The notes below the pieces were generated by a model. The model saw nothing but the letters and a program-made list of their open reading frames with translations, made no database searches and had not been told where the DNA came from. From Nemertoderma westbladi (lineage: Eukaryota; Animalia; Xenacoelomorpha), in NCBI GenBank assembly GCA_032718475.1, contig JAUCBJ010001849.1:1-64000 (forward strand): DNA of 64,000 nt. The letters are read 5' to 3'. The position numbers and the translations under genes are program-made. Each line of letters begins with the position of its first letter. The first letter of the stretch is position 1. Shown piece by piece: positions 1 to 64,000 of this stretch.

Positions 1-3000
1 AACATAATAAAGTAAATAATAATAATAAAGTAAATAATAATAATCAAGTAAATAATAATAATAAAGTAAATAATAAACATAATCAAGTAAATAATAAACA
101 TAATAAAGTAAATAATAAACATAATAAAGTAAATAATAAACATAATAAAGTAAATAATAATAATAAAGTAAATAATAATAATCAAGTAAATAATAATAAC
201 AAAGTAAATAATAAACATAATAAAGTAAATAATAAACATAATAAAGTAAATAATAAACATAATAAAGTAAATAATAATAATAAAGTAAATAATAATAATC
301 AAGTAAATAATAATAATAAAGTAAATAATAAACATAATAAAGTAAATAATAAACATAATAAAGTAAATAATAATAATAAAGTAAATAATAATAATCAAGT
401 AAATAATAATAACAAAGTAAATAATAAACATAATAAAGTAAATAATAAACATAATAAAGTAAATAATAAACATAATAAAGTAAATAATAAACATAATAAA
501 GTAAATAATAATAATAAAGTAAATAATAATAATCAAGTAAATAATAATAACAAAGTAAATAATAAACATAATAAAGTAAATAATAAACATAATAAAGTAA
601 ATAATAAACATAATAAAGTAAATAATAATAATAAAGTAAATAATAATAATCAAGTAAATAATAATAATAAAGTAAATAATAAACATAATCAAGTAAATAA
701 TAATAATAAAGTAAATAATAAACATAATCAAGTAAATAATAATAATAAAGTAAATAATAAACATAATAAAGTAAATAATAATAACAAAGTAAATAATAAA
801 CATAATAAAGTAAATAATAAACATAATAAAGTAAATAATAAACATAATAAAGTAAATAATAAACATAATCAAGTAAATAATAATAACAAAGTAAATAATA
901 AACATAATAAAGTAAATAATAAACATAATCAAGTAAATAATAATAATAAAGTAAATAATAAACATAATCAAGTAAATAATAATAATAAAGTAAATAATAA
1001 TAACAAAGTAAATAATAAACATAATAAAGTAAATAATAAACATAATAAAGTAAATAATAATAACAAAGTAAATAATAAACATAATAAAGTAAATAATAAA
1101 CATAATCAAGTAAATAATAATAATAAAGTAAATAATAATAACAAAGTAAATAATAAACATAATAAAGTAAATAATAAACATAATAAAGTAAATAATAATA
1201 ACAAAGTAAATAATAAACATAATAAAGTAAATAATAAACATAATAAAGTAAATAATAATAACAAAGTAAATAATAAACATAATAAAGTAAATAATAAACA
1301 TAATAAAGTAAATAATAATAACAAAGTAAATAATAAACATAATAAAGTAAATAATAAACATAATCAAGTAAATAATAATAATAAAGTAAATAATAAACAT
1401 AATAAAGTAAATAATAAACATAATAAAGTAAATAATAATAACAAAGTAAATAATAAACATAATAAAGTAAATAATAAACATAATAAAGTAAATAATAAAC
1501 ATAATAAAGTAAATAATAATAACAAAGTAAATAATAAACATAATAAAGTAAATAATAAACATAATAAAGTAAATAATAATAACAAAGTAAATAATAAACA
1601 TAATAAAGTAAATAATAAACATAATCAAGTAAATAATAATAATAAAGTAAATAATAAACATAATCAAGTAAATAATAATAATAAAGTAAATAATAATAAC
1701 AAAGTAAATAATAAACATAATAAAGTAAATAATAAACATAATAAAGTAAATAATAATAACAAAGTAAATAATAAACATAATAAAGTAAATAATAAACATA
1801 ATCAAGTAAATAATAATAATAAAGTAAATAATAAACATAATCAAGTAAATAATAATAATAAAGTAAATAATAATAACAAAGTAAATAATAAACATAATAA
1901 AGTAAATAATAAACATAATAAAGTAAATAATAATAACAAAGTAAATAATAAACATAATAAAGTAAATAATAAACATAATAAAGTAAATAATAATAACAAA
2001 GTAAATAATAAACATAATAAAGTAAATAATAAACATAATAAAGTAAATAATAATAACAAAGTAAATAATAAACATAATAAAGTAAATAATAAACATAATA
2101 AAGTAAATAATAAACATAATAAAGTAAATAATAAACATAATAAAGTAAATAATAAACATAATCAAGTAAATAATAATAATAAAGTAAATAATAAACATAA
2201 TAAAGTAAATAATAATAACAAAGTAAATAATAAACATAATAAAGTAAATAATAAACATAATAAAGTAAATAATAATAACAAAGTAAATAATAAACATAAT
2301 AAAGTAAATAATAAACATAATCAAGTAAATAATAATAATAAAGTAAATAATAAACATAATAAAGTAAATAATAAACATAATCAAGTAAATAATAATAATA
2401 AAGTAAATAATAAACATAATAAAGTAAATAATAAACATAATAAAGTAAATAATAATAACAAAGTAAATAATAAACATAATAAAGTAAATAATAAACATAA
2501 TAAAGTAAATAATAATAACAAAGTAAATAATAAACATAATAAAGTAAATAATAAACATAATCAAGTAAATAATAATAATAAAGTAAATAATAAACATAAT
2601 AAAGTAAATAATAAACATAATCAAGTAAATAATAATAATAAAGTAAATAATAAACATAATAAAGTAAATAATAAACATAATAAAGTAAATAATAATAACA
2701 AAGTAAATAATAAACATAATAAAGTAAATAATAAACATAATAAAGTAAATAATAATAACAAAGTAAATAATAAACATAATAAAGTAAATAATAAACATAA
2801 TCAAGTAAATAATAATAATAAAGTAAATAATAAACATAATCAAGTAAATAATAATAATAAAGTAAATAATAATAACAAAGTAAATAATAAACATAATAAA
2901 GTAAATAATAAACATAATAAAGTAAATAATAATAATAAAGTAAATAATAAACATAATAAAGTAAATAATAAACATAATCAAGTAAATAATAATAATAAAG

Positions 3001-6000
3001 TAAATAATAAACATAATAAAGTAAATAATAAACATAATAAAGTAAATAATAATAACAAAGTAAATAATAAACATAATAAAGTAAATAATAAACATAATAA
3101 AGTAAATAATAATAACAAAGTAAATAATAAACATAATAAAGTAAATAATAAACATAATCAAGTAAATAATAATAATAAAGTAAATAATAAACATAATCAA
3201 GTAAATAATAATAATAAAGTAAATAATAATAACAAAGTAAATAATAAACATAATAAAGTAAATAATAAACATAATAAAGTAAATAATAATAACAAAGTAA
3301 ATAATAAACATAATAAAGTAAATAATAAACATAATCAAGTAAATAATAATAATAAAGTAAATAATAAACATAATAAAGTAAATAATAATAACAAAGTAAA
3401 TAATAAACATAATAAAGTAAATAATAATAACAAAGTAAATAATAAACATAATAAAGTAAATAATAAACATAATCAAGTAAATAATAATAATAAAGTAAAT
3501 AATAAACATAATAAAGTAAATAATAATAACAAAGTAAATAATAAACATAATAAAGTAAATAATAAACATAATCAAGTAAATAATAATAATAAAGTAAATA
3601 ATAAACATAATCAAGTAAATAATAATAATAAAGTAAATAATAAACATAATAAAGTAAATAATAAACATAATAAAGTAAATAATAATAACAAAGTAAATAA
3701 TAAACATAATAAAGTAAATAATAAACATAATAAAGTAAATAATAAACATAATAAAGTAAATAATAATAACAAAGTAAATAATAATAATAAAGTAAATAAT
3801 AAACATAATAAAGTAAATAATAAACATAATAAAGTAAATAATAATAACAAAGTAAATAATAAACATAATAAAGTAAATAATAAACATAATAAAGTAAATA
3901 ATAATAATAAAGTAAATAATAAACATAATAAAGTAAATAATAATAATAAAGTAAATAATAAACATAATAAAGTAAATAATAAACATAATCAAGTAAATAA
4001 TAATAATAAAGTAAATAATAAACATAATAAAGTAAATAATAATAATAAAGTAAATAATAATAATAAAGTAAATAATAAACATAATAAAGTAAATAATAAA
4101 CATAATCAAGTAAATAATAATAATAAAGTAAATAATAAACATAATCAAGTAAATAATAATAATAAAGTAAATAATAAACATAATAAAGTAAATAATAAAC
4201 ATAATAAAGTAAATAATAATAACAAAGTAAATAATAAACATAATAAAGTAAATAATAAACATAATAAAGTAAATAATAATAATAAAGTAAATAATAAACA
4301 TAATAAAGTAAATAATAATAATAAAGTAAATAATAAACATAATAAAGTAAATAATAATAATAAAGTAAATAATAAACATAATAAAGTAAATAATAAACAT
4401 AATAAAGTAAATAATAAACATAATAAAGTAAATAATAAACATAATAAAGTAAATAATAAACATAATAAAGTAAATAATAATAACAAAGTAAATAATAAAC
4501 ATAATAAAGTAAATAATAAACATAATAAAGTAAATAATAAACATAATAAAGTAAATAATAATAATAAAGTAAATAATAAACATAATAAAGTAAATAATAA
4601 ACATAATAAAGTAAATAATAATAACAAAGTAAATAATAAACATAATAAAGTAAATAATAATAATAAAGTAAATAATAAACATAATCAAGTAAATAATAAT
4701 AATAAAGTAAATAATAAACATAATAAAGTAAATAATAATAATAAAGTAAATAATAAACATAATAAAGTAAATAATAAACATAATAAAGTAAATAATAAAC
4801 ATAATAAAGTAAATAATAAACATAATAAAGTAAATAATAATAATAAAGTAAATAATAATAACAAAGTAAATAATAAACATAATCAAGTAAATAATAATAA
4901 TAAAGTAAATAATAAACATAATAAAGTAAATAATAAACATAATAAAGTAAATAATAAACATAATAAAGTAAATAATAATAATAAAGTAAATAATAAACAT
5001 AATCAAGTAAATAATAATAATAAAGTAAATAATAATAACAAAGTAAATAATAAACATAATAAAGTAAATAATAATAATAAAGTAAATAATAATAACAAAG
5101 TAAATAATAAACATAATAAAGTAAATAATAATAATAAAGTAAATAATAAACATAATAAAGTAAATAATAATAATAAAGTAAATAATAATAACAAAGTAAA
5201 TAATAAACATAATAAAGTAAATAATAAACATAATAAAGTAAATAATAAACATAATAAAGTAAATAATAAACATAATAAAGTAAATAATAAACATAATAAA
5301 GTAAATAATAATAATAAAGTAAATAATAATAACAAAGTAAATAATAAACATAATCAAGTAAATAATAATAATAAAGTAAATAATAAACATAATAAAGTAA
5401 ATAATAATAATAAAGTAAATAATAATAACAAAGTAAATAATAAACATAATAAAGTAAATAATAAACATAATAAAGTAAATAATAAACATAATAAAGTAAA
5501 TAATAAACATAATAAAGTAAATAATAAACATAATAAAGTAAATAATAAACATAATAAAGTAAATAATAAACATAATAAAGTAAATAATAAACATAATAAA
5601 GTAAATAATAATAATAAAGTAAATAATAATAATAAAGTAAATAATAAACATAATAAAGTAAATAATAATAATAAAGTAAATAATAATAACAAAGTAAATA
5701 ATAAACATAATCAAGTAAATAATAATAATAAAGTAAATAATAAACATAATAAAGTAAATAATAATAATAAAATAAATAATAAACATAATAAAGTAAATAA
5801 TAAACATAATCAAGTAAATAATAATAATAAAGTAAATAATAAACATAATAAAGTAAATAATAATAATAAAGTAAATAATAATAACAAAGTAAATAATAAA
5901 CATAATAAAGTAAATAATAATAATAAAGTAAATAATAAACATAATAAAGTAAATAATAAACATAATAAAGTAAATAATAATAATAAAGTAAATAATAATA

Positions 6001-6254
6001 ACAAAGTAAATAATAAACATAATCAAGTAAATAATAAACATAATCAAGTAAATAATAATAATAAAGTAAATAATAATAATAAAGTAAATAATAAACATAA
6101 TAAAGTAAATAATAAACATAATAAAGTAAATAATAAACATAATAAAGTAAATAATAATAATAAAGTAAATAATAAACATAATAAAGTAAATAATAAACAT
6201 AATAAAGTAAATAATAAACATAATAAAGTAAATAATAAACATAATAAAGTAAAT
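1..6254. repeat. AT-rich minisatellite of mixed 21-bp (AAAGTAAATAATAAACATAAT) and 18-bp (AAAGTAAATAATAATAAT) units, intronic to the KLHL8-like gene
   Basis: Direct reading. Variants AAC/AATC; a local 60-bp higher-order pattern (21+21+18) is visible around 1140-1320 and 1860-2060. The array runs off the left edge. Confidence 0.98.
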
Positions 6255-6302
6255 GATATTGTGATGTAATTAGTGTACCAGATACCGATATATCAGATAC
6301 CG

Positions 6303-6495
6303 ATTTACTTGTGATTCGTTTTGATTCTATATTTACATGTGATTGCTTTTGAATCTATATTTACTTGTGATTGCTTTTGATTCTATATTTACTTGTGATT
6401 GCTTTTGATTCTATATTTACTTGTGATTGCTTTTGAATCTATATTTACTTGTGATTGCTTTTGATTCTATATTTACTTGTGATTGCTTTTGATTC
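6303..6495. repeat. 28-bp tandem repeat (about 7 copies) containing the KLHL8 exon 3 end and splice donor
   Basis: ATTTACTTGTGATTGCTTTTGATTCTAT at 6303, 6331, 6359 ... 6471. The minus strand reads AAAAGCAATCACAA|GTAAAT. Confidence 0.93.
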
Positions 6496-6637
6496 GATCA
6501 TCTTTCTCTAACGTCCCAATAATAAACTCCGGGGGTAACATTGGTAAACGGATCTGTCCCAACAGATCCGGAAGCTCAGAGAGACGCGAAGCCAGGTCGT
6601 GTTGGATCCACTTCATTACTGACAAATAAACCTCCAC
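6477..6637 (-). CDS. KLHL8: Kelch-like protein (KLHL8-like), coding exon 3, BACK domain
   Basis: Not in the ORF track. Translates VEVYLSVMKWIQHDLASRLSELPDLLGQIRLPMLPPEFIIGTLEKDDRIKSNH. Acceptor TTTCTAG| is phase 0 and joins ...ITVRSE of exon 2; donor is |GTAAAT. Confidence 0.85.
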
Positions 6638-6767
6638 CTAGAAATAAATCGAAGAAAGTTTCAAAAAAGGGAAAGAAAACGACAGACGCAGGTCGCAGAT
6701 TAACAATTAGGAATTTATATTACGAATATTAAGAATTTATAAGAGATTAGGAATTTATATTCCAAAA

Positions 6768-9700
6768 GTCAGGTCAGGCCTCGAGATCCTGCTACCACTA
6801 TGGCAGTAATGTGGTACTACCTGTAGCTGTCAGCCCAGTAGGGCAGGCCAGATAAGCTCCAGTAGCCTATTCATTATTTAGTTGATTGAGAGTGGGTTGG
6901 TTTCAGCCCCGTCAACTAAATAAGTCATTGAGGGCTACAGCGCCTAGGGTACCATTGAAGGCAAAGGCTTGAGTACGTATCTGCAGAGATGATACACGCC
7001 CCCACTGTCTATACTGGATGCTCCTCTACCAGTGCTAGGTAACCTAACCCAGGAGGCACACTTGGTTCAGGGTACGGTACTGTAACAAAAGGACCCCTAC
7101 AGTTGGCAGCAGGGCTGTAGGCCATGGATAGGCAGAAGGTAATCAACCAACGTCTATACATGCTGACAAGGTTGGAGGAATGTAATCAACCAACGGTGAC
7201 CTACTGCGAAGATGCTTGTGGGAGTTGCAACCACAAGCGGTTTACTCTCGCAACTGAAAGATAGGAGTATGAGAACCCTCCAGGAGAAATACAGGCTCGG
7301 TCGTCACCCGGGTCAACAAGGACCGCGTCCCTCAGTGGTATACTAGGCTGGGGTCGATAAATCGGCTACTGGAACAGAAGACAGAGAAGAAAGAAGAACC
7401 AACCTGTTGAAATGTAAAAAGACACTAAATATTGCTGCAATGAACGCACGCACGCTGATAGCACATACCAAACAGGGTGACATGGTCGCTCTGGCAATGG
7501 AATATAACATCGACATCATCTGCATCCAAGAACATCGGATTTGTCATGAAGACACTGCCATAAAGTACAATGACATTGGAAATGGAAGGACATTAGTAAC
7601 AAGCTCAGCAGTAAGAAACCCGGCCAATGCATCAATTGGTGGAGTAGGAATTCTGCTAAGCCCATTTGCACTTAAGACCCTAAACAACATCGAATCTATA
7701 AATTCCAGGGTTGTGATCGCAACATTTGATAGGAATCCCAAGGCAACAGTTATATGTTGCTACAGTCCAACCAATGCCTCAGAACCAGAACAAGCAGTCA
7801 AGTTTTATGAAAATCTGACGGGACTTATAAAGGACATTCCGAAACACAATGTTAAAGCTATTGCTGGTGACCTGAATGCGCAAATTGGCCCAGAAGACAT
7901 CAAGGGTTACACCTATAACACCAGTTCTAACAGAAATGGGTATTTACTTTTAGACCTAATGGAAGAATGTGAATTGATACCAACAAACAACACATTCGAT
8001 AAGAGTAAGGGGAAGCTATGGACCTTTCAATACCCTAATGGAACCAAAGCACATCTTGATTACATCCTTTTAAACAAAAAGTGGAGAAACAGCATGATCA
8101 ACTGCGAGGCATACAGCTCGTTCAACCTAATTGGTTCGGACCACATAATTGTGACTGCAGAGATCAGACTCAGTTTGAAAGCCAGCAAACCAAGGACAAG
8201 CAAGCAAATCAACTATGACTGGGAGAAACTCAGAACTGACAATGCCGTAAAGGATGCTTACACAAAACCGCTTTGAAACACTTCAGTCAATGGATGAAGA
8301 CCAATCCACCAATTCAATATACCAGAATATAATAACAGCCCACAAGGAATCAGCTAAGAGGCATATCCCCCAGAAACCCAAACGAAAACAGTATGTGCCA
8401 TGGCAAAACTCTGAGGTTACTTGTAAGAGAGAAGATCTTAAGATAGCCTAGAAAGTTAAAACCGAACAACCAACAACCGAAAACATTAACAAGGTTGAGA
8501 AAGCTAAGGACGATCTTAAATTGGCCTACAACATCAGCCAGGAAAAGTACATACAGGGTAAAATTGAAGCAATTACAACTGCTCACATACAGCAACAATC
8601 AAGACTTACCTGGCAAACTGTAAATGAGGTATCTGGTCGGAAAAGTTGTGCAAAGGGGTGCCTCAAAGCCGATAGTCCCGAAGAACGTGTGGGGAAGTGG
8701 AAAAATCACTTCAGCAACTTGCTTGGGCAGCCACCAAACATCGAGGTCAGCCCTACAAGGAAAATATATGACAAGACACTACCTATAGAAACAGGGGACT
8801 TCACACCTGCCGAACTCCAAACAAGCATTAAAAGCATGTCCAATAATAAAGCGAGTGGATTAGATGAAATCCCAGCGGAGGTATGGAAAACCTGAGTGCT
8901 AAACAGACCATTATTGAATGTTTGCAACCGGATGTTAAAAGGGGAAAAGCCACCACCAATTTGGACTAAAGGTCAACTAAAGCCTTTCCCCAAGAAAGGA
9001 GACCTCGGCATACCAACAAACTATCGTGGGATCTGTCTGCTTGTGGTAGCTGCCAAAATATACAATAAAATGATTCTATATAGGATTAGACCTCACATAG
9101 AGAAACTACTGCGTAAGAGCCAAAACGGATTTCGACCAAGTAGATCAACAATAGCTCAGATACTTGCACTACGGAGACTGATTGAAGGAATTAAGTCAAA
9201 GAATCTCCCCGCAGTCATGACTTTTGTGGACTTCAAGACTTCAAGAAGGCATCCGACTTCATCCATAGAGGTAAAATGCTTGAAATCCTAAGAGCTTATG
9301 GAATACCAGAAGTAATTGTTGCTGGCATTGGATTGTTATATTGTGACACAGAAGCGCAGGTACTCTCACCAGATGGTGACACTGAGTTTTTCTCAATCCT
9401 GGCTGGCGTACTGCAAGGTGACACATTAGCACCATTACTATTTGTAATTGTGCTGGATTACGCAATGAGGACGGCCACAAAGGGTAAAGATCTGGGATTC
9501 ACACTTCAAGAACGCAGAAGTAGTAGATATCCGGCAACTACAGTCACAGACACCGACTTTGCGGATGACATCGCCCTGCTCTCTAATACGCTAGCAGATG
9601 CACAGCTTCTACTAAATAAAGTGGAGAGGGCTGCTAAGGAGGTTGGATTGCATATAAATGCTACCAAGACCGAATTCATGACCTTTAATGTTCATGGAAA

Positions 9701-10310
9701 CTTGACAACCATTGATAATAATCAACTAAGGAAGGTTGACGACTTCCAGTGCCTTGGATCATGGATAGAGAGTAGCAAAAAGGACATAGAAGTTAGGAAA
9801 GCAAAGGCTTGGGTAGCTCTATCAAAAATGGATACCATCTGGAAATCAGATCACTCCAGGCACCTGAAGACTAAGTTCTTTCGAGCCACAGTGGAAAGTG
9901 TACTTTTATACGGGGGTGAGACCTGGACACTGACTAAATCACTTGAACAACGAATTGATGGTTGCTACACAAGACTACTAAGGGCAACCCTAAACATCAG
10001 CTGGAGACAACACATGACAAACGCCGAGCTTTATGGTACAATACCACCTGTATCAACCACCCTCCGTGAACGAAGATTAAGATTCAGTGGGCACTGCTGG
10101 CGAAGTAAAGACGAGGTCATACCAGATCTACTTTTCTGGCAACCAACTCATGGAAAGCGTAGTCGTGGACGACCGGCCATAACATATATAGATCAACTTG
10201 AAAGGGATACTGAACTTGGGAGAAACGAAATTGCGACAACTATGGAGAATCGGGCAGCCTGGAAGGATCTCATTTCCACTGTCCGAGCTCTGTCGACCTA
10301 GTAGTAGTAG
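6768..10310 (+). mobile_element. Apparently full-length RTE-like non-LTR retrotransposon (APE endonuclease + RT), disabled
   Basis: APE motifs (ICIQEHR, YSPT, GDLNA, LDYIL, SDH) and RT motifs (QNGFR, GVLQGDTLAP, FADDI). (TAG)n tail. TSD TATTCCAAAA at 6758-6767 and 10311-10320. Stops and frameshifts near 7344, 8265, 8449, 8893 and 9240. Confidence 0.93.
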
Positions 10311-10608
10311 TATTCCAAAATATGGCTGTTTATTGTAGGAGAGTCGGAACAGTGAGCCGTCAGCAAACTGCAATCTATAATTATACCAGGGCCTAAATAC
10401 TATATTTAATGCATCGCATGTGACAACCTTAATTAACGAACGAGGATACCAAAATATATAATATAATAAAATATAATTAATTAATTAATTAAATAATAAT
10501 TAATATCCTGTATTATCTAAATCACTTTAACACAGGTGAATATTATTACAATTTCAAACAACTATAAATCACGCTATATAACAGAAAGATTAATGATGAC
10601 TCTCTCAC

Positions 10609-11231
10609 CTCCGAACGGACGGTTATATCGTTAGACGCGAGGTATTTGAGAAGGAAGTCCTTGGAGACGTTGAGGAACTCCGTGGTGGAGGCAACGGCCA
10701 CGAAGTTACTAGCGATACACGCGTCAGCGGCTCGCACCAACTCGGCGTGGTTGTGGGCCTCGGCCAGGGCTAGGATCTCCAGACAGTTAGTCGCATCGAG
10801 ATGCGTGTTGAGGAACTCGCAGCAGGCGCGCGCAACCACGTTCACCTGGAGGATGGACGCGGCGTAAAGTAGCGACTGGACGTTCTGCGTTGTAACTATG
10901 AGTCGTCCGCAGTACATACAGGTTACCAAGGCCTGCAACGCCTCGGGGTCGATGTCGTGAATGGGGATGGTGTAACGGGACTTCTCGATCATACCGCTGG
11001 TAAACATCGCCCGGAAGTAGTGAGATATACTGGCGAGGACGAGTCGATGGCAGGGGATGAGTCGGGAGCCACAGCTGAGCTCCACGTCGCACAGAGTCCC
11101 GTCGGCCGCGAACTGCCGGAGAGCCGCGAAACAATCGGTCCACAGGTTCGCGAACTCAAACTCTACAGCAGCGGGGCTAGTCGGGTCCCCGGGCGTTAGT
11201 GTATTGGAGGAGGGGGAACTAGGGAGGCGCC
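10609..11231 (-). CDS. KLHL8: Kelch-like protein (KLHL8-like), coding exon 2, BTB and start of BACK domain
   Basis: LCDVELSCGSRLIPCHRLVLASISHYFRAMF...LLYAASILQVNVVARACCEFL resembles KLHL8 as recalled (LQVELVARACCEY). Acceptor ATCCTCCAG| is phase 1; donor GAG|GTGAGA is phase 0. Confidence 0.88.
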
Positions 11232-11600
11232 CTGGAGGATAAATAAATAAAAGTAGAGAGGAGGGGCGCTAGGGAGGCGCCCTGGAGGATAAACAAACAA
11301 ATAGAAGTAACGGGGGGGGGGGGACTAGGGAGGCGCCCTGGAGGATAAATAAATAAAAGTAGAGAGGAGGGGCGCTAGGGAGGCGCCCTGGAGGATAAAC
11401 AAATAAAAGTAGAGAGGAGGGGCGCTAGGGAGGCGCCCTGGAGGATAAACAAACAAATAGAAGTAGGGGGGGGGGTAGGGAGGCGTCCTGGAGGATAAAC
11501 AAATAGAAGTAGAGGGGGGGGGGGGGTAGGGAGGCGTCCTGGGGGATAAACAAATAGAAGTAGAGGGGGGGTAGGGAGGCGTCCTGGAGGATAAACTTCC
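11219..11600. repeat. About 50-56-bp minisatellite (about 8 copies) containing the KLHL8 exon 2 splice acceptor
   Basis: (C)TAGGGAGGCG(C/T)CCTGGAGGATAAA... repeated. On the minus strand each unit reads pyrimidine tract-ATCCTCCAG|G(G/A)CGCCTCCCTA. Confidence 0.9.
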
Positions 11601-13134
11601 AGAGGTGTGGGGGGGGGGGGGGTAACGCAACGATTTTGAACATTTCTTCGGCTAAGATCGTGAAATTTTGCAAACATAGCGATTTTTGTGATATTTTACC
11701 AATACGATAGGTGGAGCTTTGCAAACGTCGTCATTTTTGAGAATGTTCAGTACAATAAAATAAAATCGAATTGCTGTACATCATAAAAATGTCCTTTCTT
11801 TTATAAAAATTATATTCAGTAGTATTTCATTCATTTTCTTTATACTTCAGTGCCTGTAATTACAGGTAGGCCCTACTTGGTTTTGCGACACAAAAATTCA
11901 TGTATTTTTCTTTCTACTTAAATTTGGCAGTATTTATCTTGGTTACACTGCTTTTCTAACCAAAACAATAAACGATTTCATTACAAATTTAAGCAAAGGA
12001 GCAGGTTTCAGAAATGGGGTTCTGGGTCACTATCACTAATGACCTTTTGATAAGAGTGGGGGGGGGGGGGGGGGGGGGGGGGTTCTGGGGCACTAATGAG
12101 ATTTTGATAAAGGGGGGGGGGGGGGGGGGCTGCCAAAAATACCCTTTTTGGATGACGGTAAATTAATTTAAATTAATTAATTAATAGGCCTAGTGTATGT
12201 CGTGTGTGTGCGTACAGTTTGATATCGTACGGTAAATACGTTCAGTTTACAAATAATATTACCGGTACATCGGTAGGCAGATAGGCGGTACTGTTAATTT
12301 TATTTATAGTGTGTACCGGTACGGGCATTAAAAGCAATAGCTTCCTTACAGCATTAATAGCCTATGGTAATAATGCAATTGTGTCATATTACCAATTATC
12401 ATTAGGCCTACATATTAGAAGCCCTAGAAATCAAAAGTCTAGAAATTTTTAATTAATCGATCATTTTTTAATACGTTTTATTCTAAGTAAAATTATTATT
12501 AAGCAATTATTATATTACTGTATTTACAGTGCATATTTTTAGGAATTGTGGTATTTTGTACAATAATAAATCAATTTGCAGTTTGTGGCATTTATTAATA
12601 GGCAGATAGGGGCTAGATAAATAGCAGTTTTAGTTAATTAGGTAATTATATGCAATATTATAGTGCAATTTATGCTAATCAAGTATTGTTATTATTGATA
12701 CTATTGTAGGCTTATTACGTCAATAAATAACTGAATAAACTTTCATATTAGATTTTTTAATAAGGGCATAGAGGAATCAACAAACTTTGAAAAGGAGTGG
12801 TTGGTATGCCATGGACATATCTGAATCAACAAACTTTTGAAAAAAGTATAAGTTGTTCGCCATGGGGATAGGGGAATTATTAAAGTTTGTAAAAAAAAGT
12901 AGGCCGATAAGTGGCTCGCCACTGCAGCACGGGGATAGGGGAAGCGACCAAAAAATTATTAGTGCCTCGTGCTGTCGTGCCTCAAATGTGATAGGCTATT
13001 ACAGTATTAGGCTGTTAGGCCAAACCATTAAACATATCTACACCTAGAGCTAGACCTACCGCCTACTGACCTACGACAGACTGACGCACCGACCGACCAT
13101 CTGCCATCTACCGCTACAAGCTACCGGTACTTAC

Positions 13135-13243
13135 ATCGCGATGTCGCCTTCGATGTACCGGTACTGGTAGATGGGGATGTCAATGAATCCGAATCGCCAT
13201 CCAACTTGATACATTTTGATGTGTCGCTGTTGATCACTTCCAT
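13135..13243 (-). CDS. KLHL8: Probable first coding exon of the KLHL8-like gene
   Basis: ATG at 13243, MEVINSDTSKCIKLDGDSDSLTSPSTSTGTSKATSR, then a perfect donor T|GTAAGT in phase 1 matching the exon 2 acceptor. No domain homology supports it. Confidence 0.6.
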
Positions 13244-13481
13244 CCCGATCCTGTCTGTGCCTTTTACACTGTCAAAGTTAAGTTATGCAAAGTGAAACGG
13301 CTGAACGGTAAACCTGTAAACGGCAACACGGCCTGACGAGTTCAGGAGTTTTTCGATGGATCCAGGTATCAGTGTAGGCCTACCTGCCTACTGGCTGACT
13401 GGCCTATAGTCTGATAGTATATAGGCCTATACCTGTATACTGCTATAGTCTGAAAGTATATCATGTCAGTATGTCTATCAC

Positions 13482-14225
13482 GGTATTAGTACGTTTGAAC
13501 GACACTAGCCAAACAATCCTGAAATCAGATAGAAACTGATAAAAATTGGTACCGGTACCGGTATATCAGTATTGTTAGGCCTACTGTTACTTACTGGGCC
13601 TACTGTTAGTGTACTGTACTCGTGTACTGGGAAACTTATCGAGACTGAGGACCGCGCTATTGAGTTTGCACAAAGCGTGGAGCTTCTCCCCCGAACATTA
13701 CTTCTTCTTCTACATTACGAACATTTTTCAAACATTACTGCCCTTGCTGAATGTATACCATAACCAACCCAAACGGCCCTTTTCAGGGCCAACATATGAA
13801 ATAAACAACCGTATCGCAACAGCATTATTAGCTTGTCAGCTTGTAATATTTTTTTACAATAAGATACACCCCCAGTCGGAGTAAATATTAATTATAATAT
13901 TATGGTAATGTTTTACGGTAGACTGTAATTAAGATTACGTACGCGCACATCAGTAAACCGTAATTAAACTAATAGATTAAGCTAAAATATTAGCCCTACA
14001 AACGGTAATTAAGCTAGTAAATAATAGTAATAGTAGTAATAATAGTCCGATAATAGTAGTAGTAATATAAATTACATTAAAATAATACATTCCCTTCAAA
14101 GAACTTAATAAATAATGTCCATGCAATCCGCAAGGTGGTGCACAATACTGCTATACCGGTACCGGTATCATTATTTATCTGATTTTAGGCTTGTTTGGCT
14201 AGTGTCGTTCAAACGTACTAATACC
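13482..14225. mobile_element. Foldback/MITE-like segment with about 90-bp imperfect inverted arms
   Basis: GGTATTAGTACGTTTGAACGACACTAGCCAAACAA... (13482) is the reverse complement of ...TTGTTTGGCTAGTGTCGTTCAAACGTACTAATACC (14225). No clear TSD. Confidence 0.55.
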
Positions 14226-14368
14226 CTAATCCGTATGTAATAATGCAGTAATGTACACTGTAATGCAATACCGGTAATGTCAATGTCCAACCAAACAATG
14301 CGTTGAGTGTTATCGGACCAGCCTCCGAGAAATGTTAGGCTAACGGCACCTCGCTCTGTCACATCAGT

Positions 14369-15569
14369 CGTAATATTGGCATAATAAATAAAATAAAAAA
14401 TTTTGTCACATCAAAAACATTAATAGTATTATACAATACGATGATAGCTCCGTATCTGATGTACTGCAATACTGTGTGGGCAGCAAAATCGTATAAAACC
14501 ATAAACACCGACACCAACAGACCTACACACAAACACTACAGACATCGACATAAGCGACGAAAACCAACAGACAAACTCACTACTAATGTTTCAACCTTGC
14601 ACAAACTGCAACAGAGAGCCCAGAATATTGTCGTATCAAAAGGCAACACAGACTTCACTCCACTTACAATACGATCTATTTATATAAAACAGATAACAAT
14701 ACTAAGCTACAGCTACATACATAAACTATTACCAGCTGACATATTCCCTTCTCTACTCACTCTCATATCAACAACACATGAACACCAAACGCGATCGGCA
14801 GCCAATAATAACTATATGGTACCACGCACACGCCTTGAGATTGCTAGACAATCGATCAGAGTGCGCGCACCAGAGGTCTGGAACACCCTGCCTTCTTCTT
14901 TACGGAACGCTAATTCAGTAAATTTATTTAAAAACGCCATAACTAAACTGCTCGCTTCAGAGCAATAACACTGTGTTTTCTACATGCATTTTATTATTGT
15001 TTATGTATTTTCTATTTTACATGTACACGCTAAACAAAACTGTTACACTTTCTATTGTTACAAATATATTAGATTACGTACCGTATTGTTAGATAGATGC
15101 TTACAATACAGATCACTGTATATAGAGTACCGTATTGTTGTTGCATAGATATTATCTTAGTTAGAACTTTGTTTTATATTTCAATTTTAGGTTTGTATCC
15201 GAATTCAGTTTTCTATTTTCGTTTCCACACCAACTAATTAGATATGTATTGTTTAGAATTATTCCTCTATAATTAAAAGTGCACTTATATAATTATTGCA
15301 GTATAATGCAGTATAATCATAACTACAGTAGGTTGGTTGTTTTATAGTTGCAATTACTTACGCTTGAATACTATGATACTCGATCGTACAGTAGATTTGT
15401 CGGTTATTTGTTTTTGTAATGCGTTTCTTAGTGCAGCTACAATTGTTGAATGCTAACGGTGGCTGGTGTAATGGGCCTACCCGTCCAACCACCGTCTACA
15501 TTCTACATTGTATGTAGAAATGTAGTAAATTGTTCAGAAATAAATAAAAAAAAAAAAATAAAAACATAC
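14369..15569 (+). mobile_element. 5'-truncated CR1/L2-group LINE (C-terminal ORF2 fragment, 3' UTR, A-rich tail)
   Basis: LYNTMIAPYLMYCNTVWA...HQTRSA...VRAPEVWNTLPSSLRNANSVNLFKNAI is a typical post-RT tail. A-rich end at about 15540-15564. The empty site is reconstructed from the 31326-31585 copy. Confidence 0.75.
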
Positions 15570-15651
15570 GTTTTTGTAGTGGTCAGGTGGTCTAGTTCCA
15601 GGCTACCAGAATCCGTTACTGCGTTAGGCCTAGTGCATGATATAGAATCAG

Positions 15652-17846
15652 GAACCAGGAACCTACGAAATTTTCTAACAGCCAACAGATTACAGGACAA
15701 GGTTCGATTTTATTCTAACAAGAGAATTAAAGAGCCCAAACAATTCTGGCACTTTTTCTCAACCAAAAGAAGTGAACCACCAACCACCTCCTCCATCACC
15801 ACACAGGAATCTATACGCAACTACTATAAGGACAGTTTGGGAACCCCAGCAAAATTGGACACCGAGACTAAAGAAAATATTAAGGATCAAGTAAACAAAA
15901 GGTGCTTAAATACTCAAACACCGGTTATACCAGTTACATGGATCCAGAAAGCCATATTGTCTCTATCTCAAGGAAAGGCACCTGACCGCGAATCCCTAAC
16001 CATAGAACATCTCACCCATACTGACAGTGACACCATATGCGAGCATATAAGAAAAATTCTAGAATGCGCCTTAAATATTGGCCGGCTGCCAACTCAATTT
16101 GGCAACACAGCAGCCACTAGTATATACAAAGGAAAAGGGAAGAACACAAATAACGGGAAATCATATCGGGTAATATGTTCAATAAGCATCTTTGGAAAAG
16201 TGTTTGAGGCCCTGGTGCTAAAACACTATTTAGCAGATCTCTTGCAGAATGAACACCAAGTTGCATATAAAAAGAGTATTGGCGCAGATTTTGTAGTTGG
16301 AACAATACTGGAAGCAATTGAGAACCAACGTCAACATGGGAAGCAAGTGTATGTTTGTCAGATGGACATCCAGGCTGCTTTCGACAACGTGGATCTTTCA
16401 CATCTGTTTAAGAAACTCTCGGCTGCTATAGATCCACACATCTGCCGCTTACTTCTCGACTACTATGCGATTGGGCGAATGTTCTTTCGTTTCGGTAACA
16501 GTATTGACAAAGTAGGATTTCTAGTCAAACGTGGCATAAAACAGGGATCACTAATCTCACCATACCTTTTCAATTTCTATACCGCTGACAGTACCGCTAG
16601 TCTGAAGAACAAGGGATTTGGCTGTATCAGTAATGGGATTTGGATAGGCTGCATAATCTATGCCGATGATATTATACTTTTAAGTACGAACCCAAATGAT
16701 ATAGAAACCATGGCTGAGGAAATTCAAAGCCATCTCAAATCCATTGGACTAGAAATCGAGCAGCAAAAGACCAGATGGATGGCCACTCAATCAAACACGT
16801 CCACGAACCTTACACCGACATTTCTAACTATTAATGACAACTTAGTTGCGGCATCAACATCACTAAAACTCCTAGGTTTCAAAGTTAATGCCACAAAAAC
16901 AAATATATATAATGAGTGCATCAAATCTATTACTGTGGCGAGTGAAACTTTCAAACGAACTGGGTGGACTGCAAAGCATGTTAAAGTCGACGACCTCGCA
17001 ACCTTATGGAACTCGTATGCCAAACCAGTTATACTCTATAATTTAATATTCCAGATGGGAGCCTTAACAGAGGAGGAAAGGGGAGCTGTAAATGTCCATT
17101 ATAGGAAGAAACTACGCAGCCTCCTACATGTCGGTAGCTATGTAAGTAACTCTGTAATTCTAAAATTATTTAGGACAAACGACTTAGACATCGAATCCTT
17201 CCGTGCGGCCATTGGACTATTAATTCGAATGCAGCACGCGCCCAACGGCATCCTACAACCAGTCCTACGGTGCAACTTGCAATTTAACTCTTCAGAACGG
17301 TCTCTACCAATCTATCAGGGCCTTGCCTCAACTTTTGCAAAATGCAAGAAGTATTTCCCCTGCCCTTCGCTACAATCAATGTTACTATATGACTACAACA
17401 AGAAATCAATATTAGAAAACATTTGTAATGGATCACTATCGGCTAAAGACGTGGCAAGCGAGAAGTACATACAGGGAATATACGACTTGGAAACAATTAA
17501 CTTTAAAACAAAACACGATAAAATTATTCAATACTTCGCCATTACCGCTTGATCCTTTTACCATTTAATGTATATTTAATTAATTTGAATTAATTTAATT
17601 AATGTGAAGTGTGGAAGGAATGTAACTTGTCTCTCATCATTATTACATCTGTTGTAATTCTCCATTGTGTTTATGATGTATCTTACCTGACATGTTTCTA
17701 TAACCTTGTTTCGTGAACTATGCCACATTTGCAATCTACTTATATTACGCGTATCATCTGTTTTTATTCGTGCTGAGCACTTTTATTTCATAATGTCAAC
17801 ATATAATGTCAATTTTTATTTGATTAAATACAAATGAATGAATGAA
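15652..17846 (+). mobile_element. 5'-truncated non-LTR retrotransposon (RT frame open to 17552; clade uncertain, RTEX/L2-like)
   Basis: RT motifs DIQAAFDNV, GIKQGSLISPYLFN, IIYADDIILL. (TGAA)n tail at about 17835-17846. TSD AATCAG at 15646-15651 and 17847-17852. Confidence 0.85.
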
Positions 17847-19229
17847 AATCAGCACATCCTGACATCTGTGCAACTCCTGAACTCACGCGAGCATTTTACA
17901 GATGGTGGTCTTGGTCTAATTTATATGGTCTTGTACCGCGAAACCGTGTATTATTTACGGATGTAGGCTAAATTTCGGGTCTTGTACCGTGCACAGTACT
18001 GGTGGGCCTACACCGCTACTGCTATTTTGCCTAATACTGGTCCCAGAGGTAAATCCTTACCCAACAGGCTGTTACCTCTCTGACTGACAGCGCAACAGCC
18101 CTCTCTCCATATTGAAGCCTAATTAGAGTCACTTCACTGTCTGCGTTGGGGTGTTAACACAGTAACCTATTCAAATGTTGGTACCCGGTGGCATCCTGGT
18201 TCAGTTTTCTGGTTTTGTTAGTTTAATCGACAGCTGTATTGTAAATGTCCCGATATACAAAACCTACTAAGTAGGACTACTGTACCTTTACATTTAATTA
18301 GAGCTTAGCCTGATTTGAGGACACTTTCCCCTCCGAATGTTCTTAACTTCACATTCGTATTTTTCATTTTGTAAGGTAAACGGACCGCTTGTAGCCAGAT
18401 AAGTTGTATCCAATTTTCCTTTCGTAGCTCAGAAAGTGATCTTTTGCATCCCGATTTTACATTTTATATCCAAGTTTTATTTATGGGTTTTATCAATGCA
18501 ATTATATCGTATTGTTTGCTAATCTTAAAACAATTAATTATATTAGATGACCTATAAATTCCATCACCGGAATGATATACTGTTTTTATTAACTATAGAA
18601 TTATAATAATTAATTGTTTTAATTATAGGTATTATTATGTAATAGTCTTCTTCAAATTGTAGCAGATGGGGATGAATATTATTGTTGCAATCAAAATTAT
18701 ACCTCTCCAGGGTAAAATCGACATGCGTCGACCTGTATTCTGTGTTCAGCATTACATATTGATATATATATTACTACTACTATACATACTATATAGATAT
18801 TATACACACTACATATTAAATTTCCTGGTTAGAAATAGGCCGCGCCGTCTAATCTGAATTTCACCGTAATAATACCGAACTCGTTCGAGACTGAGTGTCG
18901 CTATTTAATAGCTACCTCTCGCCCTGTCACAGACCCAGCTTCTAACTACAGTATAAAACTATAATTAGGACGCCTTCATACAGAACACGTTGCCATTTCA
19001 TAATGACTCTAAACTGAAGCTACACAAAGGAAAATGTGAGAAGTGATTATCTAATAATAACACACAAAATCCGATTATTATACATACTCCTCCTTTTAAC
19101 AAAGCCGCATTCAACTAACTCCCTTATTACGTATTAGCCTGTGCTGTATCAATGCCTCAGTGGGTGGTCTTTACTACAACTGAAAGGTCCGACTCAGCTC
19201 CAGGTAAGTTAACAATCTGTCAATAATAA

Positions 19230-20905
19230 AAATGAAAGCGAGCCGACATTTAGTCAGAGCAACCAAATGGATGTCCAAGGAGACGGGCTGTCTGGATTTG
19301 ACTGAGTCGAGTTAAATCGCTTCACCAAAACGACCAAGTAGCCCATAGGAATACACTACATTTTTTTGGCGATTTTGGTCATTTTGGCCGCCAAAACGAC
19401 CAAGTTAATGTTTATTGGGATTGGGACTGTAGTCCTATAGCGGGTGACTGTTGAACTGATTTTCAACAAAACAAATTTTCAACTTGGCAGCTTTAAATTC
19501 GACAAAGTTATAAGCATGTCAATATCATAACGACGACAACGATTTCACTTTCAGACATTTGGCCCTCTAGCGGCAGACTGGAGAACTGCAGATGGATTCG
19601 CCTCCTTTGAAAGTCACAGCTAATGGTCTAATACATATCTGCCAAGTTTCAGCTTAAACGGATTAAAAGCAAAGAAATGGGAGGGCATTTAATGTTTAGA
19701 CATGTGGCCCTCTAGCGGGAGACCATTGCACTGATGGTGTCTGAAAGTCTCTCAAAAATCTCAACTTTAGCTCATATTGATACCTAGAAATTTTCAACTT
19801 GGCAGCTTTAAATCCGACAAAGTTATTAGCATGTCAAAATCGTAACGACGACAACGATTTCACTTTCAGACCTTTGGCCCTCTAGCGGCAGACTGGAGAA
19901 CTGCAGATGGATTCGCCTCCTTTGAAAGTCACAGCTAATGGTCTAATACATATCTGCCAAGTTTCGGCTTAAACGGATTAAAAGCAAAGAAATGGGAGGG
20001 CATTTAATGTTTAGACATGTGGCCCTCTAGCGGGAGACCATTGCACTGATGGTGTCTGAAAGTCTCTCAAAAATCTCAACTTTAGCTCATATTGATACCT
20101 ACAAATTTTCAACTTGGCAGCTTTAAATCCGACAAAGTTATTAGCATGTCAAAATCGTAACGACGACAACGATTTCACTTTCAGACCTTTGGCCCTCTAG
20201 CGGCAGACTGGAGAACTGCAGATGGATTCGCCTCCTTTGAAAGTCACAGCTAATGGTCTAATACATATCTGCCAAGTTTCAGCTTAAACGGATTAAAAGC
20301 AAAGAAATGGGAGGGCATTTAATGTTTAGACATGTGGCCCTCTAGCGGGAGACCATTGCACTGATGGTGTCTGAAAGTCTCTCAAAAATCTCAACTTTAG
20401 CTCATATTGATACCTACAAATTTTCAACTTGGCAGCTTTAAATCCGACAAAGTTATTAGCATGTCAAAATCGTAACGACGACAACGATTTCACTTTCAGA
20501 CCTTTGGCCCTCTAGCGGCAGACTGGAGAACTGCAGATGGATTCGCCTCCTTTGAAAGTCACAGCTAATGGTCTAATACATATCTGCCAAGTTTCAGCTT
20601 AAACGGATTAAAAGCAAAGAAATGGGAGGGCATTTAATGTTTAGACATGTGGCCCTCTAGCGGGAGACCATTGCACTGATGGTGTCTGAAAGTCTCTCAA
20701 AAATCTCAACTTTTGCTCATATTGATACCTACAAATTTTCAACTTGGCAGCTTTAAATCCGACAAAGTTATTAGCATGTCAAAATCGTAACGACGACAAC
20801 GACGACGACAACGACGACGACGACGACGACAACTATTTGCATAAATTGACCCACCCCCTAACAGTGTCAATTCGCTAAGGCTCCGCCAACTTCGTGGCTC
20901 GCCCC
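19230..20905 (+). mobile_element. Putative non-autonomous Helentron/DINE-1-like element with internal 315-bp tandem array and (GAC)n microsatellite
   Basis: 315-bp period (AACTTGGCAG at 19481, 19796, 20111, 20426, 20741). (CGA)n at about 20790-20830. Short inverted ends GCGAGCC/GGCTCGC and a small 3' hairpin GCCA-ACTTCG-TGGC. The class is inferred from architecture only. Confidence 0.5.
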
Positions 20906-22190
20906 ACACCCCTGGCGGTGAGTGTGTCAGTGTGTGTGTGTCGGAAGCCAATATATAACTAGCCAATACTGTAGTATAATTATAATTGTTCGCTAAGATG
21001 GCTTGCAGCTTTTGCTGCACGAAGGCTCCATTCGAGTTTCTCCTGCAGAATGGATTCCAAATCAAAAGTAGAACAGGTTGGGAAACTGGTGAAAGTTTCA
21101 GAATCAAAGTCATTGTCCCTGGCCGTTGCCGTTGATTAGGACTCCTTGGTTGTGAATGAGTTCTGCACTCAGGAATGCTTGGGAGAGGTCTGCCTGCACG
21201 TGTAAATTCCCCGTTTACATGAGAGATTTAAATATATGGTTTAAGTTTTAATGGAGCCTCCAACAAAAAATAGAATAAAGTAGCCACGCGCAGATGCAAA
21301 ACCATGCAACATTTGAACGCTGATATCTCAGCTATTTTGCTATGAAATTCAGAATGTGTTACATATTTGGAATCCTTGCATGGCCAGCTAATCCACTTTC
21401 AGGATGCCCGGATGGGGTGGGTTGGGGGGGGGGGGGGGGGGGGGGTGTTATGAATATGAACGCAAAATAAAGGCCCGTCCAATGCTACGTAGTATACGAC
21501 ACAGGTAGTGAGTGTATCGTAAAGCCGCCCAATATCAAAAAATGTAATACATAATCATCTGTCATGAATTATTGATCAAAAGGTTTTAACAAACGAACAC
21601 AGACAATATGACTTGCACATGAAGGTAAAGTAAAGAGAATAAACATTATCATTATACAAGAGGAGTAGCTAGTTTACTATAACTATTAAATACTCGTCCT
21701 ACAACTTATATATTATACAACTTGGGTGTTTATTAAATTTTAATTTCAAATTAAAGTAGTAACATTTTGAACGAAAGGTAGTAAAAAAATCTTTGGTGCG
21801 GCTGGTAGCGGTAGGCAATAGTGTGATGTTCCCAAGTGGGATGGACTGCAAAGAATAACGTGGTTGAGATGAAACTGAGACTATGCATTAGGAAGCAGCA
21901 CTAACAATTTTCGCCAATTATTTTTCTGCTTATTGATATGTACCAGCGCGTTCTACAGTAATACAATGGACGCTCCGGTGAAACGACTTGAGTAAATCTA
22001 TCGGTAAATATATATTGCCCTAATACATAATAATAATATATATATACCAATAAATATTTACCTGTATAGTGATCTGTATACATTAAGTAGTTTTATGTCG
22101 TTGGAACAGACTGTGTAAAAAGCGTGGTGTGAAATTTCCTTAGAAATTCTATCTGCTGGGGAATTTACCAATGGACAATAAAAAAAGCAT

Positions 22191-22759
22191 ATTACGTACC
22201 CTTTGGTCCCGGTTACGTACCCTTTGGTCCCGGTTACGTACCCTTTGATCCCGGTTACGTACCCTTTGATCCCGGTTACGTACCCTTTGATCCCGGTTAC
22301 GTACCCTTTGGTCCCGGTTACGTACCCTTTGATCCCGGTTACGTACCCTTTGATCCCGGTTACGTACCCTTTGATCCCGGTTACGTACCCTTTGATCCCG
22401 GTTACGTACCCTTTGATCCCGGTTACGTACCCTTTGATCCCGGTTACGTACCCTTTGGTCCCGGTTACGTACCCTTTGGTCCCGGTTACGTACCCTTTGA
22501 TCCCGGTTACGTACCCTTTGATCCCGGTTACGTACCCTTTGATCCCGGTTACGTACCCTTTGGTCCCGGTTACGTACCCTTTGGTCCCGGTTACGTACCC
22601 TTTGATCCCGGTTACGTACCCTTTGATCCCGGTTACGTACCGTTTGATCCCGGTTACGTACCCTTTGATCCCGGTTACGTACCCTTTGATCCCGGTTACG
22701 TACCCTTTGATCCCGGTTACGTACCGTTTGATCCCGGTTACGTACCCTTTGATCCCGGC
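22191..22759. repeat. 21-bp minisatellite (TTACGTACCCTTTG(A/G)TCCCGG), about 27 copies
   Basis: Direct reading. Confidence 0.97.
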
Positions 22760-23077
22760 TCAACACCTCCCAAATAACAGCGGAATAATTATCTTAAAAA
22801 TATGGAACAAAATTGACGGTTTATCGCGTTCACTAAAGCTTTTACTTCCAATTTCAACACGTCATAATGGTTCATTCAACAGAAATGATCAATTCAGTAG
22901 GTGCTTTTTTTAAAATATTACAATTGAATAATAGTCCACCCAAAATGTATCTTACACTTTTTTTATACTTAATCGCTCTTAGGTGCAGTAAGCATTTCAA
23001 ATTGTACCTTATTAACCGTAATTAATCTTGCAAATCCTCCCATTGCTATACAAATTTCCATTAAATTCTACAAAACT

Positions 23078-23237
23078 TGGTATATATGCTGATAGTTCGA
23101 CAGTGTTGGCCAGACCGTGGTATATATGCTGATAGTTCGACAGTGTTGGCCAGACCGTGGTATATATGCTGATAGTTCGACAGTGTTGGCCAGACCGTGG
23201 TATATATGCTGATAGTTCGACAGTGTTGGCCAGACCG
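23078..23237. repeat. 40-bp tandem repeat, 4 copies
   Basis: GGTATATATGCTGATAGTTCGACAGTGTTGGCCAGACCGT repeated. Confidence 0.95.
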
Positions 23238-23763
23238 GATTTCCAAATTATTTATTTGTTTCGTTAGCGGAAGGTTTTAAAAAATATATATTTAGCCAGA
23301 CTTATTACTTACCAACGATCGCCGTCAGCTTTATTTGGATATATTTAGCGACGTAAAGAAAATATAAATATTCACGGACGACAAGACTACTAATTAATAT
23401 TTAATTTGTGGTTTTTTCTAAAATAAACTGAACTGTATAAAAACGCGTAAACATATTAATCGGTTAGGATTTCCCGTATTTTTATCAACTTAAAATAAAT
23501 TGGCATTTACGATCTGAATTACTACAATAATCGTTTTATAAATGGAAGGTAATTTAGTGTCGAAACATTTTAGTTAAGAGTTTCTTTAAACTTTGATGGC
23601 GATTATTATACTACCGACAAACACTTTGTTAGCCTCCGGCCATTCTTTGGTTATCTTCTACGCGAAGTCACCAAAATAGATGTACGTATAAAATTTAATT
23701 AAACACCCTGGTTTGTATTTAATATAATACGTTAAAACAAAAATATATAATTAATGTAATTAT

Positions 23764-25450
23764 TTAAGTTCGATAATCGTAGGAGACCGGAGAATTATCG
23801 AAGGTCTCGACGGGATCCGAGAGGCTCGATGTTGCTACGACGACTGGGTTACTCGGGTGCCCGTTGGATTGCGTGTCAATTAATCCGCAGTCAACCGTTG
23901 GTGCAATCGGATCCAGTCCGTCAGTCTGCGGAATAGCGACCAGACGTAATATAGACTGGGAAGGTTTAATGAGAAGGCCAGGAGACGGTATAGATGGAGG
24001 GGCGATAGTTGGAGTATTATCAATTCCTATTGGCGCGATAACCGTTACAGTTGGCGCGATATCCGTTACAGTTGGCGCGATATCCGTTACAGTTGGCGCG
24101 ATATCCGTTACAGTTGGCGCGATATCCGTTACAGTGGGCGTGATATCCGTAACAGTTGGCGCTATATCCGTTACAGTTGGCGCGATATCCGTGACAGTTG
24201 GCGCGATATCCGTTACAGTTGGCGCGATATCCGTTACAGTTGGCGCGATATCCGTTACAGTTGGCGCGATATCCGTTACAGTGGGCGTGATATCCGTTAC
24301 AGTTGGCGCTATATCTGTTACAGTTCGCGCTATATCCGTCATAGTTGGCGCGATATCCGTTACTGTTGGCAGAATATCCGAGGTATTTGGCGCGATATCC
24401 GTTACGACATTCGTTGATACAGAAGGTACATTATTGGCTAGAGTTGTTTCGGACCCGGTTATATTGGTTGCGGCTGAATCACCTCCTTCCGCTAGCCACT
24501 CAGTCGCACTTTGCACTTGGTCCCCCCCGACCCCCGCAGTCTCCTGGATGCTCCCCACCTGTAAGGGTCTCCAGTTGTGCGACACGACGTCTGTCTCCGC
24601 GCGGTCTGCACCCGAACCGAGCTCGCCGGCTACCACGGACGTGGGTTTCGGACTACCGACCTGGAAATCCGCCGAAGGAGCGAGGGATCGCTTCCCACCT
24701 AAAGTAAACTTACTGACGCCGAATAACGACGGAGTAGTTGCGTCCGCTGGTACGGGAACCGCGCCTACTTGTTGGATCTCCGCCGTTTTCACCTCCGGGA
24801 CTTTCTCCACAGGAGCCGCAACCGGTTCCTTATCTTTATTAACTGGTTTCCAGCGGGAGTTCTTCTCCCCGTCAGATCGTCCGTCTCTACCCCCTGGGGA
24901 ACCCCGCTCCCTGCTTCCCCTACTCCTCCCGCGCTCCCTACTCCCTCGGTCCCGACTCCTCCTTCGCTCCCTACTCCTGTCCCGGTTCCGTTGTCGACTC
25001 CGTGGACGCTGCCGCTCCCTGCTCCTACTGCGTCTCCGATCCCTCCACCTCCCCCCTCCTTCCTGATCCCCCCCACCTCCCTCTGCCTTCCTGACCCCCC
25101 CATCTCCCCCCTCCTTCCCCGTTTCGATCCCTCCCACCACCCCTCCACTCATCCCTTCTCTCCATCCCTCCACCACGCGTACCGCCCCCCCATCCTCCGG
25201 TCCGATCACCCTGCCAACCGCCACCCCAACCATCATCCTCCACCTTGGTTTCCCCCCAATCTTTAGTCTTCGCCCCAAAACTCATCGGGAGGTCCCACGT
25301 CTGCCCAGAATCATCTACATATCTGTCGCCAACTGCATCTTCGACATGTTTAACTCCTGAGTCGCCATTCTTACCGAGACTACTGCTTGAGTTCGAGGTT
25401 GGCAACGGAATGTCCTGCGCATCAACATCAATATCGAAAGGAGGGATTCA
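23764..25450 (-). other. Probable SCAF4/8 3' coding tail in shifted frames: G/R/W-rich region, RS-rich region and (TVTDIAP)n repeat
   Basis: Frame IPPFDIDV...GRWGGSGRRG (about 25447-25050) is followed by frame RWRDRRRSRSRE...YDYRT* (to 23764). GC-rich, coding-like composition, but out of frame with the upstream exon. Confidence 0.5.
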
Positions 25451-25458
25451 CCGGTGAT

Positions 25459-27455
25459 TCACCGGGGGTCCACCGGGGGAAAACCGACACCGCGGGGGGC
25501 GTCGGTGCCCACCGTGGGAATACCGACACCGCGGCGGGCGTCGGTGCCCACCGGGGGAATACCGAGACCGCGGGGGGCGTCGGTGCCCACCGTGGGAATA
25601 CCGACACCGCGGGGGGCGTCGGTGCCCACCGTGGGAATACCGACACCGCGGGGGGCGTCGGTGCCCACCGTGGGAATACCGACACCGCGGCGGGCGTCGG
25701 TGCCCACCGTGGGAATACCGACACCGCTGGGGGCGTCGGTGCCCACCGTGGGAATACCGACACCGCGGGGGGCGTCGGTGCCCACCGGGGGAATACCGAC
25801 ACCGCGGGGAGCGTCGGTGCCCACCGGGGGAATACCGACACCGCGGGGAGCGTCGGTGCCCACCGGGGGAATACCGACACCGCGGGGAGCGTCGGTGCCC
25901 ACCGTGGGAATACCGAGACCGCGGGGAGCGTCGGTGCCCACCGGGGGAATACCGACACCGCGGGGGGCGTCGGTGCCCACCGTGGGAATACCGACACCGC
26001 GGGGGGCGTCGGTGCCCACCGGGGGAATACCGACACCGCGGGGAGCGTCGGTGCCCACCGGGGGAATACCGACACCGCGGGGAGCGTCGGTGCCCACCGG
26101 GGGAATACCGACACCGCGGGGAGCGTCGGTGCCCACCGTGGGAATACCGACACCGCGGGGAGCGTCGGTGCCCACCGGGGGAATACCGACACCGCGGGGG
26201 GCGTCGGTGCCCACCGTGGGAATACCGACACCGCGGGGACTCATCGCGGACTCGTTAACTGGACTCCGTGGCTCCCAGCGGGACCGTTTCATTGGCGGAT
26301 CCCCGGCCACGGTTTGGCCAATAGGCAGACGTTGCGGGAGACCAACGGGCCGAGGGACGTTGATGGACATTAGCGGAACGGAAATCTGGGGAGCGCCTAA
26401 GCGAGAGGGGGCCGCGCTCCTCGCCATACTCTGTGGAACAAAGTTCCTCGGGCCGTTCCAAACGGGACCTTGCGATGGGAACCGGTTATCCGGAGTTTGG
26501 GTCAGCAAAGGAACGCGTTCTTCCTGTTTGCTGGGAAACCCGCCGACTGGACTCACACCCGACTCAATAACGCCGCCGTGCGAGGTTTTCGGTTTTTCTT
26601 GTAAAGTGTCAGAGTTATCATCGGAAGCGGTGGCATTGCCTTCTATATGGCTTATATATATGGTTATATTGTCGTCATCCTCAACACCATCGCCACCTAT
26701 ATCTGCTGTGTTATAATAAGGAGCCCCTACTACGGCCTCATTGCTCATGGGAGCGCGGGGCCGTGGGATAAAGTTCATCCCACGAACCATACTGTCAGCA
26801 GTTACTCCAAACCTAGGCATAAACTCCGCTCTCTGGACGCCAACTAAAGGACGCCCAAATCGGTCTACAGGGAAGCGAGCGCCCATAGGATGGTTCTCCG
26901 GTTGCAAGGCCATGGGAAACGCCGGAATCCCAGGGAACACTTGGGATGCGGTTGTTTTTAGGGTGGGAATCGCAGAAACCTTCATGGCGGGCGGCGTGGG
27001 CAGGGTTTCGGACACGTTGGCAGCCCCGGATGCAGGAGGGAGCATGGGTGGGAGCGATTCGGGGTCGATGGTACCGCCCTGGAGGAATTTATCGAAATCG
27101 TCCGGGAGAAACCGCCAGGGTATAGTGGCGACCCCGACCCCGACATCCCAGTAGCTCTTCCAGTCGCTAAACGTCTGAAAACCCCTCCCGGGTGCGAACC
27201 TCGGGTTCGAGTTGATCGCATTCCCCCCCAGAATCACCGGTCTACGGGACTCTATGGCCGACACCGCAGCGCGTCTGTCGACCATTACTATAAGGGCGCA
27301 GCCCTTGGATTGAATGACGTCCACGGACGATACCGGTCCGAACTCCTGGAACACCCCACGTAACTCCGCTTCCGTTGTGCTCTTGGGAAGATGTCCCAAC
27401 CATATTGTAGTGCTGCACACCTGTAGACACTCCGGTGACACTTTGGGAGGTAAAC
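25459..27455 (-). CDS. SCAF8: SCAF4/SCAF8-like protein, exon 2 (RRM + Pro-rich + 13-aa repeat)
   Basis: Acceptor TGTATAG|GT gives KKGLPPK...VCSTTIWLGHL...GCALIVM...FAPGRG...WDVGVGVATIPW, the SCAF4/8 RRM. In-frame 39-bp repeat at about 25480-26240. Stop at 25459. Confidence 0.85.
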
Positions 27456-27668
27456 CTATACAGAGGGACAGAAAATAAAATAATTTAAATGGCAAAAAGT
27501 ATGTTGGTGGGTTAACTATGCCAGCAATGATATATGTTGCTAAATCTCATAAGTAAAAGTAGACGAGTGCTGTTTTGGTTTTCTATAAAGTACTTTTATC
27601 AACGTGATTGATTATGCAATTTTATTGATAAAAAAATGTCAGACTTTCCGAGGAGGCATTGTTTAAAT

Positions 27669-29324
27669 TAGGGATGTCCCGGAATCGATATTTTGATTCC
27701 GGCCGGAACCGGAACCGGAATTCAACATGCCGGAATATTCCGGCCGGAATTCCGGCCGGAACCGGAATTCTCTATAATTAGTGAAATACACTAAATTACC
27801 CATGAAACTTTATAATTTTTTGTGAAACAGATTAATTTTTTTAATTTCTACAGCTAAGTTTGATAATGAGATGAATCAGAACCTTGGGGGGAATTAAGGT
27901 AGGTGTAGTGGAGAATGGCCTGGGCCCTTATGGGGACGGGATGGTACTTCGGCATTGAACGACAGGGAATTCAATATAATTTTTTTCTAAAATCTATATC
28001 TTTGGCCAAAAGTTAGGTTTTTTTGCATTTAGACTCATACCTAAAAACCTACGTTAACCAAAAACCTTTGGTTTCGCGTCATTAGGTCCTTTGGTGCAAT
28101 ATCCTGGTGTCTTTAAGGGAAAGATGCATGTTACTGTGACATGTTATTCGAACCAAAACAATAAACGAGGCCAATAAATAGTACATGTTACAGTTTAATT
28201 ATTGCTGGGAATAAATAGATTTATGGTACGAAATGGATTTGCTGTAAATAGAAATTAAACTACTATATATATTATGCAGCACCTTCGACGCAGGACTGAA
28301 CTAACGACCATTCGCAGGACCTGTACGTATTGTAATTATTAATATTGTAAAACCACTATTTAAGGCCCGTGCTCCACTGGTAAGTCTTATGTAGTCTTAG
28401 TCAGAATAAATTATGGAACACATTGGTTTCAATGGGAGCGTCTCCACTGGTAAATCGTAAGTTACGACCGATGAGTCGAAGAAAGTGATTAGGTCCCATG
28501 TTCCACCTTTTGACACATGACTCATGTGTTATATCCCGCAAGAGACCTGTGATTGGTTACTTTGGGTATAAATATGCAGTAAATGTGAGACGCATCTTAT
28601 ATTTTCTATCAAATGACTTATGACTTGTGTTACCAATGGAGCAAGGAGGCATTCATTTTGACATTCTGACCAGTGGGACACGGGCCTATTGATGCATTTC
28701 ATTAGTTAATGTAAATTACGATGGTTTTTGTGAATTGTATATGAATACTACAGTAAGTGGTGTAACACATGGTGGGACCATTGTAGTTTGATGACCAGGT
28801 GAATTTTTTTTGGAAATGTGTTACATAGACCCATCAAGACTGCATTCACTTTAATAAACTAAACAGGGTGGCTGTGAATTTTCCCTCGTTAGATAGATTA
28901 GTTAGATTCCACCTTGGTGTACTGGTTGCATTGATTTCCAATCTATCTGGTGGTCGTGGGTTCGATCCCACCATGTGGGCCAATGCAGTTTTCGATTTAG
29001 CACGAATGGTTTGAAGCTTGAAGGGGCTACCCATGGGGCATCTATGCCTGGCATCCTTGAATGTTACATCTAACGGTCGAAGAAAACTTCATTTCTATAC
29101 TTTTTTACAAGTTTTGAAAAGTATTTTAAACTAATTGGAAATAATGTTAAAAAAATATATAAAAGTTGATAATAATTTAACAAACTAATTGCAACTATCA
29201 AACTAGTTAGGAACCTGGTAATTCCGGTAAAATTCCGGCCGGAATTGACCCCATTCCGGCCGGAACCGGAATCGGGCAAAAACCGCCGGAATTCCGGCCG
29301 GAACGGAATTCCGGGACATCCCTA
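27669..29324. mobile_element. Non-autonomous hAT-like DNA transposon in the SCAF intron
   Basis: TIR TAGGGATGTCCCGGAAT / ATTCCGGGACATCCCTA. 8-bp TSD GTTTAAAT (27661-27668, 29325-29332). Subterminal CCGG-rich repeats at both ends. Confidence 0.9.
28363..28687. mobile_element. Harbinger-like MITE nested in the hAT element
   Basis: 19-bp imperfect TIR AGGCCCGTGCTCCACTGGT / ACCAGTGGGACACGGGCCT with T/A-rich 3-bp flanks. Confidence 0.55.
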
Positions 29325-29332
29325 GTTTAAAT

Positions 29333-29490
29333 ACAACGTAGCGTAATTTAAGTAAGATACCGACATTACTGGGTTTCGTGTAAAGTTCGAAATCTATGTT
29401 TCCTAGACTTTTAACAGTCCTGATCGTGAGTACATCTAGGAAAGGAAGGCTGGAGTATGACTTCTCCATTGTGTACTTAATGGTTGGTAA
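29333..29490 (-). pseudogene. Penelope-like RT remnant interrupted by the hAT element
   Basis: PTIKYTMEKSYSSLPFLDVL...ELYTKPSNVG resembles the Penelope RT motif (IKFTxE...LPFLD...YRKPT). Confidence 0.6.
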
Positions 29491-29757
29491 TTATTTAATA
29501 AATTGCAATTATACTGCTTGGTTGAAATATCGGCAACTACAACATCCTTTTCTCGGACATCAGTAACAGATCTCATTACCCAACCCCAACAGATATTATC
29601 AACAATTACGACACTATATCCTGGGGATTGGTCTTTATATGATACAAAACAAAGACATACGAATAGAGCCTCTCCATATTAAGTACCGTTGATTACAGAT
29701 GATTAGGGAACTTTTAATATGATATTTAATAAATAATTTCGCTGTCACTGTACGAAC

Positions 29758-31252
29758 CTTTCTTCTCCCTTTCTCTCATCCGCACCCTCAGCTCCCCCTG
29801 TCTCTGTTCCTCTTCGTGTCTCTCCCGCTCCCGTTCATCCCGGTCCCGCAAACGTTGCTCCCGATCTTCGTTCATCCGGTACCCCGGAATCCGACCTGAC
29901 TTCGGCCCGAAACGGTCGGCCACCCCGCCTTCAGGAGCCAAATAGGAATCACGACTTCTCTGGTTGCTGGATTCGTCGCTGCTGGGCCGCGGCGGTAAGG
30001 GGGGCCCGGAGTCCCCAGTCTGTGAGGCGGGGGGCCCGCCAGGGGGGAGGGGAATGCTATCCGGATGGAAGGGGGGCCGTAGATGTTCGTTTAGGGTGAT
30101 CACCTGCGGTTGCCGGGGCCCAACGGGAGGTAGACGGCGTTGGTCGATATCCTGCAAGGCTGGGCCGAATCCCGGAAACTCGGCCACGCCCCCCAACCCC
30201 GGGATCGTCTGTCCGGGCGGCGTCCGGACGGCCGTGCCCATCGCGGGGGCTCCACGGGGTGACGTCATCTGGGGGCTAGTGTCAGACTCATCGCCATAAT
30301 CGAAGTCGAGAATCGCTTTGTTGAAGGGGACATCAGAGGGATTGGGGGGTTGCGGGGGAAGGGGGGCAGTGTGGCGAGGGGGTTGGGGCCCGGGGATACG
30401 GACCGCGGGATTGCTTCCCAGCATGGGGGCCGGGGGCCCCATGGAAAGCCCGGGCAACGAGAGCTGGGGGTTGGGCAGCCGCGCGCCGGCTAAGGCGGAA
30501 AGAGTTGAGGTTAGAGAGGCCAATGCGGCCAGGTCAATGTCGAGAGGTTGGAGTGCCTGGGGGGAGGTGAGGCGCTGCAGCAGCTGCTGCTGAACCATGT
30601 TCATCGGCTGGAATGGATTCATTGCGGAACTTTGCGCCATAATGTTTGAGAGAATCTTCATTGTCTCTTCCTGAGTCGGTGGATGCGCCTGTTGTAAAGT
30701 CTGGAGGATCTTTAGGGGGTCGGTTTCGCTCTGGACTACAGGAACTGTCGGTGCTATCGGCATGTACTGCGGTGAGGGGTTGACTTTCGCTATCTTGCGT
30801 TGCTGCGTTTGCGGTGTAACGAAATCCCCTGAAGCATCGGGATCAGCAGCGATATCAAGTAGTGGTTGAATGACCACCGACGGGAAGACTCCATTCTTTT
30901 GCCAGAGGTTTAGAACTCTCACGATTCTTGGCTTCTCGTCGCTTGTACACTTAAACAAGTTGTGGAATGTCACCTGAATGTTCTTAAGGAATCGCGGCCC
31001 GAAAACATCTTTATCTGCGCCGAACTGGTGACGCGATCGCCGAACTATGGAGTCAATCACATAGAGACCAGGAACTTTGTACTCCGGTTTACATTTCTGT
31101 ATAAATTTCTCTACGCTTTGAACGATATGTTCGTAGAATTTTATGCCCTCTATAGCGGATCGAGTAACCTGGGTCATCTTAGCATGCGATATTGGGGGGT
31201 GAACCACATATAGTGATGACAGCTCATCATTAAACTTTTTTACAACCTCCAT
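29758..31252 (-). CDS. SCAF8: SCAF4/SCAF8-like protein, exon 1 (CID domain + Pro/Gln-rich region)
   Basis: MEVVKKFNDELSSL...VEKFIQKCKPEYKVPGLYVIDSIVR.SRHQFG..KDVFGPRF...RIVRVLNLWQKNGVF and the conserved DFDYGD motif. ATG at 31252; donor AAAG|GTTCGT in phase 1. Confidence 0.92.
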
Positions 31253-31325
31253 AATTAAAATAAAGATAATTTCAGTGACCGAAAGTGAGAGTTTGTTGTT
31301 AGAGACTAGAGGAGATTGCAATTAC

Positions 31326-31585
31326 CTGATTCTATATCATGCACTAGGCCTAACGGATTCTGGTAGCCTGGAACTAGACCACCTGACCACTACAAAAACT
31401 GATGCGACAGAGCGAGGTGCCGTTAGCCAAACATTTCTCAGAGGCTGGTCCGATAACACTCAACGCATTGTTTGGTTGGACATTGACATTACCGGTATTG
31501 CATTATGCATTACAGTGTACATTACTGCATTATTACATACGGATTAGTATGGATTGAGAAATTGGATATATTTGACGTCAATGGA
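31326..31585 (-). repeat. Inverted partial copy of the dispersed repeat, immediately 5' of the SCAF start codon
   Basis: Reverse complement of 14226-14368 joined to 15570-15651, and of about 45612-45843. Confidence 0.88.
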
Positions 31586-31659
31586 GGTTTGGTTTGAGAA
31601 ATTAATACAGTAATATCACGTAGGCCTACCTAATCATATCTTTGCGTTAATTATTACTA

Positions 31660-31992
31660 GATCCACTGGCCCCCAGCCACCTTCAACAAACCATCATTGC
31701 CGAGGGGCACTGAGCTAAGGGGGCGGAGCGCATTAAAAACTCTAAGTATCGCGTAGACCTAATGGACCAGGGCCATTTATTTCACCCCGTGGCCTTTGAG
31801 ACCTTTGGCCGCCCTGGTCCAGAGACATCCACCTTCCTCCGGGAGATCGGGGCTCGTCTCCACAGTGCCACCCACGAACCGCGGTCACACCAGTTTCTGC
31901 TCCAACGCCTGGAGATGGCAATTTTGGTTGGTAATTCAGCCTCAGTCATGGGGACAGCAACCACGCCGACGATCGGTCTATTCGGGGACTGA
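31660..31992 (+). mobile_element. 3' fragment of an RLE-type (CRE-like) non-LTR retrotransposon
   Basis: K..KY...FHPVAFETFGRPG...FLREIGARL...FLLQRLEMAILVGNSASVMGT is the typical C-terminus after a restriction-like endonuclease. Confidence 0.7.
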
Positions 31993-32468
31993 AGAGCCGA
32001 AACCAATCGAAACTGTCGAAATGGTTGCCATTGCAGTCACCAACGGGATGACGGCCGAAGATATTCAATATTCAATACTCTATCTTATGCAATCTCAAAT
32101 ATTCAATGTTCGATCCCTAGATGGGGCAGTACTGTTTGGGCACAGTGCTTTAAATGCTGCAGCCTAGCCCAACCCCGGCTTTCATCCTTCAGTGGTCGAT
32201 TGGGAACCAAGGCAACTTGGGAAACAGAGTGGAAGGGTTTACTGTGGAAGATCACCCATGGTGGTGAACAGGCATTCCTTGGCTTAACGAGCCTAAAAGA
32301 TTCTCCCATTCAAATATTCAATTCGGTACTGTACCTTCAATTAAATATTCAATCTTAGTATTATTTCTGTGCTTCGTTATTTAATAATGTGATCATTATA
32401 TTAACATTTATATAGTTTTGAATTAATTGTTTCGAAATCAACAGTTATTCAATAAACTTATACAGCAG

Positions 32469-32887
32469 TATGGTGGCCCATGGCTGCCACTATAAAACTC
32501 TTGATAAAATATTTTAAAACAAAAAATAAAAAAAAAATAAAATAAAAAAAAAAAAAAAATAAAAAAAAAAATAAATAAATAAAAATAAAATAAAAAATAA
32601 ATAAAAATAAAAAAAAAATAAAAAAATAAAAATACCCCACGTGGCCCAGGGCTGCCATCACCCCATAATCAGATAACAGTTGGCCCATGGCTGCCATTAA
32701 AAAAAATAGTAAAAAAAAATAAAATACCTCCTCGTGGCCCAGGGCTGCCACTGCCCCCAGAATCAGTAATAGTATTGGCCCATGGCTGCCATTAAAAAAA
32801 ATAATAAAAAAAAAAATAAAATAACCCTCATGGCCCAGGGCTGCCACTGCCCCCAGAATCAGTAATAGTATTGGACCATGGCTGCCA
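32469..32887 (+). repeat. Left terminal inverted repeat with 7 copies of TGGCCCA(T/G)GGCTGCCA
   Basis: Motif copies near 32474, 32643, 32681, 32735, 32776, 32831 and 32872, plus an A-rich tract of about 110 bp. Confidence 0.92.
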
Positions 32888-33254
32888 GACTGCTGTACTA
32901 AGAATACTGTATACTGTACTGCTGTAGTACTGTCAGATTGTAGGCCTACTGATACTGCAGTACTGCTACTGTGCTAGGAGCACTGATACAAAAAGCAGAA
33001 ATACTTACCGATACGGGATACGATACGGTACGGTACCTGTCTGCCTGTACCGTTTTCGTATTGCCGAATTTTGTCGATTCTCATTTAGAGAGATCTCATT
33101 CTGGCAGTCTGGTACAGTATTAATGCTGTAATGGTATCGGTACCAGTTAACCAGTATCGCAATCAGCAGGCTTATATCTGTTTAGGCATATCTATCAGTC
33201 TATAGGCCTAGGCTTTTACCAAGATATACGGTACCGGTAGTTTAAATTGTGATT

Positions 33255-34556
33255 ATGGAAAGGAAAATCCGCAAGGAAGATGGTGATCTGCTGGCTAATA
33301 TTGAACATAAACTGGCGGCTAAGCGTATAAAACGACAATCGGATCGGCAGGGGACGAAATTATGCAAGGGTTCCCGTTCCGGTACTGGAAGTGCATATGT
33401 GAATGTTCAACGACTTTCAGAATTTGTAAATCGACAAGGTAAATATGCTACACTTGGTAGCCGTCATTTTGTACCATATAATTATCATGACTTTACAATA
33501 GAAGAACTAAAGAAATCATGTGAAGAGTATTTTGGGGAACCTGATGGAACTTGTGATGTCCTTGCCACCGACAGGGGACCCAGCTGCTTGGAGGAAAGTC
33601 AAATTCAAGGTAAGAAAGTGTACTATGTTCGATTCTTATCTGAGCCTGTGACACCAATTTCAACCAAAGTTGACTATACCCGTACCAGTCCTTCTGGAAG
33701 CAATAATTCGGAAATGTCACCCGCTTCTATCAGTATCCAAAGTGTGAAAAAACCAGTGTATCCTAAAAGTATCCCATTGTCGAAATTACTTAGGGCCGGC
33801 ATGTTAATGCCTAGTACATCAGCTAATAAACTAGAGGAGTGTGATATAATAACCGAAGAATTTAATGTTACCAGCGGTACGTGGTGTTTTAATAAATCAA
33901 AAGAGTACAAAGTAAGCATGGAATCCTTTGCTGAAGGTGGATTTAGGCGAGCTTATGCTGCGTATAATAGCGATATGTCTGCGAAATTTGTTATTAAGAA
34001 GTATACTACGGAATCTTCTGACTTGTTTAAGGAAGAATTCGGATTGGATAAACAACAACATCCACGAAAACAAGTACAAATGCATGAAGTTGCATCTGCC
34101 CTATGTTCATCTTGGGCCAAGAATCTCTCTGATACCTATTCTGAATGCGGGCCATTGTTGAAATATAACAAAATATGGCTTGGTCATATTGGGGAAGAAT
34201 GCTTTACTATCGAAGATTTTGTTGGAGGTGATTTTATAAAATACGTCAACAACGATGGAAGTTTAGTTTCCATACCACCTGTTGAATCGGAAGACCTCCT
34301 TGACCGACAAATTAAAGCTGAGTCGTTTACCCACTACTCATATATCCATTCTAAGAAGAAGTTAATGGTCCTTGATATTCAAGGCGCCAATTATGACCTA
34401 TATGATCCTGAGATATCAACAATGGTACTGGCGGAAGAGGATAAAGAGTTTTATTTTTGTGCTGGAAATTGCAGTGTTGTAGGAATCGCGACTTTTCTTA
34501 AGCAGCACAAATGCAACAAATACTGTCAGTATTTGGATTTGGTTACTGAGGAGTAA
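33255..34556 (+). CDS. Alpha-kinase (eEF2K/TRPM7/ALPK-type atypical protein kinase), intronless transposon cargo, 433 aa
   Basis: FAEGGFRRAY, FVIKKY, IEDFVGGDFIKYVNNDG, AESFTHYSY, LMVLDIQG, LYDPEI, AGN and the Zn-binding HKCNKYC are all intact. First ATG at 33255. Confidence 0.93.
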   Translation: MERKIRKEDGDLLANIEHKLAAKRIKRQSDRQGTKLCKGSRSGTGSAYVNVQRLSEFVNRQGKYATLGSRHFVPYNYHDFTIEELKKSCEEYFGEPDGTCDVLATDRGPSCLEESQIQGKKVYYVRFLSEPVTPISTKVDYTRTSPSGSNNSEMSPASISIQSVKKPVYPKSIPLSKLLRAGMLMPSTSANKLEECDIITEEFNVTSGTWCFNKSKEYKVSMESFAEGGFRRAYAAYNSDMSAKFVIKKYTTESSDLFKEEFGLDKQQHPRKQVQMHEVASALCSSWAKNLSDTYSECGPLLKYNKIWLGHIGEECFTIEDFVGGDFIKYVNNDGSLVSIPPVESEDLLDRQIKAESFTHYSYIHSKKKLMVLDIQGANYDLYDPEISTMVLAEEDKEFYFCAGNCSVVGIATFLKQHKCNKYCQYLDLVTEE

Positions 34557-34946
34557 GTGACACTAACTGTTTTGTGGTACGAAGAGTTACTCAAGTTTTC
34601 TGTTTATTGTGTTTGTTAGCTTTATAGTTTAGTTTTTAGATTTATAGTTTAGTTTTTTCAGCTTTATAGTTTAGTTTTTTTAGATTTATGTACGAGTGAC
34701 ATATATAAACAACTTAAACATTGGCTATGTTATAACTCTAATTATATTTAGATTAACCAAACTATAGCAGTTTTCGATTAGAATGAATGATTTGAAGGGA
34801 CTAGCCAGGGCGCATCTCTTCTGCTTTGCATCCATGGGGGTGGGGGGGGGGGGGGTCACTAATTAAAAAAAAATCGATTTTTCAATTACAATCCCCTCTA
34901 GTGCAGATTTTTATGTAACCATAACTGTTTATTTATATACTATTTA

Positions 34947-35194
34947 CTAAACATCACTATTTATCACATAAGTTTTCAATTCTATAAATGTTTGCTGAGA
35001 TGTTGCGATTGTGACGCGATTGAGGGTTTGAAGATAATCGTTACAATATTCTTCAAGTGCAGAGTTTAGCAATAGTGGGGGATGCTTTACCTTCAGTGTC
35101 TCTGCTGCTTCTTCTAATCTTTCTACATCGAGGTCTAGTCCCTGTTGTTCACTCCCGTAAGACTCAGGATGGTTGAAAATGTAGTCTGGGATAC
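34947..35194 (-). CDS. Transposase exon 2
   Basis: Acceptor TTTTCCTTTCAG|GT in phase 1 gives ...LPTG-IPDYIFNHPESYG..., with the stop at 34947. Confidence 0.8.
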
Positions 35195-35390
35195 CTGAAA
35201 GGAAAATGAGCAAAACATATCTAAAATTATATAGTACCATGTATTAGTAGACTATTGGAAACTAACTGTAACTAGTACAATTACCCTCTGATTATGCAAC
35301 TGCCACCCTCACCAAACACTATTGCGACCCAACAGATTAATCTAAATTCCAAACAGGTGTCGCAATTGTCCTAACTTCCTTACCACTAAC

Positions 35391-36354
35391 CTGTAGGCAA
35401 ATCAATTTTCTGTGCGCGTATCCTATGACTATTCCATTCTTCGATGAATTTATCAAGAATTTCTTGAAGCACAGGTAAATACACCATTGCCATTAACTGT
35501 CGATCAACTTGACTCCCTGGATCATAATTGTGACAATGAAGCAATTCCCGCAGTTGGTCTTTCAGCACACCCTCAACCCGGTCTGTCAACTCCCTCCACC
35601 AACGCTCTATCTTATTCGTAGTCGATGGACCATAAATTATGCTCTCCGATGCATCTTCAAAAACATCTAGGGTTTCAATTAAGTATGCATGTAAAGTCGC
35701 GGCCTTACCCGTTTCAGTTCCACAATCAAAGCGGCAGTAAATTGGGATCTGATTAGTTTCCTTGAGCATTTCATAATATAAGTTGCCAATAACGATGGGA
35801 TTTGAGTTAGAATAAACTGCCTTGCACATTAGGACTTTCCTGGAGTATGTATCCAAGCATCCATAAATTCCTATAGGAAAAGTTGAGTTTTGAAATCCAC
35901 AGGGTTTGTCATGGCCATCGAAACTTAGCATAAACATTGGACCATCGGATGTGAAATTTCCTTTCATTCTCTTCTTTTTAAATCTTGGCGTACGATGTGC
36001 CAATCCTTCAGGGTCAACCGCTTTCATAACTGCATGCGTTACCTTACGTGGAATTTTTATGTCATGTTGTACTCTAAGTCTTTGATTGACTGCGCGATAC
36101 CCCATGTCTCGACTGTTTCCGTTAAGTTCGTTTTTCACTGTTTGTATTATGTTATCCAAATTTTCTGCGTAATTGATATATTTAATTTCGAAGAATCGTA
36201 ATCGACGATCGAGCGTCCTTAAGCTCCAGTCATAATAATTAAATTCGTCTTTCACAAGATTTAAAATCTCTTTTCTGTGGAAGTTTTTCCTAACTAAATC
36301 CTTAAGTTTAGTTTTTAATACAACATCACTTTGCCAAATACACGTAGTCGCCAT
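35391..36354 (-). CDS. IS3/IS481-like (integrase-core) DDE transposase, exon 1; spliced product 403 aa
   Basis: HTH-like GYRAVNQRLR...VDPEG. Candidate catalytic residues in SFDGHDK, RFDCGTET and NKIERWW; also GCLDTYSR and EEWNSHRIR. Donor ACAG|GTTAGT; 196-bp intron at 35195-35390. Confidence 0.9.
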
Positions 36355-36475
36355 CTCCTCATTTGAGATGTAGTGAGCTGTCCACTGTCAGACTGCCTAA
36401 CAGGCAGAGCAACAAAGTTGAAAGGTCAGTACTGCAGTACGGCATCTGGAACTGCGGTAGGCCTACTGCGTGATG

Positions 36476-36961
36476 TGGCAGCTCTGGTCCAACAGTATTA
36501 CTGATTCTGGGGGCAGTGGCAGCCCTGGGCCACGAGGGATATTTTATTTTTTTTTTATTTTTTTTTTTTAATGGCAGCCATGGGCCAATACTATTACTGA
36601 TTCTGGGGGCAGTGGCAGCCCTGGGCCACGAGGAGGTATTTTATTTTTTTTACTATTTGTTTTTTTAATGGCAGCCATGGGCCAACTGTTATCTGATTAT
36701 GGGGTGATGGCAGCCCTGGGCCACGTGGGGGGTATTTTTTTTTATTAATTTATTTTTATTTTTTTTTTATTATATTTTTTTTTTATTTTTTTTTTTATTA
36801 ATTTTTTTTATTTTTTTTTTTATTTTTTTTTTTATTTTTTTTTTTTTTATTTTTTTTATTTTTTTTTTATTTTTTTTTATTTATTTTTATTTTATTTTTT
36901 ATTTATTTCTTTTTTAAATATTTTATCAAGAGTTTTATAGTGGCAGCCATGGGCCACCATA
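36476..36961 (-). repeat. Right terminal inverted repeat with 7 motif copies and a longer T-rich tract
   Basis: TGGCAGCC(A/C)TGGGCCA-type copies near 36476, 36517, 36572, 36613, 36669, 36708 and 36941. Confidence 0.92.
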
Positions 36962-37446
36962 CAGCAGTGTCATATATCGCGTATCCCTTGGCTGCTTGGT
37001 TTAATCACTATTCTTTATTCAAGTATAACTGAATCCTGGCCCGGCGCCTTCACCCTCCACTGATAATTTAAAATCGTAACTTATTCAATCTTTGACTAAA
37101 TTATACCAAACTTGGTAAACATGTAATCTTGTCTATCGGCTAAAATAAACACAACTTGCTAAAGTTTCCCCTATAATGTTTTTTCCTATAGAACAGGATG
37201 CAGTTTTATTTTAGTAGTAAACAAGCTGTTATTTGCGTCGATTTTCACCTGGTGAGGGAAGAATATTGATTGCCCCCCCCCCCCCCCCCCTCCCCCTGCA
37301 GTTAAGTAAGTGAAAATATTTCGGCACCATTTAATTTTATTATCACGGTCACACACCAGATACAATGTGATACAAATATTGGAGGGAAATTCAAACTGAC
37401 TGGCCTACATACTTGCTACTTCAGTACTTGTTGCTGTACTACTGTT

Positions 37447-40400
37447 CTAATCCGCCATGGAGGGGAGACCAGCGCCGTCCTCTAGCCCCAGGCCACTGCG
37501 CCACCGCATGCGGGATCCGCGCAGACAGTGGGATGTGCCACGGACGATGGCGAATAATATTCGCGTCCGGACCCATCCCATGACTGTCGCGTAGGGTTTC
37601 CCCCAGGATGCATGGAGTCTGGTGGCTATGACTCTGAGCAGTCTATTGGCCTGCGGTGCCAACACTCCGTCGCACGAAGCCACGAAGGGAGAGAAATCGC
37701 CGCGACGAGCTGCTACAGCAGCCGCGTATAGCCGCTTCTTCTCGTCCTCCGCCGCCTCGAGAACGGTCATAGGAGCGCGGTTAACGTACGACTCGGCGTC
37801 AAGGTTGGTTGACCTGATATCGATCAACGCCTGAGTCTGCACGTTAAACGCGCCCCTAATCCCTACATCGCACCGCAGCCCTGTCCCGTCACCTTCCTCC
37901 AACTGCTCCCTTACTACTGGCTCCAGCATTACATTGCGCGGCCCAAACGCCAACGCCGCGAGGTCGCCCACAGTATCTCTCAGCTCATTGTGGCGCTGGA
38001 TGACGAGGCCGCCCTTCTTACAGTTCAACCCATGGTTCAGGTCGAAGGCAGCCCCGCATCCGTCGCACCGGCTGTGTACTCCAAGGAGGGGACTTCCGTA
38101 TCGCACGGCGATCGCGTCACGAAACTCACGTGGGGATAGATCGTACTGGAGGTCCGCCCGGGGAATCGACGAGATCCAGCTACCGGTTTTGTACTCCGCC
38201 GCTCGGCGGATAGTGCGGCAGCGGCGTTCGGTCATCGCCCCCAGTGCCTCCTCGAACTCTGAGATCTCGGTCAGTTTCCGGTCGTCTCGGTCGACCTTCC
38301 TCGCCTTCGCCAAGCAGTCCCGGTGGGCTGGGAGGTCGAATTCCTCGGTGCCGGCCATCGCGCCGCTCAGGAACCGGGTCCCGTGCAAGGATACGAGGTA
38401 CGACGGTTTTGCCTCGGCTACCGGGTTTCGCAGTCCTAGACCTCCTCGTTGTGGGGACAAACTAAACAGTTTTCGTTCTGCCGGAGTTATGGTTCCTCCG
38501 ATCACTGCAGGAAGGAATCTTTGGGCGATGGCTGTCTCTAGAACGGCGTACTCCTCTTCGCAGTCGACGGTAACCCTCTGGAGATACGCCCACTCACGCT
38601 GCAACGAGCAGACCATGGCGGAGAAGGCCGCCTGTGGTTGGGATTCAGCCATCGTCGCCAGTGCGTCCGTCGCCTCTACCCACGCAGCCACCTTCGCCCG
38701 CACATACTGGCGTCGTTCTCCCGAACTCCCGAGAAACCCCCCGAGAAACCGGTGTCCCGTTACAATCTTTATCTGGTGGCCACTGAAGACTCTGCGAGCC
38801 TCGTCCTCGTACTCGGGGTCGACTACGAGGTAGCATTTGGACGTCTCGGGGAAGTAACCAAAAGCTGGGCCGAGTTTGAGCAGCTCCTCAAACCACCGCA
38901 GTAAGTCTGGGAGTTCACCCGCCCCGCCAGAATCGTCGGCGTACCAACTCTCCCGGACTGTAGGGGACCGTAAACTCCGGATCAACGGGAGGGCTCCGAT
39001 GGCGTACAGCAGCATTGCAAGGGGGTCGCCCTGGGTAACGCCCTCCGCGCTGAATATAATTGCGTCAGTCCCCTTCATGACAAGGATACTGTGGCCCCGA
39101 TAACTGTTAAACAGGAATGTAGAGCATCGTGGCCACAGGCAGCGCGCGTTCCACAACGCAGCTACCCGGTTGAGCGAGTTGAACGCGTTGGCCGCGTCCA
39201 CCAGTAGCACCCCCCAACCCGAGTCACTGTTATCCTCGAACAGCGATGACATCGAGTGTATCGCAGCCTCGACTCCTGCGGAGGTCCCCGCCGACAGCTG
39301 TTCGGCGCCACACGTGATGGTGACGTCATCCCCTGTGATCGCGGCCATTGCGCGGGCCATTATACGCCGGAGACACTCCCCGATTCCGATGGGCCGCACA
39401 CCCGGACACTTATCCAGCGCGATCAGTCGGCCAGACATAAGTGCCCGGACAGACTCCCACGGTACAACTACATTCGCTAGAGTCCGGGTGATTGCAGCAA
39501 CTGTGTCTCGGAGGCGCTCACTATGGGCGCCATAGCGGAGCAGATAATCCCGCCAGCGTGTGGAGTCGCAACCCGCGGGACCGCCGCCACCGTGCAGGCG
39601 CCGGGCCACCTCCTCGATGTGCGCCGCCGTCACGTCGACGTCGACCTTGAGAGGCGGCTCGCCGCACTGTATTAATGATTCTCTATTGGGAGGCGCTGCA
39701 GCCGGGTGTTTATTCCGAAGAACATCGAGTACTTTGACTCTTTGCTGACCAACTTCGATATCGGACTCTGGGTCCAACACGCCTCCGGACTCCCGACCGG
39801 TCACCCAGCGGACTGCGTTTCTTACCTTCCCCTCCAACATTAGTCTCGTAAACACACGGACTGTGTGTTCTTTATCCGAATTGGGAGGTTGGGTTCCTGC
39901 ACGCCTTCCTGTAGTGCGCCCAGGGGAGCCTCGCTCAGCCTCTTGTAAGAGGGCTTCGATCTCGCCGGAGCGCCACAACGCCACCCTGCGGCTGATTAGG
40001 CGGCGGATATCGGCCGCCTTAACGATCTTTGGATCTCGATGTGTGATCAACGCGTCGACCAGCATTAAACGTTCGGAACGAGCTGATGATTCACCACGAC
40101 CAAGTCCGGCTACTAAAGCCTTAGCCTCGTTGTCGAGCAAGGATACCACGTCCCTACCAACAGAGCCACCCGGGAGTCTGTAGCGAGAGCCCTGGAGCTG
40201 GGTGACTCTACGCCACTGGTGTAATATAAGGTCCGGTGGGTCTCCCTTCTCCCGCAGCGGTGCGCCAAAGGCTCTCTCCATTAGACCGTCGGTGTCCACG
40301 CTGTGTAGCGGACCTGATGGGTGGCCCGCTTGCCAGTACTCGTCAAGAATGTCGCTAACATTGGCCCTATTTCTGTTTGGCAGAAGCGTTGAACCAACAC

Positions 40401-43400
40401 CTGACACTTTTGGGCGACTTTGTGTTGTTTTTGGCCTAGTGGGTTGCACCCCAGACGCGGTGGCGATGATGGGTGGCGTCCCAGAGACGGTGGCGCTGAT
40501 TGGTGGCGTCCCGGAGACGGTGACAATGATGGGTGGCGTCCCAGAGACGGTGGCGCTGATGGGTGGCGTCACAGAGACGGTGGCGCTGATGTGTGGCGAC
40601 CCCAAGACGGTGGCGGCGGTGGGTGGCGCCCCCAGGACGGTGGCGGTGGTGTGTGGCGTCACAGAGACGGTGGCGCTGGTGGGTGGCGGCCCCAAGACGG
40701 TGGTGATGGTGGGTGGCGTCACGGAGACGGCGGCGCTGGTGGGTGGCGTCCCGGAGACGGTGGCAACGGTGGGTGGCGTCCCGGAGACGGTGGCGATGGT
40801 GGGTGGCGTCCCGGAGATGTAACATCCCTGTAACTGATTTAGAATATCCCTGTCTGATGGCTCTACTGTCTCGCCAGATGATTGGCTTCCCAAATGGGTT
40901 GGGGGACCAGTTGTCATTCCAGGAGGGTGATCTGACCCTGGGCAACGTTGGGAGACTGGTCCGTGAATGCGTAGAGTACCATTTGCTTTGATGGCCACTA
41001 ACCGCGCGCACGATGGACAATGGGTACTGAGGGCGCTGGTGCGTCCCGTTGGACCGACACCGATACTGGTGGGAGCTGACAAACCGATGTCCAGACCAGA
41101 AGTGGCGGAACAACCGACACCCAGAGGGTTGGGGATGGAATGATCGACACCCAGGCTGGTAGAGGCGGAATGACTGACACCCGCACTGGTAGGAAGGGAG
41201 TGACCAACACCCAGACTGTGAGGGGCTGACTGACCGACACCTGGACTGGTTGGGGCGGAATGACCGACACCTGGACTGATATGGACGGAAAGACCGACAC
41301 CTGGACTGGTAGGGACGGAATGACCGACGTCCGGACTGGTAGAGGCAGAAAGACCGACAACCGGACTGATAGGGATGACTGGGACCGACTGAGCGAGACC
41401 TGGACTGGTATGGACGGCATAACCGACACCCGGACTGGTAGGGACGGAATAACCAACACCCGGACTGGTAGGGGCAGAAAGACCGACAACCGGACTGATA
41501 GGGACGACTGGGACCGACTGACCGACACCTGGACTGGTAGGGACGGAATAACCGACACCCGGACTGGTAGGGGCAGACTGACCGACATACTGACTTATAC
41601 CCGGACTGGTTGGGACTAAGTAACCGACACCCGGACTGGTAGGGGCAGAAAGACCAACAACCTGACTGATAGGGACCGACTGACCGACACCTGGGCTGGT
41701 TGGGACGGAATAACCGACACCCGGACTGGTAGGGGCAGAATAACCGACACCCGGACTGGTTTGGGCAGAATGACCGACACCCGGACTGGTAGGGACGGGA
41801 TAATCGACACCCGGACTGGTTGGGACAGAATAACCGACACCCAGACTGGTAGGGACAGGATAATCGACACCTGGACTGGTTGGGTCAGAATGACCGACAC
41901 CCAGACTGGTAGGGACGGGATAATCGACACCCGGACTGGTAGCGACAGGATAATCAACACCCGGACTGGTCGGGACAGAATGACCGACACCCGGACTGAT
42001 AGGGACCGACTGACCAACACCTGGACTGGTTGGGACGGAATAACCGACACCCGGACTGGTAGGGGCAGAATGACCGACACCTGTACTGGTAGGGGCAGAA
42101 TGACCGACACCCGGACTGGTAGGGGCAGAATGACCGACAACCGGACTGATAGGGACGACTGGGACCGACTGACCGACACCTGGACTGGTAGGGACGGAAT
42201 AACTGACACCCGGACTGGTAGGGGCAGACTGACCGACATACTGACTTATACCCGGACTGGTTGGGACTGAGTAACCGACACCCGGACTGGTAGGGGCAGA
42301 AAGACCAACAACCTGACTGATAGGGACCGACTGACCGACACCTGGGCTGGTTGGGACGGAATAACCGACACCCGGACTGGTAGGGGCAGAATAACCGACA
42401 CCCGGACTGGTTTGGGCAGAATGACCGACACCCGGACTGGTAGGGACGGGATAATCGACACCCGGACTGGTTGGGACAGAATAACCGACACCCAGACTGG
42501 TAGCGACAGGATAATCGACTCCCGGACTGGTCAGGACGGAATGACCGACACCCGGACTGGTAGGGGCAGAAAGACCAACAACCTGACTGATAGGGACCGA
42601 CTGACCGACACCTGGACTGGTTGGAACGGAATAACCGACACCCGGACTGGTAGGGGCAGAATGACCGACACCTGTACTGGTAGGGGCAGAATGACCGACA
42701 CCCGGACTGGTAGGGGCAGAATGACCGACACCCGGACTGGCAGGGGCAGAATGACCGACACCCGGACTGGTAGGGGCAGAATGACCAACTCCTGGACTGG
42801 TAGGGGCAGAATGACCGACACCCGGACTGGTAGGGGCAGAATGACCGACACCCGGTCTGGTAGGGGCAGGATAATCGACACCTGGACTGGTTGGGTCAGA
42901 ATGACCGACACCCAGACTGGTAGGGGCGGGATAATCAACATCCGTACTGGTTGGGACGGAATAACCGACACCTGGAACTGGGGAACCCGACTGGTAAGAC
43001 ACCGACACGGGGGGACCCGATGAGGGGGCCGGGGATCCAGCGCCCATTTGCGGGGTTAATGTGCAGTCCGGATCGAATTCTCCTGGGGTTAGAGTCTGGT
43101 CCATCAGGTCGTCGAGCTCCTCCAGGGTTGAGTTTATAACTTCCTGGGTTACAAAGCCGTTATGCGAAAGGCACGCTGTGGCTTGACGCGGTTTCCATCT
43201 GGGCGAGTTGGATACCAGATAGTCGAGAACCCCGTGGCCCGCGGAACCGCTGTACCTCGGGGGCATCGCGAGACTATCTGGATCGGGTGAGCTCGGCCCG
43301 TTCGCGCACGAGTTCTGCTCCAGAGGTTTGCAGGAGGAACAGGGAACTCCCGCACAAGCACACTTGCACCCTCGGCAAGAGCCGCTGCGACACTTGCAGC

Positions 43401-43419
43401 AGCGCTGGGATGGCGCCAT
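37447..43419 (-). mobile_element. CRE-clade-like non-LTR retrotransposon with an intact single ORF (1990 aa): Cys-rich N-terminus, repeat linker, Zn finger, RT, CCHC knuckle, RLE
   Basis: GVRPIGIGE, LLVDAANAFNSLNR, GVTQGDPL, WYADD, CDGC..H..C, RHNELRD, RCDVGIRG...IDIR, E..KKRLY. No stops. Confidence 0.92.
40455..42980 (-). repeat. In-frame minisatellite expansions within the retrotransposon ORF (30-bp units: PTSPGVGHSA-type and TVSGTPPTxA-type)
   Basis: Direct reading, including a larger internal duplication of about 630 bp. Confidence 0.9.
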
Positions 43420-43498
43420 GTAGGGGAATCCGCTCGAAAATCCGGCGATAGATCGTTCACGTTGCGATGTAGCAGCCTATCAGTATGTTGCACCGTGG

Positions 43499-43518
43499 TG
43501 ACGTCAGCCGTGACGTCA
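43499..43518. promoter_or_regulatory. Two tandem perfect TGACGTCA (CREB/ATF-type) palindromes upstream of the retrotransposon ATG
   Basis: TGACGTCA at 43499-43506 and 43511-43518. Function is inferred. Confidence 0.4.
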
Positions 43519-43870
43519 ACAGTCAGTACTGTTAGGTTTTGTCATAATGTCATAATTTAGATACAATTCATTATAAACATAACAAAATTAATTATAATAA
43601 TTCTAAAAATATAAGGTAGATCTTCCTAAAGTTAGCTCTTTAGTCTTTAGCAATCTTATACATTGACAAGGCTTATAAAATAATTGATGTTGAATAATTT
43701 ATTATTAAGATTAAAATATATTATTAGGAATTCGAAGAAAGCAAATTGTATTGAGTTAGTATTGGCAAGTTAATCTCACAAACCAGTCTAGTCTAACTTT
43801 AGAGTAGCCTTGTTCGCATTGTTCCAGGTTTAGGCCTATAGATTCCACCGTCTTCGTTCCAGGTTTAATT

Positions 43871-44327
43871 CTGTAATAGACTCCGTTATCCGTCTCGATC
43901 GCTTCGCTATGCACCATCTTACTGGGTTTAATAAACTCCATCGCCTTCCTGTCGTTCTCTGTTTTGTAGATTACTTCGCCATCGTCTGATCGCTTTGGTT
44001 GCGTGTTTAATACTGTAATAGACTCCGTTATCCGTCTCGATCGCTTCGCTATGCACCATCTTACTGGGTTTAATAAACTCCATCGCCTTCCTGTCGTTCT
44101 CTGTTTTGTAGATTACTTCGCCATCGTCTGATCGCTTTGGTTGCGTGTTTAATACTGTAATAGACTCCGTTATCCGTCTCGATCGCTTCGCTATGCACAT
44201 CTTACTGGGTTTAATGAACTCAGAAATTCCATCCTGCCATCGCCTTCCTGTCGTTCTCTGTTTTGTAGATTACTTCGCCATCATCTGATCGCTTTGGTTG
44301 CGTGTTTAATACTGTAATAGACTCCAC
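43871..44327. repeat. About 142-bp tandem repeat, about 3 copies
   Basis: CTGTAATAGACTCC at 43871, 44013, 44155 and 44312. Confidence 0.9.
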
Positions 44328-45611
44328 CGCCATCGTATCGTTCTGGATACATTGAATAGACTCCATCAGTCCATTGTCCATCGCGATCGTTACGTTTAAT
44401 TGACTCCGTCGCCTCCTCGGATTAGGAATCCGGCCGGGTTTCGTAGATTCCGCCATCGTTCAGCAGTTCAGTGTTTTTAATCAAAGCCAGAATTCCGGCA
44501 CCGGCACCACGATCAACGATTTCGGAAGTAACAGACTCCGTCAACAACACTCGGGGTTTAAAAAATACAACTATCAGGCAACTTGTAACTGGGCGATCAT
44601 CTATCTGATAGTTGAAAAAGACTGTCTGACAGTTGGTATCAGACTATCTGATAGTTAGCGCCCCATGGGTAAATCCTTACCCCATGGGCTTTTACCTCTC
44701 TGACTGACAGCGCAACAGCCCCTATAGCGTTTAGGTATGTTAGGTAGGTAGGTTGCCAAAGTATGCAAGTACTGTAGCTGACGGTAACTACCTAGGGTTG
44801 TAGGGCATAGGGGGTATGAGTCTGCGGCAGGCAGGCTGTTAACTGGTTGTGGGGAGCTACCGGTTTCAGGCTAGGGGTTACTTAGGGCTGTGTTACTGTA
44901 TAATTTAGTATCAAGGTGCACGTAGATACAGTATGAATAAAAATGGCTACGTTGGGCTTTGTTGTGGGCAGTCCGAGAATGGGCGTAGTTGGCGGAAAGT
45001 ATTTTTAGGACAAGGTTTGAGTCTCGAGAAAATAAGGAGGAATATTTCAGCAGGTTTGAGAGGGGGGTTTGGGGGGGGGGGGGGTGGTGGGTTTATTTGT
45101 TAGATGTTTTTAGAATGGTAGGTATAAATAATTATTGCAGCAAAAATTAAATTAAAATAGCACCATAAAACTGTGAGGTAATAAAAGTGTGTACCGCATA
45201 TACGTCATATGGACCAAAGTGGTTTGGGGTCTGTGGTAAAAGTATTAAAAAGTACAATAAAACTGTAAATGATTTTGTGAGATAATTAAAGTAGGCCTAT
45301 GTACTGTATGAAAGATGCGCCAAAATGGTTTAGGGTCTCGTGAAACTGTAAATGATTTTGAGAGATAATTAAACTATGTACTATGTATACGGCAGATGCA
45401 CCAAAGTGGTTAGGGGTACGATGATGTAATATTATTGATATTACTCGTAATATTGATATTGAAGAACACCATATTGATATTGAAGAGTGAAAAATTGGAT
45501 TTTGAGCCTAATCAGATGCCATACTAATCAGTACCGGTAAGTAATAATTATCGTAAACGTAAAGATATGATTATGTACGTGATATGATATTAGTTTCTCA
45601 AATATCTATCC

Positions 45612-46110
45612 ATCCATTGACGTCCAAATATATCCAATTTCTCAATCCATACTAATCAGCATGTAACAATGCACCATATACTGCAATAATGTCAATGTCC
45701 AACCAAACCCAAACAATGCGTTAGTGTTGGAGGACCAGCCTCTGAGAGTTGTTAGGCCTAACGGCACCTCGCTCGGTCGCATTAGTTTTTTTAGCGCGCT
45801 AGTTCCAGCTGCCAGATTCGGTTAGTGGATGATATAGAATCAGCACATCAGTGCAACTCAGGCGTGCATTTTACAGATGTTGGTCTAATATACAGTATAT
45901 GGTCTTCTGGTCTTGTACCGCGAAACCGTGTACTATTTACAGATGTCAGGATGTAGGCTTAATTTGGGGTCTTGTACCGTAACCGTGTACAGTACTTGTG
46001 GGCCTATACAGCTACTGTTATTTTGCCTAATACAGGTCCCAGAGGTAAAATCCTTACCCCAGGCAGCCAGCGGCTGTTACCTCTGACTGACAGCGCAACA
46101 GCCCTCTCTC
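45612..46110 (+). repeat. Uninterrupted copy of the dispersed repeat, upstream of ENOPH1
   Basis: Collinear with the split copy at 14226-18110. The end motif CTCTGACTGACAGCGCAACAGCCC also occurs at about 44698 and 18078. Confidence 0.85.
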
Positions 46111-46448
46111 TCTCTCTCTACTTACAGACTTAGGGGGTTCTGCCTTGAAGGTGACGAGTACATTTTTCTGTAGGCTAAATAAATACAGAAATAGGCCACC
46201 CCTGACCTTGAAATTATAAATTAAGCTTTCTGGAGAAACCCGTGAGGTGCACAGCAGGGCACAGCACACATAATCCGGTCAAAATGTCCTTTCCTTGAGG
46301 CCTACCAAACCTACTACTAAATACTGACCTACTGACAGTGGACAGTAGACCTTGTAGAAACTTAGATTCATTATTTCACTAGCACTATTTTACTTAGGCC
46401 TAGCATATTGCTGCAACTTCGCGTGTGCTGCTGCTGTTATAGTTTACA

Positions 46449-47213
46449 ATGCAACGCGCGTTATTAGAAGGCATTTCAACGGTTCTCCTTGACATAGAAG
46501 GGACTGTTTGTCCCATCGCCTTCGTTAAAGATACTTTATTTCCCTACGTTACCGCAAATGTAAGACCCTTCCTGGTTGACAACTGGAACTCGAATGAATT
46601 CAAGTCACTTCTCAATGACCTCGTTGACCAATCCAAACGAGATAACGTTGAATTCCCAGAAGAGGTGGACGTTATCCCCAATGATTCAGACAGCGATAAA
46701 GACATTGTAGTAGATGCCTTGGTAAATAACATTTTATGGCAGGTCGCCAAAGATAGAAAGACATCGGCACTTAAAACTCTTCAAGGCCGCATGTGGAAGT
46801 CAGCGTACGTGTCGGGTGACATCAAGGCTCCTGTTTACTTGGACGTTGTAAATGCATTGTACCGATGGAAGGATTCCCACGTTAGCGTTTCTATATACTC
46901 GTCTGGGAGTGTTGAAGCTCAACGTCTATTATTTAGTTACAGCGAATCGGGGGATTTAACACCGTTCCTTTCGGAATACTTTGATACCCGAATCGGGATG
47001 AAACGCGAATCGAATAGCTACTCGGCCATATCGGACTCTATGGTTGTCCAGCCGGCTCGGGTTTTATTTCTAACGGATGTTTATGAGGAAGCGAGAGCGG
47101 CCGAGTCTGCTGGAATGTCGGTGTGTTTGGTTGTAAGACCCGGGAATAACTCGTTACCTAGTGACTCCGAGAACCTTCCAGTCATTAAATCATTCGATGA
47201 ATTATTTGATTAA
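46449..47213 (+). CDS. ENOPH1: Enolase-phosphatase E1 (HAD family), single coding exon
   Basis: LLDIEGT, FVKDTLFPY, DRKTSALKTLQG, IYSSGSVEAQRLLF, YFDT.IG.KRE, LFLTDV, VRPGN. Confidence 0.96.
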   Translation: MQRALLEGISTVLLDIEGTVCPIAFVKDTLFPYVTANVRPFLVDNWNSNEFKSLLNDLVDQSKRDNVEFPEEVDVIPNDSDSDKDIVVDALVNNILWQVAKDRKTSALKTLQGRMWKSAYVSGDIKAPVYLDVVNALYRWKDSHVSVSIYSSGSVEAQRLLFSYSESGDLTPFLSEYFDTRIGMKRESNSYSAISDSMVVQPARVLFLTDVYEEARAAESAGMSVCLVVRPGNNSLPSDSENLPVIKSFDELFD

Positions 47214-48213
47214 TACAGATTATTGAATCTACCCACAACGCTACTGTCTTTGTGATATTCGGTTTGTTTAGCAACTTCTGATTTTGCAACAGCAAATATC
47301 AGATGATAATTTTGGTTATTAATAATTATTAATAACTGACATTTACTTAGACTCGCACCAAAATTAACTGAAACTAAACAATAAAAGTTGTAAACCTTCC
47401 AGATTCCAGTAGCGGTAACTATGGTGACTATGGTTAGAAATAATTCAATTGTGTTTGAAGTTTGTTGTTTTGGTTTTTCCGTTACTATTTATATATTCAA
47501 GGTGATTGGTGCTATTAGTTGGTACTTAGTATTATGTACTGGTAACTCTATTAAAGGAAGTTCAGTTTCGCGTTCCTTTGTGAAGATTAGCTGTATAAAT
47601 AATAGAGACAATAAATACATTTACATTGATAATTCATTCCAAAATATTAACATTTACTTAACCGCCGTTAAGTAATGTTAACAGCGAGTCTGTTCGGTAT
47701 CACATTGGGACTTTAGTTGACAGCTGTACATTTATTTGCGAAGTAAAGTAGACTTTACAGGTTTATACGAGTAACTTTACAATGAAACTGAACCTGATCC
47801 TTGGAATTTCTCTTCGGTTGTCTCCAAAACCTGTTTGTTTATTAATAAACCTTTAAATAACATCTACAACAGCTGTAAGTACCGGTAAAGCGAGATATAA
47901 CTGCTAAATGTGTAGATGAATTCTTTTAATATTACTTCTAAACTTTTATACTGGTTTGATACAAAAAATTAGAGAATTTTAGAAATTCCACTAAAAATAT
48001 TAAACACGTGCGGTTTTCAAGGGATTCGTTTCGTAATGTTAACATTTTGTAATGAATAAACCTTTACATTATGTAGTTGCAATAAGTACTTTACAGCTTT
48101 CTGATCCTCATTTATTTATTTTCTCAACAATTCGGTTCAGCACACAAGAAATATTTATTTAACGTTTTTTGACAGCAACTAATATTATTTACAAATATAA
48201 AACAGAACCAACG

Positions 48214-49275
48214 ATGTCCGAAACGACCAAAGATCATGTCCAATCAGTTGTTGGTCTTGTAAATCCAGAGGATCTCGGATATACGTTGACCCACGAACAC
48301 CTAAAGATCGATTACTCCAGTTGTGTGCAAGATTGCGGCGAACACGGAATATCTAATGAACTATTTAAAGGAGAGATTGCCTTAAACAACTTTAATTTAG
48401 TCAATCGATATCCGTATTGCCATGAGGATAACCTGAATGTAGCGAACGACGGTGAGTCTGTGCTGTCCGACGTTAAGTTGTTTAAGGAGCGCGGAGGCGG
48501 TTGTATTGTAGATAACACGACTATAGGTATAGGGCGAGACGCGACATTTCTGCGTGAACTTTCTACCCAAACTGGAGTTCATGTAATCGCCCCCACAGGT
48601 CTATATTTGAGTCACACAGTCCCAGCCTCCTACAGGGGTTACACTGTGGAGCAGCTGTACGATCTAATGGTTAAAGAGATTACCCAAGGTATCGATGGTA
48701 CTGACATTAAAGCTGGAGTTATAGGAGAGATAGGTTGCGAGTATCCGCTAGAGGCGTTAGAACGGAGGTGTTTGTTGGCGGCGTCGCAGACACAACAACA
48801 GCTCGGGGCTCCGCTTATAATACACCCGGGTCGCTATGACGACAGCCCGGTAGAGATAATGCGACTTGTGTTGGAGAGCGGAGGCCTTAAGGATAAAGTC
48901 GTTATGTCTCATATGGAGCGAACCTATGTGAACCCCGATTCGGTGTTCGATCTACTCGAGCTCGGGTGTATAGTCGAATACGATTTCTTCGGGATCGAAA
49001 CGAGTTTCTATCCGAAACGCAACGAGTTGGATATGATGAACGACGGCGAGAGAGTCAGGATTATAAAGAAGATTATCGATCAGGGATTCCTCCATAAGGT
49101 CGCCATCGCTCACGATATTCACACGAAACATCGACTCACTAAATACGGTGGCCATGGTTACTCCCACATTCTAGAACATATTGTACCGCTAATGTTGCGT
49201 CGGGGTATCAGCCAATCACAAGTCGACGTTGTGTTGAAGACGACGCCTCAGCGGTGGTTGACCTTTACCAAATAA
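48214..49275 (+). CDS. PTER: Phosphotriesterase-related protein, single coding exon
   Basis: TLTHEHL, IVDNTTIGIGRD, GVIGEIG, IIHPGR, MSH, AHDIHTKHRL.KYGGHGYSHIL. First ATG at 48214. Confidence 0.95.
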   Translation: MSETTKDHVQSVVGLVNPEDLGYTLTHEHLKIDYSSCVQDCGEHGISNELFKGEIALNNFNLVNRYPYCHEDNLNVANDGESVLSDVKLFKERGGGCIVDNTTIGIGRDATFLRELSTQTGVHVIAPTGLYLSHTVPASYRGYTVEQLYDLMVKEITQGIDGTDIKAGVIGEIGCEYPLEALERRCLLAASQTQQQLGAPLIIHPGRYDDSPVEIMRLVLESGGLKDKVVMSHMERTYVNPDSVFDLLELGCIVEYDFFGIETSFYPKRNELDMMNDGERVRIIKKIIDQGFLHKVAIAHDIHTKHRLTKYGGHGYSHILEHIVPLMLRRGISQSQVDVVLKTTPQRWLTFTK

Positions 49276-50170
49276 TACTTGATGAATCAATGATAATTAT
49301 TAATTAGGGATTATAAATTATCAATTAGTGAATGTTATTAAATTAACTCTTTATTTTTATAAAATATTTGTGGAGGATTGAATAGAATACGTCATTACAG
49401 TACTGGATTACCCGCAGTTTATTCTATATTATGTAACTGGTATAAACTATTGGTTTGGTTATACCCACTGATTACCATCGGTGTATCTCATTAATATATG
49501 ATTCGAGGACAATTAATACCAGACGGTTTATTTTATTCAAAAATGCACTTCCTGAATAAATGGAGAATTATTGGTTTCTTTATTTCTTTCTTTTTTCCTT
49601 TTTTTTATTCTATTCATTAATATTAGAAGAACCGGTAATAATGAAACACTATGAATCAATCGAAGATAGACATTACGAACTTACAAAAAGTGTTTGATTG
49701 AGGATGAGGTCAAATATATTGAAAAACCTAATAGCTGCAAGAAGGAAGGGCGATAAACTAGGAACAAGTTTCAGTGCAATAGTTGGTATCGATTTAGGTT
49801 TGATATCAGGAGTTTGGAGTGACTCATTGATGTTGGTGCATTAAATGGAATATGATGGAGCTGCTGGGGCCAGCCCAGGGTAAACACACTGTTAGAATAG
49901 TTTGTCCTTGTAACACCGTCTTAGGTGATGATTGACATGGTTGATTTGATTATTTTGGACAGTAACTACAATATAACTAATAACTACTCACTACAAGATC
50001 ATTACACTTTTATGTAGGCCTCTTGCACAAACGCACAGCTGAGTTTACCACAGTAAGATAATAACTCCATTCTCATGCATTCAAATATCTGTCTGTAGTA
50101 TTTTTAATGGATGTGTTTCGTTTATTTGTTGTCGTTGTTGATAATTATTTGGGCCTAACAACGTTGTTAA

Positions 50171-51157
50171 GGGGAGTAGTAGGCCTACAGTCATGTTTTC
50201 CATACAAACTACTATTACGCCTCTGTACCATTTTAGAACGCATCAGACTACTTTATAGGCCAACTGTTCTTGCATTCCAACCGGAATTTAATGGGCTTTC
50301 TGGTGAACCAATTTTTTTTCATATATTTACTATTTAGCTAATTTTTTTGAAAAATGGACCTAATTTTAAATAAAAATAGCCAAATAATTTGTGTAACAAA
50401 CATTAAAATCACAATTCGGTGATTATGCGTACATAATATAAAAAAAACTAATACAATTGGTTCACGTTATTCTACGGTAAAAAGTGATCCTATTGAGAAA
50501 TTTTCAAGTCCATAGCTCAAATGGCAGTTGAGAAACATGTACCGAAAAATTCTAAAAACTCATTTTGAGAAAAATTCAGTTTAAATTTGAACCTTCCCGC
50601 GCATAAACGTCTGTTATTATTTAGTTTAAGTTAGTTTAATTTAGTTTATTATTAAGTTATTCAGTTTTCACTTTTAATGAAATCTTGTTAGTCTGTATGA
50701 CTGTCTGTCGGTATTTCTGACTATCCGACAATCTGTCCGTCAAATATAAGAAAAGGGCATACAATCTAGTTAAAAGTTTAGCAATTAAAAAGTTAAAAGC
50801 AGTTAAATAGCAGTTAAAAGTCTAGTTTAGCAGTCAGTCTGTCGGTTATATTTTGACGGATAGTCAGACAGGCATACAGACAGAAACGACGAGGCCAAAT
50901 TTGAATATTGACATCAGAAATGAAGTCACCGACCACGAAAACACATATATAGGGAATTTTTTAGACCGATAGTTTGCTTTTTATTGACGGACAGACATAC
51001 TGACAGACAAACCGACAGTCAATCGGACAGACAGCCATATCTCGAGAATTAAAACAGATCTTGGTAAACGGTTTTCAAATTTGGAATCTTGATATTGCTC
51101 TAGATGAAACAGAAAAAAAATTGAAAAAAAAAATGGACGCCTGTACTACAACTCCCC
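50171..51157. mobile_element. Kolobok-like non-autonomous DNA transposon
   Basis: TTAA|GGGGAGTAGTAG ... CTACAACTCCCC|TTAA: 12-bp TIR with one mismatch, GG terminus and TTAA TSD. Confidence 0.65.
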
Positions 51158-51334
51158 TTAAACTTATATCGAGGATAAAGTTAATGTTTAAATTGCCGCT
51201 GTTTATTGTTAAGCACTAAGATGATGCTTAATACCTGCTACATACATCGGGGAGGTTTCGGCGATGTGGTATCACGAGGTACAGGTGACCAAATATAATA
51301 TCCCAAAGTGTGTTCATATTATTGAGAACGTCTA

Positions 51335-52432
51335 GGTTAGGTTAATGTAACAGACTCAGTAGGTTTAGGTTACTGTAACAGACTCAGTAGGTTTAGGTCA
51401 CTGTAACAGACTCAGTAGGTTTAGGTAACTGTAACAGACTCGGTAGGTTTAGGTTACTGTAACAGACTCGGTAGGTTTAGGTTACTGTAACAGACTCGGT
51501 AGGTTTAGGTTACTGTAACAGACTCGGTAGGTTTAGGTTACTGTAACAGACTCGGTAGGTTTAGGTTACTGTAACAGACTCGGCAGGTTTAGGTTACTGT
51601 AACAGACTCGGTAGGTTTAGGTTACTGTAACAGACTCGGTAGGTTTAGGTTACTGTAACAGACTCGGTAGGTTTAGGTTACTGTAACAGACTCGGTAGGT
51701 TTAGGTTACTGTAACAGACTCGGTAGGTTTAGGTTACTGTAACAGACTCGGCAGGCTTAGCTTACTGTAACAGACTCGGTAGGTTTAGGTTACTGTAACA
51801 AACTCGGTAGTTTTAGGTGACTGTAACAGACTCGGTAGGTTTAGGTTACTGTAACAGACTCGGTAGGTTTAGGTTACTGTAACAGACTCGGTAGGTTTAG
51901 GTTACTGTAACAAACTCGGTAGTTTTAGGTGACTGTAACAGACTCGGTAGGTTTAGGTTACTGTAACAGACTCGGTAGGTTTAGGTTACTGTAACAGACT
52001 CGGTAGGTTTAGGTTACTGTAACAGACTCGGCAGGCTTAGCTTACTGTAACAGACTCGGTAGGTTTAGGTTACTGTAACAAACTCGGTAGTTTTAGGTGA
52101 CTGTAACAGACTCGGTAGGTTTAGGTTACTGTAACAGACTCGGTAGGTTTAGGTTACTGTAACAGACTCGGTAGGTTTAGGTTACTGTAACATACTCGGT
52201 ATGTTTAGGTTACTGTAACAGACTCGGTAGGTTTATGTTACTGTAACAGACTCGGTAGGTTTAGGTTACTGTAACAGACTCAGGTAACAGACTCAGTAGG
52301 TTTAGGTTACTGTAACAGACTCTGTAGGTTTAGTACTGTAACAGACTCAGTAGGTTTAGGTTACAGACTCGGTAGGTTTAGGTTACTGTAACAGATTCGG
52401 TAGGTTTAGGTTACTGTAACAAACTCGGTAGG
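51335..52432. repeat. 28-bp minisatellite (GGTAGGTTTAGGTTACTGTAACAGACTC), about 38 copies
   Basis: Direct reading. Confidence 0.96.
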
Positions 52433-53727
52433 TTCTCACAGTGAGCGCAGGGGGCGTTTTATTATTTTTTTTCTAGGGGGGGGGGGGGGGGGGGGCGTCT
52501 ATCTCCTTGTAATAAACAGATACATTTTGTAAAAAAAAATTGACATTAACATCATTACATTTTTGTAATAATAATATTAAATAACTAAAACCAATACAAA
52601 GAAACAAGAATAAATTATTCAATAGATAAAACTGTTTGATACCGAACAGTAAATAATACGACAAAAAAAGCGAGATAAAACAATCAAATTGTTGAGGACA
52701 AGAAACACCTGTTTTGGAAACTGATAACAATTTTTTAAATATTTATTTCTACACCTCATGAAATTTGACAAATCTTAACAAATATAAATAAATATGTAGG
52801 ATATATACCACCAAAACTCTTAAAAGCACCAACCACTCGAACACAAGTGACACAGTATATGGCACATATCTCCATGACAACATTTTAATTTAAATATGAT
52901 AAGTATTGTTCCTGTATTATATATTTTTTTTGTGTTGAAACAACAATGAAAGTGTTACTGCCCTTTAGGCCACTACAGAATATCCGACATCAAAAAATAC
53001 ACCCAATAATGATATCATAAAGTTATAAGACAAATAAAGTAAATATTAGCGTAAAATAAATAAACTAAAACAATAGAAATAAGGAAAAGGACTAAAATGG
53101 CCTCGAGTAGCAGCACATTATTAGAAACTACATGACTAAAAGGAAAGATGAGCCAATAGTTAGATAAGGAATGGCTAGTGAGCCGGGAATGCACATATAT
53201 TGCTGTGCCGCGGATTTTGTGCACAATATTGAGTAGGTAACCAATTAATTATCGTACTACTACCACATCCATTAATAAGAAACGATCACCATGTCATAAA
53301 CATTACATAAACAGTATAAAAATATATATCGCTATTATTAAACAAAAGGAATACCTATGAAGAAAATGGGAAAAAATGTACCGCGTTGGTGAAATAGAAA
53401 TCCAACCTTAAAATAAAAATCGCGAAATAAAGATTCGAACACAATTATCTTAGAGTAATTTAAATTGCTAAATATCTCAAGCACCGATACATTATATTTG
53501 TTGATATGAAAAAGAAATCTAAATCATAATAATTAATAATATTAATAGCAAAATCATAACAAACAAATATGCAGCCCAGAGCCGCCAACCGTTAATTTTA
53601 TATATAGAACGTAACATGGAGCGCAATGTCACACAGCATAGTCACTCATAGAAGTTAGGGGACACGCAGCACCGCAAGCAGGACCGTGGTCCTAGCCACA
53701 TATAATCAAACGGCAAGACACACAGAC

Positions 53728-55642
53728 AGGTTAATGTAAAACAAAGTCGCACAGCTGTTAATGTCATACAAAGTCGCACAGCTGTTAATGTCATACAAAG
53801 TCGCACAGCTGTTAATGTCATACAAAGTCGCACAGCTGTTAATGTCACACAAAGTCGCACAGCTGTTAATGTCATACAAAGTCGCACAGCTGTTACACAA
53901 AGTCGCATAGCTGTTACACAAAGTCGCACAGCTAGGTTAATATCACACAAAGTCACACAGCTGTTAATGTCACGCAAAAGTCTCTCAGCTGTTAATGTCA
54001 CACAAAGTCGCACATGTAGGTTAATGTCACCCAAAGTCGCACAGCTGTTAATGTCACACAATGTCGCACAGCTGTTACACAAAGTCGCACAGCTGTTACA
54101 CAAAGTCCCACAACCAGGTTAATGTCACCCAAAGTCGCACAGCTGTTAATGTCACACAAAGTCGCACAGCTAGGTTAATGTCACCCAAAGTCGCACAACC
54201 AGATGAATGTTACACAAAGTCGCACAGCTAGGTTAATATCACACAAAGTCACACAGCTGTTAATGTCACGCAAAAGTCGCTCAGCTGTTAATGTCACACA
54301 AAGTCGCACAGGTAGGATAATGTCACCCAAAGTCGCACAGCTGTTAATGTCACACAATGTCGCACAGCTGTTACACAAAGTCGTACAGCTGTTACACAAA
54401 GTCCCACAACCAGGTTAATGTCACCCAAAGTCGCACAGCTGTTAATGTCACACAAAGTCGCACAGCTAGGTTAATGTCACCCAAAGTCGCACAACCAGAT
54501 GAATGTTACACAAAGTCGCACAGCTAGGTTAATGTCCCACAAAGTCGCACAGCTGTTAATGTTACACAAAGTCCCACAACCAGATTAATGTCACACAACG
54601 TCGCACATCTGTTAATGTCACACAAAGTCCCTCAACCAGATTAATGTCACATAAAGTCGCAGAACTAGATTAATGTCACTCAAAGTCGCACAGCTGTTAA
54701 TGTCACACAAAGTCGCACAGCTGCTAATGTGACAAAAGTCGCACAGCTGTTAATGTCACACAAAGTCGCCCAGCTGTTAATGTCACAAAAAGTCGAACAG
54801 CTGTTAATTTCACACAAAGTCGCACAGCTGCTAATGTCACACAAAGTCCCACAACCAGATTAATGTCACACAAAGTCCCACAGCTATATTAATGTCACAC
54901 AAAGTCGCACAGCTAGGTTAATGGCACACAAAGTCGCACAGCTGTTAATGTCACACAAAGTCCCACAGCTAGATTAATGTCACACAAAGTCGCACAGCTA
55001 GGTTAATGTCACACAAAGTCGCACAGCTGTTAATGTCGCACAAAGTCCCACAGCTAGGTTAATGTCATACAAAGACGCACAGCTAGGTTAATGTCACACA
55101 AAGTCGCACAGCTGCTAATGTCACACAAAGTCCCACAACCAGATTAATGTCACACAAAGTCCCACAGCTATATTAATGTCACACAAAGTCGCACAGCTAG
55201 GTTAATGGCACACAAAGTCGCACAGCTGTTAATGTCACACAAAGTCCCACAGCTAGATTAATGTCACACAAAGTCGCACAGCTAGGTTAATGTCACACAA
55301 AGTCGCACAGCTGTTAATGTCGCACAAAGTCCCACAGCTAGGTTAATGTCACACAAAGACGCACAGCTAGGTTAATGTCACACAAAGTCGCACAGCTGTT
55401 AATGTCACACAAAGTCGCACAACCAGATTAATGTTACACAAAGTCGCACAACTAGGTTAATGGCCCACAAAGTCGCACAGCTGTTAATGTCACACAAAGT
55501 CCCACAACCAGATTAATGTCACACAAGTCGCACATCTGTTAATGTCACACAAAGTCCCTCAACCAGATTAATTTCACACAAAGTCGCACAGCTGTTAATG
55601 TCACACAAAGTCGCACAACCAGATTAATATTACACAAAGTCA
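53728..55642. repeat. 21/27/29-bp minisatellite (GTTAATGTCACACAAAGTCGCACAGCT) with higher-order duplications of about 296 bp
   Basis: Direct reading. Variant blocks recur at 53931/54227 and 54105/54401. Confidence 0.95.
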
Positions 55643-56042
55643 TACATGTCCAGGTGTCCACCCCGCGACAAACAAAGACAAAATATAAAAACAAATGAGC
55701 ACAAGGCAAAACGAATAAGAACAATAAAGATTAAATCGAAATATATTTAGTTCAAAATAAGATTTTTTAGAAACTATTTGAATTAATTTGGTTTATAGTG
55801 ATAAAATATTTTTTGTTTGATATGTAGAACAGTAACTGACAATGTTTGATACAATGGGGAAGCAATAAAACCGATTGATTACGGAAGTATTACCGGCGAG
55901 AAAACCAGGAAATCCTGAGACGAAATAAAAGATATGAGCGATAAAAATAACTAAAAGGTGAAATTTATAATATTATGCAGCTAAAAGAGTTCCTTATCAC
56001 TTAGTTACAAAGTGGGTCTCGCAACTAAATAACAAGGAACTA

Positions 56043-58455
56043 CCAGTAAATAAACAACAACCCGTGTCAGTAAATAAACAACAACCAGTGTCAGTAAATA
56101 AACAACAACCCGTGTCAGTAAATAAACAACAACCAGTGTCAGTAAATAAACAACAACCCGTGTCAGTAAATAAACAACAACCTGTGTCAGATAAATAAAC
56201 AACAACCTGTGTCAGATAAATAAACAACAACCAGTGTCAGTAAATAAACAACAACCAGTGTCAGTAAATAAACAACAACCAGTGTCAGTAAATAAACAAC
56301 AACCATTGTCAGTAAATAAACAACAACCCGTGTCAGTAAATAAACAACAACCAGTGTCAGTAAATAAACAACAACCAGTGTCAGTAAATAAACAACAACC
56401 CGTGTCAGGAAATAAACAACAACCAGTGTCAGTAAATAAACAACAACAAGCGTCAGTAAATAAACAACAACCAGTGTCAGTAAATATACAACAACCAGTG
56501 TCAGTAAATAAACAACAACCAGTGTCAGTAAATAAACAACAACCCGTGTCAGTAAATAAACAACAACCCGTGTCAGTAAATAAACAACAACCCATGTCAG
56601 TAAATAAACAACAACCAGTGTCAGTAAATAAACAACAACCAGTGTCAGTAAATAAACAACAACCAGTGTCAGTAAATAAACAACAACCAGTGTCAGTAAA
56701 TAAACAACAACCCGTGTCAGTAAATAAACAACAACCCGTGTCAGTAAATAAACAACAACCCGTGTCAGTAAATAAACAACAACCAGTGTCAGTAAATAAA
56801 CAACAACCAGTGTCAGTAAATAAACAACAACCCGTGTCAGTAAATAAACAACAACCAGTGTCAGTAAATAAACAACAACCAGTGTCAGTAAATAAACAAC
56901 AACCAGTGTCAGTAAATAAACAACAACCAGTGTCAGTAAATAAACAACAACCCGTGTCAGTAAATAAACAACAACCAGTGTCAGTAAATAAACAACAACC
57001 CGTGTCAGTTAATAAACAACAACCCGTGTCAGTAAATAAACAACAACCCGTGTCAGTAAATAAACAACAACCCGTGTCAGTAAATAAACAACAACCCGTG
57101 TCAGTAAATAAACAACAACCCGTGTCAGTAAATAAACAACAACCCATGTCAGTAAATAAACAACAACCAGTGTCAGTAAATAAACAACAACCAGTGTCAG
57201 TAAATAAACAACAACCCGTGTCAGTAAATAAACAACAACCCGTGTCAGTAAATAAACAACAACCCGTGCCAGTAAATAAACAACAACCAGTGTCAGTAAA
57301 TAAACAACAACCAGTGTCAGTAAATAAACAACAACCCGTGTCAGTAAATAAACAACAACCAGTGTCAGTAAATAAACAACAACCAGTGTCAGTAAATAAA
57401 CAACAACCAGTGTCAGTAAATAAACAACAACCAGTGTCAGTAAATAAACAACAACCAGTGTCAGTAAATAAACAACAACCCGTGTCAGTAAATAAACAAC
57501 AACCAGTGTCAGTAAATAAACAACAACCAGTGTCAGTAAATAAACAACAACCAGTGTCAGTAAATAAACAACAACCAGTGTCAGTAAATAAACAACAACC
57601 CGTGTCAGTAAATAAACAACAACCAGTGTCAGTAAATAAACAACAACCAGTGTCAGTAAATAAACAACAACCCGTGTCAGTAAATAAACAACAACCCGTG
57701 TCAGTAAATAAACAACAACCCGTGTCAGTAAATAAACAACAACCAGTGTCAGTAAATAAACAACAACCCGTGTCAGTAAATAAACAACAACCAGTGTCAG
57801 TAAATAAACAACAACCCGTGTCAGTAAATAAACAACAACCAGTGTCAGTAAATAAACAACAACCCGTGTCAGTAAATAAACAACAACCCGTGTCAGTAAA
57901 TAAACAACAACCCGTGTCAGTAAATAAACAACAACCAGTGTCAGTGAATAAACAACAACCCGTGTCAGTAAATAAACAACAACCAGTGTCAGTAAATAAA
58001 CAACAACCCGTGTCAGTAAATAAACAACAACCCGTGTCAGTAAATAAACAACAACCCGTGTCAGTAAATAAACAACAACCAGTGTCAGTGAATAAACAAC
58101 AACCCGTGTCAGTAAATAAACAACAACCAGTGTCAGTAAATAAACAACAACCAGTGTCAGGAAATAAACAACAACCAGTGTCAGTAAATAAACAACAACC
58201 CGTGTCAGTAAATAAACAACAACCAGTGTCAGTAAATAAACAACAACCAGTGTCAGTAAATAAACAACAACCCGTGTCAGTAAATAAACAACAACCAGTG
58301 TCAGTAAATAAACAACAACCCGTGTCAGTAAATAAACAACAACCAGTGTCAGTGAATAAACAACAACCCGTGTCAGTAAATAAACAACAACCAGTGTCAG
58401 TAAATAAACAACAACCCGTGTCAGTAAATAAACAACAACCCGTGTCAGTAAATAT
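56043..58455. repeat. 24-bp minisatellite (GTGTCAGTAAATAAACAACAACC(A/C)), about 100 copies
   Basis: Direct reading; very homogeneous. Confidence 0.98.
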
Positions 58456-58944
58456 AAATACAAATTCATGATGAATAATTATGGAGTAGAGAAATTTTGA
58501 AATTAAATTTTCTAAAAATTGAAATGAAATATTCTGTAAATATAAACTCAATGATATACTATTTATGTTTACCGAGAAGCTCAGCTAAGCTGCTTGTCAT
58601 AATAACAAAAATAAATGTGAAATTAATGAATTTCTGATTTAAAAGTTTAACGTTTTCCGATAAACAAATAATGAAATGTGGATTTAGGGAAAAAGGCACC
58701 AAAATACCCCGAAGAACCGATTAAATAGAACCCGCCATAAAATATATAAATATTGAATTTTTACAAAACCTTTTTGTCCAAAAAATGAGGTTAATTGAAA
58801 AGTAAATAAAATATGAAGTTAAATAAATGACCCTTTTTTACACTTAATTCCAAAAGATTTTGTTTGGATTGTTTGTATAAATACGAATAAATGATTATAC
58901 CGGTATTTTTTGGACAAAAATTCCCCCAAGTGGGCGGGTTCGGG

Positions 58945-60771
58945 TTATATTTCCTTGATGCGATGCCTATTGTGCATGGGTTGGAGTTGGTAGGTCTGAT
59001 CGTTGGTCTGTCCGGTGAGAACCGACAACGAGGAGGCCCGCTTCATCGCCCCGGACGGCGGCGGGGGCGTCAACTCGCTACTCCCTCGCAACGCCTTCAC
59101 CAACTTCCGGCTGCTCGTCTGTATCGACTGGCGGAGTTTCGTGAAACTCCCGCTGTGCTGCATGCGGCCGTCCCCGGTGCCGTGCCACTCCGCCACCCGC
59201 TCCCCTGCGGCGTCGTACGCCACCCGCTCCCCAGCGGCGTCGTACGCCACCCCCGGCCCCTCCCGTTGCCGCCTGGCCCTCCCGGACAGCGGCAGCTCCC
59301 CGCCGCAGCTCAGCACCTCCTGTATCCGGGAGGCCCGAACCCCATCCAACGTGTTCTTCCGCGCCCGAGTCGCGCAGTCCTCGAGAATATCCGCCGCGTC
59401 GAACTTACCTTGTCGGCGGTACAAAGCGCCGAGATTCCTTAGCGTCATAGAGACCGTGGGGAGATCCACCCGGTTGGACTTGTACCAGGCGCCATTGGGC
59501 TCGGAATCCAGACTGGCCGGACGGACGACCACACCGGAATCCGAGTCCATCGCCCGCAGGAGGACCTGCTTGTACAGCTGCTCCGCCGCGTTCAACTTAC
59601 CCTGTTTCAGATACGCGGAAGCCAAATTATTCTTCGTTTTCGCCACATTAGGATCATTGGGTCCCAACTTACTCAGGTAAATATCCAAAGCCTTTCCGTA
59701 GTATATCTCCACCTCGTCGTACTTACCCTGGTTCTGACACAACAACGCCAGGTTATTCAGCTGTTTGGCAACGTCCGGATGATCGGCTCCTAACATTCGC
59801 TCCCGTATCTCCAATGCTCGCTTACACAAGGGCTCGGCGTCCCGGTACCGACCCCGCTTACCGTAGAGAACCGCTAGGTTGTTGAGGGTCGCCGCTACTG
59901 CAGGGTGATCCCTGCCTAACGTCGACTCCCTGATTGCCAAGGCGTCGTTCAGTAGCGCGGCAGCCTCTTTATACTTACACTGATCGCGATAAACCAAGGC
60001 CAATATGTTGAGCATGGTGGCCACATCTGGGTGGTCCCGTCCCGAGTTCCGTTCGAGGTCCTCCAGCGCTTGTTTACACAGCGGGACGGCGACCTCGTAA
60101 CGACCTTCAGACGCGTACTGTATGACGAGGTTGTGGAGGGTTCGCAGTCTAGCGGGGACCTCCACCCCGGTACCGGTACCCGCGGAGACCACCGACTGCT
60201 TATCCTCACCTCCGGTTTCCTCCTCCTCGCCGAATCCCAGATCCAATTCGTTTATTATCGCCTCCGGAGTGTCCTCCTCGTGGGTTACCTTGGCGACGTA
60301 CTCCGGGTCTTCCAGACGACGCATCTCGAGTTGATGTTTGAATTGTTTGTGTTCTTCCTCCAGTTGCACCACGATTAGTTCGCTGCTCTGGAGTTTCTGC
60401 TGGGTCGTGGTTAACTCTTCTCGTAGCCAAGTATTCTCCTGACAAAGCCGTTTAACCTGCGAACGGAGTTTCAATTTCTCTCCTTCTAAGTGCGTCGTAT
60501 AGTTGATCATCGTTATTAGAACTTGGGCGTCAGATATTCCGCATTCTAACAGGTCCAGCGTCTTTACAACATTTTCGTTTTTGTCCTGCTCCGCTGCGCT
60601 TTCGCTGCCGCTAGACGATTTATCTAATCGCGAATCGGTTTTTAGACAACCGAATTCGGATTTTAACTGCTGTAATCCTTCGACGACGGTCTTCGTATTG
60701 GATATTAAATCTTCGTGGTTTAATTTAGCCGATTTACTTGGGGATGTTAGAGTTTCTGGTAAACCCATCAT
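58945..60771 (-). CDS. KLC: Kinesin light chain, single coding exon
   Basis: [23 protein letters not shown] heptads, [34 protein letters not shown], TPRs ([32 protein letters not shown]) and MKRASSL. Confidence 0.97.
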
Positions 60772-61127
60772 TCGGCATTCGGTGATATTTTGTACAGTAT
60801 GATGATTTTCAAGTTTCCTGTACCGGAACCTGTTTTTATACTGTTAATACAGTAATATAAGTTTCAAGTTTCAATCAAATAATTAATACATGTAATAATG
60901 TATTAGGCCTACTGTATTACCGGTAGGGCGGTAGGCCTATTTCAGTATTTAAGTTAGATCAGTAGATTAGGAGGTCCTGCAGTCTTGTCATAAACTCATA
61001 GCAGCTTAGTAATACTGTAATACTGTAATACAGTAATAGCAGTACTACAGCGCAGTAGGCTAGGTGGAAGGAGGAAAACGCCACAAGGAATAAGGGTGAG
61101 TACAAAACGGAGACCGGAGATGGGAGA

Positions 61128-61890
61128 CCAGTACAAAAGGGAGACCCCCCAAGTCCAAAAGGGAGACCCCCCAAGTACAAAAGGGAGGCCCCCCAAGTAC
61201 AAAAGGGAGGCCCAGAAGTACAAAAGGGAGACCACCCCCCCCCCCCCCCCCCACCCCCCAAGTACAAAATGGAGACCCCCAAGTACAAAAGGGAGACCCC
61301 CCAAGTACAAAAGGGAGGCCCCCCAAGTACAAAAGGGAGAACCCCAAGTACAAAAGGGAGACCCCTCAAGTACAAAAGGAAGACCCCCCCCCCCCAGTAC
61401 AAAAGGGAGACCACCCCAAATTACAAAAGGGAGACACCCCCAAGTACAAAAGGGAGACCCCCAAGTACAAAAGGGAGACCACCCCAAAGTACAAAAGGGG
61501 ACCCCCCAAGTACAAAAGGGAGACCCCAAGTACAAAAGGGAGACCACCCCCATGTACAAAAGGGAGACCCGCCAAGTACAAAAGGGAGACCCCCCAAGTA
61601 CAAAAGGGAGACCCCCAAGTACAAAAGGGAGACCCGCCAAGTACAAAAGGGAGACCCCCAAGTACAAAGGGAGACCCCCCAAGTACAAAAGGGAGACCCC
61701 CAAGTACAAAAGGGAGACCCGCCAAGTACAAAAGGGAGACCCCCAAGTACAAAAGGGAGACCCCCATGTACAAAGGGAGACCCCCCAAGTACAAAAGGGA
61801 GACCCCCAAGTACAAAAGGGAGACCCCCCAAGTACTAAATGAAGATCCCCTAAGTACAAAAGGGAGACCCCCCCCCCCCCCCCAAGTACT
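61128..61890. repeat. About 21-23-bp minisatellite (AAGTACAAAAGGGAGACCCCC) upstream of KLC
   Basis: Direct reading; variable C-run. Confidence 0.95.
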
Positions 61891-62759
61891 CGTTATAATA
61901 CTGTCATCAACTCAGGATAACTCACAAACTTTCATAGAAGGCGTGTACATGTACATGTATGTACATTATATTGGTTGCTCCGATGTTTGTATTAGGCTAA
62001 CTGAGAGATGTTTGTATTAGGCTAACTGAGAATGTATTATAAAAATTAGGTATAAATAATTAATGTTCTTTATTTTATTTATCTATTACAGAAAGACCCC
62101 TCCGCAGAATAAACTGCTCTATGGGGCCGTTTCCCAGGTTGCGGATATGGATAACATTTCACACATCGCACTAATTGTGATTATGATTTGTTTGCCTAGG
62201 CGAATTTGTATTACATAAGATGGTAGGCAGTTTGTTTGGTTGATGGAAAGCATTCTCAGTTTGCATCTTCCAGTGCCATCTGTATCTTGGAGACAGGGGG
62301 GGGGGGGGGGGGGGGGGGGGGTGGAACTGGACGCAAAACCCGCCTCAATGTTAAATTCTAAATTTAGGGAAAGGAGCAGGTTACAGTGGCACGTTATTTT
62401 AACCAAAACAATAAACTAAGCACAATAGTTACAGTTTTATTTTTGAGAATAATCAGTTGTTATTTGCGTTTTCGCGTTTTCGTGCAGCATCTGTGTAACT
62501 GTCTTGCAGTTATAATAAATTTATCTATCCAAAAATTATTAGGCTTGGCATCAGCTGGTTGCTAGGAGACTGCAGGATATATCAGGTGGGTTTAAAATTC
62601 AGCAATACATTCAGCGTCAGCGTCCAATTCTTTTTTATCAAATTCTGACATACAACTGTACAACTGAACTCCTGGAACTGTACAACTATACAACTGAACT
62701 CCTGAACTTTTGGATTGATATATCGGTATCGGCACCGGTTCTCCGAGTTGCCCCGTCCA

Positions 62760-64000
62760 GCCATTACCCCCTCCACCGACCAAGCTGACTCCAAAGAACA
62801 AGGAAAACAAACGACCAAACCCAACAAAATTCATTGCTATTCCGGAAAATAAAGGATAACCAAAAGCGAGGATGGTTATTCCGAAGGCTGCTAAACCTGC
62901 GGCTAAGGATTGCAGCAGTTCCCCTCTCCTACTTACTCGACAATCGTACACAAGACGTATTGCTAGAAGGGAGTCGCTTGGGCTGCAACGCAAACCATTG
63001 TTAGTCGAGTCATCGAAAAAGGGGCGCGGAGTCAAGAGTAAATTCGCACTGAAACCCGAACCAACAGACTGTATAATCCGTGGAGAGATCAACTCGGACT
63101 TTATCAAACTAGATAATTCAGTCAACACAAGCAATGTCTATGAAGCATTGAGCTCGCCTACGAACTCCACTGGTTCGTTACCGCAGTTGCCCGACACCAG
63201 CGTTCAGTTCGATGCGGAATTTGCCGGAACCGAAAAGAGCGATGCGAACAAGGGAATAAACAGCTGCGAGTTCCACCCCAATTCGTTAGCCAAACTCGAT
63301 CCCGAGGAACTAAACTCCCTCATCAGATCCTATCTGCAAGAAGTCCCCAAGGACCACCCAGCAAACACGATACCCCTCCCCAAAGCACTGGAGACACTAA
63401 AACCCGGGAAATGGCTAAGCGACGATGTGGTAGATGGATTTATGGGGCTGATCCAGCAACACTTTCCCCACACCGCGCCGATCCCCAGCCAACTCGCAAA
63501 ACAGCTGCGATCGCCAGGCTGCGACCAACTAGTTGCTGGGAAATACGTGGCGCCTCGGTACCTTGGCTTCTACCAGCCCGCAGCCCCACGATCCTCTTTC
63601 TTCCAGAATGCGTCCACGACCACTTTATCCTCCATGTCGCCGACACAGAGGAGAGAATCGTCTACAGTCTAGATTCCCTCCGGCCCTCGATGCCAACCAA
63701 AATAACGTTCGCCCTTGTAGATGTTTTAAATAAGATCAATGAACTCGCTCCATCGAGAGAAGTTACAAAAACAGCCCAATGGATGGTCGGGACTAAGAAT
63801 TCATCTTTCTCCAAACAATCGAATGGTATCGACTGCGGTATCTACAGCTGCCTATATGCGCTGACAGTCGCCCAGAATAAGCCGCAGATCCCGGCTATTC
63901 ATTACGACTCCAATAAATCCCGTAACTGGGTACATGATTGCTTCATTAAATTCAAATTAGTAAATGACCACGCCATAGATATCGATTTTACATACACTCC
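62760..64000 (+). pseudogene. Ulp1/SENP-family (C48) cysteine protease ORF, frameshifted, probably transposon-borne; runs off the window
   Basis: LKPGKWLSDDVVDGFM in the first frame. After a shift near 63540-63590 it reads ILFLPECVHDHFILHVAD...YSLDSL...KQSNGIDCGIYSCLYA, open to 64000. In-frame stop at about 62857. Confidence 0.8.

Follow-up and report, generated by a model that had tools for sequence, protein, structure and literature searches.

An intact and recently inserted IS3EU-type DNA transposon carrying two genes, a DDE transposase and an alpha-kinase, occupies positions 32469-36961 (4,493 bp) of the Nemertoderma westbladi window, that is, the whole 64,000-nt stretch of DNA that was analysed; a probability of about 0.95 is given to this identification of the element. 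The kinase is a core gene of the element lineage and not a one-off capture, and a protein kinase in such a position is unusual for a transposon. The initial annotation knew of no account of an alpha-kinase as a standard transposon gene, a claim of novelty that largely gives way to a passage already in print, in which fungal IS3EU families are described with a transposase and an alpha-kinase in opposite orientation (Kojima 2025, PMC12730594, section 4.1); in the available text this is a single passage and covers fungi only. What is added here is an animal lineage of two-gene elements, a ubiquitin-like N-terminal domain of the kinase, and a helix-C acid lost throughout the family, with 1 of 232 relatives retaining it.

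The element runs from TATGG to CCATA, its two ends are identical over the first 46 bases, and the 6-bp TSD CAGCAG is found at both sides (Table 1). This pair of boundaries is the only one that combines a 20/20 end match with a full 6-bp duplication. Shifting the boundaries by a single base, outwards or inwards, yields 4- or 8-bp duplications, which were rejected in favour of CAGCAG, the duplication that the empty-site contig fits; of all the alternatives tried, with duplications of 4, 8, 9 or 10 bp, the longer ones spoil the symmetry of the ends. The empty site, a contig of another run (X1) that lacks the element and has a single CAGCAG, is represented by one contig whose flank is a multicopy repeat, and hence is possibly a paralogous site. 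The TIRs measure about 420 bp (left) and 486 bp (right), and their inner parts align with 245 matches, 9 mismatches and 6 gaps.

Table 1. Features of the element and its insertion site (positions in the window)
Feature	Position	Strand	Remarks
Left TSD copy, CAGCAG	32463..32468		one copy in the empty-site contig; fits the S-W-n-n-W-S flanks of 22 relatives' ends
Left TIR	32469..32887	+	TATGGTGGCC terminus, with an A-rich tract and three 96-bp subunits
Left-TIR GGCC-N6-TGCCA motifs, six	32475, 32643, 32682, 32736, 32777, 32832	+	likely transposase sites
Alpha-kinase gene	33255..34556	+	intronless ORF, 433 aa
N-terminal helix, residues 2-33	33258..33353	+	structure model, pLDDT 41-69 (low); NLS-like basic cluster
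Ubiquitin-like beta-grasp domain, residues 48-127	33396..33635	+	model pLDDT 93; without Pfam family
Alpha-kinase domain	33831..34532	+	R231, K248, E320, K329, D374, Q376, D384, G404-N405 present
Spacer between convergent stop codons	34557..34946		390 bp
Transposase exon 2 with stop codon	34947..35194	-	joins exon 1 to give 403 aa
Putative intron, GT-AG, 196 nt	35195..35390	-	AG/GTTAGT ... TTTTCCTTTCAG/G
Transposase exon 1	35391..36354	-	DDE triad D146, D210, E250
Right TIR	36476..36961	-	A-rich tract, three 96-bp subunits
Right-TIR GGCC-N6-TGCCA motifs, six	36955, 36722, 36683, 36627, 36586, 36531	-	
Right TSD copy, CAGCAG	36962..36967		sequence match to left copy

The GGCC-N6-TGCCA motif does not occur in the remainder of the window outside the element, and no second copy of the element was found within it. 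A match to TAYGGYGGCC at 49144 was dismissed as chance, since it falls within a phosphotriesterase-like ORF and no TIR motif follows it, and a search of 31000-38000 gave no Rfam matches. Summed contig depth, which is not a copy number, exceeds that of the genes about 100-fold in the terminal 46 bases; this hints, but no more than that, at many short derivatives of the element. Within the spacer lie a tandem repeat of 22-bp units (34611-34689) and fragments of a high-copy repeat (34785-34819 and 34836-34915); it has no ORF of 60 aa, leaves no room for a third gene, and lacks a TET/JBP gene.

The transposase matches the Pfam family rva_4 (E 2e-16). Residues D146, D210 and E250 are invariant among 64 aligned transposase sequences (the alignment took in 64 of 121 sequences, that of the kinase 62 of 109). 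The predicted intron was the best of all GT-AG pairs tried; as judged from sequence, the junction agrees with the length of homologues (about 400-410 aa), and 22 of the 61 long ones align across it unbroken. According to the available parts of the description of the IS3EU/GingerRoot superfamily (PMC10045372), its members share TA..TA ends, a 6-bp TSD and a DDE transposase without the HHCC motif. The N. westbladi protein likewise lacks HHCC, with a single Cys within residues 1-145, and its first Asp falls in the 100-300-residue range of the IS3EU definition; the TIRs exceed the 30 bp of that definition, TATGG..CCATA matches the IS3EU ends TAYGG..CCRTA, and mobility is indicated by different flanks within groups of relatives and by the possibly paralogous empty site. 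By eye, the core motifs agree with the 14 IS3EU rows in the available supplement of PMC10045372, among which IS3EU-1_PGra is the only one to share DGHDK, GTET and KIE. No relatives of the transposase or the kinase were found in the viral contigs searched. The initial annotation, which had proposed a bounded IS3EU-type mobile element with TAT...ATA ends, CAGCAG TSD and long TIRs, and in it two convergent genes for a spliced DDE transposase and an intronless alpha-kinase, is thus upheld on these points, the splice remaining a prediction.

Among described elements of this kind, the present one is animal-type. Rust-fungus TET+ IS3EU elements, as described in the accessible text of PMC12730594, share TAYGG..CCRTA ends, a 6-bp TSD, TIRs of more than 30 bp and opposite gene orientation, but are larger (5.6-13.4 kb versus 4.5 kb) and carry TET/JBP between their two genes, which the N. 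westbladi element does not. The latter differs further in its long, repeat-rich TIRs and possibly in the ubiquitin-like domain of its kinase. GingerRoot, known from clubmoss, fish, coral and sea anemone, also has TA..TA ends, a mostly 6-bp TSD and an integrase-like transposase, whereas its TIRs of 100-150 bp and its host gene fragments set it apart from the N. westbladi element (Cerbin et al. 2019, PMC6839031, in the sections available). The word kinase does not appear in the available text of this GingerRoot description, which concerns the same lineage, and IS3EU-type transposases thus seem able to move without a kinase. Nor does it occur in the available text of Kojima and Bao 2023 (PMC10045372). 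No description of a kinase in animal IS3EU was found in the literature searched, including the accessible portions of PMC11934779, PMC10853768, 10.1101/2021.09.26.461848, PMC9587614 and PMC5753468, although Repbase Reports or earlier transposon reviews may have one; the same literature yielded no function for the IS3EU kinase.

The kinase gene faces the transposase gene in convergent orientation and encodes, in order, a basic N-terminal helix, a ubiquitin-like domain, a linker and an alpha-kinase domain. The last covers the full Pfam profile Alpha_kinase (PF02816; E 5e-31, 108.6 bits against a cut-off of 21.3). In a Foldseek search with the kinase model the top 44 rows were alpha-kinases (1ia9, TRPM7, E 5.5e-16), and TRPM7 is also the closest solved relative (E 1e-31). 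The zinc ligands H360, H418, C420 and C424 are present, and catalytic and zinc residues are kept in at least 96% of the relatives covering each site (171-241 relatives). Of 62 kinase sequences, 51 have a basic cluster within their first 45 residues, versus 110 of 1240 control windows. Fold searches with the N-terminal domain placed Ubl, SUMO, PB1 and CIDE-N on top, with Z 6-7 over 70-82 aligned residues at an rmsd of about 3 A; no named family stood out, the best Z being 7.0 with 50 rows within 1.6 of it, and atlas matches, all below 0.8 (GRHL1_C, TDP-43_N), are leads only. Both the kinase domain and the ubiquitin-like domain are under purifying selection. Among pairs with pS 0.03-0.62 and at least 60 codons, kinase-domain dN/dS was 0.14-0.38 in 23 of the 24 pairs with dS 0.2-1.0, which are not independent; the remaining pair, with 71 codons, had a ratio of 0.73, and values of 0.7-1.2 are reached among close pairs.

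The pairing of the two genes was followed across relatives at loci chosen by their kinase match, the best 80 of 238 being kept. A transposase was present at 49 of these 80 loci, or in 29 of 45 groups after clustering at 85% DNA identity; the share rose to 28 of 31 groups when there was at least 1 kb of downstream DNA, and to all 23 of those with 1.5 kb or more. Three single loci with more than 1.5 kb downstream (L010, L044 and L052) lacked a transposase match. Orientation was convergent at 48 of the 49 paired loci; L041, which has a rearranged form, is the one that departs from it. The TAYGGYGGCC end was recognized at 25 of the 80 loci, and members of one group had different flanks (L009/L049, L071/L074, L034/L037). 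It is the transposase in all 23 groups, the shared ends at different sites and the purifying selection that make the kinase a core gene. The initial annotation had expected the kinase to be a regular part of the element, and so it proved. Of the copies with different TSDs and the empty sites that it had suggested looking for, differing flanks and the possibly paralogous empty-site contig were found; none of the 80 loci has both ends, and hence no second TSD pair is available.

In a rival reading, a host kinase was captured once, a case named beforehand as one that would overturn this view, or a host gene came to lie between transposon ends by chance. This reading could draw on the database names of relatives (TRPM6-like, MHCK-D-like) and on the single copy in the window; it is made very improbable by the constant pairing, by relatives with the same ends and different flanks, by purifying selection between copies, and by the pairing in fungi reported in the passage of PMC12730594 cited above. 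The distance matrices of kinase and transposase are correlated (Spearman 0.59, p 0.0002, 20 elements, 5000 permutations), and their trees share supported groups, with conflict at several branches (L057, L023, L019); the tree test left out 10 of 29 groups, which had fewer than 180 residues of either gene, and matching trees could arise from physical linkage alone.

The ends of relatives also bear on the mode of transposition. Over 22 of them the flanks follow a palindromic 6-bp pattern, S-W-n-n-W-S, and GGCC-N6-TGCCA is oriented, with 38 upstream motifs on the plus strand versus 3 on the minus, and 15 downstream on the minus versus 3 on the plus; element interiors contain 7 in 239 kb. The transposase would bind these repeated motifs and make cuts staggered by 6 bp at S-W-n-n-W-S sites. 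The kinase, for its part, would reach the nucleus by means of its basic N-terminal helix, dock onto the transposase or its own copies through the ubiquitin-like domain, and spend ATP on phosphorylating a narrow target within the complex, either the transposase or itself, so that phosphorylation might switch the assembly or timing of the transposition complex. That the kinase in this way assists the transposition complex of its own element is the tentatively preferred reading, at slightly short of even odds. Modelled as a complex, transposase exon 1 and the kinase scored 0.06 (mark 0.34), in a run without alignments or folded controls that speaks neither way. Since the copy is compact, intact and limited to two genes, the question is open to plain transposition and kinase assays.

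The kinase could instead act against host silencing, which the initial annotation had put forward beside regulation of the transposase, by phosphorylating histones or small-RNA and chromatin proteins and thereby keeping the element transcribed or accessible. Its NLS-like N-terminus agrees with such a role, as does the phosphorylation of histones by the cleaved alpha-kinase of TRPM7, its closest solved relative (PMC4876393, in the part available), and fungal IS3EU elements also bear TET/JBP (PMC12730594, available text). A general anti-host gene would, however, be expected to swap among element types, and this kinase stays with one transposase type; moreover, the rapid evolution that a host-conflict surface would be expected to undergo does not show in whole-domain dN/dS. 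According to section 4.1 of PMC12730594, as far as available, superfamilies swap TET/JBP cargo with one another, and the alpha-kinase is reported with IS3EU, which speaks for a partner of the transposase more than for a general anti-host gene. The anti-silencing function is considered rather unlikely.

The claim that the kinase motifs are intact needs amending at one site. Catalytic and zinc residues are in place, as annotated, but the helix-C acid position of the alpha-kinase domain is occupied by Gln273 (34071-34073). This position (D663 in MHCK-A, E1672 in TRPM7) is acidic in the single relative mentioned above; among the 232, Gln occupies it in 123, Val in 31, Ser in 23, Ala in 20 and Thr in 14, and four residues further on 214 of 232 have His or Asn. 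In the cellular enzymes compared for this site, namely TRPM7, MHCK-A and an ALPK2, helix C has Glu or Asp, with Gln four residues on. The MHCK-A mutants D663A and D663S retain 25-50% of the ATPase and about 1% of the kinase activity (PMC4876393, in the part available), in data from one distant enzyme of 22% identity. The lost acid might be compensated for by His277 and by Gln275, which is invariant. Its absence suggests slow, docking-dependent phosphorylation rather than broad signalling, or it may mean little protein-kinase activity at all; the change, found throughout the family, points to a chemistry unlike that of cellular alpha-kinases.

Some bacterial transposons employ ATPase helpers, such as IstB, TnsC and MuB, and the element kinase can be likened to them: having given up efficient protein phosphorylation, it would be a kinase-fold ATPase or nucleotide switch that oligomerises via its ubiquitin-like domain and, by ATP binding or hydrolysis, gates the transposase in transposition or target capture. 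Domains resembling the N-terminal one include PB1, CIDE-N and TDP-43-N, which polymerise, and the changes at helix C and four residues on, together with the ATPase left in the MHCK-A mutants, are consistent with such a repurposing. Against it, the domain retains its catalytic base (D374), Q376, D384, which binds Mg, and the G-N loop, the possible compensation by His277 and Gln275 and the distance of MHCK-A apply here too, and a beta-grasp fold by itself indicates no function. The switch is accordingly judged improbable; if true, it would be a eukaryotic counterpart of the bacterial ATPase helpers, made from a kinase fold.

With cellular alpha-kinases (TRPM7, 1ia9; MHCK-A, 3lkm; eEF2K, 7shq; ALPK1; ALPK2) the element kinase shares the fold, the ATP-site and catalytic residues and the zinc site; unlike them, it has no channel, WD40, Ig or calmodulin-binding part and bears the ubiquitin-like domain instead. 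Its relatives form 467 clusters at 50% identity (E up to 1e-30), with transposase linkage checked on the 80 loci only, and the named ones are annotated as TRPM6-like or MHCK-like (MHCK-D-like) host genes. Many marine invertebrate genes called TRPM6-like or myosin heavy chain kinase-like are thus transposon genes, as far as those 80 loci go, which bears on kinome counts and agrees with the earlier suggestion that such elements account for many orphan invertebrate alpha-kinases. A search of longer proteins gave two matches among 6846 candidates, one an ALPK2 and the other half a kinase fused to a LINE protein; with so few cellular kinases, the idea that the TRPM6/7 kinase derived from such an element was dropped. 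In run X4 there is no cover over the transposase, a gap that carries no inference. Stops at codons 178 and 383 interrupt the kinase in copies from other samples of this organism, and a transposase copy in another sample has a 2-nt deletion at 35898.

The bounded IS3EU-like element proposed in the initial annotation, with TAT...ATA termini, a CAGCAG TSD and long TIRs, was confirmed, and it is real and intact. The first 46 bases are identical between both termini, CAGCAG flanks the element on each side, and the inverted repeats (about 420 and 486 bp) each combine an A-rich tract with three subunits of 96 bp. The insertion is young, since the inner TIR parts differ at just 9 of 254 aligned bases. 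The motif GGCC-N6-TGCCA occurs six times per inverted repeat, with zero copies in the remainder of the 64-kb window. The published criteria for IS3EU, which counted 45 Repbase families in 2022, are TA..TA ends and TSDs that are mostly 6 bp long (PMC10045372), and the ends have been given as TAYGG..CCRTA (PMC12730594).

Four sequencing runs of one organism, from three studies and no more than three samples, contain the element in full or in part. A contig from one of these (X1) passes from the left flank through a single CAGCAG directly into the right flank (23 letters, an 8-letter gap and 5 more), which represents the target without the element; the flank being multicopy repeat DNA, this empty site may be a second, paralogous target sequence rather than the other allele. 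Element copies in these runs diverge by less than 1%, and some are dead, with a kinase stop at codon 383 in X2 and X3 and at codon 178 in X4, and a 2-nt transposase deletion at 35898 in X2 and X3. Both reading frames are open in the window copy. Its kinase may nevertheless be slightly impaired, as residue 270 is Pro in the window, Ala in all four runs, and Thr or Ala in 208 of 232 relatives.

The kinase and transposase genes are convergent. A predicted GT-AG intron of 196 nt, whose donor and pyrimidine tract are good, yields a transposase of 403 aa, matching its homologues in size; over the predicted junction, 22 of the 61 long homologues give one unbroken alignment. Residues D146, D210 and E250 did not vary among 64 aligned sequences. 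Named relatives come from cnidarians and a tunicate, which makes an animal-type host probable. In several metagenome-contig loci (L004, L009, L012, L018, L023, L040, L053 and others), transposase matches break near residues 136, 200, 249, 285 and 341, shared points that differ from the window intron at 322; L019 and L041 have no breaks over the aligned part. Intron gain or loss would appear to be frequent within this transposase lineage.

At an E cut-off of 1e-10 the window kinase matches 108 relatives, the best of which align over 85-99% of its length; the few with names are labelled 'TRPM6-like', 'myosin heavy chain kinase D-like' or hypothetical. A profile search with a cut-off of 1e-30 returned 467 clusters. 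Linkage was assessed in the best 80 of 238 kinase-matching metagenome-contig stretches, loci thus picked by the kinase. The same transposase type was present in 49 of these 80, convergent in 48 of the 49, the exception (L003) being a rearranged form of L041. Grouping at 85% DNA identity gave 45 groups, with a transposase in 29, including all 23 in which 1.5 kb or more follows the kinase; the 16 groups lacking it all stop within 1.3 kb past the kinase. No transposase match was found at L010, L044 and L052, single loci with more DNA. The end TAYGGYGGCC was identified in 25 of these best 80 loci, none of whose contigs holds both element ends, and flanks differ among members of one locus group. 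The six bases outside 22 relatives' ends follow S-W-n-n-W-S, as does CAGCAG, the fixed positions holding in 20, 18, 17 and 21 of 22. The TIR motif points inwards in relatives (38 versus 3 upstream, 15 versus 3 downstream). Kinase and transposase distances among 20 elements correlate (Spearman 0.59, p 0.0002), which linkage alone could produce. Among pairs from about six groups, dN/dS for the N-terminal domain was mostly 0.08-0.28; for the kinase domain it was 0.14-0.38 in 23 of the 24 pairs whose dS lay within 0.2-1.0. The regular association with a transposase wherever enough DNA is available, the shared ends and the different flanks uphold the proposal of a kinase-bearing mobile element and refute a one-off capture. 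Judged from these sequence comparisons, the kinase is a core gene of the element lineage.

L003 (1-2701) and L041 (1-2944) are 99.7-99.9% identical; L003 lacks both ends and has its kinase start fused to the transposase 5' side, as in a circle, a tandem junction or an assembly error. In two related gene models, P0108 and P0369, a partial kinase is fused with a THAP/DDE_Tnp_4 protein (from Exaiptasia) or with a LINE endonuclease-reverse transcriptase; these are likely nested insertions.

The pairing itself, at first thought undescribed, is already in print: all TET+ IS3EU families are reported to carry a TET/JBP gene between oppositely oriented transposase and alpha-kinase genes (PMC12730594). 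The ancestral IS3EU is described as encoding two proteins (PMC10853768), and IS3EU structure and function as largely unexplored (PMC11934779). The element belongs to a known but little-studied kind. A literature search, with Repbase Reports, Kojima's review and Iyer 2014 beyond its reach, found no description for animals, where the pairing is probably already known to Repbase curators. Among 14 IS3EU cores inspected by eye in one supplement (PMC10045372), only the fungal IS3EU-1_PGra shares three short motifs with the window transposase, a hint that kinase-bearing elements may form one branch. What the present analysis adds is an animal lineage, a ubiquitin-like domain in the kinase protein and a family-wide substitution on helix C.

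The 433-aa kinase protein was modelled (mean pLDDT 83) as a basic helix at the N-terminus, a compact domain (48-127, pLDDT 93), a loose linker and a kinase part matching TRPM7, MHCK-A, eEF2K and ALPK1. All top structural matches of the compact domain are beta-grasp folds (ubiquitin-like, SUMO, PB1, CIDE-N; Z 6-7, rmsd about 3 A), and 51 of 62 sequences have an NLS-like cluster within the first 45 residues. The catalytic motifs were initially called intact, which is true of the ATP-site, catalytic and zinc residues (retained in at least 96% of relatives) but overlooked the helix-C acid, replaced by Gln273. This position aligns with MHCK-A D663 and TRPM7 E1672, reported as equivalent (PMC4876393), and with a Glu of ALPK2; whereas those kinases are acidic here, the element family departs throughout, with an acid in 1 of 232 relatives. 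Four residues later, the Gln of those kinases is replaced by His or Asn in 214 of the 232. The MHCK-A mutants D663A and D663S bind nucleotide and keep 25-50% of ATPase but about 1% of kinase activity (PMC4876393). An ATP switch lacking real kinase activity would be consistent with the helix-C change, though it is considered improbable.

From family knowledge, the transposase would move the element by cut-and-paste or a related DDE route and likely binds the repeated TIR motifs. The second protein probably serves the element's spread, since it is kept by selection between families. It might act as a helper of the transposition complex, by analogy with two-protein Harbinger elements; this reading is favoured, at roughly 45%, because a docking domain and a weakened kinase would suit a narrow, tethered target, and because the kinase keeps to a single type of transposase, unlike TET/JBP cargo, which shifts from one superfamily to another (PMC12730594). 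A role in anti-silencing has a precedent in the cleaved TRPM7 kinase, which phosphorylates histones (PMC4876393), and is a possible but less likely alternative to the helper.

Around the element (see table), a non-LTR ORF ends 490 bp from its right end, and a SCAF4/SCAF8-like gene starts about 1.2 kb from its left end.

Features of the element and of the rest of the window
Feature	Position	Strand	Details
IS3EU-type element	32469-36961		4,493 bp; start TATGG, end CCATA
Alpha-kinase ORF	33255-34556	+	Pfam Alpha_kinase, whole profile, E 5e-31
Transposase gene		-	Pfam rva_4, E 2e-16
High-copy repeat pieces	34785-34915		Spacer between kinase and transposase stop codons
Left flank	32050-32468		High-copy repeat DNA
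Unit of about 60 bp	32220-32280		In left flank; tandem in all four runs
Non-LTR retrotransposon ORF	37450-43476	-	Open, 2,009 aa; weak RVT_1 match, E 0.008; long tandem repeats in first half
Fragment	31714-31992		Resembles C-terminus of the non-LTR ORF
CID-domain ORF	29729-31321	-	SCAF4/SCAF8-like gene, with RRM ORF
RRM ORF	25462-27546	-	SCAF4/SCAF8-like gene, with CID-domain ORF
HAD hydrolase	46443-47210		Long uninterrupted host ORF
Phosphotriesterase family	48163-49272		Long uninterrupted host ORF
TPR protein like kinesin light chain	58948-60843		Long uninterrupted host ORF
ORF reaching window end	63144-63998	+	Weak match to Peptidase_C48 (Ulp1 protease), E 3e-4; possible piece of another transposon
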